Shown here: piece after piece, positions 1 through 64,000 of the stretch | How the letters are laid out: each line of letters opens with the position of its first letter | How positions within the stretch are numbered: position 1 is the first letter of the stretch | Source of the DNA: a virus | Lineage: Duplodnaviria > Heunggongvirae > Uroviricota > Caudoviricetes | IMG/VR virus record: IMGVR_UViG_3300013902_000267 | DNA length: 64,000 bases | Reading direction: 5' to 3' (one strand) | Notes under the pieces: model-generated | Databases searched by the model: none | Seen by the model: only the letters and a program-made list of their open reading frames with translations | Told to the model about the DNA's origin: nothing | Translations under genes and position numbers: made by a program

Positions 1-32
1 TATATATAAGATAGTAAGCTTATAGATTTTAT

Positions 33-103
33 TGGGATATAATGTAATGGTAACATGGAATACTCTGAATGTTCTCTTACTGGTTCGAATCCGGTTATCC
101 CAA
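33..103 (+). tRNA. tRNA-Gln (anticodon CTG)
   Basis: Manual cloverleaf. Acceptor TGGGATA/TATCCCA is a perfect 7 bp. D-stem ATGT/ACAT. Anticodon stem GAATA/TGTTC (one G-U pair), loop CTCTGAA. T-arm ACTGG-TTCGAAT-CCGGT. Discriminator A. 71 nt. Confidence 0.8.
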
Positions 104-163
104 CATATTCGTAATTTTTATTTTTTATTTTTTTTATTTTTAAAGGATTTATACATAAAGAGA

Positions 164-197
164 AAAGGTTAATAAGATTTATTTCTTATTAACCTTT
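164..197. terminator. Perfect 14-bp inverted repeat (AAAGGTTAATAAGA ... TCTTATTAACCTTT) with a T/A-rich flank; probable bidirectional terminator
   Basis: Read directly. It lies between the tRNA (+) and the 3' end of the minus-strand gene 223..846. Confidence 0.5.
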
Positions 198-222
198 ATT
201 ATTTTATTTCTTAAAATAAATA

Positions 223-846
223 TTAATCTTCATCATCCCAATAATCATAATATTCATTTGGATCATAATTTAATTCTTTATCTTCCTTAAAATTATCAAT
301 CACCTTAGAATTTTCAACAAATTCTTTTACTTTTTCTATAATATCTGCATCGTTAATCATTATTTCTTGAGTGCCATCTGTTAACATTAAACCATCAATA
401 TTTATTTTATCGATTTTACATTCAGTTTCATCTGGATCATCAGGTTGATCATAATCATGTGAACGCATACCTGGCGTATAATCAACCCAACAATCAATGT
501 CTGCATTAAATGCTAAACTTACGCCATAATCTTCCATTGAACGTGTTAATATTGTTGCTGTTTCATTCTTTGGATCAACATCTGGTATAATATTACACAT
601 TAAACAATCGTCATCTTGATCATATTGCTCTATATATCCATTATCATTAAGAAGATCCATAATTAATGAATTAATTAATTCTTGTGGAAGTGATTCCATA
701 TCAGAAAGATCAATATCTCCATTTTCATCATAATACTTTGGATCAATATTAGATGATGTTATTATACCTTCATTAAGTGATTTCTTAAGTGCTGAAGCAA
801 TACCATTTACTAATGATTCATATAATGCTTTATTTTGTTTCTTCAT
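223..846 (-). CDS. Hypothetical acidic (D/E-rich) protein
   Basis: Intact 207-aa ORF in the standard code. No recognisable motif. Confidence 0.45.
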   Translation of the reverse strand: MKKQNKALYESLVNGIASALKKSLNEGIITSSNIDPKYYDENGDIDLSDMESLPQELINSLIMDLLNDNGYIEQYDQDDDCLMCNIIPDVDPKNETATILTRSMEDYGVSLAFNADIDCWVDYTPGMRSHDYDQPDDPDETECKIDKINIDGLMLTDGTQEIMINDADIIEKVKEFVENSKVIDNFKEDKELNYDPNEYYDYWDDED

Positions 847-942
847 AATTTCTATTAAATGCTAAATTATTTTTTATATTTATCATTTTTAAAACTATTT
901 AAAATAATTAATCTATAATAATTAAAATAAAAGGTTTGTTTT

Positions 943-1518
943 ATGAGTACACGTTGTAATTTACAAATACAAGATAATATAGAAGGAGAACATATATTAT
1001 ATCGACACTGTGATGGCATGCCAGATTCTGCAGGTAATGAAATAAAGAATTTCCTTAATGACTATGTAAAGAATACTAATACAACATATAATTATGAAGA
1101 AATTTCTAAAGGTATTATAGAACAGTTAGGATTTGAAGACGAAGGTAAAGTAGCAAAAGATATAAACTATTTTTATGAAATTGTTGTGCATCCAAATACA
1201 ATATTCTATACATGTTGGCATGTACCTGTATTTGGCAATTATGATATTGATAGTTTGGAGGATTATCCTGATTGTGAAGAACTAGAATGTGAGGAATTCA
1301 ATAAGTGTAATATACGAAAAGAAACTATTAATAAATCAACAGATGATATTGTTGATTCTAAAGAACTATTAAAATATGTAGATAGAAGAAATAAATTTCT
1401 TGATGAACTTTTAGATGAAGTTGAATTAAACGGTGGTATATCAAGAGATAAAATTATGAATATGTTAAAAGTAACATATGATCAGGGGTATAATTATAAT
1501 AGAGTAGATAATATTTAA
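943..1518 (+). CDS. Hypothetical protein
   Basis: 191-aa ORF. First gene of a long plus-strand block whose members overlap by a few nt (operon-like). Confidence 0.5.
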   Translation: MSTRCNLQIQDNIEGEHILYRHCDGMPDSAGNEIKNFLNDYVKNTNTTYNYEEISKGIIEQLGFEDEGKVAKDINYFYEIVVHPNTIFYTCWHVPVFGNYDIDSLEDYPDCEELECEEFNKCNIRKETINKSTDDIVDSKELLKYVDRRNKFLDELLDEVELNGGISRDKIMNMLKVTYDQGYNYNRVDNI

Positions 1519-1530
1519 TTTATAATTGTT

Positions 1531-1710
1531 ATGAAAAAATATTTAGAGATTCATTTGAAATATGAATTACCAGAAGATTATGATATTGATATTATAAATG
1601 ATGGTATTGATAATAAAGAAACATGGTCTTATATATTAGATTTAATGACAGATAATGAAAATAGAGAAAGTAAGGATACATGTAAATATACAACAGTTAA
1701 GATATACTAA
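1531..1710 (+). CDS. Small hypothetical protein (59 aa)
   Basis: ATG at 1531 to TAA at 1708-1710. Fills the gap between neighbouring genes. Below the ORF-track size cutoff. Confidence 0.3.
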   Translation: MKKYLEIHLKYELPEDYDIDIINDGIDNKETWSYILDLMTDNENRESKDTCKYTTVKIY

Positions 1711-1712
1711 AT

Positions 1713-2396
1713 ATGAAACATTACGATTCAATAGATAATATAAAATATAATACTGAATTAGTAGGAGAACAAGTATGGGCATTCAATAAATTAGATGGTC
1801 AGAATTTTTGTGCTAAATATTCTGTAAAGAAAAAGGAATTTACAAATTTTGGTTCAAGAAAATGTATGGTAGATGAGACATCAGAACAATTTGGTGATGC
1901 TGTACGTTATTTTAAATCACATAATTATTCATCTATATTAAGTAATATAGTTGAAAAACATAGAGTAAAGAAAGATATATTTTGTGGTGTTGATGAAATT
2001 ACATTTTTCTTCGAATGGTATGGAGAACATAGTTTTGCAGGATTTCATTCTGAAGAAGATAAAGATAATATGCATCTTGCATTAATTGATGTGTTCATCA
2101 AAAAGAAGGGATATATTGAACCAAAGATATATATGGATCTATTTAGAGATTGTGGAATAGAATTGCCGCAATTAGTTTATACGGGACCATTATCAAATGA
2201 TTTTATTAAAGATATTCAAGAAAATGACTGGACTGAACCAAATTGTAAATTTCCTTATGTAAAGGAAGGTGTTGTAATAAGGAGATCTACTATTTTAAAA
2301 GGACAACGAATGCCTAAAGTAAAAGTTAAAACAAAATGGTGGTTAACTGAATTACATAAAAGATATACAGAAGAAGAATGTAAATTATTAGAGTAA
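1713..2396 (+). CDS. ATP-dependent polynucleotide ligase, RNA-ligase-like (KxDG nucleotidyltransferase)
   Basis: Motif I 'AFNKLDGQN' (KxDG). Motif IV-like 'EGVVIR'. Motif V-like 'KVKVKTK'. 227 aa, minimal ligase size. Confidence 0.55.
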   Translation: MKHYDSIDNIKYNTELVGEQVWAFNKLDGQNFCAKYSVKKKEFTNFGSRKCMVDETSEQFGDAVRYFKSHNYSSILSNIVEKHRVKKDIFCGVDEITFFFEWYGEHSFAGFHSEEDKDNMHLALIDVFIKKKGYIEPKIYMDLFRDCGIELPQLVYTGPLSNDFIKDIQENDWTEPNCKFPYVKEGVVIRRSTILKGQRMPKVKVKTKWWLTELHKRYTEEECKLLE

Positions 2397-2398
2397 TT

Positions 2399-2851
2399 AT
2401 GACAACAGGTGAATTAGACGAAATTGTAAAAGATATTATTAATATTTTTGGTAAACATATAAAGCTTGCAAGTTTATCAGAAAAATCATATGCAACAGGA
2501 CATGAAAATTATTATGATATAGTGTTTGAGAATACTACATCATTTACTTCACGAATGTTCGGTTATCAATATAGAAAGTTCCTTAATAATCTTGCAAGTT
2601 TAACTAATGGTGAAACAAGAAAAACAAATTCATATAAAGGATTTGTATATTATTGGTTTCCTGGATTTATTTACAAGAAAAATAATTTAAGAATTGAATT
2701 TGGAAGGAAAGGTTGGAATAGACATAGTGGTGATGATTCAACTACATGTTTTTATATGACGACTAATAACAAATATATTATTGAAGAAATTGTTAATAAT
2801 ATATTAAGAGATAGAGATATACGTATTTTAAAGAAGAATGATTATGAATAA
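2399..2851 (+). CDS. Hypothetical protein (possibly an accessory domain of the adjacent ligase)
   Basis: 150-aa ORF lying between the ligase and the HisG-like gene. Confidence 0.4.
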   Translation: MTTGELDEIVKDIINIFGKHIKLASLSEKSYATGHENYYDIVFENTTSFTSRMFGYQYRKFLNNLASLTNGETRKTNSYKGFVYYWFPGFIYKKNNLRIEFGRKGWNRHSGDDSTTCFYMTTNNKYIIEEIVNNILRDRDIRILKKNDYE

Positions 2852-3491
2852 TAAACCAACATTAGTTGTTCCAAAAGGCAGACTATATAAAGGAATTAAA
2901 CATATGTTTAATTTATGTAATATTGATATGCCTGATGAGAATACTAGACAATATTATTTCCCTGATTGGAGTGATGATTGTGCATTATTTATAGCAAAAC
3001 CTAAAGCAATACCAGAATTAATTGCAAGTAAATTCTGTGAATTCAGTATGTGCGGATATGATATTATAAAGAATAGTGAATATGAAAATGATATAGAGCT
3101 CATTAAACACACAGGACTAAATAGAGTAAAAGTATGTTTAGCTTCACGATATAATATTGATGAATTGTGTCATATGAATAAACCAGTTATTTGTGCCACA
3201 GAATTTGATGTGTTAGCAAATCATTATTTTACAAAATTAGGAATTCCACATTATATATTAAATACAGCAGGTTCAACAGAAGGATATATTGATATTGGTG
3301 CAGATTGTATTATTGATGTTGTAGAAACAGGGAAAACACTTAAAGAAAATAATATTAATATATTAGATACACTGATTGATACTGATACATGTATATTTGA
3401 ACATGCATCATTAATGGATGCAATGTTACCATCAAATATACAAATAATTTATGATCAATGGATTAATAAGACATGGGAAACGAGAATGTAA
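2838..3491 (+). CDS. hisG: ATP phosphoribosyltransferase-like protein (HisG short form)
   Basis: N-terminal 'PTLVVPKGRLYKG' matches HisG 'L-I-A-x-PKGRL'. PRPP-binding signature 'DVVETGKTLKEN' matches HisG 'DLVSTGxTL'. 217 aa. Confidence 0.65.
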   Translation: MIMNNKPTLVVPKGRLYKGIKHMFNLCNIDMPDENTRQYYFPDWSDDCALFIAKPKAIPELIASKFCEFSMCGYDIIKNSEYENDIELIKHTGLNRVKVCLASRYNIDELCHMNKPVICATEFDVLANHYFTKLGIPHYILNTAGSTEGYIDIGADCIIDVVETGKTLKENNINILDTLIDTDTCIFEHASLMDAMLPSNIQIIYDQWINKTWETRM

Positions 3492-3934
3492 AATATATAG
3501 TAGAATTTGATGGTAATGATGGCACAGGAAAAACTTATACGATAAAAGTATTATCAAAAGTTTTTTCTAACTGTATTTTTATAGATAGAGGATTATTCAG
3601 TAAAGCAACATTGCTATCAGACGAAAATGATGAAATGTATAAGTATATTGATGATAATATTGATATGAATAGAATTTATATTATATTGGATGATTATCCA
3701 GAACATTGTCAAATGCTTATAAAAAGAAGAGGAGATTCTATTGAAGAGAAATATCATACAATAGAAGATTTAGAGTATTATCGTAAACAATTTACAAACT
3801 TATATGGTTATTGTTGTAAAAAGAATTATGATAATGTTTATTTAGTTACACGATTATTACCAGATCATGTTCAGGTAATGATTGATATTATTAAGAAATT
3901 TACTAATTTTAATAAGGAAAATAATAATGAGTAA
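3473..3934 (+). CDS. P-loop nucleoside monophosphate kinase-like protein (thymidylate/dNMP kinase family)
   Basis: 'IVEFDGNDGTGKTY' matches the 'IVFEGxDGSGKTT' kinase P-loop. 153 aa. Confidence 0.5.
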   Translation: MGNENVKYIVEFDGNDGTGKTYTIKVLSKVFSNCIFIDRGLFSKATLLSDENDEMYKYIDDNIDMNRIYIILDDYPEHCQMLIKRRGDSIEEKYHTIEDLEYYRKQFTNLYGYCCKKNYDNVYLVTRLLPDHVQVMIDIIKKFTNFNKENNNE

Positions 3935-4577
3935 AATAATTATTGGTACCAGTAATCCAGGTAAGATTAGAGAAATTGCATCTATTCTTTCACCATTAGG
4001 ATATGAGATTGAACCGCATGCATTGGATGTTGATGAAACAGGAAAGACTATTAAAGATAATGCTATTATAAAAGCAAAAGCATATAGTAATGTATTTCCA
4101 GATACTTATGTTATTGCAGAAGATAGTGGATTAGTCGTTCCTAAATTGAATAATCTTCCTGGTCCGTATTCAGCAAGATTTCATGAAATTACAATAGATG
4201 ATAATTTGAATGTTATAAATGTTCCACATGAAGAATTTACTACGGATAAATCTGAACATGATAAACTTAATAATGAGAAGTTGTTGAAGTATATTAAAGA
4301 TATTCCGTTTGATGAGCGTGCAGCATATTTTGAAGTATGTTTTGTCATTGCAAAGAATGGAATTATTCAAGAAACATTTAGTGGTTATTCATATGGTTAT
4401 ATAGCAGATGAATTACGTGGAACAAATGGATTTGGTTATGATCCATTGTTTATTGGTGAGAATACATTTGGTAAGACATATGCAGAACTAGATTCTGCAA
4501 GAAAGAATTTAAAGAGTCACAGAAAGCAAGCATTGAAACAATTGGGCCTTTGGGTTTCACAGAATATAGAGAATTAA
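3927..4577 (+). CDS. Non-canonical purine NTP pyrophosphatase (Ham1/RdgB/ITPase family)
   Basis: 'MSKIIIGTSNPGKIREI' is a classic Ham1 N-terminus. The ORF track starts at 3882; the ATG at 3927 is the likely start. Confidence 0.7.
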   Translation: MSKIIIGTSNPGKIREIASILSPLGYEIEPHALDVDETGKTIKDNAIIKAKAYSNVFPDTYVIAEDSGLVVPKLNNLPGPYSARFHEITIDDNLNVINVPHEEFTTDKSEHDKLNNEKLLKYIKDIPFDERAAYFEVCFVIAKNGIIQETFSGYSYGYIADELRGTNGFGYDPLFIGENTFGKTYAELDSARKNLKSHRKQALKQLGLWVSQNIEN

Positions 4578-4583
4578 TAATAT

Positions 4584-5075
4584 ATGAAGAAATTTATTTT
4601 TCCAGGTTCATTTGATCCTTTTACAAATGGGCATAAAGCAATAGTAGATCAGACATATAAATTGTGTGATGAATTTATTATAGCATTAGCGACAAACTTA
4701 AAGAAAGGAGAAGGACTTATTAAACGTCCTGAGCGTATTAAGTTAATTAAAGAGATTTTTAAAGATTATCCGAATGTAAAGGTAATTGATATGACAGATA
4801 CCTTGATTTCTGATTATTGTAAAAAGAATGGAGTTTCTTATATTGTTAGAGGTATCAGAAATTCGGAAGACTTTACATATGAAAAATCATTGGCAGCTAC
4901 TAACCATTATTTGGCAGGTGTAGAAACAATGTTGGTAATGGGTTTTTGCGAACCATATAATATTGATATTTCATCTACATTCGTTAGAGAATTGGTACAT
5001 TATAAATTACCTATTGGTGAGTTTGTTCCACCAGTTGTTGAACAATATATTAAAGATAATAATTTAACATGGTAA
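4584..5075 (+). CDS. Cytidylyltransferase-fold nucleotidyltransferase, PPAT (CoaD)-like; NMNAT-like activity not excluded
   Basis: 'FPGSFDPFTNGH' is the (T/H)xGH motif. C-terminal 'ISSTFVREL...FVPPVV' resembles PPAT. 163 aa. Confidence 0.6.
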   Translation: MKKFIFPGSFDPFTNGHKAIVDQTYKLCDEFIIALATNLKKGEGLIKRPERIKLIKEIFKDYPNVKVIDMTDTLISDYCKKNGVSYIVRGIRNSEDFTYEKSLAATNHYLAGVETMLVMGFCEPYNIDISSTFVRELVHYKLPIGEFVPPVVEQYIKDNNLTW

Positions 5076-5938
5076 ATAAGATTCAAGAAGAAGATTTAAA
5101 AGCAGTTGAGTATTGTAAAACTGTATTATATCCTAAATGGAATATCAAAGATTTGTATTCTATAGATTTTGATACATTTAGAAAAATGCCGTTGGTTGTA
5201 GAAGGTGAAAGTAAAGAGATACGTGCATTGGATGATGATTATTGTATCATTTATTTTAAACCTACAATTTATTCATTTACATATAATAGAACTGGTATTG
5301 TAGAAGGAAGTAATATTCCACGTGTTCATGTAAGTAAAGTATTGTGTGAGTTACTTAAAGAAAATGGTATTAAACATGCATATCTAGATTATGGTGATGA
5401 ATTTGTATTAGCACGCATAATTAAAGATACACCTAATATTGAAGTTGTTGTAAAAGCAAATCATACAGGTACAAGTAAACATAGATATTTTGGTATGGGT
5501 AAATCACATGTAAGAATGTCACATCCATATTATTCGGGAATGAAAATTAAAGACATGGAACCATATCCAGCACCTATTGTAAGATTTGATTGGCGAAATC
5601 CATTTTGGGAACCAAATACACATAAGATGTTAGCTGATGAAGTTATGTGCGATGATCAAGCAGATTATTATATTGATGTTAAGAAAGCAAAGAAAACTGC
5701 AGCACTAACATTCAGTGTATTAAGTGATTTTCTTGCAAGTAAAGATATTGTTATTTATGATTTGTGTTTGTTTATATCAGAAGATGGTGAAACAGTATAT
5801 GGAGAAATTTCACCAGATTGTGGAAGATATAGACATTATGATTTAGGAAGTCTTGATAAGGATGTATGGCGTGCAGGAGGTTCATCAGATCAGGTATTGG
5901 AGAAGTGGAATTTACTGTATAAAATGATTACACAATAA
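5069..5938 (+). CDS. SAICAR-synthetase (PurC)-like ATP-dependent ligase
   Basis: 'LVVEGESKEIRALDDDYCIIYFKPT' resembles PurC 'LYRGKAKTVY..DLLVLEF'. C-terminal 'GEISPDCGRYRHYD' resembles PurC 'DEFSPDGSRLWD'. Confidence 0.5.
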   Translation: MVNKIQEEDLKAVEYCKTVLYPKWNIKDLYSIDFDTFRKMPLVVEGESKEIRALDDDYCIIYFKPTIYSFTYNRTGIVEGSNIPRVHVSKVLCELLKENGIKHAYLDYGDEFVLARIIKDTPNIEVVVKANHTGTSKHRYFGMGKSHVRMSHPYYSGMKIKDMEPYPAPIVRFDWRNPFWEPNTHKMLADEVMCDDQADYYIDVKKAKKTAALTFSVLSDFLASKDIVIYDLCLFISEDGETVYGEISPDCGRYRHYDLGSLDKDVWRAGGSSDQVLEKWNLLYKMITQ

Positions 5939-5940
5939 TT

Positions 5941-6177
5941 ATGAGAAAATACGAATGTGAGATTGAAGATTATCATGGACATTTCTTTCACCATCGGTTT
6001 GAAGCAAACGATGATAATGAAGCGTTGGATAAAGCAAATGACCATGGTTATAGATATTATGCTAATGATGATACTTTATATTATGTAGAAGGAGATTATG
6101 TTGATTATAGTAATATAAGTACAGATCATTATAAAGAGAATATAAAGAAGTACCATCAAATATGGACTTCAATTTAA
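5941..6177 (+). CDS. Hypothetical protein (His/Tyr/Asp-rich)
   Basis: 78-aa ORF followed by a strong terminator. Confidence 0.4.
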   Translation: MRKYECEIEDYHGHFFHHRFEANDDNEALDKANDHGYRYYANDDTLYYVEGDYVDYSNISTDHYKENIKKYHQIWTSI

Positions 6178-6189
6178 ATAGTATATTTA

Positions 6190-6225
6190 AAAGTCACTAA
6201 AATAAAAACTTTAGTGACTTTTTCT
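6190..6225 (+). terminator. Rho-independent terminator (AAAGTCACTAAA - loop - TTTAGTGACTTT, then a T-run)
   Basis: Perfect 12-bp stem read directly, followed by TTTCTATT. Confidence 0.7.
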
Positions 6226-6263
6226 ATTATTATATATGAATTATAATTTAAACTATAAGATAA

Positions 6264-6647
6264 ATGAATTTAATTACAAATATAAAGAAATCATACAAAC
6301 ATATACCATATACATTTAAACATTGGAAGATGGTATTGAAATTAGAGAAGAAATATATAGGCTATTATAAATATCCTTTTCATGATTTAGATAAATTGTT
6401 CATGTATATATTCTTCCCTTATTTAGGAACAAAGATAATTCAGAAAATTCATACAAAGTTTGCTAATCATCATTTACGTAAATATAAGAAACATATGAAT
6501 TTTGATGAAGCTATTCTTGATTGGGAATCTGCAAGGTTTACAAAACCTGATAAACCATTGGATGCGTGGGATACATATCAAAAATATTTTACGGAATTTT
6601 CAAATGAACTTTTACCTATATTTGAAAAATTTAACTTGAAACATTAA
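6264..6647 (+). CDS. Hypothetical basic protein
   Basis: 127-aa ORF. Confidence 0.4.
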   Translation: MNLITNIKKSYKHIPYTFKHWKMVLKLEKKYIGYYKYPFHDLDKLFMYIFFPYLGTKIIQKIHTKFANHHLRKYKKHMNFDEAILDWESARFTKPDKPLDAWDTYQKYFTEFSNELLPIFEKFNLKH

Positions 6648-6869
6648 AGACTTTATTTATATACGTTTATATAAAATACATAATGATTTTGTTTTAGAAG
6701 AACATTTATAAAAACTGTTTTAATAATTAGTGTAAAAGTGAGCACACAGAAAAAGAGAATTATGATAATTTCTGTAGAGCATGGATCAATACCAGCATTA
6801 TATAATGTACAGTTTATAGCAACGAATGTTCGAAATTTAAATTAACTATATGTCTAACATTCTTAATTT

Positions 6870-6942
6870 TTATTATTGGTAATAAGTGGCAAAACATGCT
6901 AGGAATAGTAAGTTATCGGTTCGAACCCGATATAATAAAGAT
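6870..6942 (+). tRNA. tRNA-like element (canonical T-arm and 7-bp acceptor stem; D and anticodon arms unresolved)
   Basis: Acceptor TTATTAT/ATAATAA. T-arm ATCGG-TTCGAAC-CCGAT. I could not fold a convincing anticodon arm. Possible degenerate or atypical tRNA. Confidence 0.3.
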
Positions 6943-7154
6943 AGAAAATGGATGATAGTTAATGATGCTAGATATAACGCTTATTATAGAAGTATTATAG
7001 GATTTGATTGAAGTGTGGATGTTTATTATACCTGTTCTATTTTTTAATAAAACAAATGTCCCTATAGATTGAAACATGGATTGAGATGAATATAATATGA
7101 TGTAATTTTAAGTTTGTTATATTTAGCATTAATTTTTTAATAAGAATTATTAAT

Positions 7155-7598
7155 ATGTATATGTTACGATTACAAGATTTACCAGATGGTGCAATAGTTC
7201 AATTATACTATAGGTCTTACGAAGAAGGATATGGACGTAGTAAACCAATGTTTAGAACATATATTATATCATTTAATGATAATACTATAATTTTTTCAAA
7301 TGTAGAATCTAAATACGAAGGTAATTTTAGTTTTTATTTAAATCAAACAGCACAATATATACATTTTGATCCAACAGACATAAATAATATTAATAATTTT
7401 GGATTTGATAAAAACTATATTATTGTATATGGAATTTATACATTTGATGATTCTAATAATAAAGTAAAAATGCCATATTCAATGAAAGGCAAGTATAAAA
7501 TGAACATATACAATACAAAATGTATATATCAAGAAGATATATCAAAAATTGCAGGGGATGAAATACAAGCTTACAATAGACGATACAAATATTATTAA
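7155..7598 (+). CDS. Hypothetical protein
   Basis: 147-aa ORF. Confidence 0.4.
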   Translation: MYMLRLQDLPDGAIVQLYYRSYEEGYGRSKPMFRTYIISFNDNTIIFSNVESKYEGNFSFYLNQTAQYIHFDPTDINNINNFGFDKNYIIVYGIYTFDDSNNKVKMPYSMKGKYKMNIYNTKCIYQEDISKIAGDEIQAYNRRYKYY

Positions 7599-8109
7599 TA
7601 TAAACATATTACCCGGTGCAAAATTTGAATGTACAATATATAAAGGCAACGGACATTATGAAAGTTCATATGGAACTATTATGAAATGCAATGATAGATT
7701 AGTATTAATGTTGTGTGGACTTTTGTTTTTTGGATATGACTATCATTCTTGGAATAGTATTCATACTTATAATAAAAAACATTATCTGTATTATAATTAT
7801 TATAAGAATGATAACGATAGTATGAAAATAAAAGGTATTGTATGGTATTTAGATTTTGAAAAATATCCAGATAATTTTGGATTGTCTCCAAAATTATTTG
7901 TTGTTACTGATATATGGTTTAATAATATACATATATATAAAAGTAATTATATGTTGAAGAAATACAAACCAAGTTTAAAACCAAATTATATACATGAAGC
8001 AAATGAAAATTGTAAATGTTTTAAATATTGCGGTGGTAGTGTATATTCATCGGAAAAGTTAGAGGAATATGCAGAAGTAATACCTAATAAAAATTATAAT
8101 TATGAATAA
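7549..8109 (+). CDS. Hypothetical protein
   Basis: 186-aa ORF. Overlaps the upstream ORF by about 50 nt; the true start may be the later ATG at about 7558. Confidence 0.4.
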   Translation: MQGMKYKLTIDDTNIININILPGAKFECTIYKGNGHYESSYGTIMKCNDRLVLMLCGLLFFGYDYHSWNSIHTYNKKHYLYYNYYKNDNDSMKIKGIVWYLDFEKYPDNFGLSPKLFVVTDIWFNNIHIYKSNYMLKKYKPSLKPNYIHEANENCKCFKYCGGSVYSSEKLEEYAEVIPNKNYNYE

Positions 8110-9580
8110 TATTAAAGAAAATAATTTTTTCATTCCTAGAAAAATTGCTGTAGGATTTGTAAAAAGAGCAAATACATATTCAGGAAAGTTATCTTATATT
8201 ACTTATTATGATAATACTAATAAATTACGTAAGGACGTATCTTGGAATGGTTGGAGAGATAAAAATATAGAACCTGTATATACGGATAATATTCCAACAA
8301 CAGGTTTTATTATTAATAAACGTGCAGGAGGCGAAAAATGGGGATGGAACCAAAGAGCAACATATGCGCGTATATATGATCCAAGAGGGTTTGAATTTGA
8401 GATAACTATAGATAATCTTCTTTGGATTCTGGAATATACTAATTCAGAAAACAAGGAATTAAAAGGACAATTTGTATATAGTTGGTATGGAACTGAACTT
8501 GTACTTATGCCTATTGTTTCATCTGATTATGAAGAATCTAAACGTTTATCTGAACAACAATATAATAAAACATCGTTTAAAGAACGCGATTTAATTCCTG
8601 GAACACTTTATAAAATGAAAGGTAAGGAATTAAATGAATTGGTATATATTGGTAAAGTAAAAGTATCTACTGAATTCAATATGTCTTATGTTAATAAATT
8701 AGCATTTGTACCTATACAGGATTCTTGGAAGTTATATTCACATTATGATAAAAATATCAACAGATCTGATTTCTTTATATTTAAAAGTGTTTCGTCTGTT
8801 ATAGCAGAAATGCAACAAAATTATTTTAGTGACGATATTGTAAAAGAATATCTACATAGATTTGATATGTGCGCGTATTCATATAATTTCTGGAATAATT
8901 TTGGTAATTTCATTGATAAATTTGTTTCTGACCATCCATGTATAATGAATGATTATAAAAAACCATATAAGATAGAATATAATAGATATAGCACAGAGAA
9001 GAATAATTATAATAATATTATTGATAAATTCGAATATAATGGTATAAAGTTAGATTCATTAAGAATTATTCCTGAATGGTTAATCCAAACAGACAGAGAA
9101 CACATATTTTATGAAAATACAAGTGTATTAAAATCAGTTATATCCGATGATGGTAAATCCGTATTGATAAAAGATCAATATCCTACTATAGAAAAGATTA
9201 ATACATTTAATAGGATTGTATATAAACGAATGTATGATTTCATGAATATTGATTTAAATACAAATACATTTAATAAAATATGTGATCCCGGATTGTGGGA
9301 TGAATATAGAGGTCATCATTCTTGCGAAGTATCAAATATTATATATAAGCATCCATCAGAAACTACAGATGTTCAGAAAGCAAGAGAAATTAATACTCAG
9401 GTTTCATTAAATGATAACAGAACATTCTTATATTATATAACGAAGGATAATTATATATCTATATCATTACAGGAAATGATACGGAATCATCGTTATATGA
9501 AATTCGGTTTCTCGAATGGTATAGATGAGAATAAATGGGTAACATTAGATGTAATATTGTTACCAAAAAAGATTAAGTAA
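8102..9580 (+). CDS. Hypothetical protein (492 aa)
   Basis: Long intact ORF in the standard code. Confidence 0.5.
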   Translation: MNNIKENNFFIPRKIAVGFVKRANTYSGKLSYITYYDNTNKLRKDVSWNGWRDKNIEPVYTDNIPTTGFIINKRAGGEKWGWNQRATYARIYDPRGFEFEITIDNLLWILEYTNSENKELKGQFVYSWYGTELVLMPIVSSDYEESKRLSEQQYNKTSFKERDLIPGTLYKMKGKELNELVYIGKVKVSTEFNMSYVNKLAFVPIQDSWKLYSHYDKNINRSDFFIFKSVSSVIAEMQQNYFSDDIVKEYLHRFDMCAYSYNFWNNFGNFIDKFVSDHPCIMNDYKKPYKIEYNRYSTEKNNYNNIIDKFEYNGIKLDSLRIIPEWLIQTDREHIFYENTSVLKSVISDDGKSVLIKDQYPTIEKINTFNRIVYKRMYDFMNIDLNTNTFNKICDPGLWDEYRGHHSCEVSNIIYKHPSETTDVQKAREINTQVSLNDNRTFLYYITKDNYISISLQEMIRNHRYMKFGFSNGIDENKWVTLDVILLPKKIK

Positions 9581-9601
9581 TTTTTTTATTTCAAAATAAT
9601 T

Positions 9602-9624
9602 ATGTATCTTTGTATTGTTAATAA
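9602..9624 (+). promoter_or_regulatory. Conserved promoter-like motif ATGTATCTTTGTATTGTTAATAA (copy 1 of 6)
   Basis: Same 23-mer family upstream of five minus-strand genes, always in the direction of transcription. Followed by a conserved AACAATTAAAAATAT element about 15 nt before the ATG. Confidence 0.55.
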
Positions 9625-9657
9625 ACAAAAAGTATAAACAATTAAAAATATATAATT

Positions 9658-10149
9658 ATGGCAACAAATAAAAAGAATACAGTTAAGAAGTATATGCTTT
9701 CCCAAAATTTACCTTTTGGTAATTTAAAAGCAGGCATGATTTTCTCTTATGATACTATTACAAAAACTGCGGTATTTCCAAATGGACAAGAGATCTCACC
9801 ATTTGATGTAACAGATAAGAATTTCGTTAAGTCTGTCGCAGATGTAAAGTTTAATGTAGGTGATTGTGTCATTTATCATACACGATTGTATAAGATTACT
9901 GATATTAACTATGTAACAGGTCGTTGTAAGCTTTTAGAGTTTTACGCAAATAAAGAGGTTGATTTTGTAAGTCATTCTGTATTGACAGCAGCACAAGTTT
10001 ATTGGTTTGTTAATTCGTCTGGAACTGTTTCATCATCATATATTGGCAAACAACCAGATGCAGACTTATGGAGAGCAAAAACAAAGAACATGTTTAATAC
10101 CAAGGAGGAGTGTCAGAAGTATAAGAATATTGTTCTTAAAAGTAAATAA
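9658..10149 (+). CDS. Hypothetical protein
   Basis: 163-aa ORF preceded by the conserved promoter motif and followed by a terminator. Confidence 0.5.
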   Translation: MATNKKNTVKKYMLSQNLPFGNLKAGMIFSYDTITKTAVFPNGQEISPFDVTDKNFVKSVADVKFNVGDCVIYHTRLYKITDINYVTGRCKLLEFYANKEVDFVSHSVLTAAQVYWFVNSSGTVSSSYIGKQPDADLWRAKTKNMFNTKEECQKYKNIVLKSK

Positions 10150-10198
10150 AGAATATTTTTCAAATTTAAAATTTTAAATTAATATTTTATTTAACTCT

Positions 10199-10240
10199 TA
10201 AAGAGATTTGTAGTGATTACAAGTCTCTTTTTTCTTTTTA
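10199..10240 (+). terminator. Rho-independent terminator (AAGAGATTTGTA / TACAAGTCTCTT, one mismatch, T-run)
   Basis: Hairpin read directly, followed by TTTTCTTTTT. Confidence 0.6.
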
Positions 10241-10269
10241 ATAAATATATAAAATATAAAAGAAGTATT

Positions 10270-10863
10270 ATGCCAACAATGATGCCATTAATGGATAAAG
10301 ATACCGTAAGATATATAACATAGAATATTACACCAGAAGAAACTAAATATGTAGCTGATATAAAATCTACTATTGATGATACAAAGTGTGAACCAGAGAA
10401 ATGTGATGATGTTATATATCTTACTAAGATTATCGCTTTTTATACTAAATTTACAAATCTTGCAAATACAACACCTAATAATCAATATAAGATGCATATT
10501 CAAGATTTTATGTGGAGATTACAGCAATATAAGGAAGATATATTTGAAGTTGTTCAATCTATCATAGGAGTTTTAAATGGTTCCGATATTACAAAGATTG
10601 AATTACCTATAAGTGATAATCCATTAGAGATTATAAATGAATTAAAACAATGTGTACAAAATTGGTTTACACTTCATACAGATGATATTGAATATGAAGG
10701 CGCTAGATCATTAACTAGTTCATTCCTTTCTGTAATTCATAAGTTTGTTTACCTTTTTAGATTAGATAAATGCTCGACTGCTGATTATGGTCAGGATTAG
10801 AAATTACCAAATCCTGATGCAGGATTATGTGGAGTAAACGGAGCATATGCAGTAAATTTTTAA
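10270..10863 (+). CDS. Hypothetical protein; TAG-recoded (2 in-frame TAG)
   Basis: Continuous frame from ATG 10270 to TAA 10861-10863. The ORF track shows only the fragment 10492..10800 because it treats TAG as a stop. Confidence 0.55.
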
Positions 10864-10874
10864 TATGATATAAT

Positions 10875-11828
10875 ATGAATCCTATAAATCAACCATCATC
10901 TAGAAATTACAATATCAATGGTAGTACAAGAAATAATGGGTTCTTATATAAAATTATGCCTTTATCATTTAATTTACAATAGAGAGGAAATGATTTTAAA
11001 GTTAAAAAATACAATAAGTGTAAATTTAATATCGGCGATAATGTAAGAGGATTGTGTTTGGAAGATAAGAAAGAACATTCAGGACGAATTACTAATATCT
11101 TATACAGTACAAATACAGAAGTTCCTTATTTAGTTTATATCATTGATAATAAGACAAGATAGAAATTATCATTAAACTTTAGTTCGCTAGAATTTAATAA
11201 TTCTAAAATTGATGAGTCATATGGGTTTGATGTTGCCATTAAACTATATGAAACATTAAATAAAGATAAATATAATAAATTAAAACTTTAGAATAGAATG
11301 GTAAATTCAATAAAAGTTTTACTTGAAGAATATTTTAATAATACAGAACAAATGGATATGTTGTTAAATGATTATTAGAAACAACAGAAAAAAGCAAGTA
11401 AAGCATATGATTCACGTCAAGAGTTTTTAAAATCAATATTAGGTAAAGTAACATATAACAAATATCAAAATAAAGGTATGTTTGCTCCTATTCCTTTATC
11501 TGCATTGCATTTAACATTCGAAGATTTTTATTATTTGTTTCCAGAGAATAATATTAAGATGAGACCAATGGATAATGAAGCAGGTGTAGAGAAAGTAAAG
11601 AAACTTATTGCACGTATTAATAAGGAATATCCTAATAACGGTATTAGATTGTTAGATAATGGTGTTTCTTATACATTAAGTTCAAATCTTGTATTTAAGA
11701 GATTAGATAATATAATTGATTTTTTATAGATAATTCAGAAAAATGTTTTGAGGATTTCATCTGATAAAACAAATCCAACAGTTAATTGGAAGGCGATGAT
11801 AAAGAAATTCAGAAATTATCTACGATAA
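10875..11828 (+). CDS. Hypothetical protein; TAG-recoded (5 in-frame TAG)
   Basis: Continuous frame from ATG 10875 to TAA 11826-11828. Contains the track fragment 11478..11729. Confidence 0.5.
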
Positions 11829-11861
11829 TCAAATAAGTAAAATAAATTAATTAAAATAATA

Positions 11862-12365
11862 ATGATGATAACTACAAACATAAGTAACATTCCAGACGCA
11901 TGGGATGGTTATTTTGAACAATAGGTTAATAAGTTCACGCCTTCTGTTGAAGTTCCTAAGCCTTGGAGACATCCGGTTGGACCTGAACCTATGATGAAAC
12001 CTTGCAAGCATCATAAGACATAGTTTATTATAAAACATAAACCTGCTACATTACCAAATGGACCAGAACATGGATGTAACGTATGTGATCCATATCATCC
12101 AAATTTGTATGATCATATGAATATGCCTTGTTTTAATCAACATAAACCATATGGTATCGCTACTAATAGATTAATGAGTCCATTTGAAGATGATGATAGA
12201 CCTGATTGGCATGAATTCCATGCTAAGAATCGTAAACCTATGATGTTTGAAGAAGTTATAGATGAAAATGGTTGTTCACATGGTCCTCATGGAACAATTA
12301 ATGTTAGACCAGTTGAACCTGCTGATGATGAAGCAGATGAGATTGAAGATGAAGTAACAGTTTAA
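11862..12365 (+). CDS. Hypothetical Cys/His-containing protein; TAG-recoded (2 TAG)
   Basis: ATG 11862 to TAA. Contains the track fragment 12105..12365. Confidence 0.5.
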
Positions 12366-12398
12366 AATGAAAATTAATTAATGATAGAAATATAAATT

Positions 12399-13166
12399 AT
12401 GCAAACATCAAGTAAAGTTTCATACGATAATTGGAGTGATTGGAATTTAGGAAATTAGATAATGAATATAAGACCTGTTGGTACATATTGCTTCTGTGAA
12501 CATCATCATTGTCACCATCATCATCCTTGTGATTGTGTAGATTGTGAATTCTCAGAATCATATATTAAACCAGAATCTTGTTGTCATCATCATCCGCATC
12601 CACCAGTACCATGTCCACCACATCATTGTGATTGTCATGATCCACATTTATTTCCAATTGATCAAGATAATGATGGATTTGTAGAAAGTGATATGATTCA
12701 TAAACATCCAGAACCATATATTCCAGAACCATTACCAGGAGAAATTGGAGATAAAGAAGATGATACAACAAATAGAATGGAAGTAGGTGACGAAGTTGAT
12801 GATATTGATGATTCAACAAATTATTATGGTTCAAATTTAGTTGTAAGTATTCCTAAAGAAATTCAACCAGTAGAAACATCAGATGAAATTGATTCTATTT
12901 TAGATGAAGATACACAAGATGATATGGTAACTACTGATGAAGATGGTTATCATACATTAAGTGATGAAGTTCCAGCAGAAGAAGATAATTGGGAAACATC
13001 AAAAATGATTGATACTAATACATCTAAAATTATTGAAGAAACACCAGTTCCTGAATAGGAATTAAAGGAAGTTGAAACTATTCCATCTGTAGAATCAGTA
13101 GAAGAGAAACCCACACGTGGACGTAGAAGAGTTAATCGTGGAGGAAGACGTAAAAAAGAAGAATAA
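12399..13166 (+). CDS. His/Cys-rich (metal-binding-like) protein with a basic C-terminal tail; TAG-recoded
   Basis: 'CEHHHCHHHHPCDC...CCHHHPHPP...HHCDCHD' His/Cys clusters. Reading through TAG at 13056 extends to '...RGRRRVNRGGRRKKEE' and TAA at 13164-13166. Confidence 0.5.
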
Positions 13167-13180
13167 TTTTTATTCTATAT

Positions 13181-13227
13181 ATAATAGAAAAGAGACTTAG
13201 AACAAAAATACTAAGTCTCTTTTTATT
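13181..13227 (+). terminator. Rho-independent terminator (AAAGAGACTTAG / CTAAGTCTCTTT, T-run)
   Basis: Perfect 12-bp stem followed by TTTATTTTTT. Confidence 0.7.
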
Positions 13228-13262
13228 TTTTATAAACATTCACATTTAATTTTACTATAAAA

Positions 13263-13889
13263 TTAAAGCATACATTCATCCCACCAGTCAGCGCGGAAAG
13301 TCATATCACAAGACATCAAATCTGTACTGTCATAATTAAGTGTAGGACCAGGTACACCTGTTGTAGGGAAAATGTAATAGAATACCCATTGCCAATATGG
13401 ATTACCAGCACGATCTTGCATAGTAATAGTCATTGATGGCGCCACGTAATCTTTCTTAAGGCCTTCACGACCTGTAAGAGGATCATAAATAAGGTCAACC
13501 CATTCACGAAGGAACTTATATGTGTAGTTCTCAGGTGAACCGTTATCATATGAAAGGTTAAGGTTAAAGTGTAATGTCAAGTCGACATTAGTTCTATCTG
13601 GTTTTGCACCAGCGAATGAACGTTGTGCAAATTTATACTTTTGCTCTGTTGCGTTAGCACCAAATGAAGTAGAAATCTGACCAACACTTTGTACACCTTC
13701 AAGAATAATATTCAAACGTTCATCATCTGTTGTATCAACCATACCTTGAGGACAACTTAATTGAACAGTAAACAAGTTCAAATATATAGGTTCCCATAAT
13801 GAGGTAGATACACGGCTATTTCTAAAATGTGATAATCCTAACAAACCTGGAGATTTCTTAGGTAAAGTAGGTCCATTTGTTACTGCCAT
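13263..13889 (-). CDS. Tail tube protein, T4 gp19 family
   Basis: 'NRVSTSLWEPIYLNLFTVQLS' resembles T4 gp19 'PNLFQVEIS'. C-terminal 'DMTFRADWWDE' resembles gp19 'LALDYWE'. 208 aa. Implies a contractile tail. Confidence 0.55.
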   Translation of the reverse strand: MAVTNGPTLPKKSPGLLGLSHFRNSRVSTSLWEPIYLNLFTVQLSCPQGMVDTTDDERLNIILEGVQSVGQISTSFGANATEQKYKFAQRSFAGAKPDRTNVDLTLHFNLNLSYDNGSPENYTYKFLREWVDLIYDPLTGREGLKKDYVAPSMTITMQDRAGNPYWQWVFYYIFPTTGVPGPTLNYDSTDLMSCDMTFRADWWDECML

Positions 13890-14042
13890 ATTATTATTAA
13901 AGTATATTTTATTTTATTTATCTGTGAAAAATAGGTAGATTAAATGTAGACAAAAATATTTTTTTATAGTATAAATTAAGAATTTAAAAAAAATAGAGAT
14001 AAATAATTAAGTTCAAAAAATAAATTTTAAATAAAGAAGAAA

Positions 14043-14216
14043 ATGAAGAAGATTTTATTTGTACTTGCTGCTGTTGTAACAATGAGTTTCGCTTCTTGTG
14101 GTAACAAGACTACTACATGTGGAACAGCAAATGATTCAACTGCAACAGATACTACAGTTGTTGATTCTACAGCTACAGATTCAACTGCAGCTGATTCTAC
14201 AGTTTGTCCTATGTAA
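14043..14216 (+). CDS. Small lipoprotein (signal peptide plus lipobox Cys) with a DSTAT-type tandem repeat
   Basis: MKKILFVLAAVVTMSFASC-GNK, a Bacteroidota-type lipoprotein signal. Preferred over the antisense track ORF 14027..14221. Confidence 0.55.
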   Translation: MKKILFVLAAVVTMSFASCGNKTTTCGTANDSTATDTTVVDSTATDSTAADSTVCPM

Positions 14217-14301
14217 TTCATAAGACAAACTTTATTTTAGAGAAGATTATTGTGTAATTAAAATATAACCTAATATAAGGTTTATATTAAACTAATTTTA
14301 G

Positions 14302-14350
14302 AGATATACTAAATATATTCATTTATATTTGGTATATCTTTTTTTATTTA
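14302..14350 (+). terminator. Rho-independent terminator (AGATATAC ... GTATATCT, then TTTTTTATTT)
   Basis: 8-bp stem with a long loop and a T-run. Confidence 0.45.
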
Positions 14351-14389
14351 ATAAATATTTAAAATTTATTTAACTGAATTATATAATAT

Positions 14390-15286
14390 ATGGCAACATG
14401 GAATCAAGCAGTTCAATAGATGGGTAAGTTTTATCAATAGAATATACATACATATCAAGGAGGTAAATCAGGACATGCGACAGGTGCTAGACGTTCTTAT
14501 TCATGTCCTTTAGTTGGACACAGTGTAGGAGATGATTGTTCAGGATTTACTTCTGCGTGTTTATAGTTATTTGGAGCATTTCCAGGCTCATATATTGTTT
14601 CATCTAGTGGTTTTGCATCAACATCTGGTGCAACAGCCGCATATTTAAGAAAAGCTGGATTTTCACCGTTAAGATATATTAGTTACTCATCTTTATAGCC
14701 ATATGATATTGTTGCAAGAAATGGACATGTTGAAGTATTTTGTGGTATGAAGGGAAGTTCACCAATGTCATACGCATGGGGAAATATTCATGATGGCATA
14801 AATGGACATGTTGGTATGCCATGTTGGTTTTCTAAACAGTCTTATTCTATTGTATGGAGAAATTCTGGTGTAAGTATAGATACACCATTAGATTTTTCTT
14901 CAGTGTCTGGCGGTTCATTACAACAATAGATGAATTCTGGATATGGTACAGGTGGAACATTAAATGGGTAGACAGGTTCATAGTTTAATTATACATCAAA
15001 TACATATCCTGTTCATGATGAATATGAAACTATTTCATCTGGTAATGGTTCAAAATCTGTATTTGAAATTGTAGGTGAAAATACATTACGTATGGCATAT
15101 ACAAATTCATCATATATACAACAATTAGATTCATCTAATTATTAGTTAAAAAATACTCGTATATATTCAACTAATGATGCATCTATAATATTAGATGAAT
15201 TATCAATACCATTAGATCCATTTGATACGAGTGTTAATACATTAGATTCAAGTGTTATTGATAATTCAGTTAAAACAAATAATTAA
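14390..15286 (+). CDS. NlpC/P60-family peptidoglycan endopeptidase (virion- or tail-associated lysin); TAG-recoded (8 TAG)
   Basis: Catalytic-Cys signature 'GDDCSGFTSAC' (NlpC/P60 'DCSGF'). One frame from ATG 14390 to TAA 15284-15286, interrupted only by TAG. C-terminal module shared with the next gene. Confidence 0.65.
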
Positions 15287-15292
15287 TAATAT

Positions 15293-16333
15293 ATGGCTGG
15301 CAAGAAATTACTTAATGGTGTTTATATAACAAAGAAAATAATGGAAGCTTTTAATCTTAAAGATTATCAGGCTGCTGGATTTGCTGGTTGTTTTATGGAA
15401 GAATCTGGTTGTGATCCCGGTGCATATAATGCCGCTGAAAAATCTGGAAGATTTAAAGGTTCATCAGCGAACGGTGCAGGTTATGGTGCAGGTCTTGCAT
15501 AGTGGTCTAATGCATGGAAACGGTAGATATAGAGATAGTTTAATAATTCAAGGCCTATAGAAAATTGGACATTAGATTAGCAAATAGCTATTGTTACTAA
15601 AGGCTGTTCATAGTCTTTTGTAAATTTATTAAGAAAATGTACATCAGTAGGTTAGTCTACAGATATTGTTTTAAGAGGATATGAAAATGGTTCTGCAGGT
15701 AAAGGTACTAAATTACGTTCATAGCAATCAATGAAAGCATATACGTGGTGTAAGACATCATATATGGCAGATGGTAGTAGACGTACGTTTAGTGATGGAT
15801 ATATTGGTGCATTAACATGTAGAACATCATGGGCTAATGCAGTTTTAAGTAAAATGGGATCAGTTAATCTTGCAGATTTATCCGGATTAGGAACAGAAGT
15901 AGGTGGAGGATTAGGTGATGATGGCTCTTTTGGTTCTACTGGTGGAGGAGGAACTGGAGATTCAAACGCATATCCTGTTCATGATGAATATGAAACATTT
16001 ACTGGACAAGGTGGAAATATATTTGCAAATGCAAAAGATAATGCATTTCAATTAGCTGCTGATGCATCAAAATCTAAATTTTCATCTAAAGATTCTGAAG
16101 CATCTAAGCATACACGTATATATTCTACAAATGATTCTTGTATTGTTTTAGATGAATTAAGTATACCATATGATCCAAATGATCCAACTATTGAATATGC
16201 AAATCAAAATGTAAAAGCGGAAGATGTTAAGAAAGATACATCTACTAATGCAAAAGATAATACTAAAGACACATCTACAAATAAAAGTACAAATAAATCT
16301 AATACTACAAAAAAGACAACTAAATCTAAATAA
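15293..16333 (+). CDS. Phage tail lysozyme-like protein (Phage_lysozyme2 family); TAG-recoded (about 9 TAG)
   Basis: 'AAGFAGCFMEESGCDPGAYNAAE...GAGYGAGLA-Q-WS' matches the tail-lysozyme family signature. The family has Q where this gene has TAG. Confidence 0.6.
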
Positions 16334-16335
16334 TT

Positions 16336-19300
16336 ATGATTACAATAAATGGTATTAAATATTTAAAAAAAGGAGAGACATCAAATGATAAAACAATAAC
16401 GCATTATTATTATACAGATTCATTAAAGAAAACTTATAACATAATATATAATGGCAAAAATGCTAAATTATATACAGATACTAAAGTATACAAGGATTCT
16501 GATACAAATTAGATTATAAAGAAAGATTTCTTTAATTATACTATTGATTACGGAACAGGAAAATATGGAGGTGTTTGTTATTCAAAATCAGATGAAGATA
16601 AGATATTAGGTATGGTCGATTCTGATAGTAATATAGATGGAAGTTCTAATGGAGATTCTACAACTGATGGTGATAATAGTTCAAACTCTGGAAATAATTC
16701 TGATGATTCTGATAATAATGACGGTAATAGTTCAAATAATGGTAATGGAACAGGTGATGATACAAATGATTCTGATAGTAATGGATCTGGTAATAAAGAT
16801 ACTAATAATAAAGGTATATTTGAGGATTCAATGGGTAATAAAGATAAAGATAATCCTCGAAGTTCATTACCATTAGGAGCAGATATTAAAGATCCTGATG
16901 TTACAGGTTTTAGCATTGATGAAGTAACAGCGCCACATCCACGAGAAAACAATTGGTATAATAAAGGTTCTGTTTGTCCAATAATACGTATAAATGATCA
17001 TTATTTTTCTGATACTGAAATATAGCATTTTTCTATGGAAACTGGATATTATAAGAATTTTTATGATTATCAAGTATACCAAGCACCGTTAACAGGTGTT
17101 TTACCAACTATGAGGCTTATTGTTACAACAACAGATCCAGGTTTATTAAAGAAAGATTTTATAAAGCAAGGTGATAGATGTAATGTATTTTTCTAGAGTA
17201 ATCATTCTATGATTAAATCTATGAGATGTGATTTCAGAATTACTAATGTTGTAACAGATTAGTTAGATTAGACGTAGTATTAGAAATATCAAACATAGAT
17301 TATAACAGGTGAACTTTATGTCCCGGATTTAAGAAATGAAGAAACTCGTTATAATTTTAATGGTTCATCAAGAGATGCTATGATGGATTTGGCAAAGAGA
17401 TTAAGATTAAGTTTTTTCTTTTGTGATCCTGATGATACTAATGATAAAATGGTTTGGTGTAATTGTAAAACACCTGAAATGTTCATTCATGATTTAACAA
17501 CGCATGCATGGAAAAATTCTATATCATTCTTTGAATCTTGGATTGATCCACGTTATGGATTATCTTTTATGAATATTAATAGATTATTAGGTGAAGATGG
17601 ATTTGATGAATCAATAGATATGACATTCTGGACTAATACATTTATTAATAATAGATCAGTTGATGGAAAATCTGCAAATGAAACAGATACAGAATAGAAA
17701 AATAGTACACATATTCAAACAAAATGTTTTACTAATATTATTAATGATAATGAATCTGCTACAGTATATCATGTTAATAGTTGGAGATTGGTTAATAATG
17801 CATAGGAAATACAAGATTTTGTTGGATTGAATTGTAAAATGCAATATTCATCTGTTAATCCTGGATTATTATCAGATGAGAATAATAATCCAAATTATAG
17901 TGTAGAATTTTCATTATGTTTAAATAGAACTAAATTTGATCCAACTAAAAAGGATAATGATTTTTATGTATTATTAGGACCTGGTAGAAATATGACATAT
18001 GCGAGTGGCGATGCCGCCATGGGAACATCTGAAACACAATCTTCAAATAAAAATGAACCTGAACAAGTTACAAATCAAATGTCTGATGGTGATGCAGATG
18101 CAATGGATAGTACAGGAAATAATATGATGTCTTCTGGTAATACACATCAATTTTATGAAGTTGCTTATGAACATAATATGAGAAATTTACTATAGTTATA
18201 GAAATAGTATTTACTTGTAGAATTAAATGGTGCAAACTTAAGTATTGTTCGCGGTGAAAAAATGCCTATTGTATTAATGGATTTAAATAAAGCAGAACAA
18301 GCTATTAGAACTAGTCAAGCACGTACAAAAATAGAAGAATGTATGTATGAAGCTGAATCCGGTTGGTATATAATTGATGGTATTGAATGGGTTTTTGATC
18401 CTGATAATGATTAGGGACAAGGTACAAACTGGCGAACTAATGTGAAATTAGTTAGAAGAGAATGGCCAATACCATCAAAAATAAAAGATGCAAATGGTAA
18501 TACTGTTTCAAAAAATGTCGCAAATAGTATTGTTTTGGTAGATATTGGAAACGGACAATAGATAAGAATGGCTTATTATGATGCAGTAAAGAAATATAGT
18601 TAGGAAATAAAAAATGGTGATGTCAAAATATTAGGTGGAACAACATCTGAAGACGCAGTTGTAATTGGTCAGAAAAAACAAAACATATCTTCAACTAATG
18701 ATGAATAGAATTCAGATGATCTAGAAGAAAGTGGTAAATTATATACTGCAAATGGTGTAGAGACTGTAAGTGCAGTTAATTTTAATCTTGATTTAATGGA
18801 TCAATATGTAAAAGATTCTGATTATGTTGGTTAGTCTACAATACCTTTAACTGGTTTGAAAGATTTTATGAAAAATATTTATAAAACAATATTATCTGAA
18901 TCCGATAATAAATGTAAATTGGTATCTGGAAGACGGTGGGCAGTAGATGAATATGGTAATAAGGTAAATGGAAATGCGTTTGTAAAGAAATATGATTATT
19001 ATAAATGTATGAATGCTATAGGTGAAGTAATGTATTTTAAAAAAAATAATTCAAGTCATTTATATGGTGAAGCTATTGATATTATTAATAATGGTATAGA
19101 TTTTACTGAACTTATGACTAATGTAATAATGAAATCACCTGCGATATTAAAATTATTTTATGATAATGGTGTTTCTGCTTATATAGAGCAAGCAAAGGAT
19201 GATACAGGCGCAACTACTAAACATTACCATATTGGAACTGATACAATAAAACAACGAGAATTTTGGGAATCTGTTAAAGCTATATTAGGTTCTGATATGA

Positions 19301-19425
19301 TTCCAGGAACTATGATAACATTTATGAACTATATGACAAAAAATACATAGAGAACAACAGAATTCTCTGTAAGTAGTGAAATAGACGAAAACACATTACA
19401 AAAAAATAGTAATAATGATAAATGA
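16336..19425 (+). CDS. Large tail fibre/baseplate-like protein (about 1029 aa) with an N-terminal G/S/D/N-rich low-complexity region and a C-terminal peptidase-M15 domain; TAG-recoded (more than 20 TAG)
   Basis: One frame from ATG 16336 to TGA 19423-19425. Track fragments 16612, 17380, 17827 and 18856 are all in the same frame. M15 motifs 'SHLYGEAIDI' and 'HYHIG' near the C-terminus. Confidence 0.6.
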
Positions 19426-19429
19426 AAAT

Positions 19430-19460
19430 AAGGGAATAGATATTTGTAATCTATTCCCTT
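19430..19460. terminator. Bidirectional terminator hairpin (AAGGGAATAGAT / ATCTATTCCCTT) between convergent genes
   Basis: Perfect 12-bp stem read directly, with T-run TTTATT. Confidence 0.6.
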
Positions 19461-19467
19461 TATTATA

Positions 19468-20433
19468 TTAAATATGTTTTCTTTTTAATATTTGAATAAA
19501 TTCATCTTCAGTTATTTGAGCACCTGCTGCACCTTCATGTCCTCCACCATGATAATATTCTTGAAGATATTTACCACAATGGAATTCATGTGTATCTGTA
19601 GGATTATACAATGAAATTGCCCACATACCATCAGGTAATCTCTTAAATACAATACCGTTTTTGATTTTATCTTTACATGTTTTAAATATCTGTGAATTTG
19701 TTGGTTTCTGAATAAACAAAGCACATGCAGATCGATTATCAAATCCTACAGTCCATGTAAAATCACCATATGAATTAATGAGGTTCTTATTGTTTCTATC
19801 AATAATCTCTGATTCTAACTTACCTAATTCTTTAAGTTTCCCTAGTTCACATGCTAATTCTTCTGGTTTTGCTTGATATATTATATAATATACATGATTA
19901 ATAATTTCACTTACATTTAAATCATATTTATTATTAACACCAATGTTTACATATCTACAAAAATCAAAATTAATATTCTCCGCATCATAACTCCAGCTAT
20001 CCCATGCAGACAATACTTTAAACAAATCCGGTATTCTTCCAATAAAATTATACAAATAGCTAAAAGCATTATATAATGCAGAATGATCGATTGTCCTTAA
20101 ACCCTGAATATCGTCAAAATGTAATTCTTTTGAACTATTAATCATAGGCGCATGATGGTCAAACCAATATAGTTTATCACCAAAATGTTTTTTCAGTTTA
20201 AGCATTGTTTCTGCTGTATCAAACGAAATATCTGATATATAAACATAATCATATACACCTATAATATCATTTTGAATATTTAAGTTCTCCATCCCATTAT
20301 AATCTTCACCTAATAGTGTGATCATATTTGGATGTATTCCTTTTTCAATTACAAGAAAATTATATATGATAGCCATCGAAAATAAACCATCATTATCTTC
20401 CTTGTGATATATAATTAAATATTTGTCATCCAT
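19468..20433 (-). CDS. DHH-DHHA1 family phosphoesterase (NrnA/RecJ-like nanoRNase or oligonucleotide phosphodiesterase)
   Basis: Motif I 'YHKEDNDG'. Motif III 'FDHHAP'. DHHA1 'GGGHEGAAG'. 321 aa. Confidence 0.65.
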   Translation of the reverse strand: MDDKYLIIYHKEDNDGLFSMAIIYNFLVIEKGIHPNMITLLGEDYNGMENLNIQNDIIGVYDYVYISDISFDTAETMLKLKKHFGDKLYWFDHHAPMINSSKELHFDDIQGLRTIDHSALYNAFSYLYNFIGRIPDLFKVLSAWDSWSYDAENINFDFCRYVNIGVNNKYDLNVSEIINHVYYIIYQAKPEELACELGKLKELGKLESEIIDRNNKNLINSYGDFTWTVGFDNRSACALFIQKPTNSQIFKTCKDKIKNGIVFKRLPDGMWAISLYNPTDTHEFHCGKYLQEYYHGGGHEGAAGAQITEDEFIQILKRKHI

Positions 20434-20445
20434 TATATTATTAAT

Positions 20446-20631
20446 TTAATAATTAGTTTTCTGTTTCTCTAACATTTCTATTGCTTTTGCTTGTCTATCT
20501 ACTGTCTCTTGAAGTTGTTCACACTTATATTTGTAATAATGAGCTTCACCAGCTGCAATCAATATACAAACACATGTAAGTCCCAATATATAAATATCAA
20601 GCTTATTAAAAATCTTTTTTATTGTTTCCAT
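20446..20631 (-). CDS. Small membrane protein (one TM plus a coiled coil); spanin- or holin-like
   Basis: 'IYILGLTCVCILIAA' TM segment followed by a charged helical tail. Confidence 0.35.
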   Translation of the reverse strand: METIKKIFNKLDIYILGLTCVCILIAAGEAHYYKYKCEQLQETVDRQAKAIEMLEKQKTNY

Positions 20632-20642
20632 TTAATATATAA

Positions 20643-21344
20643 TTATTTTGATAAAGTACAATTATTAAAGAAAGTACAATATGATATATTAACTATATCA
20701 TTATATATAATTGTATCAACAAGTTCATCATATCTCAAAAGAGATGCTATGAAATTTTTATTATTCTGAAATTTAACACCTGGTTGCAATATCTTCGTTT
20801 CATAATGCATCCATATATTAACATTATTAAACTTATTTTTTAATATATCTATATACTTATGATAATCATCAAATGTATTAAATACACCTTTAAATAATGT
20901 ATCTATTATGTTAATATCATTGAAATCAACACTATTTAATAAATTTAATTCATCTGTATTACATGTTTCATATATTACATTATTATCTTTATCATATGAT
21001 TTTGTATTATATAAAATAAGTTGTATATCCTTTTCAGTTGTATTAATTATTTTTATATTTCTAACTATCAACGGACATGATATAATATATGATATAGGAC
21101 ATAGTATGCAGTTCTTTTTAATATTACTATCAAATATTAATGTAACACCACCATCTGAATATTCTATATCATCTATATTATGAACAATATTAATGTTTAT
21201 ATTATAATCATTCTTTTGTTTCTTTAATTTCAGTATATCATCTTTCCATCTTTTGAATTCTAATTCTCTTTGTTCATTTAGAACCTTTGAACCAACAGAT
21301 TCATTATTTACTATGTTATCAAATTCTTCGTCAAATAAATTCAT
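20643..21344 (-). CDS. Hypothetical protein
   Basis: 233-aa ORF. Confidence 0.4.
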   Translation of the reverse strand: MNLFDEEFDNIVNNESVGSKVLNEQRELEFKRWKDDILKLKKQKNDYNININIVHNIDDIEYSDGGVTLIFDSNIKKNCILCPISYIISCPLIVRNIKIINTTEKDIQLILYNTKSYDKDNNVIYETCNTDELNLLNSVDFNDINIIDTLFKGVFNTFDDYHKYIDILKNKFNNVNIWMHYETKILQPGVKFQNNKNFIASLLRYDELVDTIIYNDIVNISYCTFFNNCTLSK

Positions 21345-21435
21345 ACCTTTTTAAAATTAATCAATAATTATATAGAAAAATGATGAAAAAGTTATATATT
21401 TTCTTAAAAATATTGATATTTTAACAATAAAAAAT

Positions 21436-21461
21436 GATTCCAGTAGAAGTATACTGGAATC
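21436..21461 (-). terminator. Terminator hairpin (GATTCCAGTA / TACTGGAATC) downstream of nrdD
   Basis: 10-bp perfect stem 30 nt beyond the nrdD stop codon. Confidence 0.5.
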
Positions 21462-21489
21462 ATTAAAATATTAAAATAAAATAGTTAAA

Positions 21490-24400
21490 TTAAATATTTT
21501 CTTTTGGTAAATAAACACGTGTCTTTTGTTCTTTCTGACGTCCATCAGACCAATTCGAAATTTTAGTTAAATCACAATATACCCGAACTTTCATTCTATT
21601 TTAAAGGGGTTAGACTATACCACTAACTTCTTGAGTTACATCTTGGTAGTCGTTGAGGGCTTTTATTTGTTTCGTATCAAATAACTATCCCTGCTGATTA
21701 TCCATTGTTATATCATTAGAATTTTTACACTTTGGTATCTAATGCTTTAGGAACTTCCAGCATATTCGATGTTTGCTATATATGTCACCATATATAGGGG
21801 CATTTAATTAAAAATTTACCCGATTATTCTGTCATATAAACTTACATGAACTGATCCACACTTTGGACATACACTAAATGGTGTCTTTGAAATATATCCA
21901 CAATCTTCACATTTACAATTAGGAACATTAAATGTCCAATATTGACAACCATTCTCTGCCGCAAATTTCATAATGTGAACAATCTGTTTCTTAGACAAGT
22001 GCTCTGACAAATTGAGATGCGCTGCTGAACCACCATCCAAAAAATCTCCAATATAGTTCTTACCATGTAAGGTAATCTTATCAAAGATTGACAATGTTTT
22101 ATCATTTGGTTTGAATATGTAAGACGCATACAGGTTAGTGTCTGTTGGTACCCAATCAACTCTGTTACATGATTACATAATAATTTTAATATTATTGTTG
22201 AATGTAATCTGATTTATTAATATATTCATTTAGATTTATTAAACCTGCATGAATTTTCCTATGACAATTTGAACATACACATACACATTTTTTTATTTCT
22301 TCATATAGTTTTTCTTTACCTCTCCCTCGATGTTTACCTATTGTAAAATCTTTTTCATTTGGATCTATATGATGAAAATCTATACAACATGGTTCATATT
22401 CACTACATATTATACATGGATTCTTTAATGAATATAACCATTCTGTTTTTCTTTTTTGTGAACGCTTATTTTTGTTCATTATGTATTTCAGGATGTGCTT
22501 TTCTCATCTATTTCCTATATAATTTTCTACATTCTTTACATACTGCACGTCCTTTTTCAAACATTTCTATAGACAATTCTTTACCACATTTATTACATAT
22601 TTTTGTTGTCATATATATTAAATTATGTTTTATTATTTATCACCGGAACATGACAAAAATAACATAACCCAATTATATTAATAAACGCTTAATTATTTCT
22701 AATCAAGTCTCTATGTTACCATAGAGTTCGGACTATTGCATAGTTTTGTTTCACAACAAAACTCCTTTTTATTTAGTCTCTCAGGCTGCCCATAACATTG
22801 TTGTTATTGCTTGCCCCTCGTTATCCTTACTACCGGTACCTAAGGTAATAAAATGTAAGGAACTTCGAGTCAATTAAAAAAGGTTTTACATGGACATTGT
22901 TATTGTTGTCTATCCATCTTCAGAATCCCAATTATAATTCTTTATTGCCAAACTTTCAGCTGGTATACATTCAGTATTGAACGTTAACTTATGACCGTTA
23001 AATGTACCTGCAGCTTCTTGATTCTTTTGCTTTATATATCCAAATATTGTTTGACAAAGTTTTTCATAATGAGGATTTACATTACAAGTAATTCCTAAGA
23101 ATTCTGCCATTTGATTAAGACCATTCAAACCAATTGTTAAATATTGCTTATTCAAATTAATAAACCCTGCTTTATATACAGGTAATAATCCTGCGTCATA
23201 CATATCCCAAAGAAGTTCATTATATGCTGTATGATATTTATATACTCTATCAAGAATATTACCAAAATATTCGCACATATCATCATAATGCTCTTCTACA
23301 TTTTCTTTTGTTACTCCAGATTTCTTAACACTGTTAAACCAGTCTTGAGTTATGCGACTAAGATTCAGGGTTATCACACTTTTACTTCCTGTTTGACGTT
23401 TTCTCCATATATTTCTATATGGTCCGGGTCATATCTTATGTTTATTTAAATAATAAACATTGCACTATTTCGGCATTTAAAACGATTCGTTTCCTAAAAC
23501 GTTACTACGTATCAATAGTAGTCCTACTCCACCTGCTCATCACTTAGGGGATGACCTCCACACACATTAATAATTTTTATATGTTCTACCTATTAACATA
23601 TTCCTAAAATTATTCATTAAATAATTTTTATATTTACCGATTTTTAATTCTTCAATAGATTTGCCATTATTATATTGTTCTCTTAAATAAACAACTTCAT
23701 CTTTAGATAACAATGGTAACTTCTATTTACATTTATCAGTTCTAATAGGCATTTTTACATGCATATATGATTTTCCAAATAATATTTTATTAAATCCACT
23801 CCATGAATATAAATTACTATATTCTTTAAAAATATCATCTTCTTTTTCACCATTTACAAAATATCTTATTCTTATGTTTAATACTTCTTCATCAGATAAA
23901 TTCTTAGAATTTGCATGCATATTTCCTCTACGTGTTCTTCGATCTGATTTATAAAAATCATTTACTTTATCTGTATTATATTCTATACCAATTTCAGGTC
24001 TTGTATAATAATGCCAATATTTTGAAAATCCACTTTTTGACATTCTATCTTTATACATTTCATATACTTCTCCAAAAGTATATTTCATAGAATAACGTAT
24101 TTTTCTTAATTCTAATAATTCATTATCATTTAATATTGCTTTGGGATGCTCCTCCCCAACTTTTATTATAGTTGCAGAATGTCCACCCAATGTAGAATTA
24201 TATCCATTATTATAACTATCATATAATTTAATGTAATATATTTCTTTATTATCAGCTTCATCCTAATTAGGAACATTATCTTCTAATATTGAAAAATTTG
24301 ATTCATTAATATTATATTTTCTCATTGCTCTATATAATTTATAATCACTATGTTTCATATCATTTAAATGTTCTCTTACTCTTATATGATAATGATGTGT

Positions 24401-27400
24401 CTACCCAATATATACTTTTCCATTAGGAAATGATATTTTATAAATTGTAAATATTTTATTCATATATTATAAATGTAAAATTATAACATATTTATATTAA
24501 CTTGGCTCGGTATTACCATGCATATAGTTTCACAACTTATGTTTAGGCTTCACCGATGCATTAATATCGCTATATTAATACATTGCTTGATTAGCAATTA
24601 AGCACATAAAGGACCCAAGTTGATCCCTAAATTTCCATTTGTGAAGTTGAATTCCTTTGTTTGTATCTTATTCTTAAGTCTGCAGTTATGTGTTATATTT
24701 CCATTAGGCATTAAGAAATATGGTTCAAGATTCTTATCGCAGAGTTCTACACAATAATAATCTTTTGGTTCATCAAGATTTACAACTTCAACCTTTGTAA
24801 TTTTTCTTATAACAATGTCTTGATCTACATCTTTAAAATCATTTCTAAACATACCCATATATTGTCCATACTCAAAGATAAGTTGATCTCCTGTTTGAAG
24901 CAAATATGCTTGCTTATCTTTAATCATCTTATCATCATCAATAATAGGGAATATATGATCCGGTGTAACTCTCATTACATTTCGTGATTCATCCGGATTA
25001 AAATCGTCTGGAGCGAAATAAATTCTTACTTCTTGAACTGCTTCTGCTTTTACAAACTTAGCATTTACCCATTCACCTGTACATTTACCTGTTGTACCAT
25101 TAAAATTCATATGATATACATTAATAATTTCATCCTTATGCTTTTCATATGCATTTTTAAATGACTCAACCATATATGCGTTTGAACCTGCGTTTTCTTC
25201 CATATTACAAGGTTCTACATACATGAATGGAGTATCACCATCGAAACAACAACTTGATAATGAATCAACTGTATCTGACATATATGTAAAGAATGAATGA
25301 CCTCTTGCATATTCATCCGCCACAAAATCTGCAGATTCCTTATCAAGGAATTCTCCATCCTTATATACTAATGCGAAACTTTCCCATTTATATTCTATAT
25401 AGTTCGTTACACTATATACGTTCATAATAATGAACTGCTTTATGTTACCATAAAGATTAGACTATATCACAATCCTATAAATATAGGATTCTCCCCATTT
25501 CCACTCACTTGAGTGTACTTCCTTTCGGAATAGTCGTTGAACCTTATTATATAAATGAATATTTATGACCATAATATAATCTATTTGCATTTATCGATTT
25601 TACTAATCCTGATATACATGCAGTTCCTCCAATATTTTTAATAACTTCGGACATTGATGAATATATTATATTATTATCTAAACATTTTATTTTCTTTGGA
25701 AACGTTTTTCCCTTCATCGTATTACCAAATGTTTTAATAGAATATAATTCATTCTCTGATTGTGTGCACCATTCTAAATTATCTACTCTATTATCTGATC
25801 TATTACCATTTAAATGATTTACAAATGGTTTATTTTCAGGATTTGGTATAAATTCTTGAGCAACAAGTCTATGACATAAATATCTAGTTTTAATAGAATT
25901 TTGCATTAATGATATTCTTAAATAACCATCTAATGTATATTCTACTTTTAATGGTTTACCTTTATACGGACGTAATCCACCCCATCTACAAGGCACCATT
26001 CTATCTTTACTTCTGAAATTACCTAAATTACTAACTTCAAATGCGCCATCATATCCTGTTATACTTTTCCAAATTTCTTCCATAATATTCTCTTATATAA
26101 TCTTGGTTGCTGATTATCTAATAACTTCGCATATTTATTAGAGTTCCCAGCAGTTAAAGGAGTTTTTCAATAATAAATTACTTTATTATGCCGCAGATTG
26201 ATTTACGGGGAAGGTGATTATCGTACGAAGACGTTCCTTATTAAACCATATCATGAAGTCTTTCTGTAACCATGAAACACTTTCCCAACATGGTCTTGTT
26301 CCTTCTTCATCAGGAAATACAAATTCACCAAACATACCTTCAAAGAACGGTTTATCAAAATAAGAGAAATTTACAACATTTTTTCTTCTACATAAATCGT
26401 TACTTTATGTACGTTACTATTTGTAACTGCTCTATGATTTCCATAGACGATTAACGAATTTCACGTTAAAAGGGTTTGTTTAAACCGTTTAGACTATATC
26501 ACCAAATTTAATTTTCTTAAATTTGCACCTACACTTCCATAACACTTGTTATGTACTCTACTAACTCATTTAAAGTTTTCGATAGTCGTTGAACTTTTAT
26601 CCTTGTAGGATAATTAGCTGCGTATGATTACCCAATCTTTATCGTTTTTACAATCTGATAGCCGTTATACTATCTGCTACTATCTATGTTACCATGATAT
26701 GCTGTAGATAAAGCTCTAAGGGACTTCCCGCAATTCAAGGTGTTTATTAACGTCAGCACATGTAATTTCTCTTATAATTTAATTATTACCAAAATTATGT
26801 ATTTTATACATGTGACAATTTTTACAATATGTTATAAGATTATCTATGTTATTAAGTTCTTTATTTTTTATCGCTAAATTAAATAATTCATCAAAATTAT
26901 CAGTAGGATTTAATTCTGGATGTTCTGATAATAAATTATGAAATAATATTTTAAATGGAACTATATGATGAACTTGAAGATTTTCATGACAACCGCATAG
27001 CTAACAAGTATTATGATCTCTCTCTATAACTTCTGGAACTAATCGATTAAAATATGTTCTTATTTTATTACCTAATCTTGTAGTATCTGTTGTATATGGA
27101 ATATTAGTAATATTTAAACTATTTAATACTCTATTAATTACAGCTATTGTACAATTATATCTCCGTGCCAATTCTGTTTTTGATATTGACTATTCAATAT
27201 ATAAATTATATAATTTTTTATAATCATTAAAATCTTCTGGTATTTCTTTTTTATGATAATTCCACATAGATTCTGCAAAAGTACGTCTTTTAATCCCATT
27301 ATGTTTTAAATGACTTCTTATAGTAGTTGCTGAACAGTTAAATATTTTACCTATTTCTACTGTAGATTTACCATCATTATATAATTTTATTATTTCCTAA

Positions 27401-28901
27401 TCATTTGTATCATCATATTGTTCATAAACTTCATAATTAGTATTTTTTATATTATATTTTTTAAAATATCTATTAATAGTACCTTTATGACATTTATATA
27501 TTTCTGAAATTTCTTTCATTGTTAAACCATTATTAACATAATTTATTAAATCTTCTTTTTTAATTATTAATTTAGATTTTTCAATATTCCATTTTCTTAA
27601 ATATTCTTTAATATTTGCTAATGTTGTATTTCCTTCTTTAGCACACTATTTTCGTGTTAAACCTTTAATAACATAATTTTCATATAACCAATCTCTATCT
27701 TTTGTAAAATATCTATAATTAGACATAATTTCAGATATGTAAAATTACATACAGGATTATGTAATTTTTAATTTATTTTAGTTTATGCTGACTATAATCC
27801 TCTGGAGGCCGCAGGTTGGTTAATTGAATACACGACCTATTGAAAGAATTGTTGAATACATGAACCAATAGTTCTTGTACCATCACCTATCTTAATAGGA
27901 TTCGTAAAATCTTTTATTGAACCTTCAACATCATATTGTGATAATTCTTTCTCATATGCTTCAAGTTCTTCATCTGTTAACTCTCTTTCTGAATTATAAA
28001 CAAGTTCATCACGAAGTTTGTTTAATTCGTCTGAACCAAAATCATGTTTTCTCAATGTATCTACATCTTTACACCAATAATTAGATTCATTAAGAAGTTT
28101 CCTATATTTAGGCCCAATCTTATAAAATTCTTTACTATGCAAATGATAATCTTCACCAAACTCTTTTCTTGCAAAATAATCAAAATAAACAAGAAATTCC
28201 GATGTTGCAACTGCACCTGCAAATTGAGCAGCAACTGCAAATACAAGATTTACATACATACCACAATAAGAATCAAGATTTTGTGGATGACATGAAAGAC
28301 CTCCTATTTTTTCTAAACCATTATGAAGGAATGGATACATAGTTATACTTGTGCAATACGGACTTATGGCACCAGCGAAGCTAGACTCATCGTTCTTATA
28401 TATAATATGGTTTTTTAAATCTTTTTGATATTGTTTTGCTTTAAAATTTGGATATAGTTCTTTAAGTTTCCTTGTAATCATACCTCTGCTTACAAGAATA
28501 TTATCAGCTTTATGAATTTCAGCATTTAATACACCGATATTCTTAGAAGAAACATTAGAATTATCATCTACAGTACTATTTGCAGTATTAGATGCATTCT
28601 TATATCTTTCAATAAATGCTTCCTTATTAGCAACCCATTCTCTAATTTCCTTTTTCTTGTTACGATAAAGAATAAATTCTTTCGCAACTTTAGGATAATC
28701 ATGAGAATACAAACTTGTTTCAATTTGATCCTGTATTTCCTCTACAGGAATACCATCATATGGTGTTATTGAGTTTGCAATATTAGCTATAGTATCTTTA
28801 GTATACTTAGTTTTCGTAGACTTAAACGCCTCACGAATCGCTCGTTTAACTGTCTAAACACTATAGTTCTCAAAACTACCATCACGTTTCGTTACCTTCA
28901 T
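21490..28901 (-). CDS. nrdD: Anaerobic ribonucleoside-triphosphate reductase NrdD, split into about 6 exons by 5 intron-like insertions, with a mini-intein in exon 3. Approximate exons: 28901-27840, 26390-26205, 25425-24601 (includes the intein), 23415-22906, 22165-21819, 21578-21490
   Basis: Exon 1: ATP-cone-like N-terminus 'MKVTKRDGSFENYSV-Q-TVKRAI' and 'SPYCTSITMYPFL'. Exon 2: '...ERLRTIITFPV'. Exon 5: Zn-ribbon 'CEDCGY...CPKCGS' ending '...DRIIG'. Exon 6: 'YCDLTKISNWSDGRQKEQKTRVYLPKENI' completes the RxxGY glycyl-radical motif and resembles E. coli 'WNDGKQ..KDRV'. Intervening segments carry HE ORFs and RNA-like conserved blocks. Confidence 0.7.
21579..21818 (-). mobile_element. Intron 5 of nrdD: small (about 240 nt) ORF-less group I-like intron just after the glycyl-radical Gly codon
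   Basis: Exon 5 stops at TAA immediately after '...DRIIG'. The missing C-terminus resumes about 240 nt downstream in another frame. The intervening sequence has GC-richer structured blocks. I could not find a canonical ending at the 3' splice site. Confidence 0.5.
22166..22905 (-). mobile_element. Intron 4 of nrdD (group I-like), carrying a small HNH endonuclease ORF
   Basis: NrdD reading frames break on both sides. The internal HNH ORF is 22192..22479. Confidence 0.5.
22192..22479 (-). CDS. HNH homing endonuclease (small, 95 aa)
   Basis: 'CIICSEYEPCCIDFHHIDP...CSNCHRKIH' HNH zinc-finger motif. Confidence 0.65.
   Translation of the reverse strand: MNKNKRSQKRKTEWLYSLKNPCIICSEYEPCCIDFHHIDPNEKDFTIGKHRGRGKEKLYEEIKKCVCVCSNCHRKIHAGLINLNEYINKSDYIQQ
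23416..24600 (-). mobile_element. Intron 3 of nrdD (group I-like), carrying a GIY-YIG homing endonuclease
   Basis: Exon 3 ends '...GINLGPLCA' at TAA 24598. Exon 4 resumes after an in-frame TGA near 23415. Confidence 0.5.
23567..24463 (-). CDS. GIY-YIG homing endonuclease; TAG-recoded (3 TAG)
   Basis: 'IYKISFPNGKVYIG-Q-T' GIY-YIG motif with TAG at the conserved Gln. Continuous 299-codon frame from ATG (rc of 24461-24463) to TAA. Contains the track fragment 23723..24190. Confidence 0.7.
24685..25083 (-). other. Mini-intein (about 133 aa, no endonuclease domain) inside nrdD exon 3
   Basis: Begins 'CTGEWVN...'. Block B 'RVTPDHIF' (T-x-x-H). C-terminal 'YYCVELCDKNLEPYFLMPNGNITHN' followed by the extein Cys. 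Confidence 0.6.
25426..26204 (-). mobile_element. Intron 2 of nrdD (group I-like), carrying an HNH endonuclease
   Basis: Shares conserved blocks (TATGTTACCAT, GACTATA, TAGTCGTTGAAC) with the other nrdD introns. Confidence 0.5.
25547..26083 (-). CDS. HNH homing endonuclease (HNH_3 type, 178 aa)
   Basis: 'FEVSNLGNFRS' NUMOD-like N-terminus. 'HRLVAQEFIPNPENKPFVNHLNGNRSDNRVDNLEW' HNH_3 signature. Confidence 0.7.
   Translation of the reverse strand: MEEIWKSITGYDGAFEVSNLGNFRSKDRMVPCRWGGLRPYKGKPLKVEYTLDGYLRISLMQNSIKTRYLCHRLVAQEFIPNPENKPFVNHLNGNRSDNRVDNLEWCTQSENELYSIKTFGNTMKGKTFPKKIKCLDNNIIYSSMSEVIKNIGGTACISGLVKSINANRLYYGHKYSFI
26391..27839 (-). mobile_element. Intron 1 of nrdD (group I-like), carrying an HNH endonuclease with HTH repeats
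   Basis: Structured GC-richer 5' part (CTGGAGGCCGCAGGTTGG). 3' part has the conserved GTTTAGACTATATCACC and TAGTCGTTGAAC blocks. Confidence 0.5.
26779..27726 (-). CDS. HNH homing endonuclease with repeated HTH (NUMOD1-like) modules; TAG-recoded (4 TAG)
   Basis: C-terminal 'CQLCGCHENLQVHHIVP...CKNCH' HNH motif. Three '...KEISEIYKCHKGTINRY...' HTH-like repeats. 316-codon frame, invisible to the ORF track. Confidence 0.6.
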
Positions 28902-29038
28902 ACTTAGTTTTCTTTCTATTTTATTTTTGGTAAAATATTTATTCTCGACTATGAGAATTTTTCAAAATATTATTTTATATATTATATAAAAAAATGCAAA
29001 TGAAGTCTTATAACAAACATCATTTGCATTAAAATATT

Positions 29039-29758
29039 TTAATTATTTTTAAAAATTTTTTCTTTCCAATAATTAAAGTCAATATCTTTGATTTGATATT
29101 GAATTAAATTTCCAGTTAATACATCAGAAAGTTTTACAGGTTTATAATCATTTCCATCAACACCAACATCATATGTCATTGCTTTTTCTTTTAATTTCTT
29201 AGCAATATTTGCATCTGTACCTGTATATGTTTCAACATTCTTTGGTGTATGCAGATGTCCATGTATATTGAACTTTCCTAAAAATTGACCATCACAATGT
29301 GGATAATGTGAAACTGTAAATTGAAGAATTATTTTATCTTTATAATCGTCATATATTTGTACAATAAGTTCTGTACTCCAATATACTTTACTATTCTCAT
29401 TATATGGCATCATATTCCTTCTTTGCAATACATTCTTTACATCATGATTTCCAATAATATTATAAATCTTTTCAGCATTAATATTATTAACCATTTCATC
29501 ATATGTACTTACATTACTAAATATAAAATCACCACAATTTATAAGTATTGGATTAACGCATTCAGATAAAGTTTCATTAAGATTATCAAATAAAACTTTA
29601 TTCATTTCTTGTACATCTTTAAATGGTCGATTACAATATTTTATTATATTTGCATGATTTGCATGTATATCACTAGTAAAAAATATTCTATTTATATCAG
29701 ATACTTTAAACTTTAATATATGCGGCCCCATTACTACTGTTTTCTTTTCTTGCTTCAT
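29039..29758 (-). CDS. Calcineurin-like metallophosphoesterase
   Basis: 'FFTSDIHANH', 'NCGDF', 'GNHD', 'GHLH' motifs. Confidence 0.6.
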   Translation of the reverse strand: MKQEKKTVVMGPHILKFKVSDINRIFFTSDIHANHANIIKYCNRPFKDVQEMNKVLFDNLNETLSECVNPILINCGDFIFSNVSTYDEMVNNINAEKIYNIIGNHDVKNVLQRRNMMPYNENSKVYWSTELIVQIYDDYKDKIILQFTVSHYPHCDGQFLGKFNIHGHLHTPKNVETYTGTDANIAKKLKEKAMTYDVGVDGNDYKPVKLSDVLTGNLIQYQIKDIDFNYWKEKIFKNN

Positions 29759-29761
29759 TAT

Positions 29762-30016
29762 TTACCAAAATCCCCTTTTATAATCTTCATATTCTACATA
29801 ACATCTTTCTACATTCCTAAATAGAATTTTAAAATAACGTGGAAGTTCATCATACATTAATGCTAAACATTGATCTACACTTAATGGATCAACTATATAT
29901 TCATGTCCAGATAATTCCCAACATTTAGTTATAAGTTTTGCTTCACTTTCAACATAATCACACATAAATGGAGCAATCCATATATTACCAGAGTTCTTAA
30001 TTGTTACAATTCTCAT
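29762..30016 (-). CDS. Hypothetical protein
   Basis: 84-aa ORF in a tightly packed minus-strand operon. Confidence 0.35.
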   Translation of the reverse strand: MRIVTIKNSGNIWIAPFMCDYVESEAKLITKCWELSGHEYIVDPLSVDQCLALMYDELPRYFKILFRNVERCYVEYEDYKRGFW

Positions 30017-30018
30017 TA

Positions 30019-30822
30019 TTACATATTTCTAAATGAAGTTTTTGGATCAAAACCTGCATTTATAATTTTTGTTTTATTATCAGGTAAGCATTCAGGTTCT
30101 TTCTTTGTTTCCCAAAGAAAATTCTCTATATCTATATAAACATTCTGTTCATTCGTTATTCTACTTCTATTTGAACCTAATACATCAAACTTTTGTTTTA
30201 CAAATATAGGATTAATTGTTAATCCTGCATTACCATCAAGATAGTGAGAAATATCATCTGATTCATTAGCATACATAAAAGTAGGTGATTCAAGCTTTCT
30301 GAATATATCTGGATTCTCTATTTTCCAACTTTGTTTTTCAAATTCAAATTTAGGAATATACCACCTACTATTTCTATCATACAATTTATCAATATGAAGC
30401 TTTTCTCTTAATCCATTTTTCTTACAATATTCATCAAATTTACATTGGACCTTATTATAAATTTTATCCCACAAATTCTTATCATGTACATATTCTTCAG
30501 CAACTGGTATAGGATTTAATTCAATAGGGACATATGTATTTCTTGTAATTTTATGCATAATTACATAAAATGGACATATATAGATATAAGGATAAAATCC
30601 ACATACAATAGATTCCATCCATGCTACATAATCTTCTTTAAATCCATATGTATGAAAATAAAGATGTCCATAATCATGAATTTCCTTTATAATAGATTTA
30701 TATTTTTTATCATCTTTATCTATTTGTATAGGATTACGTACATAGGTAATACTTTCATCTGGTTTACCAAGAATAAATCCAAATGAATCATAAAAATCCT
30801 TATATTTTGATACTATTTTCAT
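30019..30822 (-). CDS. Hypothetical protein
   Basis: 267-aa ORF. Confidence 0.4.
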   Translation of the reverse strand: MKIVSKYKDFYDSFGFILGKPDESITYVRNPIQIDKDDKKYKSIIKEIHDYGHLYFHTYGFKEDYVAWMESIVCGFYPYIYICPFYVIMHKITRNTYVPIELNPIPVAEEYVHDKNLWDKIYNKVQCKFDEYCKKNGLREKLHIDKLYDRNSRWYIPKFEFEKQSWKIENPDIFRKLESPTFMYANESDDISHYLDGNAGLTINPIFVKQKFDVLGSNRSRITNEQNVYIDIENFLWETKKEPECLPDNKTKIINAGFDPKTSFRNM

Positions 30823-30827
30823 AATGA

Positions 30828-31280
30828 TTAAACTTTCATTTCTTTGTTAGATTCTGCAATATAAAGTTTCATATGTGTAAATATCATATATCCCCTATAT
30901 ACAGTATCTAAATTTTCATTTTCGTAAAAATGCTTTACTGCATTCTTCCTTTGTTCTTCACGTATTTCATCTATTCCTCTCCATTGAGATTCAGACCTAT
31001 ATGTATATTCATTAAATTTAAATCCATATGAATATTGTTCATATAAATCATTATTTAGTTTTCGAACGTGATTATATATATTTTCCCAAAGTTTCTTATC
31101 TATCCGTTTATTTGCATTCATAAAAAGATAAATCATGTCATAATTATCTTCTATATATGTAGCAAATGTTTCTTTAATATATGGCTGAAATTCTTCATAT
31201 GGATGATGTTTCTTTGGACGACCTCGTTTTCTTTTAACCGGTTGTTCAATAATTTCTTCAGTATCTTTAATTTCTTCCAT
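30828..31280 (-). CDS. Hypothetical protein with an AT-hook-like basic N-terminus (KRKRGRPKK)
   Basis: 150-aa ORF. Possible DNA-binding protein. Confidence 0.4.
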   Translation of the reverse strand: MEEIKDTEEIIEQPVKRKRGRPKKHHPYEEFQPYIKETFATYIEDNYDMIYLFMNANKRIDKKLWENIYNHVRKLNNDLYEQYSYGFKFNEYTYRSESQWRGIDEIREEQRKNAVKHFYENENLDTVYRGYMIFTHMKLYIAESNKEMKV

Positions 31281-31282
31281 TT

Positions 31283-31477
31283 TTACTTTGCAAACTTTAA
31301 TTTCATAATAAGTTCATCCACTAATTCACCTGGAACATCATTCACTTTAATATATTGATTATCAAACTCAGACCATACACATGTGCATTCAGTCCACTTC
31401 AATACATCAATTAACTTTTGAACCATATCCTTTGAAAGTGATACTTGATTATTATTTCCTTTAAGTGTAAAATCCAT
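31283..31477 (-). CDS. Hypothetical small protein
   Basis: 64-aa ORF. Confidence 0.3.
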   Translation of the reverse strand: MDFTLKGNNNQVSLSKDMVQKLIDVLKWTECTCVWSEFDNQYIKVNDVPGELVDELIMKLKFAK

Positions 31478-31598
31478 TATCGTTTTAATTTAAGTTATTA
31501 ATATACATATATTACTTTAAAAATATTGATTTGTTTACTCATATAAAATAAAAAATCTCTAATAATCTTTCAAAATTATTAGAGATAAAAATATAAAA

Positions 31599-32393
31599 TT
31601 ACTTTCCAAGAATTAAATTAGGAATTCCGTGACTACCAACATATGTTTTTGGTAGTTCTCCTGTCCATTTTTCAATTGCCATTTTTTGAATAAGCAAAGG
31701 TGTAAGAGACTGTTCTTTCAACTTATTTGCTTTAGCTTCTGCTTCTGCAAGAACAATCTTTTTCTTTGCTTCTGCTTCTGCCACGCGTATCTCATTGCTG
31801 ACTCGCATTTCATCTTGTATAGCTTTGTTTTTAGCATTAATAGCTTCTTCATAAGATTTCGGATAACCAATACCTGGTGTTAGTTGCTGAAGAATAAAAT
31901 GTTCTTTTGCAAATGATTTTCTAACTCTATCCTCAAATGATTTATCAACTGATTCTCGATTTGATACAATCTGATCTGCTGTATACTTGTTGAATTCAAT
32001 ACGAGCAGCGTCTCTAATATATACATATAATGTATTCTTTACAATATCATCAAGTTGCTTACGATATTTCTTAAATATAATAGGCGATTTCCCATCTTCT
32101 ATTTTTACAAGAACTGCTGGATCAACTGTAAATTTTGTTCCATCTTTACTGTTTACTTCAAATGATGGATAATCTACTGTCTGAATATATGTAGGATATT
32201 CAAATACGTCATTCGTAAATGGACAATACCATTTAACGCCTGTACATAGACTTACTTCACCCACACCCTTATCATCACCATAAAGATTTACATAAATACC
32301 TTCACACCCTGCGTCTATCCTCTCATACCAGCAAGATGTCAAACTCATACATGCTATAATAGCAACAATAAAATTCAATAGAATTTTCTTCAT
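31599..32393 (-). CDS. SPFH/band-7 (stomatin/prohibitin-like) domain lipoprotein
   Basis: Signal peptide plus lipobox 'MSLTSC'. SPFH-like C-terminus with 'RVAEAEAKKKIVLAEAEAK'. Confidence 0.5.
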   Translation of the reverse strand: MKKILLNFIVAIIACMSLTSCWYERIDAGCEGIYVNLYGDDKGVGEVSLCTGVKWYCPFTNDVFEYPTYIQTVDYPSFEVNSKDGTKFTVDPAVLVKIEDGKSPIIFKKYRKQLDDIVKNTLYVYIRDAARIEFNKYTADQIVSNRESVDKSFEDRVRKSFAKEHFILQQLTPGIGYPKSYEEAINAKNKAIQDEMRVSNEIRVAEAEAKKKIVLAEAEAKANKLKEQSLTPLLIQKMAIEKWTGELPKTYVGSHGIPNLILGK

Positions 32394-32418
32394 ATAAAAT
32401 TATATTTTAAATAGTTAA

Positions 32419-32670
32419 TTAATGTTGTATATTCTTATTCATTTCTTTTTGTCTCTTCATATATCTAATATAAAAATCATTATAATATCGCAATACAATA
32501 ATACAGCAATATATAGTAAATAATATAACAAATAACGCTACAATATTTAAAATCGTAGATGTTACAGAAAGTAATGTAGGTATTGCATATCCAAACATTA
32601 CAACCAGCAGAATAATAAATCCTGATGTTACTGTATAAATTCCTAATTTTCTAAGTGGATTATGATACAT
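32419..32670 (-). CDS. Small two-TM membrane protein (holin-like candidate)
   Basis: Two hydrophobic segments followed by a basic C-terminus. Confidence 0.3.
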   Translation of the reverse strand: MYHNPLRKLGIYTVTSGFIILLVVMFGYAIPTLLSVTSTILNIVALFVILFTIYCCIIVLRYYNDFYIRYMKRQKEMNKNIQH

Positions 32671-32739
32671 AGTTTTAATTTTTATAATTATAATTTTATA
32701 TAATTATTTATTACATTTGTCTACTTTTAATATAAAGAA

Positions 32740-32769
32740 AAGAGAATAACAAGTTAATGTTATTCTCTT
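32740..32769 (-). terminator. Rho-independent terminator downstream of htpG (AAGAGAATAACA / TGTTATTCTCTT)
   Basis: Perfect 12-bp stem with a U-run on the minus strand. Confidence 0.65.
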
Positions 32770-32779
32770 CAATATAAAA

Positions 32780-34816
32780 TTACTTTTCAATCATCTTAAT
32801 AGATCTCTTAACGAATTTCGCTAAATCTTCACCTTGAAGCAAACCATACTGCAACAATGCAATATCAATCAACTCGTGAATATGATTATCTGTATGTGCA
32901 TGATTATTGATGATTTCTTTCTTCTTCTCTAGGACTTTATCAAGTTCTTCCTTAATAGGTTTCTTTGCATCATCATTTTCTGCGTTTTCAAGGCGTGAAT
33001 TAATGTCTTTAACTTGTTCATTAATTTCATTAATTGCAGGTCCAATTTCTTTTTCTGCAATCTTAATAATTTTCTTAACAACCTTTGAATCTGCATTAAT
33101 TACAAATTTAATATTTGCATTATCCTCAAGATACATACCAGCATTATTAAGCATAGACATTTCTTTCATACGACGGAAGAACTCATCTGCGATAATAGTA
33201 ATAGGCAAAGCATCCTTGCCATCTTGCTTAACCTGGAATTGATGTGTAATCTTAGGAAGATTCAAATCAATACAATCAAACAAAGAAATAAGCATACTAA
33301 TAATATTATCAGAAATTGGTTTAACTTTCTTTGTATCATCTTCTTTCTGAATAAGTTCCTCTGGTACTGCAGAGTCAATTCTCTTAAATGTTACATTCTT
33401 ATCCTGAAGTTTCATCTCGAATGTATGAACTTCAAATGCACCATATTGACTATTAAACAACAAGATGTTATATCCATATTCCTTCAATGCTTCAATATAT
33501 GTATATTGTGTAGCAGTATCATATGTATAAAGATATACAATCTTTCCATTCTTATCTTTCTGTGTCTCTAATACCTTATCATAATATTCATCAAAAGTAT
33601 ACATCTTATTATCTGTATCAACAAGAAGAATAATATCCTTTGCCTTGTCAAAAATATTAGGCTCCGTTACAACACCAAGGTTAATAAATGTTTTAATCGT
33701 CTCCCATTTCTTTTCATATGTTTCACGATCTTTCTTCATAAGAGTTCTCAATGAACTCATTACCTTATTTGTAATATGTGAACTAATCTTCTTAACATTC
33801 GCATCATTCTGAAGAACTGATCTTGAAACATTCAAAGGAATATCAGGGGAATCAATCACACCATGAAGAAGACTCAAATAATCTGGCAATACACCATCAA
33901 CATCATCTGTAACGAATACGCGGTTACAATACAAATTCAAATGTCTACGTTCAAAAATAGGATGTTTTTGATCGAATGCTGGGAAATAAAGAATACCCTT
34001 AAATGTAAATGGTGTATCAATATTAATATGAATCCAGAAAAGAGGGTCAGGTCTACCAGGAAATGTATCCTTATAAAACTTAATATAATCTTCATCTTTA
34101 AGTTCTGATGCAGACTTCAACCACAATGGTTCATCTCTTGTAATCAAATTTTCTGTAGGCTCTGGATATGTAACTTCACCTGTAGACGCATCTGTTGTAG
34201 GTGCAGGAATATCTTTAAGATAAATCTTTACAGGAAGATATTCAGCATATTTCTTAAGAAGTTCAGAAAGTTTTGAATTATTTACATATTCCTTATACTC
34301 ATCAGAAATATGCATAATTACATCTGTACCAACAGTTTCTTTATCATCATCTACAAGAGTAAATTCTGTTGTTCCTTCACAAGTCCAACGACATGCTGTT
34401 GAACCTTCCTTATAACTCTTTGTGACAATCTCAACCTTTGAACTCACCATGAAACTTGAATAGAATCCAAGTCCAAAATGTCCAATAATCTGAGTATCTT
34501 TATATTTCTCAAGAAAATCATTAGCACCCGAAAATGCAATCTGATTAATATACTTCTCTACTTCATCAGCAGTCATACCGATACCCATATCAGATACAGT
34601 AATAGTATTATCTTCATGATTAATAGATACTGTAACTTTCAAATCATCGGGATTTGCATTATACTCATTTGCGCTAATAACCTTAACAAGTTTCTCTGTT
34701 GCATCAACTGCATTACTAACAATCTCACGGATAAAAATATCCTGATCGTTGTACATGAACTTTTTTATCAATGGAAAAATATCCTAACTAGTAACTCCAA
34801 TATTACCTTTTTGCAT
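32780..34816 (-). CDS. htpG: Hsp90-family molecular chaperone HtpG, with a TAG codon at position 11
   Basis: 'IFIREIVSNAVDA' HATPase signature. Reading through TAG (plus 34784-34786) restores a Bacteroides-type N-terminus 'MQKGNIGVTS-Q-DIFPLIKKFMYND' (matched from memory). The track ORF 32780..34771 starts at an internal Met. Confidence 0.8.
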
Positions 34817-34894
34817 ATTTAATTATCAATAAAATTTTTATTTAATTATTATACTCTAATATAAGTTAATTGTTTGAATTATTTTAAAATAAAA

Positions 34895-34923
34895 AAGGGT
34901 ATAACCTTTAGAGTTATACCCTT
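34895..34923 (-). terminator. Terminator hairpin (AAGGGTATAAC / GTTATACCCTT)
   Basis: 11-bp perfect stem with a U-rich flank on the minus strand. Separates htpG from the upstream 565-nt ORF-free region. Confidence 0.55.
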
Positions 34924-34929
34924 TAAAAA

Positions 34930-35495
34930 TTAATAGTATGTTTTTAATAATTATTCAAAATCTAAAAGTCCAATAAAATCTCCGCTTTAAATTAACCTCC
35001 AATAACACAGGGACATTCATTACTCATTAATCATCCAATTAATCTATAATACTATTTTCATCTCATTTTCAACTCCTAAACTTATATCAAACTTTTATTT
35101 TAAAATAAAAATCTTTATAAAAATTATCATCTCATTTTCAATTCCAATATATTACTTCATAATCTTCAAATTAACTTTCTTGGGTATAATACTACTGTAC
35201 TATTAAAATAAAGTTTCAATAATACCTTCCTAATAAACTGAAATAACTAATAAATAGTATCTAATTTATGTTTTTACTTGATTTATGGGATTATCAGAAA
35301 TATGTATATTGTTTATTCTTAAATATATTTAATCGTTCATATTCTATTATATATTACTACAACTATACATATATTCATATCATATTTCTAATTATAAATA
35401 TCTATTGATACTTATCTGATAAAGGAAATGGTCATAAAATCATAATGGTTTAGCCTATAGATTCAGTTATACTATTATTTTTTATATTATATCTT
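34930..35495. other. ORF-free AT-rich region (about 565 nt) with two direct repeats TCATCTCATTTTCAA(C/T)TCC (35058-35077 and 35127-35145)
   Basis: No ORF of useful length in any frame, even allowing TAG as sense. Direct repeats 69 nt apart. Candidate ncRNA, 3' UTR or replication-origin-like region. Confidence 0.35.
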
Positions 35496-35921
35496 TTACT
35501 TATTAGTACTATCCTCTTTATTATTTTGAGCAATATCTTCATTCATCATTCGATAAATACGCTCAGGTGATTCATTGAATGTTGCAGACTCAATTGTCTC
35601 ATTATTAAAGTAAATAGTTGATACATACTTTCCAGATTCCTCTGTTTGAGAAATAACAGAAATAATATCTGTATTTACAATCATTACAGAATTATCGTCA
35701 TTCGAATGAAGCTTCAAAAAATCTGTATTACCAAAATCAATAATATTTTGATAAATTTTCTCGGGTGTTTCATTCACTGTAATACTATCAATATTATCAT
35801 CATCAAAATATACAGTTGTTACTTTATCTTCTGTACATACAATACTAATCTTATTAATACGTATAATAATAACACTGTTATCTTCCTTTGAATGAAGTTT
35901 CAAAAACTTATTTGTTGACAT
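35496..35921 (-). CDS. Hypothetical protein with an internal tandem duplication (two about 60-aa repeats)
   Basis: 'FLKLHSKEDNSVIIIRINKISIV' and 'FLKLHSNDDNSVMIVNTDIISVI' repeat. Confidence 0.4.
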   Translation of the reverse strand: MSTNKFLKLHSKEDNSVIIIRINKISIVCTEDKVTTVYFDDDNIDSITVNETPEKIYQNIIDFGNTDFLKLHSNDDNSVMIVNTDIISVISQTEESGKYVSTIYFNNETIESATFNESPERIYRMMNEDIAQNNKEDSTNK

Positions 35922-36016
35922 ATTTGTTATTTAGTTTATATTACTTTATTAAATTCAAATTACAATAATCATATAATGTAAATTAGATAAAGTCTATAAT
36001 TTATTTAAAATATTTT

Positions 36017-36421
36017 TTACTTACAAGGAATCCAATTAAACTCCATAGAAAATACTTGCAATCCTGGTTCATACTTAATATGATACATTTTGCAATCATT
36101 TCTATTTAATGTAAATATAGTTCCTTGTGGTCCTTCTACTTGCTTAAGAATTAATACATTAAGAAGTTGACTTTTTGATGTATAAATAAACTTCTTACAT
36201 ATATATTTCTTAACTATTTCTCTTGATCCACAAACTGACTTTTGCCTAAGCATATACTTTTGTCCAATAACAAACTTTTTGTTAACAAGAGCTTTTGCAT
36301 TATTCTTTGCCTCTTGTTTTGATAATTCAACAATAGGTTCAATTAATGCGTCTTGCTCTTGTTCTTGCTTAGTCTTTAGTTCAGATTTTTTTGGACTCGC
36401 TTCCATCAAAAAAAATCCCAT
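36017..36421 (-). CDS. Hypothetical protein
   Basis: 134-aa ORF. Confidence 0.4.
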   Translation of the reverse strand: MGFFLMEASPKKSELKTKQEQEQDALIEPIVELSKQEAKNNAKALVNKKFVIGQKYMLRQKSVCGSREIVKKYICKKFIYTSKSQLLNVLILKQVEGPQGTIFTLNRNDCKMYHIKYEPGLQVFSMEFNWIPCK

Positions 36422-36438
36422 AACTATATATACTAAAA

Positions 36439-37560
36439 TTACTTTTTATCTGTATCTGTCAATGATACTTCAAGTTGACGTGCAAATTCACGCAAATGAT
36501 GCTCATATTCTTTTCGCTCCTCTGCACCACGTTCATGAATATTCTTAACTTCCTGAATAGTCTGAATAAGTTCCTGAGTTGTGTCCTTAAGTGTATCAAG
36601 TTTAATAACCGATTCCTCACTTGCCTTTGCAACATTAACAGAATTCATATGCAATGCCTTTGCATTTTCACGAAGGATCTTATTCGTTGTATCAGTAATT
36701 CTTTGTTGTGCCTCAATAGAATTTTTCTGATTATTCATAATGATACTAATAGAAATCTGATTCTTCCACAACGGTAAAACATTATTTACAATATTATCAG
36801 ACTTATCTGCAATTGCAATATTATTTTGCTGAGTTGCTCTAATCTGAAGAAGATTCTGCGTCAATACATATTCAGTTGTCTCCATATCAACAACCTTCTT
36901 CTGGATCTGATTCAAGAAATTCTGAGTATCATTAATCTCATACATTTCATAATCATTTGCATGTGCCTTCATATTTTCAAGTTCATCCTTTACTGCTTGC
37001 TCACGAATTTTAGCAGCCAAAATCAACTCTCGTATTTGCTCAATATATGATACATTAGCATCAAAAATAACATTAAGTGTTGAGTTATCTCTCAATGCAA
37101 CAGTACGTGCTTGGTCAATCTTTTCACCAATCTTAGATACACTATCCTTAATAGTATCATATTTTGTCATAATAGACTCAACAGAAGTCATCATCTTTCC
37201 AATAATAGGGAAATTACGCCAAAACTTCTTCCATCGTGTATTAGTATTAATCTCATCAATATCAATAAGATTAAGTTGTCCAAGAAGTTCATTTGTCAAC
37301 TGAACAACAACAGATGAATTATCGCCACGAACAGAATTCAAAAGGTTATCACCATTTCGAGAAATAACAGAGCTAAGTTCCTTACCATATGATGTAACAG
37401 TTGTCATATCATGTCGATCAAGTTTCTCTGTCTTTTGTAGATACTTTTGCTTTTCATCAGCAGACATAACAGCAATACGCTGATCATAGTTATACTGATT
37501 TTGAGTAAGGGTTTCTACTTGTCCCTTCTCATTAAACATTGCTACTTTTGTATTATCCAT
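36439..37560 (-). CDS. TelA/KlaA-like (toxic-anion-resistance family) coiled-coil protein
   Basis: 373 aa. Size and helical, Q-rich composition resemble the TelA family. No sharp motif, so a tentative call. Confidence 0.3.
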   Translation of the reverse strand: MDNTKVAMFNEKGQVETLTQNQYNYDQRIAVMSADEKQKYLQKTEKLDRHDMTTVTSYGKELSSVISRNGDNLLNSVRGDNSSVVVQLTNELLGQLNLIDIDEINTNTRWKKFWRNFPIIGKMMTSVESIMTKYDTIKDSVSKIGEKIDQARTVALRDNSTLNVIFDANVSYIEQIRELILAAKIREQAVKDELENMKAHANDYEMYEINDTQNFLNQIQKKVVDMETTEYVLTQNLLQIRATQQNNIAIADKSDNIVNNVLPLWKNQISISIIMNNQKNSIEAQQRITDTTNKILRENAKALHMNSVNVAKASEESVIKLDTLKDTTQELIQTIQEVKNIHERGAEERKEYEHHLREFARQLEVSLTDTDKK

Positions 37561-37633
37561 TAACTTTAGTAATTTAAAATTATTAATTAAAATTTACATT
37601 AATATATATAATAACTTATTAAAAATGTTTAAT

Positions 37634-38197
37634 TTACCAACCACATTTTTCAGTTATTAACTTTAATTTGTCTTTCTCCTCTTTTTTCAATGCATCAACT
37701 TCTTCTTTTACCATATGTGGATCATCATATATTTGAATTTTAGGTAAAACTTTTTTATTCTTATTACGACCCCACATTTCATTTAGATATTTGCTATATT
37801 TAGACATCGCTTCAAATCTATAATCAGGTGCATATCTATTATTATTTGTTGCAATATAATATAATTCTTCCTTTTTCTTATCAACGAAATCTTCTAATGT
37901 TTTGTTATTACCTATATATCTTTCCAATAATCTATAATTAAAAGATGTATTTTGAATATTATCCGGAGTAATAGTATTTGCAAGAATTTTTTTACGTTCT
38001 CTATCAATAACAATATATCTAAGTTCACATACGTTAAGTTCTTCGATAAAATTATCACAAACAGACTTATCATCAAATTCTTCTGCTTGTTCATTATCTG
38101 AATTTTGTGGAATACCGTAATTATTGATAGATCTAATCTTATCTATATAAATAACTACATATCTCTTATGCCATAAATATCTTCTATAATTATTCAT
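37634..38197 (-). CDS. Hypothetical protein
   Basis: 187-aa ORF. Confidence 0.4.
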   Translation of the reverse strand: MNNYRRYLWHKRYVVIYIDKIRSINNYGIPQNSDNEQAEEFDDKSVCDNFIEELNVCELRYIVIDRERKKILANTITPDNIQNTSFNYRLLERYIGNNKTLEDFVDKKKEELYYIATNNNRYAPDYRFEAMSKYSKYLNEMWGRNKNKKVLPKIQIYDDPHMVKEEVDALKKEEKDKLKLITEKCGW

Positions 38198-38202
38198 AAT
38201 AA

Positions 38203-38982
38203 TTAAACTTTATCTTGACTAAATATATTATATGAAATATTAAATTCTTTCTCGTTATTTGTTATATTTTTAATAGTACCGAATTCATCTATCATAAATC
38301 CAGCTCTACAATCCAAACATGCATATGTTTCTCTAAATATAGGTGTTTCTTGTTGTTGTGTATGTCCAAATATCTGATAATAAATATCATCTAATTTATT
38401 ATCTTCATATTGTAATTCGCATTCATCAGCCCAAAGTATTGAACCGTATTTAGAATACCCTCCACGTGCATATCCTACATAATCAAAAACTTTTGCTAAC
38501 TTTTGATTATCATGTTTCCGTATAAGTTCATTTAAATATGTAATAGAATCATAAATATTCTTATGTTTTATTTCACCTACATATTCGTTTTTCCATTGAT
38601 TACCAATACATGAATGACTAAATGTTACCATACAATCATTTATCATTCTGTATGTAACTACTTTAAAATATTTTATATTATCAATAAACAATTTACGATA
38701 TTCATCAGCATGCTCATAATCATATCGCGATCTAGATAAAAATTTCTTGCTGATATATTGTATATCATGATTTCCTAATAATAGTGTTACTTTATCAATA
38801 TTTTTAGATTTAAAATCAAGAATTTCTTTGAAATTACTTATAGCATCATCTATAGTTATTCCTTCATATCTATATGGATCCAAATAATCACCTAAGAATA
38901 TAATTTCATCACATTCTTGATTCACACATTCTTTCCAAAATGTACGTCCATGAATATCCGGTATAATTATAATTTTACTCAT
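38203..38982 (-). CDS. Calcineurin-like metallophosphoesterase
   Basis: 'IIIPDIHGRTFW', 'FLGDYLDP', 'LGNHD' motifs. Confidence 0.6.
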   Translation of the reverse strand: MSKIIIIPDIHGRTFWKECVNQECDEIIFLGDYLDPYRYEGITIDDAISNFKEILDFKSKNIDKVTLLLGNHDIQYISKKFLSRSRYDYEHADEYRKLFIDNIKYFKVVTYRMINDCMVTFSHSCIGNQWKNEYVGEIKHKNIYDSITYLNELIRKHDNQKLAKVFDYVGYARGGYSKYGSILWADECELQYEDNKLDDIYYQIFGHTQQQETPIFRETYACLDCRAGFMIDEFGTIKNITNNEKEFNISYNIFSQDKV

Positions 38983-39035
38983 TAAATAAAATACTTTTAT
39001 AAATTATATTCATTAGATGATTATTTGTTTGATAA

Positions 39036-40082
39036 TTATTCAGATACATTATCTTTCATAACTTCATGATATTGTTCCTTTGCATATTCTTGCATATCAG
39101 GAACGTCATCTGTTTCATCAATAATTTCAATATTGAGTATTGTTTCGATAACATCCTCCAATGTTACAATACCTCTAAACGTTCCATATTCATCAGTAAT
39201 TGCAGAAATATGTTCATGATTCTTTACCATATCATTAAATATATCTGATACATCTGTAGTATCAATATAGTTATGAATATCATGGACATAATCAGAAATC
39301 TTAATATCCTCCTTTGTTAAATCCAATTCATTCTTAAGAATATAACCACTACAATAGTTATTCATATTCATACAAGGAATACGAGAGAATGTATCACCAT
39401 TAGAAAGATATTTATATAAATCTGTATCTTTATGAACTGTTATATAATCCGCAATAGTTTCAACAACAGTTGCAGGCGTCATAATATCTTCAGCTTTATA
39501 TTGATTAAGTTTCAATATACGTTGAATAATCATATTCTCTTTCTTATCAATTACTCCCTCTTTTGCACCTTCATCTGTCATTGCAATAATCTCTTCACGT
39601 GAAATAGCAACAGCATTATCATTACTAATAAGACGTGTTACAAAATTAAGAATCTTAACCAGTGGATATGTAATATAAATCATTATATTAATTACACGAG
39701 TAACATACAATGTAATATTTTTCCAATAATTTGCACCTATAGTTTTTGGTAAAATCTCAGCAAACATAAGAATCAATACTGTAAATATTGCTGATATGAT
39801 ACCTATAAATGAAGCGCCATCAATACCTTGTTCAACTGCATATGCTGATGCAGCTGAACCAACAATAGATGCACCTACTGTATTTGCAATAGTATTAATA
39901 ATAAGGATAGCAGACAATGGTTTATCCATATTTTCCTTAAAATTTCTTAATATATCTGCCCCAGATTTTCCTTTAAGTGTAGATACAAAAGACATAGGTG
40001 TAGAAGACAAACATGCTTCACATAACGAGCAAATTGCTGATACCACAATGGCAATCAACATATAAATTATAATTGTTTCCAT
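39036..40082 (-). CDS. CNNM/CorC-family transporter (DUF21 transmembrane domain plus CBS pair)
   Basis: N-terminal multi-TM DUF21-like region. 'IMTP...' CBS-pair region. 348 aa. Confidence 0.5.
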   Translation of the reverse strand: METIIIYMLIAIVVSAICSLCEACLSSTPMSFVSTLKGKSGADILRNFKENMDKPLSAILIINTIANTVGASIVGSAASAYAVEQGIDGASFIGIISAIFTVLILMFAEILPKTIGANYWKNITLYVTRVINIMIYITYPLVKILNFVTRLISNDNAVAISREEIIAMTDEGAKEGVIDKKENMIIQRILKLNQYKAEDIMTPATVVETIADYITVHKDTDLYKYLSNGDTFSRIPCMNMNNYCSGYILKNELDLTKEDIKISDYVHDIHNYIDTTDVSDIFNDMVKNHEHISAITDEYGTFRGIVTLEDVIETILNIEIIDETDDVPDMQEYAKEQYHEVMKDNVSE

Positions 40083-40087
40083 TTAGC

Positions 40088-40396
40088 TTAATCTTTTTTA
40101 TAATAATCATTCAGCCAATCACATTTTTTAAGATAATGGATATATTCACCATTACGGAATGATCCCTCTAAATATTGTGTATCATCCCATGTTTCTTCAT
40201 GTGTATAACCTGTCTGAAGACTATGACATAATACTCTTACATCATTACATTCATCTTCATTGAAATCAGTTAATAATGTAAATACCATATCACCTTCACC
40301 ACCACCATTACGGAATGTATAACCAGTTTTCAGATATTGAGGACGAGACCAGAAATCTGAATGATTCATAGGATAGAATTGTACTTTATTACTCAT
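40088..40396 (-). CDS. Hypothetical protein
   Basis: 102-aa ORF. Confidence 0.35.
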   Translation of the reverse strand: MSNKVQFYPMNHSDFWSRPQYLKTGYTFRNGGGEGDMVFTLLTDFNEDECNDVRVLCHSLQTGYTHEETWDDTQYLEGSFRNGEYIHYLKKCDWLNDYYKKD

Positions 40397-40434
40397 AATT
40401 ATTTTATTTTTAATTGTTTAATATACCATATTAA

Positions 40435-40698
40435 TTAGAATGGCAGTTCAGATTCAATAACACCTGGCTCTCCTAATGGGAGAAAATCCATACATGTATT
40501 AGTATTAAATACACGATCAAATGCATACATTACAGAAAACTTTACAAACTCATCCTTATCAACAATAAGATCTGATGTTTCCTGCTGAATATATGATGCT
40601 TCTGCAACTAATGTATTTAATGTATCATTATCAGTTAATTCTTTATTAAAACGATTCTTATATTCGTTTTTAATCATTTCTATTAATGTTGTATTCAT
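40435..40698 (-). CDS. Hypothetical protein
   Basis: 87-aa ORF preceded by promoter-motif copy 5. Confidence 0.4.
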   Translation of the reverse strand: MNTTLIEMIKNEYKNRFNKELTDNDTLNTLVAEASYIQQETSDLIVDKDEFVKFSVMYAFDRVFNTNTCMDFLPLGEPGVIESELPF

Positions 40699-40721
40699 AT
40701 TTCTTATTTTTTATAATTGAA

Positions 40722-40743
40722 TTATTACATCACAAAGATACAC
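40722..40743 (-). promoter_or_regulatory. Conserved promoter-like motif (variant GTGTATCTTTGTGATGTAATAA), copy 5
   Basis: Same family as 9602..9624. 25 nt upstream of the ATG of 40435..40698. Confidence 0.45.
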
Positions 40744-40810
40744 ATATTTTTTAAAACAAAAAAATGATGATACTATATTTTTCAATATAATACCATCATT
40801 TAATATTTAA

Positions 40811-41974
40811 TTATTGTTCGTCAATATAACTATTTGAATCATCATTATCAATATTTTCAGATTGTTCATCTTCAATATTAGTTATACTCTTTAATATATT
40901 ATCTTTATATTTTTTATTTATACATTTATTTAATATATATGGTTCCATAGTTTCCGATCTACTAAACATAAATCCATTTGATTCATATAAATTTGAATTC
41001 TTTTTACATAAAGCAGATATTCTAGAAAATGCAACACCTGTTATCTTTTCCGCATCTTTTAATTTATTACATTTATATAACAATTTTCCGTTTAAATTAA
41101 ATACATTTACTCCTTTTTGTGTTAATAATATATCTTTATTTTTATAATTTACACAATAATTATATATTTCATTAGTCCATTTTCTAGTTAATGTAGGTAA
41201 CTAATATTTTATTATATAATTTTCATAATAATATTTAAAAATAGTTCTTGCTTTCTTAGATGATATAATATAATAACCAAAATTTTTTGTTTTATCTTCT
41301 ATAAAAATATTTGATGTTTTATCCTATAATATTTCTTCAAATCTTTGTTTTATATATAATAGTGTTTCATATGTTCCTACACAACTTATATATAAACGTT
41401 TACTTTTATGTCTATTTTCATTATATACTCCTATAGAACCATCTCCATCTATTACACCTATAATAAAGCAATCCTTATATATAGTTTCTAATATTGGTGG
41501 TATATATACATTCGTTTTCTATTTAGTAATATTAAAATTTTTATATAAATCATTCACTATCTACTCAGATAAAATATGAAAACTTACATTTTTAAATTTT
41601 TTATTATTTAAAATATTATAACCATAATATAATTTATATGTTGATGATATATTATATTTCAACTATTTTAAAAAATTCTCATCTTTTATTGATAATTTTA
41701 TATTCAAATTTTTATTTGTTTTATCTATAGAACCATCGGCAGCTATAAACCCTGCATAGTAAGAATTTATCGGATTTATTAATGAAAAATAATTATCATT
41801 AACATTATAAATACGTTCTCCTTTAATATTTTTCTTTAGTTGTAAATTATATACCTTTTTCCAATATGTTAAATTCTTACAAATTTTACCGGTAATTTCT
41901 TTTGATGCAACCTATTCTGAAATATTTTTATTATTTGCATAATCTATAATTTCCTATAATATATTTTTATCCAT
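40811..41974 (-). CDS. LAGLIDADG homing endonuclease (double-motif); TAG-recoded (7 TAG)
   Basis: 'YYAGFIAADGSI' and 'FIIGVIDGDGSIGV' LAGLIDADG motifs. 388-codon frame from ATG (rc 41972-41974) to TAA. Contains the track fragment 40811..41083. Confidence 0.7.
40860..40886. repeat. 27-nt repeat GATTGTTCATCTTCAATATTAGTTATA (copy A, 3' end of the LAGLIDADG gene)
   Basis: Identical to 42066..42092 at the 3' end of the Rnl2-like ligase gene. Encodes '...ITNIEDEQS' in both. Confidence 0.8.
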
Positions 41975-42008
41975 TTATTAAAAAATATTTTATATATTTA
42001 TATAAAAT

Positions 42009-42038
42009 ATGGAAGCATTTAAACTTAAATGCTTCCAT
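42009..42038 (-). terminator. Hairpin (ATGGAAGCATTTAA / TTAAATGCTTCCAT) downstream of the ligase gene
   Basis: 14-bp inverted repeat between the ligase stop and the LAGLIDADG start. Confidence 0.45.
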
Positions 42039-42043
42039 AAATA

Positions 42044-43555
42044 TTAATTAGTTTCATTTTCTGATGATTGTTCATCTTCAATATTAGTTATACCTGCATC
42101 TAATTCTTTTTCTTCCTTATTAACAAAACGATAGCACTTCAATTTGAATGCACGAGGTATCATATCATCTATTTTAATTACAACACCTTCATGTGGAACT
42201 TTATTATTACATTCAGGTGATAACATTTCCATATAAAAATTCTTATCACTTGACATCTTATTCCAAAAATTTTCGTGCCAATGATTAGTTATATCAAGCT
42301 CAGGATACAAATCTTTAGCTTTACCATAATAATATTCAATTACAGGTGTTAATTCATGTTGAATACACCATACTTGTACTTCTCGTGGTGAAAATTCATG
42401 TACATCTCCATCAACATTTGTTAAAGTAATACGATATATCATTATCTTAAAATGCTTTCCATATGTATACTCTTCACCAGACTTTAAAGGTACACATCCA
42501 TAATCATATCCCTTTTGTATATAATTATTATTTGGAAGATAACCTACAATTTCTGCATAAATCATCATTCCCTTTATCATGTGTGGCTTTAATACATTAA
42601 ATGCTTCACCCCATATATCAAAATTATAGAATCCCTTATGATATACATTACCATTTTTTTCAGATTCCTTCATTATATACTGGTTTTTTATAACAGTTCT
42701 TGATGAATATAAATAATCATAATCATTAAATTCATAACCTGTTAAAAATTTCGCAATTTTCTGCTTTATAGTTAATTGTTTCTTACATAAAACATAACCA
42801 ACACAAAGAGAAGTACCGTGCCATTTAGAACTTATATGTATATAATCATTAGGTTGAACAACAAATGGAACCTTCTTAACAAGTGCAGTGTCGTAATGGA
42901 ACCTAAATTGTTCTGGTATAACTCTGTTAAATCTCTTTAACTTTCGTTGTCTTCTCTTATATCTAGATTGATCACCTCCAGTTTTATTTCTCTTTATAAA
43001 TATCTTTGGTATAAATTTCTTTGATAACCAAAATGATTTACCATTATGTTCAATAGTATCAAACCATGTTCCATCCTTTATATCATTCTCATTAACTTCT
43101 ATATTAAAATTATCTAATATAAAATTAAGAACTACTTGTAATTCTATCAAGAAACCATCTGATACACCATTAGGTAAAAATACTTTTTCAACTTCTCCAG
43201 TAGATGGATCAATTTTATCCATTGTTGCTCGTAGTCTAATGGACTTCACTCTACCATTATCATCAAATAACCCAGTTTTATTAGGATTACTATTCATTTC
43301 ATTTTTACGATATAAATTAGCATATCTTAAAAATTCAGGATTTATTTGTGTACTTGATGGAAAGAATACATATTTTCCTGGTTGTGAATCCTTACTTACT
43401 ATAACATTATAAATTGTATCTCCACCTATTCTACAACACTTTAACTTGTTAACTTCAGGATTAGGATGTGGAGAGAAATCCTCTTCCTTGATATAAATTA
43501 CACGTGAAACATAATTAGGGTGTAATTCACTTTCCTTCGACTTAATAAACTTCAT
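42044..43555 (-). CDS. RNA ligase, Rnl2-like nucleotidyltransferase (KxHG motif I) with an N-terminal extension
   Basis: Motif I 'SSKWHGTS' resembles T4 Rnl2 'KIHGTN'. Motif IV 'HEGVVIKID'. Motif V 'AFKLKCYRF'. 503 aa. Confidence 0.6.
   Translation of the reverse strand: MKFIKSKESELHPNYVSRVIYIKEEDFSPHPNPEVNKLKCCRIGGDTIYNVIVSKDSQPGKYVFFPSSTQINPEFLRYANLYRKNEMNSNPNKTGLFDDNGRVKSIRLRATMDKIDPSTGEVEKVFLPNGVSDGFLIELQVVLNFILDNFNIEVNENDIKDGTWFDTIEHNGKSFWLSKKFIPKIFIKRNKTGGDQSRYKRRQRKLKRFNRVIPEQFRFHYDTALVKKVPFVVQPNDYIHISSKWHGTSLCVGYVLCKKQLTIKQKIAKFLTGYEFNDYDYLYSSRTVIKNQYIMKESEKNGNVYHKGFYNFDIWGEAFNVLKPHMIKGMMIYAEIVGYLPNNNYIQKGYDYGCVPLKSGEEYTYGKHFKIMIYRITLTNVDGDVHEFSPREVQVWCIQHELTPVIEYYYGKAKDLYPELDITNHWHENFWNKMSSDKNFYMEMLSPECNNKVPHEGVVIKIDDMIPRAFKLKCYRFVNKEEKELDAGITNIEDEQSSENETN
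42066..42092. repeat. 27-nt repeat (copy B, 3' end of the Rnl2-like gene)
   Basis: Identical to 40860..40886. Confidence 0.8.
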
Positions 43556-43657
43556 ACTAGATTTAATTTTATTTTCCTATGTCATTCTTTAGTTCGAGTC
43601 TCCACTACTCACGTATCACCAGATTATTTTTTAATAGGAAAATAATCAAACCTATTA

Positions 43658-43930
43658 TTAATATTTAGAAAACTGTTCATTCAGAACAGATAATTCTTTT
43701 TCTTTCTTAAAAATTAGCTTATCTAGGAAATCATCCATCATTCTCATTTCATCTTGATTTAGAATAATGTCAATATATGGTTTTCCATAATGATATGTTT
43801 GATAATCACTTTTCATTATCCATTCAATATCATGCAACTTTTTTAATTCTTTACATGCGGATATAATACCTTTAGTCTTTAATATTCTTTCATGTAAAGA
43901 ATTAATTTTTTTTAAAGTATCTTCATTCAT
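43658..43930 (-). CDS. Hypothetical protein
   Basis: 90-aa ORF. Confidence 0.35.
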   Translation of the reverse strand: MNEDTLKKINSLHERILKTKGIISACKELKKLHDIEWIMKSDYQTYHYGKPYIDIILNQDEMRMMDDFLDKLIFKKEKELSVLNEQFSKY

Positions 43931-43933
43931 AAT

Positions 43934-44425
43934 TTAAAATAGTTTAACGGACGCATTAGTATCCATTCTTTCCTTCATACCATTATTATAATAATCAGCC
44001 AAAATTTCAGCTTTAATTTTAGGTGACAATACTTTCCGTACTACATAATCATAATTAAAATTAAAGAATTCATTTATAGCTATTACCATTTCATATGCAG
44101 ATAATGTCTTCACCTCTGCTAATTTATTTTTCATGTAATAGAAGATTTTCCCTGTTTCTTCCTTAGGTATTTTTGGAACGACGAATGTAGATGTATCAAC
44201 TTTATATTGTTCTGCAAATGGAGATTCTATCCATATGCTATATAATTTTTCTGCTGTATCTTTCCTTTCATGCAACAAGACTATATCATCTGTCATCGCA
44301 TAATCATACTAATCTGCGACTAAAGGAGATACAGTCATTGTTTGACTTGAAAGATCTGCATTATAGTCTGAACTCGCAAAATACCCATCATTACTAAGCA
44401 TCTTCTATGTATTAATTCTTGCCAT
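43934..44425 (-). CDS. Hypothetical protein with a TAG-containing N-terminal extension
   Basis: The track ORF 43934..44296 extends in frame through two TAG codons to ATG (rc 44423-44425): 'MARINT-Q-KMLSNDGYF...'. Confidence 0.4.
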
Positions 44426-44491
44426 ATAATGTTTGATATTTTTTCTTTTACTATAATTATATGATAAAAATAGCAAATTGTTTATAATATT

Positions 44492-45682
44492 TTACATAGA
44501 AAATAAATCTTGTGCTTGTATTTGTGTTTCAGTTAATCCTAATTGCGGAGTACTCATAGAATCAGATGCACCGGGACGAATACCAACAGATGAAGAATAA
44601 TTATTTGAATTATTATGTTGGTAATTATTATCTCCTTTATGCTTATCTTTTACTAATCCATCCAATGAAACATTCTCAGGAATAATATTTTCCTCAAGAT
44701 TCTCTTCAATTCTTAAATATGTAGGATTAAAATCAAATTTCTTCTTATCTCCCATGTGTCCAGAATTACGTATTGCTACTGCTTTCAAATAATATGTATT
44801 ATCTACACGCATTAAAGATGACTGAATAATACCGAACAAACTATCAACAGTTGCGATAAGACCTCCAGATTCTGAAACGTTACTCATACCAATATCAGTA
44901 GAATCATATGCAGTTCTATTTGTCTGTGTTAATGATACAACACACCAATTATTTCTCTGAGCCATCGCACGAACATCCTCGCAGATAGATTTAATCTTTA
45001 AATATGTACTTTCAGAATTTGGATTCTTTGCGTCTTTCATAATATTAACATAATCAATGAAAATGTTCTTAAACTTAAATGGTTTATCTTCTGTAGATAA
45101 CTCTTCTTCTTGCTTAAGTAAGAATGACTCAATATCATAAACAGTTGCAGATGATGTAGGGAACTCTTCTATAATAAACTTACCTGGATTAATAAGTGAA
45201 TTCATATAAAATTCCTTCATTTTCTGCATCATAAGATTTGTGTCTGATGCATACTTATCATATTCTTCAATTGGAATATTAAAAAGATTTGAACCTATAC
45301 GTTGTGCTACAAGCTGATAAGCCATCTCCAATGTAATATATGCAGAATTCTCACCATTTCTTACAGAATTCGCACATAGGTTACAAAGCCACATAGATTT
45401 ACCAACTTTAGGTGACCCCATAAATACATTAAGAGTCTTATTTGCCCATCCGCCTTTCAAACATTGATCAACAAAATTATAACCTGTTTTCCTTGTTTCA
45501 AGTTCAGTTTGTTTATGATTAATTGGGTCAAAGAAATCATGTCCTTTAGAATTATTTAATGTAAAATTAGTTTCACTCTGAAATAATGATTTTATATGTT
45601 GTACAATTTCTGCACAATTTTCAAATGTAACTTCAGATTCTGTTGTCTTTACATATTCAATAACTCTTCGGAGACCTGTCAT
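44492..45682 (-). CDS. DnaB-family replicative helicase (C-terminal RecA-like domain)
   Basis: Walker A 'GSPKVGKSMW'. 'ITLEM'. Walker B 'IFIDYVNIM'. 396 aa. Confidence 0.6.
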   Translation of the reverse strand: MTGLRRVIEYVKTTESEVTFENCAEIVQHIKSLFQSETNFTLNNSKGHDFFDPINHKQTELETRKTGYNFVDQCLKGGWANKTLNVFMGSPKVGKSMWLCNLCANSVRNGENSAYITLEMAYQLVAQRIGSNLFNIPIEEYDKYASDTNLMMQKMKEFYMNSLINPGKFIIEEFPTSSATVYDIESFLLKQEEELSTEDKPFKFKNIFIDYVNIMKDAKNPNSESTYLKIKSICEDVRAMAQRNNWCVVSLTQTNRTAYDSTDIGMSNVSESGGLIATVDSLFGIIQSSLMRVDNTYYLKAVAIRNSGHMGDKKKFDFNPTYLRIEENLEENIIPENVSLDGLVKDKHKGDNNYQHNNSNNYSSSVGIRPGASDSMSTPQLGLTETQIQAQDLFSM

Positions 45683-45688
45683 TAAATT

Positions 45689-46000
45689 CTACCATTCGCC
45701 AAATGCTACTGTATTCTGTTCCAACCATTCATCTGTATATTGACTAACCATATCACGAGTTTGCCATAATGTATGAATTTGATCTTCTGTTACTTTATCA
45801 TCTTTAGCTGCTAATCTAATAAGATCTATTGTTTGTTGCTCAGTTGGTTCTGCTCTAAAATCTAATATATGCGGTTTAACCACATCAAATATAATTTTTA
45901 ATGCAGGATTAGTAAAATATCTTCCTTTAAAAGACTATACAAGATTTAAATTCTTAATTATATAAAAGAATATGACGTTTTCAAGATACGTATTATTCAT
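45689..46000 (-). CDS. Hypothetical protein with a TAG-containing N-terminal extension
   Basis: The track ORF 45689..45883 extends in frame through one TAG to ATG (rc 45998-46000). Confidence 0.4.
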
Positions 46001-46125
46001 AAATAAATTATTCTACCTTTGTTTTAATTTATAGTGAGTAAAAGTATTAAAGTTTATTAGCAATTCAAAAATTAAGAAAATTATATATAGTTTTGTAAAA
46101 CTATAAAAATTTCTCAATTTTTATA

Positions 46126-46938
46126 TCATTTTATTGGAATTTTTGATGTTTTTTCAAAGATTTTTCTATTGTTTTCATCATTAAGTATATACCCACTGTG
46201 AATAACAAATTTATCTCTATCAAACTCCCCATATTCATCTGATTTCATATGAACAGTTTCCTTATATACAAATCTTCCATATTTCTTTCCATCATCAAAT
46301 GTATTCCAATCAATATCAGTTGATTCTTTCAAAATATCTATAAGTTCATCTGCTTTCTTTGATGTACATTCCTTATGTGACAAATAAGTTCTTACTGTTT
46401 GTTGCTTGCTGTTTCTTATACAATCAAGTTGTCTATATAAGAACCATGTATAAACATCATTATATGATGGAACATTCCATGCTTTACAATCGAACTCATG
46501 TAATTTTATATTATTAATAATATCAATAAGTTCAGATTTACTGAATTGCTCTTTACATGTTCTATTAATTGCTTCAATAATCATTAATTGATTAAACTTA
46601 GATGTTGCCATTGATGCACATAGTGGTAATATTTTCTCCAATCTATAACCAAAAAATGAATCTGTTTCTGGTGTATCAAAATCCGTAATAACAAGAGATA
46701 TTTCATCTGACTGGACATATGCGAATTTACATCCTTGTATACATTCACATAAATATCTTGCGGTTTCATTCATAATATTAATGAATGTATCATCAAATGG
46801 TTTCTTGAAATATTTTTTAATGGTTGATGAAAATGATCTACCGTCTAACATAACCATTACATAACTATTTGGCATTAACTTATAATCTGTTAAACCACGA
46901 AGATATAGCATTCTATCTTCAATATTCTTAAATTTCAT
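46126..46938 (-). CDS. Thg1-like 3'-5' nucleotidyltransferase (tRNA-His guanylyltransferase family, TLP)
   Basis: 'VMVMLDGRSFSSTIKKYFKKPFDD' resembles Thg1 'VVVRLDGRNFHRF..KPND'. 'AYVQSDEISLVI' resembles 'AYGQSDEYSFVF'. The track ORF starts at 46980; the ATG at 46938 is more plausible. Confidence 0.6.
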   Translation of the reverse strand: MKFKNIEDRMLYLRGLTDYKLMPNSYVMVMLDGRSFSSTIKKYFKKPFDDTFINIMNETARYLCECIQGCKFAYVQSDEISLVITDFDTPETDSFFGYRLEKILPLCASMATSKFNQLMIIEAINRTCKEQFSKSELIDIINNIKLHEFDCKAWNVPSYNDVYTWFLYRQLDCIRNSKQQTVRTYLSHKECTSKKADELIDILKESTDIDWNTFDDGKKYGRFVYKETVHMKSDEYGEFDRDKFVIHSGYILNDENNRKIFEKTSKIPIK

Positions 46939-47025
46939 AATTATACAAATATAATAAAAGGATATTATCAAATAAATCAAATATTTGGTAATATCCTCAT
47001 GTTATTAAAAATTAAATATTCATTA

Positions 47026-47262
47026 TTAATATACAAATTGAATCTTTGATTCAGCCATATTTGTGATACGCCATGAGAACATAGTACCACTCATTTGCTC
47101 AGTTACCTTGTGTTCACAATTTGTAACATTTGTAGCCTCAACAAGATGCACTTCCTTAATTTTCTTAGGCTTACCATTATCTGGATTTTCTCCATCAATA
47201 ACAACAGTACACATATAGAACTTATTGCCTTCTGATGGTTGCATTACTTTCATGTCTTCCAT
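47026..47262 (-). CDS. Hypothetical protein
   Basis: 78-aa ORF. Confidence 0.35.
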   Translation of the reverse strand: MEDMKVMQPSEGNKFYMCTVVIDGENPDNGKPKKIKEVHLVEATNVTNCEHKVTEQMSGTMFSWRITNMAESKIQFVY

Positions 47263-47457
47263 AAATTAAACAATTAAATTTGATTTTTTACTTCTTGCTT
47301 ATCCTTCTTAGTTTTAGTTTTTAAATTAATTATTTTTAAAAACCTATGTTTCTTGTTTCATAGACACACTACTTTTTAGTATAGTTATTATTTATAACTT
47401 CTGTCATCCATAGTTAGTATCTCCACAAGCGTAAATTCGGTAAAACTCAACCCTATT

Positions 47458-47772
47458 TTAAACTATTAAATTTAATTTTTTCTCTTCTTGCTTATCATTT
47501 TTATTCTTCATATTCTTTCTACTTTCAAAAAGTTTCTTATCATATGGACTTAATTCCCTACAATTAGCACATATAAAAACTTTCAATGGAACTTGTGTAG
47601 TTTCTGAACCTTGACCAATAAGCATGCCAGGAACTTTCTTAAAAATAATACCAGGTATAAAAACCTCACATCCACAATTTGGACATACTTCTGAAGGATA
47701 ATCTAACGGATTTACCGCTGGCATATTTGCATTAGTACCAGCGGCATTTCCAAATAGTTTGCTATTTTCCAT
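47458..47772 (-). CDS. Zinc-ribbon protein
   Basis: 'CPNCGCEV...CANC' motif. Confidence 0.4.
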   Translation of the reverse strand: MENSKLFGNAAGTNANMPAVNPLDYPSEVCPNCGCEVFIPGIIFKKVPGMLIGQGSETTQVPLKVFICANCRELSPYDKKLFESRKNMKNKNDKQEEKKLNLIV

Positions 47773-48881
47773 TAGTCAACTTTATTTTCTTCTTTTTCTG
47801 CATCAGCTGCAGCTTCTTCAGCCTCACGACGTGCAATAACAGCATCACGTTCATCAGATGGTACATCTGACAAAATTACACGATTCTTCTCAATCTTATG
47901 TACATATACCTGTACATTTGCACCTGCAGGAATTTCATTATTTCTCATTGCCTCGCGAGTCTCATCCTTTACAAGTGTCTTATGCAACATACCTGTAATA
48001 AACTCGTCAAGCTCGACGAACACACCAAATGAGGTTGTACCTGTTACTTTACCCTCAAATACATGGTCCTTATCATTCTCCAACAAATCCTCAAGTTCAC
48101 GAAGCTTGACTGGAAGCATTGTTCTCAAGAACTTCTTACGTGATACAACAAAACCATAATTTGGATCATAAGATTCAATCATAACCTCAAACTTAGTACC
48201 AACCATGCTCTCAAAATCAGTTACACGGTTAGCTGCTGCCATTGAACCAGGCATAAATGCCTTAACCGTATTCATAATATCAACAACAAATCCACCCTTA
48301 TTAGTAGACAAAATTGTTGCGTAATATGCCTTAGACTTCTTGGTAATCTGTTCCTTCATCTCTCTCTCAAGAGTTTCAACATAACCATTCCAGATAGACG
48401 CTTTCTCAACATCACCCTCTGTAATCTTAGCATTCAAATCCATACCAAGAAGTTGTTCCTTAAACTTAGGGTCCTTCAATGCGGTTACAAACATATCCTT
48501 ATCCATTGTCTTATCATCACCGACATTGAACTGATTAAAGAACTGATGTTCCTTATTAAGATCAACGATAACATTGTTAGAACCACCATTAATTGTCAAC
48601 ATCAATGTATCATCATCAATAGGATCAATATCAGAAATATGCACAAGTGCATTCTTAATAAGTTCCTTACTACCAATTACATGAACATTTGCATATGCAT
48701 CATACAAATCCTGTGCATAAGATTCATGACTATAAACTTTCTCGTTATTCTTTGTCTTAATATTCTTATTTACCTTAAGTGAAGTACCATTCCATCCATC
48801 ATCATATGGACTCCAATCAAATGAACCCGGTGTTGGTTCGCCCCATTCATAACGTTGGGTCAACTCATTAAATTTCGCCAT
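47772..48881 (-). CDS. S1-domain RNA-binding protein (ribosomal protein S1-like, about 3 S1 repeats)
   Basis: Repeated '...G.V..I...G.FV.L......GMLH' S1-like segments. 369 aa. Confidence 0.5.
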   Translation of the reverse strand: MAKFNELTQRYEWGEPTPGSFDWSPYDDGWNGTSLKVNKNIKTKNNEKVYSHESYAQDLYDAYANVHVIGSKELIKNALVHISDIDPIDDDTLMLTINGGSNNVIVDLNKEHQFFNQFNVGDDKTMDKDMFVTALKDPKFKEQLLGMDLNAKITEGDVEKASIWNGYVETLEREMKEQITKKSKAYYATILSTNKGGFVVDIMNTVKAFMPGSMAAANRVTDFESMVGTKFEVMIESYDPNYGFVVSRKKFLRTMLPVKLRELEDLLENDKDHVFEGKVTGTTSFGVFVELDEFITGMLHKTLVKDETREAMRNNEIPAGANVQVYVHKIEKNRVILSDVPSDERDAVIARREAEEAAADAEKEENKVD

Positions 48882-48950
48882 TAAATATTCGTTTTTAAAA
48901 AATTAAACTTAAAATTATCAAAAATTAAAAATTATTAAATATTAAATTAA

Positions 48951-49829
48951 TTACTGTTGTACTGTTGAAAGAACAGTAAATGATGTTTGATCAGTTGATT
49001 CAATTCTTACCTTTTGCTTTGAATCATTAGGTAATGTAATAATAATACTCTCTGCATCACCTTTAAGATTTACTGCTGTAAAGAAATTACTTCTGTAAAT
49101 AGGTATTGCATTTTCTGCACCTGTACCATCTTTCAAGAAACCAAGCAAATAATCATAAGATTCATTTGTATCATCATACGCATAAAGTGCCCATTTGCCT
49201 GTACCTTCATCAATCTTTGTATAGAACTTAATAATATCTTTCTTTGCATCTGTAACAAAAATAGAAGAAATATTAGTAAGATTCTTCAATACATTCATTG
49301 AAATCTCAAATGACATAGGATTTGCAATAACATTAATTCTATCAAAGAAAAGTTCATCTGATACTTGTTCAAACTCAGATATATTGCAATCCTTTACCTT
49401 CATTGTATTTGTACGAGATTTAAGTCTAATAGACTGTGCATGGAACTCATCTCCTACATGTCCCTTATAAACATCAAAATCTACATTCAATTGAAAATCT
49501 GTATCCTTGAAAATATCGATAACGGAAATAAATCGTGGAAGAATCATAAAGATACCAATCTTAATTCTTACATTATATTTCTCATTCCATTCATCAAGAG
49601 AATATGCAACATTATCATTATCTCTGATATTCAAAATTTCCAATCCAGCATTTTCAAAAGAAATCTTTGCATATTTAACTACAGTATGATCTGCAGTAAA
49701 ACCCTTTGAAACAAAGCATTGTTCTTTCAAATCACATTCTATGAGAAGTGAACTTTGGATTTCCTTAAAGGCTTTCAACCATGTAGAAAATCCTGCAGTT
49801 GTTCCTTTATTCTTAAATACTAAATTCAT
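48951..49829 (-). CDS. Hypothetical protein
   Basis: 292-aa ORF. Confidence 0.4.
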   Translation of the reverse strand: MNLVFKNKGTTAGFSTWLKAFKEIQSSLLIECDLKEQCFVSKGFTADHTVVKYAKISFENAGLEILNIRDNDNVAYSLDEWNEKYNVRIKIGIFMILPRFISVIDIFKDTDFQLNVDFDVYKGHVGDEFHAQSIRLKSRTNTMKVKDCNISEFEQVSDELFFDRINVIANPMSFEISMNVLKNLTNISSIFVTDAKKDIIKFYTKIDEGTGKWALYAYDDTNESYDYLLGFLKDGTGAENAIPIYRSNFFTAVNLKGDAESIIITLPNDSKQKVRIESTDQTSFTVLSTVQQ

Positions 49830-50134
49830 TATTAAATTATGTTAAAATTAAACGTTTATAATTATTAGATATTTAACTTAATAACAACATATACAAACTT
49901 TATAATATATGTGAAGTTAACCTAAGAAACTATATTATAATATAGAAGATAATTATCTAAATCTTATCTTATCTTTTTTTTAAAAATATAAATTAATTTA
50001 AATTCTATATGCATAATTTATAAACTAAATTCTTCCAATGACTTAAATTTATAAATACATAATGTATATAAAATAAATATATTCATATTTTAATATTTTA
50101 TTTATTATATTGATTAACTTATAAAAAGTTTATA

Positions 50135-50371
50135 TTAAATTCTTGAAAAATTTTTAATAATTGAATTTATACGTTTTGTATGTTTTAATTGTTGTTGTGT
50201 AGTTGGCCATTTAGTATATCCTCTGCTAAACCATGTATGAACAGCAATTAAATTTGTATCATAAAATTCATTTTTAATATCATTGCTATATATCGCTGAT
50301 GTTAATCCCGATAAATCAAATGTACAATTATTTTTTACAAAATCTGAATCATATAAATCTGTACCAAACAA
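50135..50371 (-). CDS. Hypothetical protein
   Basis: 78-aa ORF. Confidence 0.3.
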   Translation of the reverse strand: MFGTDLYDSDFVKNNCTFDLSGLTSAIYSNDIKNEFYDTNLIAVHTWFSRGYTKWPTTQQQLKHTKRINSIIKNFSRI

Positions 50372-50410
50372 ATAATATATAGGTGTATCAGATAAAATTA
50401 CTAATGCTTG

Positions 50411-51157
50411 CTACAATATATAATATGGTTCAAAATTAGGTTCTTCTTCATCTTTATAACTATATGGAATTTGATGGGGTTCAATTTTATTATCAGGATC
50501 ATCTCTTACTGTTTTACAATAAGGTGTCTCATGATTTGGTAAATCAACTCTTGTTTCTCGAAATATCTTTGCATTAGAAATCATTTTCATTGATTCTCCA
50601 TTCATATACTTATATAAATCTTTATCTTTATTGTTTATTAATTTATTGATAAATTCTTTATATAAAGTATTAGGATTTTTCTCAAATTCGTTTGATATAT
50701 ATGTAATTATATTATTAAAAGAAATATTTTTATCTCTTAATAATTTAATATTCCAAAAACTTAAAAAAGTATTAATCATAAAACGACTATGATTCCTATG
50801 ACAAAATACCCCACCATCTTGAGGACCTGCTATACAACAACCACTTTGTACAAAATTCTTAAATTCTTTTATTAAAGATTCAAAATCATTAATAAAACAA
50901 TCCTCATCTATATAAATTACATAATCAAAATTTTTATTAGATAACATATAACTAAACATTAATAAAAATGCATCTAACCCATAAAATGGCTTGTTATCTT
51001 TTATACCTGGAATAACCCAAAAATTTTGAATAGGTATATATTCTATATATGTCTTTAATGACGGTATTAACAATGAACTAGGTAAACATATTGAATTTGT
51101 TACAAAGCATACTTTATTCTATGATAACCATGTTTTAATCTCTACTATATTATCCAT
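50411..51157 (-). CDS. Putative DXD-motif glycosyltransferase-like protein with a TAG codon at position 13
   Basis: 'FDYVIYIDEDCFIND' DxD-like motif. In-frame extension through TAG to ATG (rc 51155-51157). Confidence 0.3.
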
Positions 51158-51209
51158 TTAAATAAAATTAAATTATTGTATATATTTTACTTTAAATTAA
51201 TAATAAAGT

Positions 51210-51518
51210 TTACAATGTTGATATATTAAAGCCACAATAACTCAATAAAATTACTATACGGATAAAATCTTGCATTTTAACATTTTCAAAATCTTTAACT
51301 TGCTCAAGATGTATCTTTAATAATTTTATATCTAATGGTTTATTTTCCTTATATAGTTTATATACATAATCATAACATATTTCAAAAAGTTCTTTTTCAC
51401 TTTTAGGCATATCACCATTAAGAATAGTATTCTTCATTTCTAAAGAATAATGGTCAAAGTCCATTTTCTCAAGGGACTTTGACCATTCATTAAAATCTTG
51501 TTTATTTGTTGTGTTCAT
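51210..51518 (-). CDS. Hypothetical protein
   Basis: 102-aa ORF. Confidence 0.35.
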   Translation of the reverse strand: MNTTNKQDFNEWSKSLEKMDFDHYSLEMKNTILNGDMPKSEKELFEICYDYVYKLYKENKPLDIKLLKIHLEQVKDFENVKMQDFIRIVILLSYCGFNISTL

Positions 51519-52227
51519 AATACTTTCTATACTCTTTGTATAATTTATCTATAATCAATTGGTTATCTAAATTTTCAATATGAATTTCATTTACCATTGC
51601 ACATAATTTCCATAATTCATATTGATTAATACCAGATTTTTCATAATCATGATACCATGTAGTTTCAGGAAACATCCATCCATCATCCTCGCCAATACCA
51701 AATATATGAATATCATTATGTAATTTATCTATAATTAATGATACACCACCATATGATTGACAATGACTATTATATGTAAAATGGTAAAGTCTTATAGAAG
51801 CTTCATCATAAAACCCTTTATCATAACAACCAAATGAATCCATCATATTACCTAAATAACACGGATCATAATCATATTCATATTTAACTTCTGCTAAATC
51901 ATTATACCAACGTGGTTGTCGATTTTTAATAACACCTATTTGAATAAGTTTATCTTCAATATCCTTATTATAAGGCCAATATTGCCATAAACAATTGCAT
52001 CCATAATGAGTTAATTCAGCAAATTTATATATATCATTCTGAATACATTCAAAGAATGGTGCATATTGCGTTTTATCTATATTATTTTCTTCAAAATATT
52101 TAAGATCATAACCACAACAACTACCATCTGCATCGGCAAGTAAATCTTCTTTCTGTTTATCAGATAATTCAGTTTTATTAAATATATATGGTAACCATTC
52201 AGAGCCTTTATTATAATCTAGAATCAT
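51502..52227 (-). CDS. Hypothetical Cys-rich protein
   Basis: 241-aa ORF. Confidence 0.4.
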   Translation of the reverse strand: MILDYNKGSEWLPYIFNKTELSDKQKEDLLADADGSCCGYDLKYFEENNIDKTQYAPFFECIQNDIYKFAELTHYGCNCLWQYWPYNKDIEDKLIQIGVIKNRQPRWYNDLAEVKYEYDYDPCYLGNMMDSFGCYDKGFYDEASIRLYHFTYNSHCQSYGGVSLIIDKLHNDIHIFGIGEDDGWMFPETTWYHDYEKSGINQYELWKLCAMVNEIHIENLDNQLIIDKLYKEYRKYYEHNK

Positions 52228-52478
52228 ATGGTACCTCCTTTCTTTATTAATATAGGTTTATAATAATCCTGAAAAAATTCAGGACATGCTAAAGGATTAA
52301 ATTCATTAGCTTTACGTAAATCTATATTTTCCCTTACATTTTTACAAAAAGGTTTAAGTACAGAAATTATATCATCTTCAAATATCTTTTCGCCTGTATT
52401 AATATCAACTAAACCAGTCCATGCAACATCTGATCTTTCAGATACCCATTGATTATTTTTATTTAGCCATGTTCTCAT
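52224..52478 (-). CDS. Hypothetical protein
   Basis: 84-aa ORF. Confidence 0.35.
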   Translation of the reverse strand: MRTWLNKNNQWVSERSDVAWTGLVDINTGEKIFEDDIISVLKPFCKNVRENIDLRKANEFNPLACPEFFQDYYKPILIKKGGTI

Positions 52479-52600
52479 TGTATAATTATCTTTTAGTTTT
52501 ACATTTAATTATACAAGATATTGAATAGAACAATAAATATATATATTCTATCCAATATCAGGCAGCCAGTTTCATTTATAGTTTGAAACAAACTTTTTAT

Positions 52601-52738
52601 TTATCGTACATCACCAGTAAAAATTGCCCATATAAACTGAAGTACCATTCCGATAACTCCAAATACTACAGGAATAATTACACATGCAAGTGCAAATACA
52701 GCAATCGCTATGATGATACCAAGTAAAAACATTATCAT
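52601..52738 (-). CDS. Small hydrophobic membrane protein (45 aa)
   Basis: MIMFLLGIIIAIAVFALACVIIPVVFGVIGMVLQFIWAIFTGDVR. Downstream of promoter-motif copy 6. Below the ORF-track cutoff. Confidence 0.35.
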   Translation of the reverse strand: MIMFLLGIIIAIAVFALACVIIPVVFGVIGMVLQFIWAIFTGDVR

Positions 52739-52773
52739 AATCTTTATATTTAAATTGTTAATATTTATGTTTA

Positions 52774-52796
52774 TTATTTACATTACAAAGATACAT
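52774..52796 (-). promoter_or_regulatory. Conserved promoter-like motif (ATGTATCTTTGTAATGTAAATAA), copy 6
   Basis: Same family as the other copies. Followed by TTAACAATTTAAATAT and then the ATG. Confidence 0.45.
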
Positions 52797-52834
52797 AATA
52801 TTTTCCTAAATAAAAAATATATTACCTAAAATTA

Positions 52835-53368
52835 TTAAGAATTTAAATAATTATGAAATGAACCATCATCAGAATCTCCAATAAGATTGTTCAATACATG
52901 CCAATACTCAAGATAACGCTTTGCTTTCTCCATATCCTGTGTTTCTTTCTCCTTATGGTCAGATCTCCAAATATACTTAAATGAATTCAACTTACAGAAA
53001 TCCATTGTTGCTTGTTTTCCAAATGTCTGAAGCATAGCTTCTATACATTGTAAGCCATTACCACCAGCGCCATAATGATTTGGATGTTCAACAACATTCA
53101 AATTCTGTGTACTAAAAATAGGATTTAATTTTGTCTTATGTAATTGTAAATGTGCAGGTTCATCCTTAAATACAATCTTCTCATAATTCAACGGTTCTCT
53201 ATTCTATTCAGCTACATTATCACTAATAGGTTCACCACATTTCTCGTCATTATCTGTTGCAACTTCATCGGTTCTATTAGAAACAAATACAATATCTTTA
53301 TCATCCTTTGTACGTGTAGGTTCACCATATACAGGTTCCTATGTACGAGTTTCCTTATTATAACTCAT
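52835..53368 (-). CDS. Phage protein (DUF3310-like C-terminal domain) with a TAG-containing N-terminal extension
   Basis: 'KYIWRSDHKEKETQDMEKAKRYLEYW' resembles the DUF3310 signature. Extends through two TAG to ATG (rc 53366-53368). Confidence 0.35.
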
Positions 53369-53413
53369 ATTATATCAATTAGTTTTCATTTATAATTATA
53401 CAGTAAAAATAAA

Positions 53414-53884
53414 TCATTGTTTAATAGATTTTAACGAAATTAATGTAGTTCCAGATAAATCTATTAAATCTTTTTCTTTTGATGAAAAATCTAATATATG
53501 TTGTGTATGAGTTTCTTTAATTATACCATCGTTTTCCTATATAGGTTCAGGTTCAATTAAATAAGATAACTATTCATTATTATCTTTTTTATGTATCATA
53601 TATAATGTATTCTGTTCTAACGCATCTTCTATTGAAAGTTCTTTAGTTGAACCATCAGCAAAATATGTTACGCTTGGTATTGGTGCATCTAAATCATAAT
53701 ACGTCTAAATAATATCATATTTAGACGTATCTATATCATTTATACTTTTAATATTAGTTAAATCATCTTCATCATTATTTTCATCTACAATATCTGACGT
53801 AATATCATTAACTCCTGTAAATTTTACTAATAGACAAAGAATAACAAAAAAACCTATACTTATTGATATTACTGGATCTATCAT
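53414..53884 (-). CDS. Membrane-anchored acidic protein; TAG-recoded (4 TAG)
   Basis: N-terminal TM 'ISISIGFFVILCLLV'. 157-codon frame found only when TAG is read as sense. Confidence 0.4.
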
Positions 53885-53913
53885 AATCTCTTATTTTATT
53901 AAATTAATAATTA

Positions 53914-54147
53914 TTATTTACTCTCAAAATTAATAGTTGATACATCTTCCACTTTTTCTTTTAAACTATCAACTGTTATTGTATGTGTATTCTGTTGCTC
54001 TTGTAATGAGTCTACAATGAATTCCTGTGTTTGCTTAATATGCTTTAGCTTCTCTTCATAATCAATACGGAGACGATTTGCAATTACAAGCATCATTATA
54101 AATCCTAATACAAATAAAACAATAAATACTGTTACTATTATATTCAT
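53914..54147 (-). CDS. Small membrane protein (one TM plus a coiled coil); spanin- or holin-like
   Basis: 'IIVTVFIVLFVLGFIMMLVIA' TM segment followed by a charged helix. Confidence 0.35.
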   Translation of the reverse strand: MNIIVTVFIVLFVLGFIMMLVIANRLRIDYEEKLKHIKQTQEFIVDSLQEQQNTHTITVDSLKEKVEDVSTINFESK

Positions 54148-54264
54148 ATTATTTTCTAATTAAAATTTTACTTTTTATTTATAGTATATTAAATCAATAA
54201 AGTTTATATATTAAAATAAAAAATGGATAGATAGTTAAACGAAAAAACTATCTATCCATCATAA

Positions 54265-55302
54265 TTATGCTTGATACGAATACTTGTCAAACAATGATTC
54301 AATATTAGAGGGATGCACAGCATTTATGCCGATTTCATTGCATTTTTTCAATGTATCATGGAAATCATCTATAAGACATACATCCTTAACATTCCACTTC
54401 ATTTTATGAGCAAACTGCTCAATAAAAACGTGCTTATAATTTTTATTTCCGACAAACATTCGGTTCTCAACAGGAATCTCTGGGAAATATTTATCAAGCC
54501 ATTCATTCTTCTCATTCCACGCTATTGAATTAGCACATGCAGTCACAATATAAACATTCTTCATGTCATAATGTTTCTTAACAAAATCAATGATATGTTT
54601 AACAGGCTTCAAATTTTTAAATAGTTCGCTACTTACAAAATCTGAATTTCCGTTAATATCAAGTTTTGCCTTGCCATAACAAGCTAATGTACCATCCATG
54701 TCAAGAAGTAAATACTTATTGGTAAAATAATCAACGCGAATGAATTCATCTACCAATGGGATGTACTTATTCTTACATGCTTCAATACGTAAATTTTTCT
54801 TATAAATATCTTCAATTGGAACTTTACGAGTTCTTCCTTGAAGTCTATTTATACAAACTTCTACAGGAGTATCAAAGAATATACAAGTAATCTTATCTAC
54901 ATTTTTATTTCTTAAATAATCTATAATACTAAGATTATAATGATTATTAATTCCACCGCCGTCAAGAATAACATTACAATTAATCTTTGAACTATCTGCA
55001 ATAGCAAAAATTATTTTTCGTGTTATTTGAACCGACTCTTCATGAACAACTTCCGGATGTTCATCAGTATAACCTTTTAACAATGGTTTAATTTCATCAG
55101 CAGAAATTACTATTGTTTCATTTATACAAAGATTATCTTCAATTGTCTGAATAATTTTATCTAAATTACATTCATCAAATGGTTTATCTAAAATAGATGT
55201 TAACCATTCAATGAGATGCAAAATATTTGGATAATTCTCTTGAAGATATGTACTTTTACCAGATGCAGGCAAACCGAGGAAGTACGAGAACTTACTGATC
55301 AT
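54265..55302 (-). CDS. pnk: Polynucleotide 5'-kinase/3'-phosphatase (T4 Pnk-like)
   Basis: N-terminal P-loop 'GLPASGKSTY'. C-terminal HAD phosphatase 'LLLDMDGTLA' resembles T4 'IFDVDGTLA'. 'CLIDDFHDTLKKCNEIGINAV' resembles T4 '[23 protein letters not shown]'. Confidence 0.7.
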   Translation of the reverse strand: MISKFSYFLGLPASGKSTYLQENYPNILHLIEWLTSILDKPFDECNLDKIIQTIEDNLCINETIVISADEIKPLLKGYTDEHPEVVHEESVQITRKIIFAIADSSKINCNVILDGGGINNHYNLSIIDYLRNKNVDKITCIFFDTPVEVCINRLQGRTRKVPIEDIYKKNLRIEACKNKYIPLVDEFIRVDYFTNKYLLLDMDGTLACYGKAKLDINGNSDFVSSELFKNLKPVKHIIDFVKKHYDMKNVYIVTACANSIAWNEKNEWLDKYFPEIPVENRMFVGNKNYKHVFIEQFAHKMKWNVKDVCLIDDFHDTLKKCNEIGINAVHPSNIESLFDKYSYQA

Positions 55303-55327
55303 AACTAAAATATAATTTAATTTTTAA

Positions 55328-56911
55328 TTAGTCAACAGTTCCATCAAGAAGTTTATGAACTGCATCTTGACGAGTCTTTCGGATTTCAGCAAGTGTAAAC
55401 TCTCTTACTAACTTACCATCTTCAAAAACAGTCTTCAATTCATTCTTATCTGATGCTTCCTCTTCAGGCGTTACACGATCAACTGGTACATACTTACCAT
55501 TACCATCTTTTACAACCATAAGAAGTCCACGATGTGATTTCTTTGGCATACCGCATACTGTTTTAGGATCCTTATAAATTTCTATAGGTTTGCCATTAAC
55601 TTTACACCATGTAGACTTACAGGCTATGCCTAAAGAATCTCTGGATCGTACATTATAAGTAAAGCTTCCTATACCTTCAATAAGGTTAGTTGCTGCGAAA
55701 CCCTTATCTTCAAGTTGAGAATATGTATCCTTTTGGCGTTTCATATTAATTGAGTCTCCATAAAGAAGTCCAATATGTGGATCAAGAATTTTATATCCTT
55801 TTTCATTAAATGTTCCACCGAACGTATTCCAAAGAAATTCATAAGAACCCATCTTTACAAATGGATCTTCTGCTTCCGGATCACCACAAATAATTTTAAC
55901 AGGATCACCACTATCAGGACGAATTACTACACGCCCATTACGAGACATAATTTGTTCTTTATACTTAGGAACAATCTTTGTCAAGAAATACCAATAATCA
56001 TAACCATCTGCAACAATTGAAATAATACCATCTGGAAATTCATCAAGCATATTCTTAAAATAAACTTCATCATTTGGCTTACCTGTTTCATCTGTTGCAT
56101 TAGAGCACTCAATAGAATGTTCAGTAGCTGGAACAGTTGCAGCTATCAATTCTTTTTTAGGATCTGCATTATAATAATACTCAATCATCTTAATTGCTGG
56201 AACTGTTTCAGAACCACAAAAAGAAGTAAGATGTGCCATACCAGAAACAATAGATGCTTCAAATGAACTCATTCCTCTCATAGAGAAATCATGACATAGA
56301 AATGCAAGATTAGACATATCGTTAGGATTATAAAAACCAGTTTTCATAGCATGTCTAACAAGTTCACGTTTAAATACATCAGCTGTTGTTGCAGAAGTAA
56401 TTGGAAGCCAAAGGACATTTGAAGTCAAAGACTCCAAATAATTTGTGAGCCAAGCAAAATCAGGATGTGTATTTGTGATTGTTAAAATAGGGCATCCGAT
56501 TGGACAATATGAACCTTCAGGAAGTGCCTTAATACGAATAGGAAGATAACCAAGTTTATGCAATGCAATAATATGATCAACCCCTACTTTCTTTGCAACT
56601 GCTTCTCCTAGAAATGTAGTTGTCAAATCTGTATAAGTTTTTCGTACAGTATCTTCATCAAGATTAAAGAAATAATTATTAAATGTATTAATAAGATACT
56701 TCTTAATAAAATACTGAATACCAAACACAACTGCTCCCTCTGTAGCTTCCGGAAAATATTTATTACTACGAGGAGTAAAGTTACTGAAAAGTTGCGTCAT
56801 TCCCTTAGGGTACATACAGTGATGACCAAGCTTGTAGCCATCTGTCATAAGCATTGCATTAAGAAGTATGTCTTCTACCAATACATGCTGTGAATCTTTT
56901 ACGTTTGTCAT
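55328..56911 (-). CDS. nadV: Nicotinamide phosphoribosyltransferase-family protein (NadV/NAMPT-like; a Namat-type enzyme cannot be excluded)
   Basis: 'MLMTDGYKLGHHCMYP' resembles the NAMPT N-terminal 'DSYKVTHYKQYP'. 527 aa. Confidence 0.65.
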   Translation of the reverse strand: MTNVKDSQHVLVEDILLNAMLMTDGYKLGHHCMYPKGMTQLFSNFTPRSNKYFPEATEGAVVFGIQYFIKKYLINTFNNYFFNLDEDTVRKTYTDLTTTFLGEAVAKKVGVDHIIALHKLGYLPIRIKALPEGSYCPIGCPILTITNTHPDFAWLTNYLESLTSNVLWLPITSATTADVFKRELVRHAMKTGFYNPNDMSNLAFLCHDFSMRGMSSFEASIVSGMAHLTSFCGSETVPAIKMIEYYYNADPKKELIAATVPATEHSIECSNATDETGKPNDEVYFKNMLDEFPDGIISIVADGYDYWYFLTKIVPKYKEQIMSRNGRVVIRPDSGDPVKIICGDPEAEDPFVKMGSYEFLWNTFGGTFNEKGYKILDPHIGLLYGDSINMKRQKDTYSQLEDKGFAATNLIEGIGSFTYNVRSRDSLGIACKSTWCKVNGKPIEIYKDPKTVCGMPKKSHRGLLMVVKDGNGKYVPVDRVTPEEEASDKNELKTVFEDGKLVREFTLAEIRKTRQDAVHKLLDGTVD

Positions 56912-57106
56912 AAAATAATTTGTTTAAATTTTAATTTGATTACAATAATAATTTGTTTGTTTAATTATCTTGTAATCATTATTTATATATATTATTAATT
57001 AAATTGTTTATAAAATTCATATTAAAAAAATAACATCCTATTTTCACAAACAAGATGTTAATAATTCAAAGACATATTTATTTGAAAATTAAGTTGCGAA
57101 ATTAAT

Positions 57107-57652
57107 TTATGCAGCCTGTCGAACTTCCCAATCAATAATATCAACAACATACTTTTCTTTGTTGATAGAAATTGACTTAATATTTTTAAGTGAAAGTGTT
57201 CTATACTCAATAACAGAAGTACTTGCCTTTTTCTTTGGCATGAATCTCTTCATATACACTTCATCTTCTGCAGAAATCTTCTCACCATTAAGAATAATAT
57301 TATTCTTTGAATAATTATTAGGAATGTAAATCAAACATACATTACCTGTACTAATATATTGCATAACAACATTCTTTACAAGATGACGGCGATTTGTATC
57401 TGTTGCCTTATAATCCTCACCAAGAATCTTACTCATTGTCTTTTCATAATCCTGTCCAAAATGGAAAGTAACTGAGAAATCTGTGCGTGGTTGAAATCCA
57501 TCCTTAATATGTTCCTTAGGAAGACCATCTGTATTAAACTTATTCAACTTAATATCAGACTCACCATATACAGTGACATACTTACCGTTGCACTTTGCGT
57601 TAGACATAAGCTCGATAAACTCATCTACTGTTGTAATAATATTGTTGTTCAT
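57107..57652 (-). CDS. Hypothetical protein
   Basis: 181-aa ORF preceded by promoter-motif copy 2. Confidence 0.45.
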   Translation of the reverse strand: MNNNIITTVDEFIELMSNAKCNGKYVTVYGESDIKLNKFNTDGLPKEHIKDGFQPRTDFSVTFHFGQDYEKTMSKILGEDYKATDTNRRHLVKNVVMQYISTGNVCLIYIPNNYSKNNIILNGEKISAEDEVYMKRFMPKKKASTSVIEYRTLSLKNIKSISINKEKYVVDIIDWEVRQAA

Positions 57653-57687
57653 ATTCTTTATATTTTTAATTGTTCAACTTAATTGTT

Positions 57688-57710
57688 TTATTAACAATAC
57701 AAAGATACAT
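57688..57710 (-). promoter_or_regulatory. Conserved promoter-like motif ATGTATCTTTGTATTGTTAATAA (copy 2)
   Basis: Identical to copy 1. Followed by AACAATTAAGTTGAACAATTAAAAATATAAAGAAT and then the ATG. Confidence 0.55.
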
Positions 57711-57888
57711 GTTTTATTTCAAATAAAAAAATATTAGAAGAAAAAATTAAATATTTTCTCTTAAAAATTTATCGATAAGTTTTTTAACACTATTACATTT
57801 ATATTGTGTTTCTACATAACTACCTGTCCAATCAGTATGAACATGAAAATTCTCAAGAAACCAGTTTGCAATCTTTTCTTTATCCATA

Positions 57889-58188
57889 TCAATAATCTTC
57901 TGCATCTCGTGAAACTCTCATATTCTTTAAATCATTAATGAGTTTTTCACACTCTTTTAACAATACATATATAGTAGAAATAATTATCACTATAATAAAT
58001 AATAATATTCCTAATGCTATATAAAACCCTGAATCTTCATAATTAGAAATAAACTTAAAACATGTAATTATATATGTAAAAGTAAATGGTATTACTAAAC
58101 ATAAAATCCAATTTATTATATGTCTCCATACATGTTTCTCTATATATTCGTTTCTCTCTTTATGTGATTTAAACCATTTATTTTCCAT
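57889..58188 (-). CDS. Hypothetical membrane protein
   Basis: 99 aa with two hydrophobic segments. Confidence 0.35.
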   Translation of the reverse strand: MENKWFKSHKERNEYIEKHVWRHIINWILCLVIPFTFTYIITCFKFISNYEDSGFYIALGILLFIIVIIISTIYVLLKECEKLINDLKNMRVSRDAEDY

Positions 58189-58229
58189 ATTTCCTATTTC
58201 TTTTTTACATCATCAATAGTTAGAATACG

Positions 58230-58415
58230 TCACTTTTTAATATAAAATTTCTTTATAGATGGAGATTCCTGTATTTCTTCAAATAATGAACATGGACTAA
58301 ACCAATTATGTACAGTCTTAGCATATTCCATTGCTGTCTCTTCTGAATCGCAAACTGCAGATAATTCACGATTATATTCGTCACATGTACGATAAACTTC
58401 TACAACTTCTTTCAT
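58230..58415 (-). CDS. Hypothetical protein
   Basis: 61-aa ORF. Confidence 0.3.
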   Translation of the reverse strand: MKEVVEVYRTCDEYNRELSAVCDSEETAMEYAKTVHNWFSPCSLFEEIQESPSIKKFYIKK

Positions 58416-58434
58416 AATTATATGTAATTTAAAA

Positions 58435-58623
58435 TTAATTATTCAAATGTATATCATTAATACATAAAGGGATAAAAATATAAAATATATTTTCTATATA
58501 TAATGATAAAATCAAATTCCATAAATTATCTATAGTTAACATATTATAATACCAAAATCCCAATATAGTTAGTACGCTACCTATGATAGAACATAAAATA
58601 GTAAATTTATATATTTGTTTCAT
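58435..58623 (-). CDS. Hypothetical small membrane protein
   Basis: 62 aa, hydrophobic. Confidence 0.3.
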   Translation of the reverse strand: MKQIYKFTILCSIIGSVLTILGFWYYNMLTIDNLWNLILSLYIENIFYIFIPLCINDIHLNN

Positions 58624-59009
58624 TCTTTAATTTTTCTACCTAAAATATTTTTTAACATCCATACCAACATATTAAATGCAACCAATAATTTATTTTCTGT
58701 ATCATCAGTCTCTTCTGAATGAACTATATTATCACCTTTCATATTTTCAAGTTTCACCGAATAACTATCAATAACCATATAATATTCTGTACTCATAGTC
58801 AAATCTTCAATACGACGGTATAAATCTTGAAGAGTATATGTATAATAACCTAATTTATACTTAACTAATTGTTCACAATAATCTTTGTGCATATTTACAT
58901 TATATTGATTTTTACCAATATAAATTAATGAAGCATCTGAAATATCAAGTCCAAGCTTCACCAATATATCCATATTATCTTTTGATAATGTAATTGTATT
59001 CTCTTTCAT
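58620..59009 (-). CDS. Hypothetical protein
   Basis: The ATG at rc 59007-59009 ('MKENTITLSKDN') is preferred over the track start at 59030, which lies inside the promoter motif. Confidence 0.4.
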   Translation of the reverse strand: MKENTITLSKDNMDILVKLGLDISDASLIYIGKNQYNVNMHKDYCEQLVKYKLGYYTYTLQDLYRRIEDLTMSTEYYMVIDSYSVKLENMKGDNIVHSEETDDTENKLLVAFNMLVWMLKNILGRKIKE

Positions 59010-59020
59010 ATATATAATTT

Positions 59021-59043
59021 TTATTAACAATACAAAGATACAT
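59021..59043 (-). promoter_or_regulatory. Conserved promoter-like motif ATGTATCTTTGTATTGTTAATAA (copy 3)
   Basis: Identical 23-mer, 11 nt upstream of the ATG at 59009. Confidence 0.5.
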
Positions 59044-59147
59044 ATTTTATTTTAAATAAAAAAGAGATATAACAAAATAATCTGTTATACCTCTTATAAA
59101 ATATATCTTAAAATAATAAAAAATTACATAATATATTGTAAAAGCAT

Positions 59148-60137
59148 CTATGTTTCCTCATCAGCTTTTAATTTTGGATATGCAGCTCTAAGTATCTGTA
59201 ATACACGTGTTTCTGTCATTCCATGTTCTTCTGCAACTTGCCATGTATTCTTTTCACCACGTCCATTAATACCATAGCAATCACATACAATTTCACCATC
59301 TCTTTCACCAAGAACTCTCTTTACATTATCTTCAAGTTCTCTTTCAAGATCAGCGTTATTAAGATTACTATCAGGGTCTTTAAATGTCCTATTAGCTGTT
59401 ACATCACCTAATGTTGTTTTAGAATCATCATCATCCCCGTATGATTTATCCAAACTATTTGCACGTGTATTTGCTTCCATTGTTTGTGCAAATGTTTCAT
59501 ATTTCAAATCTGGATGTTTCTTTACGAGAACATTATAAATATCATCAATATCAGGTTCATAACCATTCTTATTATATAATTGATCCTTGATACGAGCGGC
59601 TTCACGAGCAATACTACCCATATTACGGGGAACTGCCATATGTCCACCTACCTCATCAACAGCAGTCATAATTTCTCTACGAATATACCAAATAGCATAA
59701 GAAACAAAACGTACATCTTTACCTGGCAAACTTGGATCATATGTATCTGCTGCTTGCATAAGTCCTATATTTCCATATTGAATCATATCTTCCTTTGGTA
59801 TATTAATATTTTTATACTTATTGACAACAGAAATAACAAATGGAAGATTTGCGGACACCAACTTATTCTTTGCCTTTTCAATTTCTCTCTTATTATCAGA
59901 ATGTTGAATAATATCAGCAAGTTTCACTTCATCTGCATGTGATAATTGTTTTTTCTTATTAATAGCATGTAAATATGCAATAGTAGACTTTGCTGTATTT
60001 TCATCCTGTGTAATAGCAAAATCATCATGCAAATCCATATGCATTCCATTATTAGCTTCATTGAGTTTCTTTCTAATAGTCTTAGAAACATTTCTCATGA
60101 TACTTTCATACAATGTCTTCTTTTCATTTAACTTCAT
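59148..60137 (-). CDS. Sigma-70 family RNA polymerase sigma factor
   Basis: Region 2 'GNIGLMQAADTYDPS...RFVSYAIWYIRREI'. Region 4 'TWQVAEEHGMTETRVLQILRAAYPKLK'. 329 aa. Confidence 0.7.
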   Translation of the reverse strand: MKLNEKKTLYESIMRNVSKTIRKKLNEANNGMHMDLHDDFAITQDENTAKSTIAYLHAINKKKQLSHADEVKLADIIQHSDNKREIEKAKNKLVSANLPFVISVVNKYKNINIPKEDMIQYGNIGLMQAADTYDPSLPGKDVRFVSYAIWYIRREIMTAVDEVGGHMAVPRNMGSIAREAARIKDQLYNKNGYEPDIDDIYNVLVKKHPDLKYETFAQTMEANTRANSLDKSYGDDDDSKTTLGDVTANRTFKDPDSNLNNADLERELEDNVKRVLGERDGEIVCDCYGINGRGEKNTWQVAEEHGMTETRVLQILRAAYPKLKADEET

Positions 60138-60186
60138 ATCTTGATAAAAATTATTTCAATATTTTAAATATTTATCTTAAAATAAA

Positions 60187-60219
60187 AATAGAGAATAGTT
60201 ATCGCAACTACTCTCTATT
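60187..60219 (-). terminator. Terminator hairpin (AATAGAGA ... TCTCTATT) with a U-run on the minus strand
   Basis: 8-bp outer stem plus inner AGTT/AACT pairing. Confidence 0.45.
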
Positions 60220-60231
60220 TATAATTATCTA

Positions 60232-60789
60232 TTATTCTATATTTAATATTTGTTTAATCTTTACTATGTCATCCTGTGTTATACCTGAATAACTATCTAT
60301 TTTTATAAAGTTATCCTGTTGATATGTCATCATATCATCATCGTCATCTACTATACAATAATCTATTCTTAATTCATCATCTTTAAATTTAAAATAATCT
60401 TCATCATAAAATTGTTTATAGTTTCGCACATTTGTATTTCCGCTATACATAAGGAAATAATGAATTTCATTTCCTCTTATTGAGTGTTCATCATGATATT
60501 TTGGTGTTATACCTACTATATATTTAATTAAACATTTCAAATCTTTATACTTATCAAACGCATATTTTGTTGCTTCTAATGAAATCTCTCTCCATGACGA
60601 TGATATAACTAATCTTACATTATAATTCTCACATAATTGTTCTATAAGTTTTACTGCATTTTTGTCTACAAAATGATCACCATTTTCTTCATTTATATAT
60701 TTCTTTCCTTCCTTTGTAAAACACCAATTCGCATATTGTTCAGAATTCAAAACACCGTCTATGTCTAAAAATAATATTTTTATATTCAT
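60232..60789 (-). CDS. HAD-superfamily phosphatase
   Basis: 'ILFLDIDGVLN' HAD motif I. 185 aa. Confidence 0.55.
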   Translation of the reverse strand: MNIKILFLDIDGVLNSEQYANWCFTKEGKKYINEENGDHFVDKNAVKLIEQLCENYNVRLVISSSWREISLEATKYAFDKYKDLKCLIKYIVGITPKYHDEHSIRGNEIHYFLMYSGNTNVRNYKQFYDEDYFKFKDDELRIDYCIVDDDDDMMTYQQDNFIKIDSYSGITQDDIVKIKQILNIE

Positions 60790-60792
60790 TTA

Positions 60793-61116
60793 TTAATCTT
60801 CATCAAAATTATCATATATTGAAATCTTATTCTTCCTACGTTCTTTCTTAGGTTCTATACAAGGAAAACAATACTCTCCTACATGCTTTATATATCTTTC
60901 ATTCGTATATGTTGGTTCACCTTTAAAATTAAAATTCCGTTGTTCACCATATGCAATATGTTTCTTTTTCTTCCATTTAACAACTTTATCTTTCTGTACT
61001 TCTATATCTTGTAAATCCTTATGTTTATTCTTTACTTTAAATTTTTTATCACATTCTACTACAAAACTAGATGAACCCTTATTTACTTTATGTGTTTGAT
61101 GATAACTTCTTGACAT
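60793..61116 (-). CDS. Hypothetical basic protein
   Basis: 107-aa ORF. Confidence 0.35.
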   Translation of the reverse strand: MSRSYHQTHKVNKGSSSFVVECDKKFKVKNKHKDLQDIEVQKDKVVKWKKKKHIAYGEQRNFNFKGEPTYTNERYIKHVGEYCFPCIEPKKERRKNKISIYDNFDED

Positions 61117-61132
61117 AATATAAATTTTTTAT

Positions 61133-61444
61133 TTATAATCTTTCTATATTTATAACTTTATCTGCTAATAATGGTTTTAATGTTTTATTAAACGTGTTTT
61201 CACTTATAGAAATTTTTTTATATCTTAATTTATATTCTCGTGTATTACTTTCAAAAGGATTATTTACTTCATATTTTAATTCAGAAGCAAAATATATTGT
61301 ATAATATATATTTGGTCTAACAGAATCATATGTTCTACTTATATTCTTTTCTATATATACAATGGATTTAATAGGTAAAATTATATTACTACATTTTATA
61401 TATTCTATATTATTTCCTTTACTATGATTTTTAAATTTTATCAT
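61133..61444 (-). CDS. Hypothetical protein
   Basis: 103-aa ORF. Confidence 0.35.
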   Translation of the reverse strand: MIKFKNHSKGNNIEYIKCSNIILPIKSIVYIEKNISRTYDSVRPNIYYTIYFASELKYEVNNPFESNTREYKLRYKKISISENTFNKTLKPLLADKVINIERL

Positions 61445-61448
61445 TTTA

Positions 61449-61853
61449 CTAAATATATCTTAAATCATCTGCATAATCGCACATATCTAAAAATTCATTT
61501 TGAAGTTCACTATCTATAATAGTAAATGCTCTGACTTCATCATATGATTTCTTGTCTGGAATAACATCACACCAATCTGCATCCACATCATATACTTTAT
61601 GCGTCGCTGTAGACATAACACGAATCATTGTTTTTTCTTTATATTCTTGTGTATATCCTAACGGTCCATATTCGTTAACTAATACTGTTTTCTTAAATGG
61701 CTTCATAATACATACAAGTCTTGTATTCATTTCATCTTTCTCACATGAATACATTCCTGGTATAAGCAATACTCTTTTACCTGTTGTTACATTTATATTA
61801 TATTCACAGTTACTTCTGAGAAATATCAAATCACCAATATTAAAGCACATCAT
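61449..61853 (-). CDS. Hypothetical protein
   Basis: 134-aa ORF preceded by promoter-motif copy 4. Confidence 0.4.
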   Translation of the reverse strand: MMCFNIGDLIFLRSNCEYNINVTTGKRVLLIPGMYSCEKDEMNTRLVCIMKPFKKTVLVNEYGPLGYTQEYKEKTMIRVMSTATHKVYDVDADWCDVIPDKKSYDEVRAFTIIDSELQNEFLDMCDYADDLRYI

Positions 61854-61888
61854 AATTCTTTATATTTTTAATTGTTTATATTCTTATT

Positions 61889-61911
61889 TTATTAACAATA
61901 CAAAGATACAC
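61889..61911 (-). promoter_or_regulatory. Conserved promoter-like motif (GTGTATCTTTGTATTGTTAATAA), copy 4
   Basis: Followed by AATAAGAATATAAACAATTAAAAATATAAAGAATT and then the ATG. Confidence 0.55.
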
Positions 61912-62091
61912 ATTATTTTTGATATAAAAAAGAAAACATAAAGAAATATCAATTTTTATAGTAAAAACAATTAAAATTCTATAGAAATCTTATTAAATTT
62001 TATAATATTTTTTAAACAAGTATAGATAAGAAAAGTCTACCATGACTTACATCATAATAGACTTATAGTACATCTTTAAAAATAATATCTG

Positions 62092-62187
62092 TGGATATAG
62101 ATGGACTCGAACCACCATGTATCTGCCCTAGAATTATGATACAAACTAACATCATATTAGTCGCGTTTACCATTTCGCCATATATCC
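62092..62187 (-). tRNA. Type II (long-variable-arm) tRNA, about 96 nt. The anticodon loop TATGATG gives TGA (Ser) if canonical, but position 33 is atypical
   Basis: Acceptor GGATATA/TATATCC. T-arm GGTGG-TTCGAGT-CCATC. Anticodon stem ACTAA/TTAGT. Unusually long variable arm (stem TGTATC/GATACA with a 14-nt loop). Confidence 0.45.
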
Positions 62188-62193
62188 ATATAG

Positions 62194-62266
62194 CAGGCCT
62201 GATGAGATTCGAACTCACAACAACATGATTAAAATTCGTGTGCTCTACCAATTGAGCTACAGGCCC
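62194..62266 (-). tRNA. tRNA-Lys (anticodon TTT)
   Basis: 5' GGGCCTGTAGCTCAATTGGTAGAGCA... T-arm GTGAG-TTCGAAT-CTCAT. Anticodon loop ATTTTAA. 73 nt. One C-A mismatch in the anticodon stem. Confidence 0.65.
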
Positions 62267-62374
62267 AAAGTTCTATTTTAAATTTCCACGCAATAGAACT
62301 CCGAAGATTTGTAGATCTGTGTTCATGGTACTTAATCTAATGCTTGTTTTTAATACTGACGTGTTAACCTCTTC

Positions 62375-62470
62375 ACCAAATCCCCGATTAAATAATATGT
62401 AATAGAGGGGATTCATGGGTTCGAACCATGGATAATCAGTAAAATCATGATATATCACGAATGACACCAT
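62375..62470 (-). ncRNA. tRNA-like fragment: T-arm (CATGG-TTCGAAC-CCATG) plus acceptor 3' strand, with its complement GGGGATT placed downstream. Degenerate, permuted or unusual tRNA
   Basis: The minus strand reads ...CATGGTTCGAACCCATGAATCCCC-(21 nt)-GGGGATT... I could not fold a canonical cloverleaf. Confidence 0.25.
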
Positions 62471-62682
62471 GACAATCTACGTTAACTGTAATACTAAAGC
62501 TCTTGACTCAATGCTAACGCTAAAATCTAGGATTCTGTTTATGCTAAATGTAATCAAGCTAATGCTTTAGTCAATTTACATATGTTATATATGATATTAT
62601 ATTCAAAGTCTATTATTCATATCAAAAATATTTTTAAGAAATAAATATCATAAATGAATCGATAACATTTATTATATAATAT

Positions 62683-63897
62683 ATGAATAAGAATTATAAC
62701 AAACTATATGAAGAAATGATGTCAGATATTTCAGTTATCGTTAAAAAGAAAATAAATGAAGCATATGACAATCAGCTTCTCGAAGAATATGGTGCAAAGG
62801 ATATGTTTAATGATATTATGAAAGAAGCATCAAAAGAAGGTAAAATCTTTTATAAGCATCTTAAATAGTTTATAATTTATATCATCAAAAAATTACAAGA
62901 GACAGATCAATATAAAAAAGCTGAAAAACTTATGAATGCGTATGTTCAGAAAGTACAGAAATATATTGATGAACATAAGAAGATTACTCCGAGACGTATG
63001 TTGAAAATTACTGTTGCTGTATTGACAATGTATGGAGGTGTTTCAATGATACAAGATTGTAAATAGATGATTAAATCTTTATAGGGTAATGTTGAAACTT
63101 ATGAATAGAAAGTAGAAAATGTACCGGATGAAAAGCAACAAGAAGTAATAGTAGAAGAACCTGAAGATTTTGTTGTTGAAGTTAAAGATGAAGCAAAAGA
63201 AAAATTAAGTGTCAAGAAAGTATCTACTGAAGATATTAATAATACACCTGAAAAGAAATTTAAGGAAGACAAGAATTTCAATTTTAAGTCAAGCAACGAG
63301 GCTCGCGAATTTATTAAACATCATGAGTTATGCTTACTTTACCCTTATTACGCAAAACCCGAAGAGGAAGCAAAAGGAATGGTAACTATTGGTTATGGTC
63401 ATGTTGTATTGGAATCAGATGGTGAATTATACAAGAAAGTATAGCAATTAAAAAAGAAAGGCTTAATTAAACAATCATTTGTTACAAAAAATGGTAAAAC
63501 TATTTTAAACCCTAATCATTGTAAAACCATTATAACAAAGACTGACGCAGATAAATTATTTTAGAAAGATATTAAGATTGCTGAATAGCGTGCATATAGA
63601 ACTATACAAAATATGCCTACTGATGATGATAATGTTAAATATTATATGTTATATAATCAAAAAATAAGAGATGGTTTAACATCATTATGTTATAATGCTG
63701 GATAGCTTAAACATGAAAAATATACATTCATAACAAAAGGTCTTGCAAAATCTAGATATGATTATCAAGCATAGAAAATAAATGCAGGTGATTATAATGT
63801 ATCCTTTAAATATTTCAAGAATATTAAAGATAATCCTAACAGAAGAAATGAGGAATATAAGTTATTCTTTATGAACGCAAATAAGTCTATGTCATAA
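62683..63897 (+). CDS. T4-type lysozyme (GH24) endolysin with a long N-terminal extension containing a TM segment (membrane-anchored or SAR-like); TAG-recoded (about 12 TAG). Alternative starts at 62932 and 63067
   Basis: Single frame. '...HHELCLLYPYY...GMVTIGYGH' matches the T4L catalytic Glu and 'TIGIGH' regions. 'LAKSRYDYQAQ' resembles 'LAKSRWYNQ'. 'PNRRNEEYKLF' resembles 'PNRAKRVITTF'. TM 'ITVAVLTMYGGVSMI' about 110 aa upstream of the catalytic domain. Confidence 0.65.
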
Positions 63898-63922
63898 TAA
63901 AAAATAAATTTTAATTAAATAT

Positions 63923-64000
63923 ATGAAAAAATTATTTGAAGCAAAATAGAAGCCATTAGTTGTTTATAATCCTGCTGATATTTTCATGAAATATAATATG
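63923..64000 (+). CDS. Hypothetical protein, 5' partial at the window end; contains an in-frame TAG
   Basis: ATG 63923 'MKKLFEAK-Q-KPLVVYNPADIF...'. Runs off the window. Confidence 0.3.

Follow-up and report, generated by a model that had tools for sequence, protein, structure and literature searches.

A kinase–HAD gene adjacent to Namat and a dispersed RNA-repair gene set in Prevotella megaphage Lak-B7

Does the kinase-phosphatase gene at 54265–55302 heal RNA ends for the phage, as part of a repair toolkit scattered over the surrounding DNA, or does it belong with its immediate neighbor, a gene of NAD+ metabolism? The window, i.e. the whole stretch of 64,000 nt analyzed here, corresponds to positions 139512–203511 of the record of Prevotella megaphage Lak-B7, a giant gut phage; the GenBank records of Lak megaphages carry no annotation. 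A sequence-only reading had assembled four ORFs of the window into a dispersed RNA-repair toolkit (a T4 Pnk-like kinase-phosphatase, an Rnl2-type ligase, a minimal ligase and a Thg1-like enzyme). All four were found where that reading had placed them, on the same strands and with the domain types claimed; the two RNA ligases and the Thg1-like protein kept their place in the toolkit, while the label of Pnk for 54265–55302 was lost.

RNA-repair-type genes in the window and beyond

The larger ligase gene (42044–43555, minus strand; 503 aa) matches PF09414 (5e-6) and phrog_968 (1.6e-23). In its motif I, K244-W-H246-G247, positions K244, H246 and G247 are invariant in the family, as are E456, G457, V459 and K461 of the motif V region and K471/K473. 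A plain sequence search of PDB gave nothing useful, and the family profile reached the Naegleria gruberi RNA ligase (NgrRnl) with a marginal E-value of 0.13. On the other hand, a Foldseek search with the AF2 model (pLDDT 78) matched the same NgrRnl over the full length (1e-11, TMt 0.62); the second-best fold, T4 Rnl2, was matched in the NTase domain only (6e-7, ∼280 columns), and matches to DNA ligases were weak (at least 0.02). Members of the family match the PF21189 PHA02142 OB-fold; the NTase domain ends near residue 486 with no C-terminal domain after it. Judged by its modeled fold, this protein is an Rnl5-like RNA ligase with OB and NTase domains; thus, what had been said of an RNA ligase with a KxHG motif I was right (the motif is KWHG), but its assignment to Rnl2 was not. 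The family carries the annotation ‘RNA ligase’ in ∼296 mycobacteriophages. A role in RNA repair is reasonable because the family sits in ligase-RlaP-Pnk operons of other phages, with consecutive Rnl5-like ligase, RlaP and Pnk genes in contigs L062 and L063.

The smaller ligase gene (1713–2396, plus strand; 227 aa) had been read as a minimal KxDG ligase, and so it appears: PF09414 was matched above the cut-off of 27 bits (2.1e-8, 34.9 bits) and phrog_548 ‘RNA ligase’ with 2.9e-12, while motif I reads K26-L-D28-G29-Q-N with K26, D28 and G29 invariant in the family. Other invariant positions are located in FEWYG (E101), LIDV (D126), KEGVV (E185, G186) and K204-x-K206. The protein has neither an OB nor a C-terminal domain. 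No solved-structure relative was found by sequence search of PDB, and profile–profile comparison with the larger ligase gave no significant link (hhalign probability 1%); contig L070 has a gene cluster in which the small ligase, the large-ligase family and an HD-kinase gene occur together. By its sequence features, it is a stand-alone NTase of the RNA-ligase family. In profile and fold searches, the ligases fell with RNA ligases and not with DNA ligases or capping enzymes.

The Thg1-like protein (TLP; 46126–46938, minus strand), a predicted 3′-5′ nucleotidyltransferase, is 270 aa long if counted from ATG; an alternative TTG start is present at 46980. Its attribution to the Thg1 superfamily was confirmed by matches to PF04446 Thg1 (2.9e-25, 89 bits), phrog_4717 (1.8e-54) and Bacillus thuringiensis TLP (BtTLP, 4KGK; 1.3e-25 over residues 5–228); its score was 93 bits to BtTLP versus 28–32 bits to Thg1 enzymes. 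The carboxylate motifs DG and SDE are conserved and align with those of BtTLP; at the site of HINNLYN in Candida Thg1, we saw IRNSKQQ in the window protein and ASKNSIS in BtTLP. We characterized the protein, from these alignments, as a solid bacterial-type TLP, not one of the eukaryotic Thg1 type. Enzymes of the BtTLP type reportedly perform templated 3′-5′ repair of 5′-truncated tRNA. The notion that a Thg1-like protein is unusual in a phage was overstated: homologues are present in 148 of 50,697 phage records, mostly annotated already, and the repair role of such proteins in phages, along with the link to Pnk and RNA ligase, was published in 2010 and 2021.

A fifth repair-type component, missed by the sequence-only reading, would be the gene at 60232–60789 (minus strand; phrog_1818). 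It codes for a HAD phosphatase that stands alone and belongs to the Swiss Army Knife (SAK) RNA-repair family, with a match to PF18143 HAD_SAK_2 of 4.7e-18 and 66.3 bits (cut-off 27.5); in other viral contigs, such a gene is again found close to Namat and TLP. A calcineurin-like metallophosphoesterase, weakly assigned (38203–38982, minus strand; PF00149 1.1e-7, no NCBIfam or PHROG match), could be an additional end-healing phosphoesterase, the role being taken by analogy with certain jumbo phages, whose RNA repair is stated to involve calcineurin-like phosphatases (PMC7824862). The phage tRNA genes drawn into the proposed pathway are there as well: ARAGORN predicted two in the window, tRNA-Gln(CTG) (33–104, plus strand), the final gene of the main 21-tRNA cluster that spans 125290–139615 of the record, and the isolated tRNA-Lys(TTT) (62193–62266, minus strand), out of 33 genome-wide. 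Outside the window, Lak-B7 codes for a canonical Pnk (record 482917–483858, 290 kb from the kinase–HAD gene) and for an RlaP-like nucleotidyltransferase (record 544920–547217). In other phages, RlaP directly adjoins canonical Pnk (contigs L051, L054, L059 and L064), and the TLP gene of an Omegavirus is four genes away from a Pnk of canonical type.

The four genes of the original proposal do not make an operon; their relative positions shift by hundreds of kilobases between Lak clades. With no conserved co-location, their joint action is something that we infer. None of the four ORFs contains an in-frame TAG, a codon that Lak-B7 recodes in other genes; this absence suggests that expression of the repair genes precedes the switch of genetic code. 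The dispersed RNA-repair toolkit is real, of a known kind and ordinary for big phages; with the ligase subtype corrected, Lak megaphages join the known large phages that carry repair suites of Pnk, ligase, RlaP and Thg1.

The kinase–HAD protein and its neighborhood

The kinase–HAD gene (54265–55302, minus strand) codes for a protein of 345 aa with an N-terminal AAA_33-type P-loop kinase of the Pnk clade and a C-terminal cap-less HAD phosphatase. In the kinase part, G15, K16, D69 and R153/R157/R159 are invariant among 27 family members, and D69 and K72 line up with the motif SDFCR of Clostridium thermocellum (Cth) Pnkp; in the HAD part, D201-M-D203-G-T205 (DMDGT), K290, D312 and D313 are invariant or nearly so in the family alignment. 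All catalytic residues are intact. In most family members, the P-loop is followed by a variable insert of up to ∼40 residues, which is missing in some. A plain sequence search of PDB found no Pnk; the best match was 3BWV, a deoxyribonucleotidase-like protein. In Pfam, the match was to NT5C (1.7e-7); the HAD core resembles these mononucleotidases more than it does the phosphatase of Pnk. The family profile, run against PDB, reached the Cth Pnkp kinase (1.8e-11), PSTK (9e-10) and T4 Pnk (4.6e-9), the last over the kinase and the DxDxT region only.

The canonical Pnk of Lak-B7 behaves differently: its plain search returned Pnkp1 (1.1e-19) and T4 Pnk (1.3e-13), both over the full length. The two Lak-B7 proteins share 26% identity over 117 aa. 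As far as sequence comparison can tell, kinase–HAD constitutes a family distinct from canonical T4 Pnk and remotely related to it, and the true Pnk/Pnkp1 orthologue of Lak-B7 is the gene at 482917–483858 of the record. The claim that 54265–55302 is the equivalent of T4 Pnk has to be withdrawn. Its family turned out to be linked to NARP1 and not specifically to ligases.

The NARP1 pathway uses ADP-ribose and nicotinamide to make NAD+ anew when host NADases have attacked; its enzymes are Adps and, as the second, Namat, a NAMPT-like nicotinamide ADP-ribose transferase. A gene with the Pfam domains NAMPT_N and NAPRTase (55328–56911, minus strand) is located 26 nt upstream of kinase–HAD on the same strand. 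This protein matched the PDB entries 9W5X/9W5W, structures of SpbetaL1 Namat (PMC12774641), with 1.5e-136 and 459 bits, against ∼206 bits for true Nampt; on these scores, it is classified as a Namat-type, not a Nampt-type, transferase. The sole PRPS-like gene of Lak-B7, the presumed Adps, is at 419730–420596 of the record, 225 kb from Namat. The ORF at 4584–5075 was considered as an NMNAT that would complete a NARP2 route, but it codes for a CoaD-type pantetheine-phosphate adenylyltransferase (132 bits, over the cut-off), and the idea was rejected.

In a comparison of contigs with members of the two kinase families, Namat was part of the locus in 13 of the 15 distinct contigs with kinase–HAD and in none of the 18 with canonical Pnk (Fisher p = 1.8e-7, with contigs that are not phylogenetically independent, as many may come from related phages). 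Canonical Pnk was found instead in ligase-RlaP-Pnk arrays, and all such arrays with abutting or overlapping genes contained canonical Pnk only. An RNA ligase or RlaP within 10 kb was about as frequent in either set (4/15 kinase–HAD contigs versus 6/18 for canonical Pnk; p = 0.72). NARP1 and repair modules share genomic islands; therefore, proximity alone cannot separate them. In six lineages, the PRPS-like, kinase–HAD and Namat genes are consecutive or overlapping (L027, L029/L145, L030, L035, L018 and L019). L029/L145 is IMG/VR record IMGVR_UViG_3300022916_000006, and its gene at 9950–10918 codes for a short relative of the window protein. Kinase-only genes are also present at the NARP1 locus, one abutting Namat in L037 and another on its downstream side, at ∼1 kb, in L036. 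The linkage of kinase–HAD to NARP1 persists where genes have been reordered or homing endonucleases inserted. Seen from the other side, the combination is rare: kinase–HAD was present in 1 of the best 80 Namat loci.

An apparent kinase–Namat fusion in L037, which could have served as a ‘Rosetta stone’, was rejected, as a TAG separates the two ORFs and serves as a stop codon in this contig. The kinase model also found a match in BFVD, a 648-aa protein that bears the name NAMPT and could be either a real fusion or an artefact of the L037 type.

Two proposed counter-defence toolkits and the competing explanations

We lean, with some reserve, toward the view that two counter-defence toolkits are present here: the dispersed RNA-repair set, and the Namat/kinase–HAD pair acting as a NARP1 accessory module. 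The first would comprise the Rnl5-like ligase, the small NTase, TLP, the SAK HAD, canonical Pnk and the RlaP-like nucleotidyltransferase, and most likely heals, refills and seals tRNAs cut by host ribonucleases; we infer this role from the biochemistry of the families and from the ligase-RlaP-Pnk operons in other phages. The second, running from 56911 down to 54265, would be a toolkit of NAD+ rescue. The kinase–HAD protein is best read, on sequence and gene context, as a rare and apparently undescribed NARP1 accessory and not as the tRNA end-healing enzyme of the phage; no paper bringing together ‘NARP1’ and ‘polynucleotide kinase’ was found in the text-searchable literature. This reading has a precedent, and draws on it, in Macro Adpp and RyDEP, accessory enzymes inserted in NARP1 operons that channel non-canonical NAD+ products into the pathway. 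The most likely task of kinase–HAD is to make a phosphorylated or otherwise unusable breakdown product of NAD(P)+ available to NARP1 as a substrate, to re-phosphorylate a product, or both. It is not the known NARP1 phosphatase Adpp itself, a candidate that was rejected since Adpp has a Macro domain and does not belong to the HAD proteins.

One could speculate further, though we hold this to be somewhat short of probable, that an operon of PRPS-like/Adps, kinase–HAD and Namat represents a third kind of extended NARP1, in which the HAD domain removes a phosphate that blocks an NAD(P)+ product, and the kinase regenerates a phosphorylated cofactor or intermediate. The HAD targets could be 2′-phospho-ADP-ribose, derived from cleavage of NADP+, or ADPR-1′′-phosphate, produced by RES-type enzymes; the kinase domain could regenerate a cofactor such as NADP+ or phosphorylate an intermediate. 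Such an operon would let the phage restore its pyridine nucleotides where an attack is beyond the reach of plain NARP1. TLP and SAK HAD recur beside Namat, a hint that a single island may serve to deploy both RNA repair and NAD+ rescue.

The strongest competitor, to which we give about one chance in four, sees in kinase–HAD another, divergent polynucleotide kinase-phosphatase, one that would prepare broken RNA (or DNA) ends for sealing by the phage ligases; its proximity to NARP1 would then reflect no more than a pile-up of genes in an anti-defence island. The nearest solved kin of the kinase domain are polynucleotide and tRNA kinases, as the profile matches to Cth Pnkp, PSTK and T4 Pnk indicate; the AF2 model of the protein (pLDDT 90.8) has Pnkp1, T4 Pnk and phage PseT proteins as the top full-length, two-domain folds; phrog_505 and phrog_415, which it matches, are both named ‘polynucleotide kinase’; and the DxxK/R motif and the lid arginines are conserved as in Pnk. 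Such kinship and fold fit an RNA- or DNA-end substrate and thus count against a NARP1 accessory. Furthermore, an RNA ligase and RlaP are a few kilobases away from kinase–HAD in L014/L028, L016 and L021, and Lak and L036 have SAK HAD and TLP in the vicinity. However, a canonical Pnk is already encoded in the genome, and it is this type, not the kinase–HAD family, that the tight ligase-RlaP-Pnk operons hold; in six lineages, kinase–HAD has the PRPS-like and Namat genes on either side or overlaps them, and Namat shows the 13/15 versus 0/18 distribution described above; and its HAD core is closer to NT5C mononucleotidases than to the phosphatase of Pnk.

A different doubt concerns the first toolkit. 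It seems rather improbable to us that the ligases and TLP serve the phage’s own nucleic-acid transactions (e.g. RNA-primed nick sealing in replication, RNA processing related to introns or homing endonucleases, maturation of an odd tRNA-His) and not counter-defence tRNA repair. The large ligase and TLP have a DnaB-like helicase and a LAGLIDADG endonuclease as their neighbors rather than further repair genes, and Rnl5 enzymes are established as sealing duplex nicks with a 3′-OH RNA strand, both as expected from such a role. The sole tRNA-His gene of the phage has an irregular acceptor stem and a C discriminator, and templated addition of G-1 opposite this C would suit a TLP; but G-1 is encoded in the gene already, so that its addition by TLP would not be required. 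As to tRNA 5′ editing as a task for TLP, we rejected it because the acceptor stems of 29 of the 32 parsed tRNAs (33 predicted by ARAGORN) contain only Watson–Crick or G-U pairs, with no sign of systematic 5′ editing. Also, genes of the large-ligase family share operons with RlaP and Pnk elsewhere among phages, and TLP is found near Pnk there.

Finally, that kinase–HAD is a nucleotide-pool enzyme, a nucleoside/(d)NMP kinase joined to a 5′(3′)-(deoxy)nucleotidase working on DNA precursors or on nicotinamide riboside/NMN and having no part in repair or NARP1, is very improbable: apart from the NT5C and 3BWV matches, it is favored by weak matches to UMP-CMP, adenylate and dNK kinases, by the JGI label of a homologue (‘5′(3′)-deoxyribonucleotidase/predicted kinase’) and by phage NadR-like P-loop kinases that act on nicotinamide riboside, but the NMP-kinase matches are weaker than the Pnk-clade ones, no significant relationship to NadR or AAA_28 was found, a kinase and a nucleotidase acting on one mononucleotide would run a futile cycle, and the HAD domain, as inspected by motif spacing and in the AF2 model, is devoid of the NT5C helical cap.

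The re-assignment of kinase–HAD is, in our view, more useful than the RNA-repair part. Depletion of NAD+ is among the commonest anti-phage strategies of bacteria. Each accessory seen so far in NARP1 operons, Macro Adpp and RyDEP, has exposed a new way in which the host destroys or uses NAD+; therefore, a conserved kinase-phosphatase placed between Adps and Namat predicts a further NAD(P)-derived metabolite. The annotation chain ‘kinase plus HAD, hence Pnk, hence RNA repair’ can mislead, because two paralogous kinase–HAD families in one genome have different partners.

Comparison with known systems

Both window ligases share PF09414 with T4 Rnl2, whose motif I, KIHG, is matched by the KxHG of the large ligase; the C-terminal helical domain of Rnl2 is missing from both, the large ligase having an N-terminal OB domain instead and the small one being an NTase domain alone. 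With Rnl5 (Naegleria gruberi NgrRnl, Deinococcus DraRnl), the large ligase has in common the order of an N-terminal OB and an NTase domain with no C-terminal module; it differs in being ∼160 residues longer, with a low-confidence linker at 186–226, and in its Rnl2-like motif KWHG in place of the KxDG of Rnl5.

The closest known relatives of the window TLP are BtTLP and the phage ‘tRNA-His guanylyltransferases’. Like BtTLP, it keeps the carboxylates and is devoid of the HINNLYN motif of tRNA-His anticodon recognition; it is ∼25–30 residues longer than BtTLP, with an insert at ∼120–140. Mycobacteriophages of the Omega type (Omegavirus), though unrelated to Lak, have the same trio of Pnk, RNA ligase and TLP families; their kinase is of the canonical Pnk type, and their genes are closer together than those of Lak-B7. 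The Pnkp of Omega has been characterized biochemically.

Kinase–HAD has the domain order of T4 Pnk (PseT) and Capnocytophaga Pnkp1, a P-loop kinase followed by a DxDxT HAD, and their P-loop, Asp general base, basic residue at +3 and lid arginines. In contrast, there is no full-length sequence relationship that would indicate orthology, the family mostly carries the insert after the P-loop, its HAD core is nearer to NT5C, and its genes are in NARP1 arrays, not with ligase and RlaP.

In comparison with the NARP1-AP and RyDEP operons, kinase–HAD is likewise an extra enzyme inserted in the operon, as seen in its relatives, with Namat directly upstream; the insert is a fusion of a Pnk-clade kinase and a HAD, whereas theirs is a Macro domain or an RyR-domain glycosidase, and in Lak-B7 a distance of 225 kb separates the PRPS-like gene from Namat.

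A kinase-phosphatase distinct from the canonical Pnk of the phage

The window matched Prevotella phage Lak-B7 (MK250026.1, a GenBank record without annotation) at 100% identity, its start falling at record position 139512; its GC content is ∼27%. Since Lak phages recode TAG, ORFs were re-derived with TAG as a sense codon. The boundaries of the four ORFs selected in the sequence-only reading (a kinase-phosphatase, two ligases and a Thg1-like protein, TLP) were stable under this change; none has an in-frame TAG.

The 345-aa product of 54265-55302 (−) combines a P-loop kinase half with a HAD half carrying DMDGT. Plain searches with this kinase-HAD sequence found only NT5C-type nucleotidases (PF06941, 1.7e-7; 3BWV, 6.7e-5), with AAA_33 sub-threshold and no match to T4 Pnk. 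The family profile ranked the Clostridium thermocellum Pnkp kinase (1.8e-11), tRNA(Sec) kinase (9e-10), T4 Pnk (4.6e-9, residues 1-173 to 1-174) and Pnkp1 (3.7e-6) above NMP kinases; all catalytic residues were invariant among the 27 aligned family members. A confident AlphaFold model (pLDDT 90.8) had its best full-length matches in Pnkp1 and T4 Pnk (PDB) and in phage PseT/Pnk proteins (BFVD). Given this ranking and the full-length fold matches, the predicted assignment as a kinase-phosphatase of Pnk architecture, with a kinase of the Pnk clade, holds.

A search of every ORF of the assembled Lak-B7 genome with the family profile revealed a second kinase-HAD ORF outside the window, at record 482917-483858 (L011 34717-35658, −). 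By plain sequence search its product gave full-length alignments to Pnkp1 (1.1e-19) and T4 Pnk (1.3e-13), which identifies it, at sequence level, as the true Pnk orthologue of Lak-B7. The window protein shares with it 26% identity over just 117 residues. Thus, the earlier label ‘T4 Pnk-like’ for 54265-55302 was right about architecture and kinase clade, while orthology to Pnk belongs to the second gene.

Linkage of the kinase-HAD family to NAD+-reconstitution genes

The NAMPT-like gene 55328-56911, 26 nt upstream of the kinase-HAD gene, scored 459 bits to PDB 9W5X/9W5W (structures of SpbetaL1 Namat) versus ∼206 bits to bacterial and human Nampt; its product is predicted to be Namat. Together with the PRPS-like Adps, Namat constitutes NARP1, a pathway that uses ADP-ribose and nicotinamide to rebuild NAD+ once NADase defences have acted. 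The only PRPS-like gene of Lak-B7, presumed Adps, is outside the window (record 419730-420596; L010 21330-22196, +); in contigs L018 and L019, homologues of this gene lie next to the kinase-HAD/Namat pair.

Neighbourhoods were sampled from seven divergent kinase-HAD family members (35-48% identity, long contigs) and then from 45 IMG/VR loci. A NAMPT-like gene, usually with a PRPS-like gene, was present in 13 of 15 distinct kinase-HAD contigs, while NAMPT or PRPS genes were found in 0 of 18 canonical-Pnk contigs (Fisher p = 1.8e-7, for contigs that perhaps represent related phages). PRPS-like, kinase-HAD and NAMPT-like genes are consecutive, often overlapping, in L027, L029, L030 and L035; L018 and L019 carry the same three in permuted order. 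At two more NARP1 loci a kinase-only gene abuts the NAMPT-like gene (L037) or lies ∼1 kb downstream of it (L036). Around canonical Pnk we saw RlaP directly upstream in six contigs, with Rnl5-like ligase, RlaP and Pnk being consecutive genes in L062 and L063; the Omegavirus Pnk near a TLP is of this canonical type. Gene neighbourhoods, then, separate the two families.

The Namat-centred survey (80 best IMG/VR loci) found a PRPS-like partner in 74 loci and kinase-HAD in one; therefore, kinase-HAD is best seen as a rare accessory dependent on NARP1, and not the reverse.

The adjacent genes in L037 do not form a fusion, since this contig uses TAG as a stop codon. The kinase-HAD model also aligned with a 648-aa viral ‘nicotinamide phosphoribosyltransferase’ (BFVD A0A8S5VCN3), which represents either a genuine kinase-Namat fusion or a gene call reading through a TAG of the L037 kind. 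In Lak-B8 (L068 1128-2075) a 946-bp insertion, absent from Lak-B7, sits exactly in the 26-nt Namat/kinase-HAD spacer (window 55322-55334) and carries pieces of a LAGLIDADG-type ORF (‘GFFIADGC’). In the other Lak-B genomes this 14-kb region likewise contains additional sequence of comparable size, the position being mapped in B8 only; in L021 and L014 this junction holds HNH and T5orf172-type endonuclease genes.

One could also suppose that kinase-HAD may act on RNA ends. The frequency of an RNA ligase or RlaP gene within 10 kb is similar for kinase-HAD (4/15 contigs) and canonical Pnk (6/18). Near Namat, TLP was found in 4 of 80 loci and the RNA-repair phosphatase SAK-HAD in 5 of 80, as well as in L036 and in Lak (window 46126-60789); such genes lie within a few kb of Namat in the unrelated contigs L109 (PRPS-like, Namat ... 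SAK-HAD, TLP, RlaP), L122, L137, L143 and L036. Because of both observations, the RNA-repair and NAD+ toolkits occupy common islands; the recurrence of TLP and SAK-HAD near Namat suggests a joint deployment of RNA repair and NAD+ rescue or an unrecognised functional tie.

RNA ligases, Thg1-like protein and other repair genes

The large ligase, 42044-43555 (−), 503 aa, matched PF09414 RNA_ligase over residues 239-472 and phrog_968 ‘RNA ligase’ (1.6e-23). Its family (>2000 matches) is conserved throughout, the N-terminal 230 residues included, with K244, H246 and G247 (motif I, KWHG) and motif V residues invariant; family members match PF21189 (PHA02142 OB-fold). With the AlphaFold model (pLDDT 78; linker 186-226 disordered) the Rnl5 prototype, Naegleria gruberi RNA ligase, gave a full-length match (E 1e-11, TM 0.62 on target), whereas T4 Rnl2 aligned in the NTase domain only (6e-7) and DNA ligases scored 0.02 or worse. 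On these grounds the protein is an RNA ligase of Rnl5 architecture; the motif noticed earlier stands, the Rnl2 subtype does not. Relatives occur in 379 phage records, ∼296 of them mycobacteriophages, where they are annotated ‘RNA ligase’.

The small ligase, 1713-2396 (+), 227 aa, agreed with its description as a minimal KxDG enzyme: it matched PF09414 (34.9 bits, cut-off 27) and phrog_548 ‘RNA ligase’, has a single domain, and keeps motifs KLDGQN, FEWYG, LIDV, KEGVV and KxK invariant among 26 family members. Sequence search found no relatives of solved structure, and its profile had no significant match to that of the large ligase. The family is almost restricted to megaphage-type contigs. The only contextual evidence for a repair role is the unrelated contig L070, with a second small paralogue, a large-ligase-family member and an HD-kinase gene within 5.5 kb. 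A run of metabolic genes just past the small ligase, 2838-5938 (+), encodes HisG ATP-phosphoribosyltransferase (above the NCBIfam cut-off), Ham1/ITPase, CoaD-type pantetheine-phosphate adenylyltransferase and a protein with weak resemblance to PurC/SAICAR synthetase; in a phage, HisG and CoaD are unexpected.

The firmest of all predictions is the TLP at 46126-46938 (−), as proposed before: PF04446 (2.9e-25), phrog_4717 ‘tRNA-His guanylyltransferase’ (1.8e-54) and Bacillus thuringiensis TLP 4KGK (1.3e-25, residues 5-228; true Thg1 enzymes ∼1e-5 to 6e-7). Since 4KGK matches, the carboxylate motifs DG and SDE are retained and BtTLP-like IRNSKQQ replaces eukaryotic HINNLYN, the protein is of bacterial TLP type, a type known to mend 5′-truncated tRNAs (PMC3061083). 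Its occurrence in a phage is not very unusual, contrary to first impression: tblastn found homologues in 148 of 50,697 deposited phage records, mostly annotated already (Bacillus, Mycobacterium, Caulobacter, Erwinia, Vibrio and jumbo phages among them). A 2010 paper described a TLP in phage 201phi2-1 with a gene-neighbourhood tie to polynucleotide kinase and RNA ligase; a 2021 study, its dataset including Lak-B8, described TLPs as sporadic in jumbo phages and restoring 5′ ends.

The first reading overlooked a stand-alone SAK-HAD, from the RNA-repair family named ‘Swiss Army Knife’, at 60232-60789 (−; 66 bits), adjoined by a sigma-70-like factor gene (regions 2-4; 59124-60137, −). A calcineurin-like phosphoesterase, 38203-38982 (−), may perhaps be a further repair component; it lies in a cluster with TelA and a CNNM/CBS membrane protein (36439-40082, −). 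An RlaP-like nucleotidyltransferase ORF (∼766 codons stop to stop) is outside the window, at record 544920-547217 (−). At 32780-34816 (−) a 678-aa product resembles, by eye only, an Hsp90/HtpG-type chaperone (motifs similar to ‘EIVSNAVDA’ and ‘GHFGLGFYS’).

None of the 33 tRNA genes of Lak-B7 encodes CCA. Acceptor stems are mostly clean and so give no hint of systematic 5′ editing. The single tRNA-His (record 422521-422594; L010 24121-24194) has an encoded G at −1, a C discriminator and an irregular acceptor stem, forming seven Watson-Crick pairs only with one 3′-strand U bulged.

Arrangement, recoding and a proposed scheme

The repair genes are indeed dispersed and form no operon: in Lak-A the four genes are hundreds of kb apart and in a different order. 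Neighbours of the large ligase and TLP encode a LAGLIDADG endonuclease, a DnaB-like helicase and an S1-domain protein.

TAG-rich genes adjoin TAG-free ones, all repair and NAD genes being TAG-free. Genes with many in-frame TAG codons are at 10270-19425 (+; the 1029-aa ORF 16336-19425 has 19), 23567-28901 (−), 40811-41974 (−; the LAGLIDADG homing endonuclease gene directly downstream of the large ligase, with 7) and 62683-63897 (+). This pattern fits recoding that affects only some genes, presumably the late ones; early expression of the four genes, ahead of the code switch, would fit their TAG-free state. The expected suppressor tRNA (anticodon CTA, reading TAG) is at record 414053-414125 (L010 15653-15725). 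A tRNA with anticodon TTA, which would read TAA, is at record 345556-345628 (L008 46756-46828), although the window chiefly uses TAA as its stop codon.

We propose that tRNAs cut by host nucleases would have their ends healed by canonical Pnk and SAK-HAD, lost nucleotides refilled by RlaP or TLP, and the break sealed by the Rnl5-like ligase, perhaps also by the small one. Namat would rebuild NAD+ together with Adps, supplied from another locus of the genome, and kinase-HAD would adapt NARP1 to a breakdown product that is phosphorylated or non-canonical; one could speculate about 2′-phospho-ADP-ribose, ADPR-1′′-phosphate or NADP+ regeneration.

The RNA-repair suite of Lak-B7, not annotated before, is of a kind already well described. 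The original NARP preprint makes no mention of a kinase or phosphatase, and no paper in the searchable literature was found to combine ‘NARP1’ with ‘polynucleotide kinase’; as far as that literature goes, the PRPS-like/kinase-HAD/Namat arrangement appears to be an undescribed NARP1 variant. Accessories of NARP1 in print are a Macro-domain ADPR-1′′-phosphatase and a RyR-domain cADPR glycosidase, whereas the putative one of the window is a kinase-HAD protein.

What the first reader, a model, noticed from the sequence alone, without database searches (positions are those of the whole stretch)
55328..56911. NAMPT/NadV-family phosphoribosyltransferase next to Pnk: candidate NAD+ reconstitution (anti-NADase counter-defense)
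A 527-aa NadV/NAMPT-like enzyme is encoded here. Phage NadV-based pathways rebuild NAD+ after depletion by Thoeris, DSR, SIR2 or SEFIR-type defenses. Known versions pair NadV with an NMN adenylyltransferase (NARP2-type), or pair a NAMPT-like Namat with a Prs-like ADPR pyrophosphokinase (NARP1-type). The only adenylyltransferase-fold enzyme here is the PPAT-like protein at 4584-5075, far away, and no Prs homolog was seen. So the pathway may be incomplete in this window, or non-canonical.
Basis: partly seen in the sequence, partly recalled or inferred. Interest (0 to 1): 0.7.

Follow-up and report, generated by a model that had tools for sequence, protein, structure and literature searches.

The report
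Phage NAD-rebuilding enzyme Namat, split pathway
This gene of a giant gut phage (Lak-B7) encodes Namat, the last enzyme of a known phage pathway that rebuilds NAD+ after bacterial defences destroy it; its partner enzyme lies 223 kb away, and the kinase/phosphatase gene next door is a recurrent, apparently undescribed companion of this pathway.

Summary
Window 55328-56911 (-) is an intact 527-aa NAMPT-family ORF. The window is Prevotella megaphage Lak-B7 (MK250026.1).

The protein is a NARP1-type Namat, not a NARP2-type NadV/Nampt and not a housekeeping PncB. It is 48-49% identical to validated Namats and 31% to KVP40-like Nampts. It falls in the Namat clade with 100% bootstrap and carries Namat-only motifs.

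The "missing" partner exists outside the window. A Prs-like Adps lies about 223 kb away, next to a small HAD-type phosphatase. The genome also has an adjacent NadR-like/PnuC pair (NARP3-like). The PPAT-like gene is a CoaD and is not implicated.

This exact protein is already listed as "Adps-associated" in Osterman et al. 2024, so the core call is not new.

What I could not find in the literature I searched is the role of the neighbour. The "Pnk" gene (54265-55302) encodes a P-loop kinase plus an NT5C-type HAD phosphatase with a T4-Pnk-like fold. Its homologues sit inside or beside NARP1 operons in many unrelated phage contigs. One contig (L048) has Namat-Pnk-HAD-Adps as a translationally coupled four-gene operon. 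Lak appears to carry that module split in two. The substrate of the kinase/phosphatase is unknown.

The parts
55328..56911 (-). Namat: nicotinamide ADP-ribose transferase, a NAMPT-family enzyme and the last step of NARP1. 527 aa. Corresponds to MK250026.1 positions 194839-196422.
   Evidence: ORF confirmed. Family scans. 459 bits to SPbetaL1 Namat 9W5X against 206 bits to human NAMPT. 48-49% identity to validated Namats against 31% to NARP2 Nampts, with Namat-only motifs. Namat clade at 100% bootstrap. Listed as 'Adps-associated' in Osterman 2024 Table S2.
54265..55302 (-). Pnk-like bifunctional protein: N-terminal P-loop (AAA_33-type) kinase plus C-terminal NT5C-type HAD phosphatase. 345 aa. 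Candidate accessory enzyme of an extended NARP1 module; substrate unknown.
   Evidence: Pfam NT5C at 31.7 bits (cut-off 24.8), a sub-threshold AAA_33 match, and PHROG 505/415 'polynucleotide kinase'. AF2 model with pLDDT 95; best PDB match is T4 Pnk 2IA5 at E 9e-11. Catalytic residues of both domains are invariant in 78 homologues. Homologues lie inside or beside NARP1 operons in many unrelated contigs.
55303..55327 (-). 25-bp spacer between Namat and the Pnk-like gene. Five of the six other Lak-B genomes checked (B1, B3, B5, B6, B9) have about 0.9 kb of extra sequence here, seen directly only in Lak-B1.
   Evidence: Coordinates. The insertion in Lak-B1 was mapped by blastn, and its ORF has two LAGLIDADG motifs and six in-frame TAG codons. 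The insert in the other Lak-B genomes is inferred from the spans of the matches.
56912..57106 (-). 195-bp intergenic region upstream of Namat. A possible promoter region; nothing was demonstrated.
   Evidence: Coordinates. The sigma-70-type scan found fewer sites than in shuffled sequence and no terminator, so this is uninformative.

Best explanation
The ORF encodes Namat, the second enzyme of NAD+ reconstitution pathway 1 (NARP1).

Proposed mechanism:
1. A host NADase effector (SIR2, TIR, SEFIR or DSR type) cleaves NAD+ into ADP-ribose and nicotinamide.
2. The phage Adps, encoded at MK250026.1 419730-420599 (about 223 kb from Namat and outside the window), pyrophosphorylates ADP-ribose with ATP to give ADPR-PP.
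3. Namat replaces the pyrophosphate with nicotinamide and regenerates NAD+ directly.

These steps were shown experimentally for the SPbetaL1, Bas63 and FADO homologues. For Lak-B7 they are inferred from homology.

The co-oriented downstream gene encodes a kinase plus HAD phosphatase. I infer that it is an accessory enzyme of the same module. With the small HAD phosphatase next to Adps, it probably converts some other phosphorylated NAD-breakdown product into a NARP1 substrate. Which product is not known.

In Lak the ancestral Namat-Pnk-HAD-Adps operon has been split into two pairs.
For: Identity of the enzyme:
- 9W5X/9W5W are SPbetaL1 Namat.
- Against validated Namats (FADO, SPbetaL1) identity is 48-49%. 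Against KVP40-like D480, Matisse and human it is 31-32%.
- It shares the motifs DFSMRGM, PATEHS, RPDSGDP and YGDS, the long TPRSNKYFPEA loop, and GIGSFTYN where Nampts have GMGGGLLQ. The definition of the selectivity clamp comes from PMC12774641.
- In an NJ tree the Namat clade has 100% bootstrap. Lak-B7 lies in a 100% subclade, sister to crAss-like Namats at 98%.

The partner:
- The Lak-B7 genome encodes an Adps homologue. It is 47% identical to cr111_1 (E 1e-75) and matches FADO Adps at E 3e-16.
- It scores 190 bits against PHROG 619, the same family as FADO Adps.
- It falls below every canonical Prs cut-off, as FADO Adps does.
- It keeps the catalytic Lys (NKVRD), the DDLCDGGGTF PP-loop, RMDR, AHS and PDHGA (residues defined).

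Literature:
- Osterman et al. list this protein as 'Adps-associated' and list the Lak-B7 Adps homologue.

The accessory gene:
- L048 has Namat, Pnk-like, HAD and Adps with overlapping start and stop codons.
- Seven more IMG/VR contigs have the order Adps, Pnk-like, Namat.
- All 9 metagenome look-ups of Pnk-like homologues (34-58% identity) have Namat within 6 kb, and 8 of 9 also have Adps.
- The cultured cyanophage Lbo-JY46 has a homologue 1.4 kb upstream of a Namat-like gene, with an annotated PrsA in the same locus.
- In 47 of 80 loci anchored on the small HAD, the order is Namat, HAD, Adps.
Against: - No biochemistry or infection data exist for any Lak or crAss-lineage enzyme.
- Two ligand-contact positions differ from SPbetaL1 Namat. 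D215, which contacts nicotinamide, is Glu (GSET). This is shared with the crAss-like and Lak-like subclades.
- One of the two adenine-stacking aromatics of the clamp helix, Y396, is Val. Relatives in the subclade have Leu or Met there. Substrate preference could therefore differ.
- Namat and Adps are not adjacent. In the published survey 97% of Adps genes have a Namat nearby, and the Lak-B7 Adps homologue is flagged 'No'. Co-expression is unproven.
- Whether Prevotella hosts of Lak carry NAD-depleting defences was not examined.
- The link between the Pnk-like gene and NARP1 rests only on gene neighbourhood. Nine IMG/VR loci with 33-34% homologues show no NARP1 gene within 7 kb.
Confidence: 0.8

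Rival explanations
1. The enzyme works mainly as a classical Nampt, making NMN from PRPP and nicotinamide. The NadR-like NMN adenylyltransferase encoded elsewhere in Lak-B7 then finishes NAD+. That would be a NARP2-like route.
For: The genome has a NadR-like protein with CTP_transf_like and AAA_28 domains (E 6e-28 to E. coli NadR), adjacent to PnuC. SPbetaL1 Namat retains about half of human Nampt's NMN-forming activity in vitro. One clamp aromatic is lost in Lak.
Against: Clade membership and Namat-specific motifs point the other way. An Adps partner is present in the genome and is operon-linked in close relatives. No Prs is present to supply PRPP. Osterman et al. found no phage with both NARP1 and NARP2.
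Confidence: 0.1
2. The gene is a general auxiliary metabolic gene. It raises NAD+ supply for phage replication in a very large genome, independently of any host defence.
For: NAD+ synthesis genes (NAMPT, PnuC, NadR) are common in gut jumbo phages. The original Lak paper already noted nicotinate/nicotinamide genes and pnuC as possible energy-metabolism genes.
Against: NARP1 uses the direct products of NADase cleavage and makes no excess NAD+ unless depletion has happened. One close relative, L125, has a Tad2-like anti-Thoeris gene immediately upstream of Namat. Known NARP1 accessory genes all process defence-derived ADPR derivatives.
Confidence: 0.07
3. The Pnk-like neighbour is a true RNA-end healing enzyme, like T4 Pnk, that counters anticodon nucleases. 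It merely co-localises with NARP1 in anti-defence gene islands.
For: The best two-domain structural match is T4 Pnk, followed by Pnkp1 of an RNA repair complex. RNA ligase genes occur near some loci: L127 and L134. HAD_SAK_2 'RNA repair' domains occur upstream of Namat in the window and in L125, L052, L063 and L072. The window itself has an RNA ligase at 1713-2396.
Against: The gene sits between Adps and Namat, or between Namat and HAD-Adps, often with overlapping start and stop codons, in many unrelated contigs. The phosphatase half is of the mononucleotidase type, NT5C or T5 dNMPase, rather than the T4 Pnk type. No RNA ligase is adjacent in Lak.
Confidence: 0.35
4. The protein is a housekeeping nicotinate phosphoribosyltransferase (PncB type) with no partner.
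For: NCBIfam NF006629 and some GenBank records use the name 'nicotinate phosphoribosyltransferase'.
Against: It has a NAMPT_N domain, is 32% identical to human NAMPT over its full length, and falls in the Namat clade. Partners are present in the genome.
Confidence: 0.01

Closest known systems
NARP1 (Adps + Namat) of phages SPbetaL1, Bas63 and FADO (Osterman et al. 2024; Namat structures 9W5X/9W5W)
   Same: Same two enzyme families. 48-49% identity to validated Namats. The catalytic core and most selectivity-clamp features are conserved. The Adps homologue keeps the catalytic Lys and PP-loop. The protein is already listed as 'Adps-associated' in that paper's Table S2.
   Different: Namat and Adps are about 223 kb apart instead of adjacent. 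D215 is Glu and Y396 is Val. Two extra enzymes, a kinase/HAD phosphatase and a small HAD phosphatase, belong to the ancestral operon.
NARP1-AP (NARP1 plus the Macro-domain ADPR-1''P phosphatase Adpp; Osterman et al. 2026 preprint) and RyDEP-associated NARP1
   Same: Same concept: the NARP1 core is extended by an enzyme that converts a non-canonical NAD-derived product into ADPR.
   Different: The accessory proteins here are HAD-superfamily phosphatases and a P-loop kinase, not Macro or RyR domains. Their substrates are unknown. I did not search the genome for Macro-domain genes.
crAss-like phage NARP1 loci (cr111_1, DAC15, DAC17)
   Same: These are the closest non-Lak relatives in GenBank (55-57% identity by tblastn). 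They have the same small HAD gene (PHROG 1238, mislabelled 'phosphoheptose isomerase') between Namat and Adps, and the same GSET substitution.
   Different: They lack the Pnk-like gene, and all three genes are contiguous.
NARP2 (KVP40 Nampt + Nmnat)
   Same: Same NAMPT superfamily and the same overall purpose.
   Different: A different clade (31% identity), with GMGGGLLQ in place of the GSFTY clamp. No KVP40-type pairing is evident.
NARP3 (Bas30 NadR-like + PnuC; Yan et al. 2026)
   Same: Lak-B7 carries an adjacent NadR-like/PnuC pair at record 31849-33655.
   Different: That pair is outside the window and is not the object of this finding. NARP3 was reported as largely restricted to Enterobacteriaceae phages.
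T4 polynucleotide kinase/phosphatase (for the neighbouring gene)
   Same: Same domain order, a P-loop kinase with a catalytic Asp followed by a DxDxT phosphatase. T4 Pnk is the best fold match.
   Different: Only 16% identity. The phosphatase half is of the NT5C/dNMPase type. The genomic context is NARP1, not RNA ligase.

Membership tests
Namat (NARP1 nicotinamide ADPR-transferase) | Falls in the Namat clade, separate from Nampt, in a phylogeny that includes validated members | tested here: met
   NJ tree of 22 sequences. The Namat clade, including FADO and SPbetaL1, has 100% bootstrap. Pairwise identity is 48-49% to Namats against 31% to Nampts.
Namat (NARP1 nicotinamide ADPR-transferase) | Conserved NAMPT-like catalytic core (SPbetaL1 F189, S190, R192, D215, catalytic His, R306, D308, G360, D361) | tested here: met
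   DFSMRGM, PATEHS, RPDSG and YGDS are present. The one change is D215 to Glu, which is also found in crAss-like and Lak-like relatives.
Namat (NARP1 nicotinamide ADPR-transferase) | Selectivity-clamp helix motif G-S-X-phi-X-phi-X-phi-T-R-D with aromatics at positions 3 and 7, plus a clamp loop whose third residue is R, K or Y | tested here: inconclusive
   Lak has GSFTYNVRSRD. The length and position 3 (Phe) fit. Position 7 is Val, not aromatic, and Thr is replaced by Ser. The loop S-N-K-Y fits the Bas63 type, with Lys third and an aromatic fourth.
Namat (NARP1 nicotinamide ADPR-transferase) | An Adps homologue in the same genome | tested here: met
   Record 419730-420599, also listed in Osterman Table S1.
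Namat (NARP1 nicotinamide ADPR-transferase) | Adps and Namat adjacent in one operon (97% of published cases) | tested here: not met
   They are about 223 kb apart and on opposite strands in Lak-B7. Table S1 flags 'No'. Close relatives L048, L124, L125 and L126 do have them together.
Namat (NARP1 nicotinamide ADPR-transferase) | Prefers ADPR-PP over PRPP and yields NAD+ | not testable with these tools
   Requires enzyme assays.
Nampt/NadV of NARP2 | Clade of KVP40 Nampt, with GxGGxLLQ in place of the clamp helix and a short beta1-beta2 loop | tested here: not met
Nampt/NadV of NARP2 | An Nmnat homologue in the same genome | tested here: inconclusive
   A NadR-type NMNAT is present at record 31849-33006, but it is paired with PnuC. 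I had no KVP40 NatV sequence to use as a query.
PncB-type housekeeping nicotinate phosphoribosyltransferase | Lacks the NAMPT_N domain and groups with PncB | tested here: not met
   NAMPT_N is present. Full-length match to human NAMPT and Namat structures.
Canonical Prs (for the distant partner) | Reaches the curated Prs model cut-offs | tested here: not met
   TIGR01251 gives 70.5 bits against a cut-off of 113, and every other Prs model is also below cut-off. The validated FADO Adps behaves the same way, at 96.5 bits.
T4-type polynucleotide kinase/phosphatase (for the neighbour at 54265-55302) | P-loop kinase with a catalytic Asp, followed by a DxDxT phosphatase, with a matching fold | tested here: met
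   K16, D69, D201 and D203 are invariant. 2IA5 is the best match at E 9e-11.
T4-type polynucleotide kinase/phosphatase (for the neighbour at 54265-55302) | Acts on nucleic-acid ends and is partnered with an RNA ligase | not testable with these tools
   Activity cannot be tested here. No ligase is adjacent; the nearest RNA ligase is 52 kb away in the window.
NARP3 (elsewhere in the genome) | Adjacent NadR-like (NMNAT + NR kinase) and PnuC-like transporter genes | tested here: met
   L003 31849-33006 and 32993-33655, with overlapping ends. Pfam CTP_transf_like + AAA_28, and NMN_transporter at 147.6 bits.

The most novel reading that the evidence does not exclude
The Pnk-like kinase/NT5C-type phosphatase (window 54265-55302) and the small HAD phosphatase next to Adps may be undescribed accessory enzymes of an extended, four-gene NARP1. 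They would let phages of Bacteroidota and other hosts rebuild NAD+ from a phosphorylated breakdown product that the two-gene pathway cannot use.

Candidate substrates, all speculative:
- ADPR-1''-phosphate made by RES-type defences.
- ADPR-cyclic phosphate, formed when ADPR-PP decays.
- 2'-phospho-ADPR derived from NADP+.
- The kinase could phosphorylate ADPR-1''P directly to ADPR-PP, by analogy with PhnN, which makes PRPP from ribose 1,5-bisphosphate. That analogy is from my own knowledge and was not tested.

If true, it would also point to a still unrecognised mode of NAD+ destruction by host defences.
Probability: 0.4. Interest if true: 0.7.

Novelty: new variant of a known kind. Interest (0 to 1): 0.5.

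Why it matters
The core call is already in the literature. Lak-B7 encodes a NARP1 Namat and a distant Adps, so on its own it only confirms that the largest known gut phages carry NAD+ counter-defence.

The added value is the gene neighbourhood. A conserved kinase/phosphatase and a small HAD phosphatase recur inside NARP1 operons in many uncultured phages and in at least one cultured cyanophage. The small HAD is also present in the cultured crAss-like phages DAC15 and DAC17.

Earlier NARP1 add-ons each revealed a distinct host defence chemistry: the Macro phosphatase Adpp pointed to aRES, and RyDEP to cyclic ADPR signals. These two enzymes are therefore concrete, testable leads to further NAD-centred attack and repair chemistry in gut Bacteroidota.

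Lak-B7 also carries a NARP3-like NadR/PnuC pair. That pathway was reported as largely restricted to phages of Enterobacteriaceae.

Tried and rejected
- Sigma-70 promoter and terminator scan around the two genes: fewer promoter-like sites than in shuffles and no terminator, so uninformative.
- Rfam search for a group I or II intron in the insertions of Lak-A1 and Lak-B1: no hit.
- PDB entry 9KE8 as a possible KVP40 Nampt reference: its source could not be identified. It is at most 58.5% identical to any phage record and clusters within the Namat clade, so I used it only as an unlabelled sequence.
- NMNAT role for the PPAT-like gene: rejected. It passes the CoaD equivalog cut-off and fails all NMNAT models. 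It sits among RNA ligase, HisG-like, Ham1 and PurC-like genes.
- Tad2 homologue in Lak-B7: none found by tblastn with the L125 Tad2-like protein.
- Small neighbouring ORFs (181-aa upstream ORF, 136-aa, 77-aa, 59-aa and others): no meaningful Pfam or PHROG hits, and conserved only in Lak-like contigs.
- NadD-type NMNAT in the genome: no phmmer hit under code 11 or code 15 ORF sets.
- The first bootstrap tree script timed out. I reran it with a faster distance routine.
- Structure prediction of the small HAD protein was not possible, because it lies outside the window. I did not predict a Namat structure.
- I did not search the genome for Macro-domain (Adpp) genes, because I had no query sequence.
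Full report
**Observation.** The ORF listing shows an ATG-initiated 527-aa ORF at exactly 55328..56911 on the minus strand. It ends in TAA. It scores 489.9 bits on NCBIfam NF006629 (cut-off 405) and E 3e-176 on PHROG 448, 'nicotinamide phosphoribosyl transferase'. It matches Pfam NAPRTase and NAMPT_N.

**Source of the window.** Megablast shows the window is 100% identical to Prevotella phage Lak-B7, MK250026.1, a 550,702-bp circular MAG from baboon faeces. I fetched the rest of the genome in pieces. The overlaps verified that window position 1 is record position 139512. Lak phages read TAG as Gln, genetic code 15. The two genes of interest contain no in-frame TAG and are intact under code 11.

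**Which kind of NAMPT-family enzyme.** Two experimentally defined phage classes exist.
- Namat belongs to NARP1. It joins nicotinamide to ADPR-PP, which is made by the Prs-like enzyme Adps.
- Nampt/NadV belongs to NARP2. It makes NMN from PRPP, and an Nmnat finishes NAD+.

The evidence places the Lak protein with Namat:
- The best solved-structure matches are 9W5X/9W5W (459 bits), which are SPbetaL1 Namat. Human NAMPT scores 206 bits and Xanthomonas Nampt 191 bits.
- In an alignment with labelled references it is 48-49% identical to the validated Namats of FADO and SPbetaL1, and 59% to crAss-like cr111_1. It is 31% identical to the KVP40-like Nampt of Vibrio phage D480 and to Klebsiella phage Matisse, and 32% to human NAMPT.
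- It carries the Namat-type motifs DFSMRGM, PATEHS, YGDS, a long TPRSNKYFPEA beta1-beta2 loop, and GIGSFTYN. Nampts have GMGGGLLQ in that last position.
- In a 22-sequence NJ tree the Namat clade is separated from Nampts with 100% bootstrap. Lak-B7 sits in a 100%-supported subclade with four metagenomic phages, sister at 98% to crAss-like phages.

Lan et al. defined an adenine 'selectivity clamp' for Namat. In the clamp helix, Lak matches the motif length, Phe392, Arg399 and Asp400. Tyr396 is Val and Thr398 is Ser. The clamp loop, S-N-K-Y, is of the Bas63 type. Asp215, which contacts nicotinamide, is Glu. That change is shared with the crAss-like and Lak-like subclades.

So clade membership is firm. 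The fine substrate preference is inferred, not shown.

**The missing partners.** A tblastn of the assembled genome with Adps queries found one Prs-like gene, at record 419730-420599 on the plus strand, about 223 kb from Namat.
- It is 47% identical to the cr111_1 Adps.
- It falls in PHROG 619 together with the validated FADO Adps.
- It is below every canonical Prs cut-off, as FADO Adps is.
- It keeps the catalytic Lys hairpin (NKVRD), the DDLCDGGGTF PP-loop and the acceptor-site residues (residues defined).

Immediately upstream of it is a 151-aa protein with a DxDxT motif. It belongs to PHROG 1238 and weakly matches the 'BT0820 family HAD-type phosphatase'. The database name 'phosphoheptose isomerase' looks like a mislabel.

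A phmmer search of all ORFs, under both code 11 and code 15, used E. coli NadR and NadD as queries. It found a NadR-like protein (CTP_transf_like + AAA_28) at record 31849-33006. It overlaps the start of a PnuC transporter (NMN_transporter, 147.6 bits). This is a NARP3-like pair. No NadD-type enzyme was found.

The PPAT-like gene at window 4584-5075 passes the CoaD equivalog cut-off and fails all NMNAT models. It lies in a cluster with RNA ligase, HisG-like, Ham1 and PurC-like genes. I see no reason to link it to this pathway.

**Prior knowledge.**
- Supplementary Table 2 of Osterman et al. 2024 lists MK250026_00282 with exactly this sequence, labelled 'Adps-associated'.
- Their Table 1 lists the Lak-B7 Adps homologue with 'No' for 'Namat within 10 genes'.
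- The original Lak paper mentioned nicotinate/nicotinamide genes and pnuC.
- A 2024 survey showed that NAD+ synthesis genes are common in gut jumbo phages.

The core assignment is therefore already known.

**The neighbour.** The gene 25 bp downstream, 54265-55302, encodes 345 aa.
- It has an N-terminal P-loop kinase domain (AAA_33 and Zeta-toxin-like hits).
- It has a C-terminal HAD phosphatase that passes the Pfam NT5C cut-off.
- In 78 homologues the Walker A Lys, a putative catalytic Asp (SADEIK), three lid Arg residues, the DxDxT motif, and the Lys and DD motifs of the HAD are all invariant.
- An AlphaFold2 model has pLDDT 95.2 and pTM 0.90.
- Foldseek gives T4 polynucleotide kinase/phosphatase as the best two-domain match (E 9e-11, 16% identity). 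The phosphatase half also resembles deoxyribonucleotidase-like proteins.

So 'Pnk' is fair as a description of the fold.

**Context of the neighbour.** I anchored an IMG/VR search on the small HAD. In 47 of 80 loci the order is Namat, HAD, Adps. One 84-kb contig (L048) carries Namat, Pnk-like (66% identical to Lak), HAD and Adps, with every junction overlapping.

I then anchored on the Pnk-like protein:
- Six Lak-like contigs have Namat followed by Pnk.
- One is the four-gene contig, L048.
- Seven further diverse contigs have the order Adps, Pnk-like, Namat, with the Pnk-like protein only 32-41% identical to Lak.
- Nine loci, seven of them near-duplicates, have no NARP1 gene within 7 kb.

Nine of nine context look-ups of metagenomic homologues (34-58% identity) show a Namat within 6 kb, and eight of the nine also show an Adps. 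They include a 307-kb contig with Namat, Pnk and Adps. Another has HAD_SAK_2, a Tad2-like gene, Namat, Pnk, HAD and Adps.

Among 50,697 GenBank phage records the family occurs only in the 15 Lak genomes and in the cultured cyanophage Lbo-JY46. In that phage it lies 1.4 kb upstream of a Namat-like gene, with an annotated PrsA in the same locus.

That distribution may explain why published surveys of operons in isolate genomes did not report it. In the papers I could search, the only described NARP1 add-ons are the Macro phosphatase Adpp and the RyR-domain glycosidase RyDEP.

**Interpretation.**
- Shown for homologues: Adps and Namat rebuild NAD+ from ADPR, nicotinamide and ATP, and they overcome SIR2-HerA, Thoeris, DSR and SEFIR defences.
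- Inferred for Lak-B7 from homology: the same chemistry, with the two genes in different parts of the genome.
- Inferred from neighbourhood only: the kinase/phosphatase and the small HAD belong to the same functional module, and Lak's two gene pairs are the halves of an ancestral four-gene operon.
- Speculative: these enzymes convert a phosphorylated NAD-breakdown product into a NARP1 substrate.

The main rival for the neighbour is genuine RNA-end repair that is merely co-located with NARP1. I give that rival about one chance in three.

**Verdict.** The finding is real and the function class is right. The core is already catalogued. The recurrent kinase/phosphatase and HAD accessories, and the split architecture, make this a new variant of a known kind, of moderate interest.

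Noticed in passing
MK250026.1 31849-33655 (locus L003), outside the window: Adjacent NadR-like (NMNAT + NR-kinase domains) and PnuC transporter genes with overlapping ends. This is a NARP3-like pair in a Prevotella megaphage that also has NARP1. NARP3 was reported as largely restricted to phages of Enterobacteriaceae.
   Followed up: partly
MK250026.1 419239-419694 (locus L010 21239-21694), outside the window; also L002 7481-7912 and many IMG/VR loci: A small HAD-type phosphatase (PHROG 1238, annotated 'phosphoheptose isomerase' in RefSeq) lies between Namat and Adps in 47 of 80 related loci and next to Adps in Lak. It may be a non-Macro counterpart of the NARP1-AP phosphatase.
   Followed up: partly
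Lak-B1 locus L130 1526-2444, equivalent to the window 55303-55327 spacer: Lak-B1 carries a roughly 920-bp insertion between Namat and the Pnk-like gene that Lak-B7 lacks. Its ORF has two LAGLIDADG motifs and six in-frame TAG codons, which fits a homing endonuclease read in code 15. The spans of the matches suggest that B3, B5, B6 and B9 carry it too.
   Followed up: partly
Lak-A1 locus L131 1875-3312, equivalent to about window 55624-55686: In Lak-A1 the Namat gene is interrupted inside the codons of the clamp-helix motif, between GIG and FSY, by about 1.4 kb. The insert holds a GIY-YIG/T5orf172-like ORF with eight in-frame TAG codons, bounded by TAA stops. It looks intron-like, but no Rfam intron model matched. 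Similar endonuclease-bearing interruptions of Namat, or insertions beside it, occur in L127 and L136.
   Followed up: partly
window 1713-5938 (+): A nucleotide-metabolism cluster: RNA ligase (1713-2396), HisG-like ATP phosphoribosyltransferase (2838-3491), Ham1/ITPase (3882-4577), CoaD/PPAT (4584-5075) and a SAICAR-synthetase-like gene (5069-5938). A HisG-like and a CoaD gene in a phage are unusual and unexplained.
   Followed up: no
window 60232-60789 (-): A HAD_SAK_2 ('Swiss Army Knife RNA repair') domain protein lies 3.3 kb upstream of Namat. Homologues lie about 1 kb upstream of Namat in L125, L052, L063 and L072, which suggests a loose association with NARP1 loci.
   Followed up: partly
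window 59148-60137 (-): A phage-encoded sigma-70 family factor (regions 2, 3 and 4) sits between the HAD_SAK_2 gene and the Namat region.
   Followed up: no
window 62092-62266 (-) and 33-104 (+): tRNA genes: Lys(TTT) and Gln(CTG) by ARAGORN. Rfam finds an additional tRNA-like hit at 62092-62187 (96 nt, possibly intron-containing) that ARAGORN did not call.
   Followed up: no
locus L125 3060-3359: A Tad2-like (Thoeris anti-defence 2) gene lies immediately upstream of the Namat-Pnk-HAD-Adps operon in a 180-kb metagenomic phage contig. This supports a counter-defence context. No homologue was found in Lak-B7.
   Followed up: partly
window 19400-20500: GC skew and coding strand switch sign near 20 kb. 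Genes lie on the plus strand before it and on the minus strand from there up to about 62 kb.
   Followed up: no

What the first reader, a model, noticed from the sequence alone, without database searches (positions are those of the whole stretch)
62092..62470. tRNA cluster with an atypical 96-nt tRNA and an apparently permuted or degenerate tRNA-like element
Next to a canonical tRNA-Lys(TTT) sits a type II tRNA with a 6-bp stem and 14-nt loop in its variable arm and a non-canonical anticodon loop (TATGATG). About 130 nt upstream on the same strand is a perfect T-arm plus acceptor 3' strand (..CATGGTTCGAACCCATGAATCCCC). Its complementary 5' strand GGGGATT lies downstream of it rather than upstream. 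This recalls a permuted tRNA gene or a tRNA-derived structured RNA. A similar T-arm-plus-acceptor relic is at 6870-6942. In a TAG-recoding phage, unusual tRNAs are prime suppressor candidates.
Basis: seen in the sequence. Interest (0 to 1): 0.5.

Follow-up and report, generated by a model that had tools for sequence, protein, structure and literature searches.

The report
Permuted tRNA-like RNA with partner tRNA
This megaphage carries a small three-RNA operon: a structured RNA built around a tRNA body whose two halves are encoded in swapped order, an ordinary lysine tRNA, and an odd tRNA-like RNA; the same trio is conserved in other large gut phages, matches no RNA family in the Rfam library, and did not turn up in my literature searches.

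Summary
The window is Prevotella megaphage Lak-B7. All features lie on the minus strand and form one unit: promoter-like site, a ~310-nt RNA, tRNA-Lys(UUU), a 96-nt tRNA-like RNA, terminator-like hairpin.

The T arm plus 3' acceptor strand sit 20 nt upstream of the 5' acceptor strand plus D arm. Covariation in 18 distinct homologues supports the acceptor pairing (6 of 7 pairs change on both sides, 0/500 shuffles). An anticodon-stem helix and a two-part long-range helix also covary. The anticodon loop is replaced by a ~230-nt domain that holds the transcript's own ends. The spacer varies from 17 to 130 nt.

The family occurs in all Lak lineages and in about 70 other contigs, many 95-190 kb. It fails Rfam tmRNA, permuted-tmRNA and YrlA models.

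In 80 of 82 loci it is followed by a tRNA-like RNA with an invariant UUCUAGG loop. That loop is complementary to an invariant CCUAGA in the permuted RNA. One divergent lineage changes both sides compensatorily.

The topology equals YrlA and two-piece tmRNA. Lak-B7 already has a canonical tmRNA, SmpB and tRNA(CUA).

Most likely it is a processed, two-piece tRNA mimic. Its function is inferred only.

The parts
62596..62625 (-). sigma-70-like promoter match (TTGATA-18-TATAAT), about 15-20 nt upstream of the conserved RNA start
   Evidence: 11 of 12 positions match. The scan is not significant as a whole (12 sites found against 9.9 expected), so this is a weak assignment. Conservation between Lak-B and Lak-A/C starts just downstream of it.
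62267..62574 (-). Permuted tRNA-like structured RNA, whole element (~308 nt from TTGACT to the base before tRNA-Lys)
   Evidence: Conserved block-by-block in Lak-A/B/C and two further Lak lineages, and in about 70 other viral or metagenome contigs. The minimum-free-energy fold recovers the acceptor stem, P2, H3 and H4 (z = -2.2).
62499..62574 (-). 5' domain. Helix Pb is TTGACT (62574-62569) paired with AGTCAA (62508-62503). It encloses ~60 nt that are mostly unpaired and contain the invariant AATCCTAGAT (CCTAGA at 62531-62526). The invariant GAGTCAAGAGC lies at 62509-62499.
   Evidence: RNAalifold consensus. Pb covaries: TCGACT/AGTCGA in L109, U-G wobble in L018 and L295, and a 7th pair gained in L128.
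62466..62480 (-). H3a, the upstream strand of the long-range two-part helix (GTAGAT-TG-TCATGGT)
   Evidence: It pairs with H3b. There are 10 distinct outer and 10 distinct inner helix versions in 13 lineages, and all are fully paired.
62431..62441 (-). 3' strand of P2, the anticodon-stem equivalent (TACTGA, 62441-62436), plus the 5-nt variable loop TTATC
   Evidence: All 5 P2 positions vary, with compensatory changes such as TCAGT/ACTGA, TTTAT/ATAAA, CTAGA/TCTAG, CCAGA/TCTGG and GGTGT/ACACT.
62406..62430 (-). T arm (62430-62414), 3' acceptor strand AATCCCC (62413-62407) and discriminator U (62406)
   Evidence: The discriminator is U in every lineage except L046/L081, where it is G.
62386..62405 (-). 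Variable spacer inside the acceptor stem (20 nt here, 17-130 nt in relatives, not conserved, sometimes with its own hairpin). It is the presumed excised segment.
62354..62385 (-). 5' acceptor strand GGGGATT (62385-62379), U8 G9, D arm (62376-62361, with the A13:A22 mismatch and G18 G19), G26, and the 5' strand of P2 TCAGTA (62359-62354)
62267..62353 (-). 3' domain. It holds linker L1 with the conserved GCW-UUA-NNN-UAA/UGA motif (62353-62330), H3b ACCATGA-ACACAG-ATCTAC (62329-62311), and hairpin H4 (62300-62269).
62193..62266 (-). Canonical tRNA-Lys(UUU), the middle gene of the trio
62092..62187 (-). Atypical 96-nt tRNA-like RNA. It has a 7-bp acceptor stem, A73, D arm, T arm, hairpin H1 (non-conserved loop) and hairpin H2 with the invariant loop core UUCUAGG (62133-62127).
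   Evidence: 35 distinct homologues, all with TTCTAGG and with covarying acceptor stems. It is linked to the permuted RNA in 80 of 82 loci.
62033..62064 (-). Terminator-like hairpin followed by a T-rich tail, directly after the 96-nt RNA. It would close a three-RNA transcription unit.
   Evidence: 1 found against 0.2 expected.

Best explanation
The locus is a self-contained three-RNA operon on the minus strand.

Its first product is a ~310-nt non-coding RNA whose core is a complete class-I tRNA body encoded in circularly permuted order. The order along the gene is:
- anticodon-stem 3' strand, variable loop, T arm, 3' acceptor strand;
- a variable spacer;
- 5' acceptor strand, D arm, anticodon-stem 5' strand.

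Where the anticodon loop would be, the chain runs out into a conserved ~230-nt domain. That domain contains helix H3, hairpins H4 and H5, and a 5' hairpin domain called Pb. It also contains the transcript's own 5' and 3' ends. The RNA therefore cannot decode a codon. This much is shown.

The next steps are inferred.
- The acceptor stem is a full 7 bp and the spacer is long, unconserved and variable. I therefore infer that RNase P cuts 5' of G1, that the 3' side is trimmed, and that CCA is added.
- The two pieces would stay together through the acceptor stem, P2 and H3.
- The same processing is documented for M. smegmatis YrlA and for permuted tmRNA genes.
- The product would be a tRNA mimic with a free acceptor end.
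- The single-stranded CCUAGA in its 5' domain pairs with the invariant UUCUAGG loop of the co-transcribed 96-nt tRNA-like RNA, giving a two-RNA complex.

Function is inferred at low confidence. I think the complex acts on tRNA-handling machinery during infection, either in tRNA damage and repair or in countering tRNA-targeting host nucleases, rather than in decoding.
For: Shown:
- The permuted acceptor pairing, T stem, P2, H3 and Pb all covary across independent lineages.
- The tRNA core elements are all present: U8, A14, G15 with C48, G18 G19, the TTCGA T loop and the A13:A22 mismatch. The D arm and variable loop match ordinary phage tRNA-Cys/Glu/His/Gln genes.
- The spacer ranges from 17 to 130 nt and is not conserved.
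- The sequences following the P2 5' strand are not conserved as an anticodon loop.
- The family is present in five Lak lineages and in about 70 other contigs. Its head-of-tRNA-array position is conserved, as is the order permuted RNA, then Lys-type tRNA, then UUCUAGG tRNA-like.
- No Rfam family matches the permuted core.

Supporting the processing inference:
- PMC4201824 (read) reports that YrlA RNAs have the same T-arm, acceptor hairpin, D-arm order.
- It also reports that the M. smegmatis YrlA, which has a 7-bp acceptor, is cut by RNase P and receives CCA in vivo.
- PMC11915505 describes the same processing for permuted tmRNA genes.
- Lak phages encode their own CCA-adding enzyme (supplement of PMC6784885).

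Supporting the RNA-RNA pairing:
- Both motifs are invariant across lineages that are otherwise divergent.
- The two RNAs co-occur in 80 of 82 loci.
- In L097 the block has TCTCGGT at the homologous position, and the homologous partner has ACCGAGA in its large loop.

Supporting the tRNA-damage context, from genes on the same strand within 25 kb:
- a HAD domain of the 'Swiss Army Knife' RNA-repair proteins (E = 4.7e-18);
- an RNA ligase;
- a Thg1-like enzyme;
- a P-loop kinase fused to a phosphatase.

The middle tRNA has a hypervariable anticodon among close relatives: UUU, CUU, UUC, GUU, AUU and CUA.
Against: - No expression or end-mapping data exist, so a single uncut RNA with a closed acceptor (as in Salmonella YrlA) is not excluded.
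- A 6-7-nt complementarity between the two RNAs is common by chance. Between 27% and 67% of shuffles reach it. The pairing rests on position, invariance and one compensatory lineage only.
- No Ro60/TROVE gene was found among the eight genes tested next to the cluster or in the Lak-A1 KEGG table.
- The YrlA covariance model does not hit the permuted core.
- The RNA-repair genes are neighbours only in Lak. Their presence near the element in the other phages was not examined.
- The extreme nucleotide invariance of the 5' domain has no explanation yet.
Confidence: 0.6

Rival explanations
1. It is a divergent two-piece (permuted) tmRNA. The tRNA-like domain is aminoacylated, enters stalled ribosomes, and a short reading frame in the RNA is translated as a tag.
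For: - The gene order is exactly that of permuted tmRNA genes (PMC11915505).
- In the piece that starts with the 5' acceptor strand, linker L1 carries GCW-UUA-NNN followed by UAA or UGA at a fixed position in 13 of 17 lineage versions tabulated. L036 and L109 stop one codon earlier. Variation looks like third-codon-position change: GCU/GCA, GCA/GCG and UAA/UGA. It reads as A-L-A-stop, as at the end of canonical tags.
- In other phages a canonical tmRNA sits immediately upstream of tRNA-Lys(UUU), at the same array position (L122, L140).
- Lak encodes SmpB.
- Very short tags are known.
Against: - There is no G3:U70. Position 3:70 is G:C or C:G, and the discriminator is U rather than A.
- There is a full D stem instead of the tmRNA D-loop.
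- ARAGORN and the Rfam models tmRNA, alpha/beta/cyano tmRNA and tmRNA_permuted give nothing, even at E<=10.
- Lak-B7 already has a canonical one-piece tmRNA with G3:U70 and tag NDDEIEFRMAA, so SmpB is not orphaned.
- The last 'tag' residue is not conserved (A, D, V, I, T or L).
- L1 is only ~24 nt and is tethered at both ends, which makes threading it through the mRNA channel unlikely.
- The GCWUUAGC motif also recurs in other frames in the 5' domain, which suggests an RNA-level repeat.
Confidence: 0.13
2. It is a YrlA-type Y RNA. The acceptor stem stays closed by the spacer, the RNA is not cut, and it scaffolds a Ro60-like protein with an exonuclease.
For: - The domain order is the same as in YrlA.
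- YrlA RNAs are reported in phages.
- There is a long-range stem (H3) with an asymmetric internal loop between the tRNA-like module and the RNA ends, as in Y RNAs.
- RNA-repair genes lie nearby.
Against: - The only RF02553 match (E = 0.4) lies on H4 plus the tRNA-Lys D arm, not on the permuted core.
- I saw no GNCGAA(N)G motif on the 5' strand when reading the sequence.
- No TROVE protein was found among the neighbours or in the Lak-A1 KEGG table.
- Spacers of up to 130 nt with their own hairpins are unlike a closing loop.
- There is an extra ~110-nt invariant 5' domain.
Confidence: 0.1
3. The 96-nt RNA is a working amber-suppressor tRNA that reads UAG with the CUA in its UUCUAGG loop. The complementarity to the permuted RNA is then either incidental or regulatory (sequestration).
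For: - UUCUAGG has the form U32-U33-CUA-G37-G38.
- It is a 7-nt loop closed by a Watson-Crick pair that itself covaries (A-U to G-C).
- Versions in L109, L075 and L046 are 77-80 nt, with this arm alone at the anticodon position.
- Lak recodes TAG.
- In L046 the neighbouring Lys-type tRNA also has CUA.
Against: - In most lineages the arm sits at the variable-arm position, while a hairpin with a 4-nt loop occupies the anticodon position.
- Its stem is 6-9 bp with bulges instead of 5 bp. In Lak-B the loop is 14 nt.
- From general knowledge of tRNA anticodon loops (not tested here), an invariant G37 and G38 would be unusual for a reader of U-starting codons.
- Lak-B7 has a canonical tRNA(CUA) elsewhere.
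- In L097 the equivalent loop carries ACCGAGA instead.
Confidence: 0.15
4. It is a true permuted tRNA gene that yields a normal linear tRNA after circularisation or ligation, as in the red alga Cyanidioschyzon merolae or in a permuted intron-exon arrangement.
For: The 3' half lies upstream of the 5' half. Remnants of C32 U33 and A37 A38 flank P2 in some non-Lak lineages. Lak encodes RNA ligases.
Against: - No conserved anticodon or splice-site features are present.
- The ~230 nt that would have to be removed are the most conserved part.
- There is no G before the presumed 3' exon and no group I intron match.
- From general knowledge, bacteria lack the splicing endonuclease that such genes rely on.
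Confidence: 0.02

Closest known systems
YrlA (bacterial and phage Y-RNA-like tRNA mimics; Rfam RF02553; Chen et al. 2014, PMC4201824)
   Same: - The tRNA-like module has the same permuted order: T arm, acceptor stem, D arm. The 'anticodon stem' leads to a stem formed by distant parts of the RNA.
- tRNA tertiary-pair nucleotides are kept.
- The M. smegmatis member has a 7-bp acceptor that RNase P cleaves and that receives CCA, giving two pieces.
- It is linked to RNA-repair loci.
   Different: - The RF02553 model does not match the core.
- No Ro60 gene was found nearby.
- No GNCGAA(N)G Ro-binding motif was seen.
- The RNA is ~310 nt rather than ~110 nt.
- It has an extra invariant 5' domain.
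- Its spacer is long and variable rather than a short closing loop.
- It has a dedicated partner tRNA-like RNA.
Two-piece tmRNA from circularly permuted ssrA genes (Rfam RF01849-51, RF04321)
   Same: - The T arm and 3' acceptor strand are encoded upstream of the 5' acceptor strand, with an excised intervening segment.
- The pieces are held together by base pairing.
- It sits in phage tRNA arrays next to tRNA-Lys.
- It has a short A-L-A-stop-like motif downstream of the 5' acceptor half.
   Different: - There is no G3:U70 or A73.
- It has a genuine D arm and anticodon-stem equivalent. I identified no pseudoknots, although I did not search for them systematically.
- No model match was found.
- The putative tag is not under recognisable protein-level constraint.
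- The phage has a separate canonical tmRNA and SmpB.
Permuted tRNA genes of Cyanidioschyzon merolae and other algae
   Same: The 3' half of a tRNA is encoded upstream of the 5' half on the same strand, with a short intervening sequence across the acceptor ends.
   Different: Those genes give ordinary decoding tRNAs through a circular intermediate made by the eukaryotic or archaeal splicing machinery. Here no anticodon loop can be rebuilt, and a large conserved domain occupies that place.
T-box leader / tRNA anticodon recognition (as a functional analogy only)
   Same: An RNA presents a short single-stranded 'codon-like' sequence (CC-UAG-A, with a purine after the triplet) to the anticodon-type loop of a specific tRNA-shaped partner.
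   Different: There is no T-box sequence, Stem I platform or terminator/antiterminator. The partner is a non-canonical tRNA-like RNA, and the pairing would span 5-6 bp.

Membership tests
Canonical decoding tRNA (for the 96-nt RNA, 62092-62187) | Cloverleaf with a 7-bp acceptor stem, D arm and T arm that scores above the tRNA model threshold | tested here: met
   Rfam RF00005 scores 45.3 bits against a gathering score of 29. The acceptor and T stems covary in 35 homologues.
Canonical decoding tRNA (for the 96-nt RNA, 62092-62187) | A conserved 7-nt anticodon loop (U33, purine 37) on a 5-bp stem at the anticodon-arm position | tested here: not met
   The loop at that position is TATGATG in Lak-B and ATAATATTT in Lak-A/C. 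It is a 4-nt loop (ACTG, AATG, GTCA) in other phages. ARAGORN makes no call in Lak-B7.
Amber suppressor tRNA (for the 96-nt RNA) | A CUA anticodon presented in a normal anticodon stem-loop | tested here: inconclusive
   An invariant UUCUAGG loop is present. However, it sits on a 6-9-bp irregular stem, mostly at the variable-arm position, and within a 14-nt loop in Lak-B. A canonical tRNA(CUA) exists elsewhere in the genome.
tmRNA, permuted/two-piece form (for the 62267-62574 RNA) | Circularly permuted gene order with an intervening segment across the acceptor ends | tested here: met
tmRNA, permuted/two-piece form (for the 62267-62574 RNA) | G3:U70 alanine identity pair and A73 | tested here: not met
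   Position 3:70 is G:C, C:G or U:G, with G never paired to U in that orientation. The discriminator is U, or G in one lineage.
tmRNA, permuted/two-piece form (for the 62267-62574 RNA) | Recognition by tmRNA models or detectors | tested here: not met
   ARAGORN finds none. There is no RF00023, RF01849-51 or RF04321 match in 61700-62900 at E<=10. The same library does find the canonical Lak tmRNA elsewhere in the genome.
tmRNA, permuted/two-piece form (for the 62267-62574 RNA) | A tag reading frame with a resume codon and a stop, under coding constraint | tested here: inconclusive
   A GCW-UUA-NNN-UAA/UGA motif sits at a fixed place in 13 of 17 lineage versions. The last residue is not conserved, and the motif also recurs out of frame elsewhere.
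tmRNA, permuted/two-piece form (for the 62267-62574 RNA) | Aminoacylation and SmpB binding | not testable with these tools
   SmpB is encoded at genome 118783-119262. However, a canonical tmRNA partner also exists.
YrlA / bacterial Y RNA | tRNA-like module in the order T arm, acceptor stem-loop, D arm | tested here: met
   compared with the description in PMC4201824.
YrlA / bacterial Y RNA | Match to the RF02553 covariance model | tested here: not met
   The only hit (19.4 bits against a gathering score of 69, E = 0.4) covers 62214-62315. That is H4 plus the tRNA-Lys D arm, not the permuted core.
YrlA / bacterial Y RNA | Encoded next to a Ro60/TROVE gene, with a Ro-binding GNCGAA(N)G motif | tested here: not met
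   The eight neighbouring proteins tested have no TROVE domain. The word 'TROVE' is absent from the Lak-A1 annotation tables that were held, although some of those files are truncated. I did not see the motif when reading the sequence. A genome-wide protein scan was not done.
Permuted tRNA gene (algal type) | The halves can be rejoined into a tRNA with a normal anticodon loop | tested here: not met
   The sequences flanking P2 are not conserved and do not form an anticodon loop. A conserved ~230-nt domain lies in between.

The most novel reading that the evidence does not exclude
The trio is a phage translation-hijacking device of a kind not yet described.
- A tRNA-Cys-like body in two pieces is CCA-tailed and aminoacylated without any anticodon.
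- It docks, through CC-UAG-A, a dedicated CUA-loop tRNA-like partner.
- The complex acts on ribosomes or release factors at UAG codons. One example would be setting the timing of the amber-recoding switch. Another would be rescuing ribosomes at UAG, in a tmRNA-like manner that evolved independently of tmRNA.
Probability: 0.1. Interest if true: 0.95.

Novelty: new variant of a known kind. Interest (0 to 1): 0.7.

Why it matters
Circularly permuted tRNA-like modules are known from only a few RNA classes: two-piece tmRNA, YrlA, and algal tRNA genes. This finding adds a conserved, well-supported family in the largest gut phages (Lak) and in many 95-190-kb gut phage contigs. It always sits at the head of tRNA arrays and is tied to a second non-canonical tRNA-shaped RNA.

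It gives a concrete, testable pair of RNAs for asking how large phages manipulate host tRNA biology, including tRNA-targeting defences, repair and stop-codon recoding.

It also shows that standard annotation (tRNAscan-SE or ARAGORN in the published Lak work, ARAGORN and Rfam here) misses both RNAs, or reports only one of them as an odd tRNA.

Tried and rejected
1. attP or tRNA-fragment relic. Rejected: the downstream 5' acceptor strand covaries with the upstream 3' strand.
2. An ordinary tRNA whose 5' strand lies upstream, or whose 3' strand lies downstream. Rejected: the candidates GTAGATT and AATCTTC are not kept in Lak-A/C.
3. 'Orphan SmpB needs this RNA.' I first found SmpB and no ARAGORN tmRNA. 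A whole-genome Rfam scan then found a canonical tmRNA, which removed this argument.
4. A tag ORF ending ...ESRALALALT in the 5' domain. Rejected: the frame relative to UAG differs between lineages, the stop is absent in L018, and the penultimate codon is free to vary.
5. TTGACT as a -35 promoter box. Rejected: there is no -10 box in most lineages, and TTGACT covaries with AGTCAA.
6. A long 168-codon ORF through the RNA genes when TAG is sense. Rejected as coding: indels between Lak-B and Lak-A/C are not multiples of three.
7. SmpB co-occurrence in the non-Lak phages. Inconclusive, because only the best 80 of 434 hits were returned.
8. TAG or TGA recoding in the non-Lak loci. Inconclusive, because the held loci are mostly tRNA arrays.
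9. The D-arm motif as a family marker. Rejected: it is shared by ordinary phage tRNA-Glu, Gln, His, Cys and Asp genes.
10. Significance of the 6-7-nt inter-RNA complementarity by shuffling. Not significant on its own.
11. The 6870-6942 'relic' as a second permuted element. Not supported.
12. The GenBank phage collection holds the element only in the 15 Lak records. The bacterial genome scan gave only chance hits.
13. Prior description. Text searches of the held paper library for permuted tRNA or tmRNA in phages, Lak tRNA/tmRNA/SmpB, crAss-like tmRNA and YrlA found none. The library omits most subscription-journal papers.
Full report
**Source and orientation.** Window positions 61000-64000 are 100% identical to Prevotella phage Lak-B7 (MK250026.1). 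They are about 80% identical to Lak-A1, A2 and C1. The whole window equals genome 139512-203511. Every feature in the finding lies on the minus strand.

**Checking the observation.**
- ARAGORN and Rfam find a canonical tRNA-Lys(UUU) at 62193-62266 (63.3 bits).
- Rfam, but not ARAGORN, finds a 96-nt tRNA-like sequence at 62092-62187 (45.3 bits).
- Upstream on the same strand lie the T arm CATGG-TTCGAAC-CCATG (62430-62414), the strand AATCCCC (62413-62407), a discriminator U, a 20-nt AT-rich spacer, and then GGGGATT (62385-62379).
- GGGGATT is followed by U8 G9 and a regular D arm, GTGA-AGAGGTTA-ACAC.

**Is the permuted arrangement real?** In Lak-A/C the T stem becomes ACGGG/CCCGT and the acceptor becomes GGGCGAT/ATTGCCC.

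Pattern searches of public collections recovered the element widely.
- It occurs in five Lak lineages.
- It also occurs in about 70 further viral or metagenome contigs, many 95-190 kb and mostly from human gut.

Across 41 unique sequences the upstream 3' strand and the downstream 5' strand always form 7 of 7 pairs, with at least eight different stems. On an 18-sequence alignment the formal count gives the following.
- 6 of 7 acceptor pairs and 4 of 5 T-stem pairs change on both sides.
- 99.3% of cells are paired, and 0 of 500 shuffles reach any observed measure.
- Pairing falls to 30-62% when the partner columns are slid.

Alternative partners that would make an ordinary tRNA are not conserved.

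**Rest of the fold.**
- The segment just after the D arm (TCAGTA, 62359-62354) pairs with the segment just before the variable loop (TACTGA, 62441-62436). This helix, P2, has the position and length of an anticodon stem. All five of its pairs covary.
- Beyond P2 the two strands separate and meet again in a two-part helix, H3 (62480-62466 with 62329-62311). Thirteen lineages show ten different versions of each half, all fully paired.
- The 3' side ends in hairpin H4 (62300-62269), whose stem covaries between Lak-B and Lak-A/C.
- The 5' side starts with a ~75-nt domain closed by TTGACT/AGTCAA. That helix covaries in L109 (TCGACT/AGTCGA), shows U-G wobble in L018 and L295, and gains a pair in L128.
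- An energy-only fold of the 315-nt transcript recovers the acceptor stem, P2, H3 and H4 (z = -2.2).

Topologically this is a full tRNA body whose anticodon loop has been replaced by a ~230-nt domain containing the RNA's own ends.

**Origin of the tRNA body.** The D arm and variable loop (CATTC or CATCC in many non-Lak members) match ordinary phage tRNA-Cys, Glu, His and Gln genes. The discriminator is U in all lineages but one. Among the phage tRNA genes compared, U73 occurs in the tRNA-Cys genes. From memory, and therefore only as a lead, the non-Lak acceptor GGCGCGU/ACGCGCC plus U73 equals that of E. coli tRNA-Cys.

**The spacer.** It is 17-130 nt long, unconserved, and sometimes carries its own hairpin. 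A long variable insert in a perfect 7-bp acceptor stem is what permuted tmRNA genes have (PMC11915505). PMC4201824 reports that M. smegmatis YrlA has the same T-arm, acceptor, D-arm order and a 7-bp acceptor. It reports that this RNA is cut by RNase P and receives CCA in vivo. I therefore infer, but cannot show, a two-piece mature RNA with a free CCA end. Lak encodes its own CCA-adding enzyme.

**The 96-nt RNA.** I collected 35 distinct homologues.
- All have covarying 7-bp acceptor stems, A73, and D and T arms.
- All carry an invariant TTCTAGG.
- The hairpin at the anticodon-arm position has a non-conserved loop. It is a 4-nt loop in many phages, so it is not an anticodon loop.
- TTCTAGG sits in the second hairpin, closed by an A-U or G-C pair in most lineages. 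Lak-B is an exception, with an A/G juxtaposition and a 14-nt loop.
- In three lineages (L046, L075, L109) this is the only arm, and the RNA is 77-80 nt.
- The loop reads as U33-CUA-G37, like an amber-suppressor loop, but the stem is 6-9 bp and irregular.
- Lak-B7 has a separate canonical tRNA(CUA) and a tRNA(UUA), in line with PMC8346664.

**Link between the two RNAs.** 80 of 82 loci that hold the permuted RNA and enough downstream sequence have a TTCTAGG RNA within 1.5 kb.
- UCUAGG is complementary to the invariant CCUAGA (62531-62526), which lies in the unpaired interior of the 5' domain.
- In the divergent L097 lineage the block carries TCTCGGT at the homologous position. The downstream homologue of the 96-nt RNA (same D arm) carries ACCGAGA in its large loop.
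- As a caution, a 6-7-nt complement between sequences of this size appears in 27-67% of shuffles. The case rests on position, invariance, linkage and one compensatory lineage.

**Transcription unit.** A promoter-like match lies at 62625-62596, and a terminator-like hairpin at 62064-62033 sits right after the 96-nt RNA. Together they would bracket the three RNAs. The promoter match is weak in this AT-rich DNA.

**tmRNA hypothesis.**
- For: the permuted order; the position upstream of tRNA-Lys, where canonical tmRNAs sit in other phages; a GCW-UUA-NNN-UAA/UGA motif at a fixed place in linker L1; and SmpB at genome 118783-119262.
- Against: no G3:U70; U73; a real D arm; no detector or model match; an unconserved last codon; and a short, doubly tethered L1.
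- A whole-genome Rfam scan also found a canonical Lak tmRNA at genome 415981-416390, with G3:U70 and tag NDDEIEFRMAA. ARAGORN had missed it. SmpB is therefore not orphaned.

**YrlA hypothesis.** The topology is the same. However, the RF02553 model does not hit the core, no Ro60/TROVE gene was found among the neighbours or in the held annotation tables, and the RNA is three times larger.

**Context.** The minus-strand genes within about 25 kb downstream of the cluster include several RNA-handling enzymes.
- A HAD domain of the 'Swiss Army Knife' RNA-repair proteins (60232-60789).
- A sigma factor.
- NAMPT (assigned from my reading of the translated sequence, not from a database search).
- A P-loop kinase fused to a phosphatase (54265-55302).
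- A Thg1-like enzyme (46126-46938).
- An RNA ligase (42044-43585).

The middle tRNA of the trio keeps its body but changes its anticodon among close relatives: UUU, CUU, UUC, GUU, AUU and CUA. This is suggestive of pressure from tRNA-targeting nucleases. It is the basis for my low-confidence functional guess.

**Prior description and verdict.** Nothing in Rfam 15 matches the permuted core. Searches of the held literature found no description of it. The Lak papers report only tRNAs, tRNA introns and suppressors. I rate it a new variant of a known kind, namely the permuted tRNA-like module RNAs. The structural conclusion has high confidence and the functional conclusion low confidence.

Noticed in passing
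L005:1705-1779 (Lak-B3; also L006 and L008), the homologue of window 62193-62266: In several Lak-B genomes the tRNA-Lys has one extra T in its anticodon loop (AATTTTTAATC). This makes an 8-nt loop, which ARAGORN reports as anticodon 'tttt'. It could be a real expanded-loop variant or a homopolymer assembly difference.
   Followed up: no
Downstream of the permuted RNA in L020, L021, L023, L024, L035, L036, L043, L046: The tRNA that follows the permuted RNA keeps a nearly identical body but has different anticodon loops in close relatives. They read as UUC, UUU, GUU, AUU, CUU and, in L046/L081, CUA. Some loops are irregular, such as CGTTTAA.
   Followed up: partly
L197:15981-16390 (Lak-B7 genome 415981-416390, outside the window): This is a canonical one-piece tmRNA (Rfam 47.3 bits, E = 3e-15) with G3:U70 and tag NDDEIEFRMAA. 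ARAGORN missed it, and the Lak papers I read do not mention it. It lies 2 kb from the canonical tRNA(CUA). SmpB is at genome 118783-119262.
   Followed up: partly
L036:8342-8430 (+), similar in L041, L045, L093; L119 minus strand near position 8223, also L160: Other permuted tRNA-like cores with different sequences lack the TTGACTAAAGC domain.
- L036 has CTGGG-TTCAACT-CCCAG, CAACCTC, a 20-nt spacer, GAGGTTG and then a D arm.
- L119 has GTAGG-TTCGAAT-CCTAC, CTCCCCA, a 16-nt spacer, TGGGGAG and then a D arm, with an ACTGG/CCAGT P2 helix.
Permuted tRNA bodies may be a broader feature of phage tRNA arrays.
   Followed up: partly
L020, L022, L024, L035, L036 and others, 10-40 nt upstream of the UUCUAGG tRNA-like RNA; repeated further downstream in L022 and L035: A recurring hairpin has a conserved loop, (C/T)TGGTCTG(T/C)GAAGATAGG, flanked by complementary arms. 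It could be a processing signal, a promoter, or another small RNA motif.
   Followed up: no
window 38203-60789, minus strand: This stretch holds a cluster of RNA-end-healing and repair-type genes:
- metallophosphatase (38203-38982);
- RNA ligase PF09414 (42044-43585);
- Thg1-like (46126-46938);
- AAA_33 kinase plus NT5C phosphatase (54265-55302);
- HAD_SAK_2 (60232-60789).
A region 55328-56911 reads as NAMPT by eye only, and a sigma-70 factor lies at 59124-60155.
   Followed up: partly
window 6915-6931 (+): A T-arm-like hairpin, ATCGG-TTCGAAC-CCGAT, lies in an intergenic stretch. No tRNA-model match appears at E<=10, and there is no D arm or credible acceptor partner.
   Followed up: yes
window 62063-62566 (-): If TAG is read as sense, a 168-codon frame stays open right through the permuted RNA, tRNA-Lys and the 96-nt RNA. 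Frame-breaking indels between Lak lineages argue that it is not coding. Gene callers using code 15 may nonetheless annotate a spurious protein here.
   Followed up: partly
L189:33499-33690 (Lak-B7 genome ~133499-133690, about 6 kb before the window start): The 5' acceptor strand of tRNA-Thr(UGU), GCTGAAT, is repeated 28 nt after the end of the gene. This may relate to the 'tRNA-Thr intron that may encode a tRNA' noted in PMC6784885.
   Followed up: no
Lak-B7 genome 30616-30714, 30934-31027, 125290-125381, 424133-424216, 424808-424922 (loci L190, L189, L197): Several other over-long tRNA-like genes (84-115 nt) have extra arms or inserts. Examples are a 92-nt tRNA-Trp and an 84-nt tRNA-Cys with long variable arms.
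   Followed up: no
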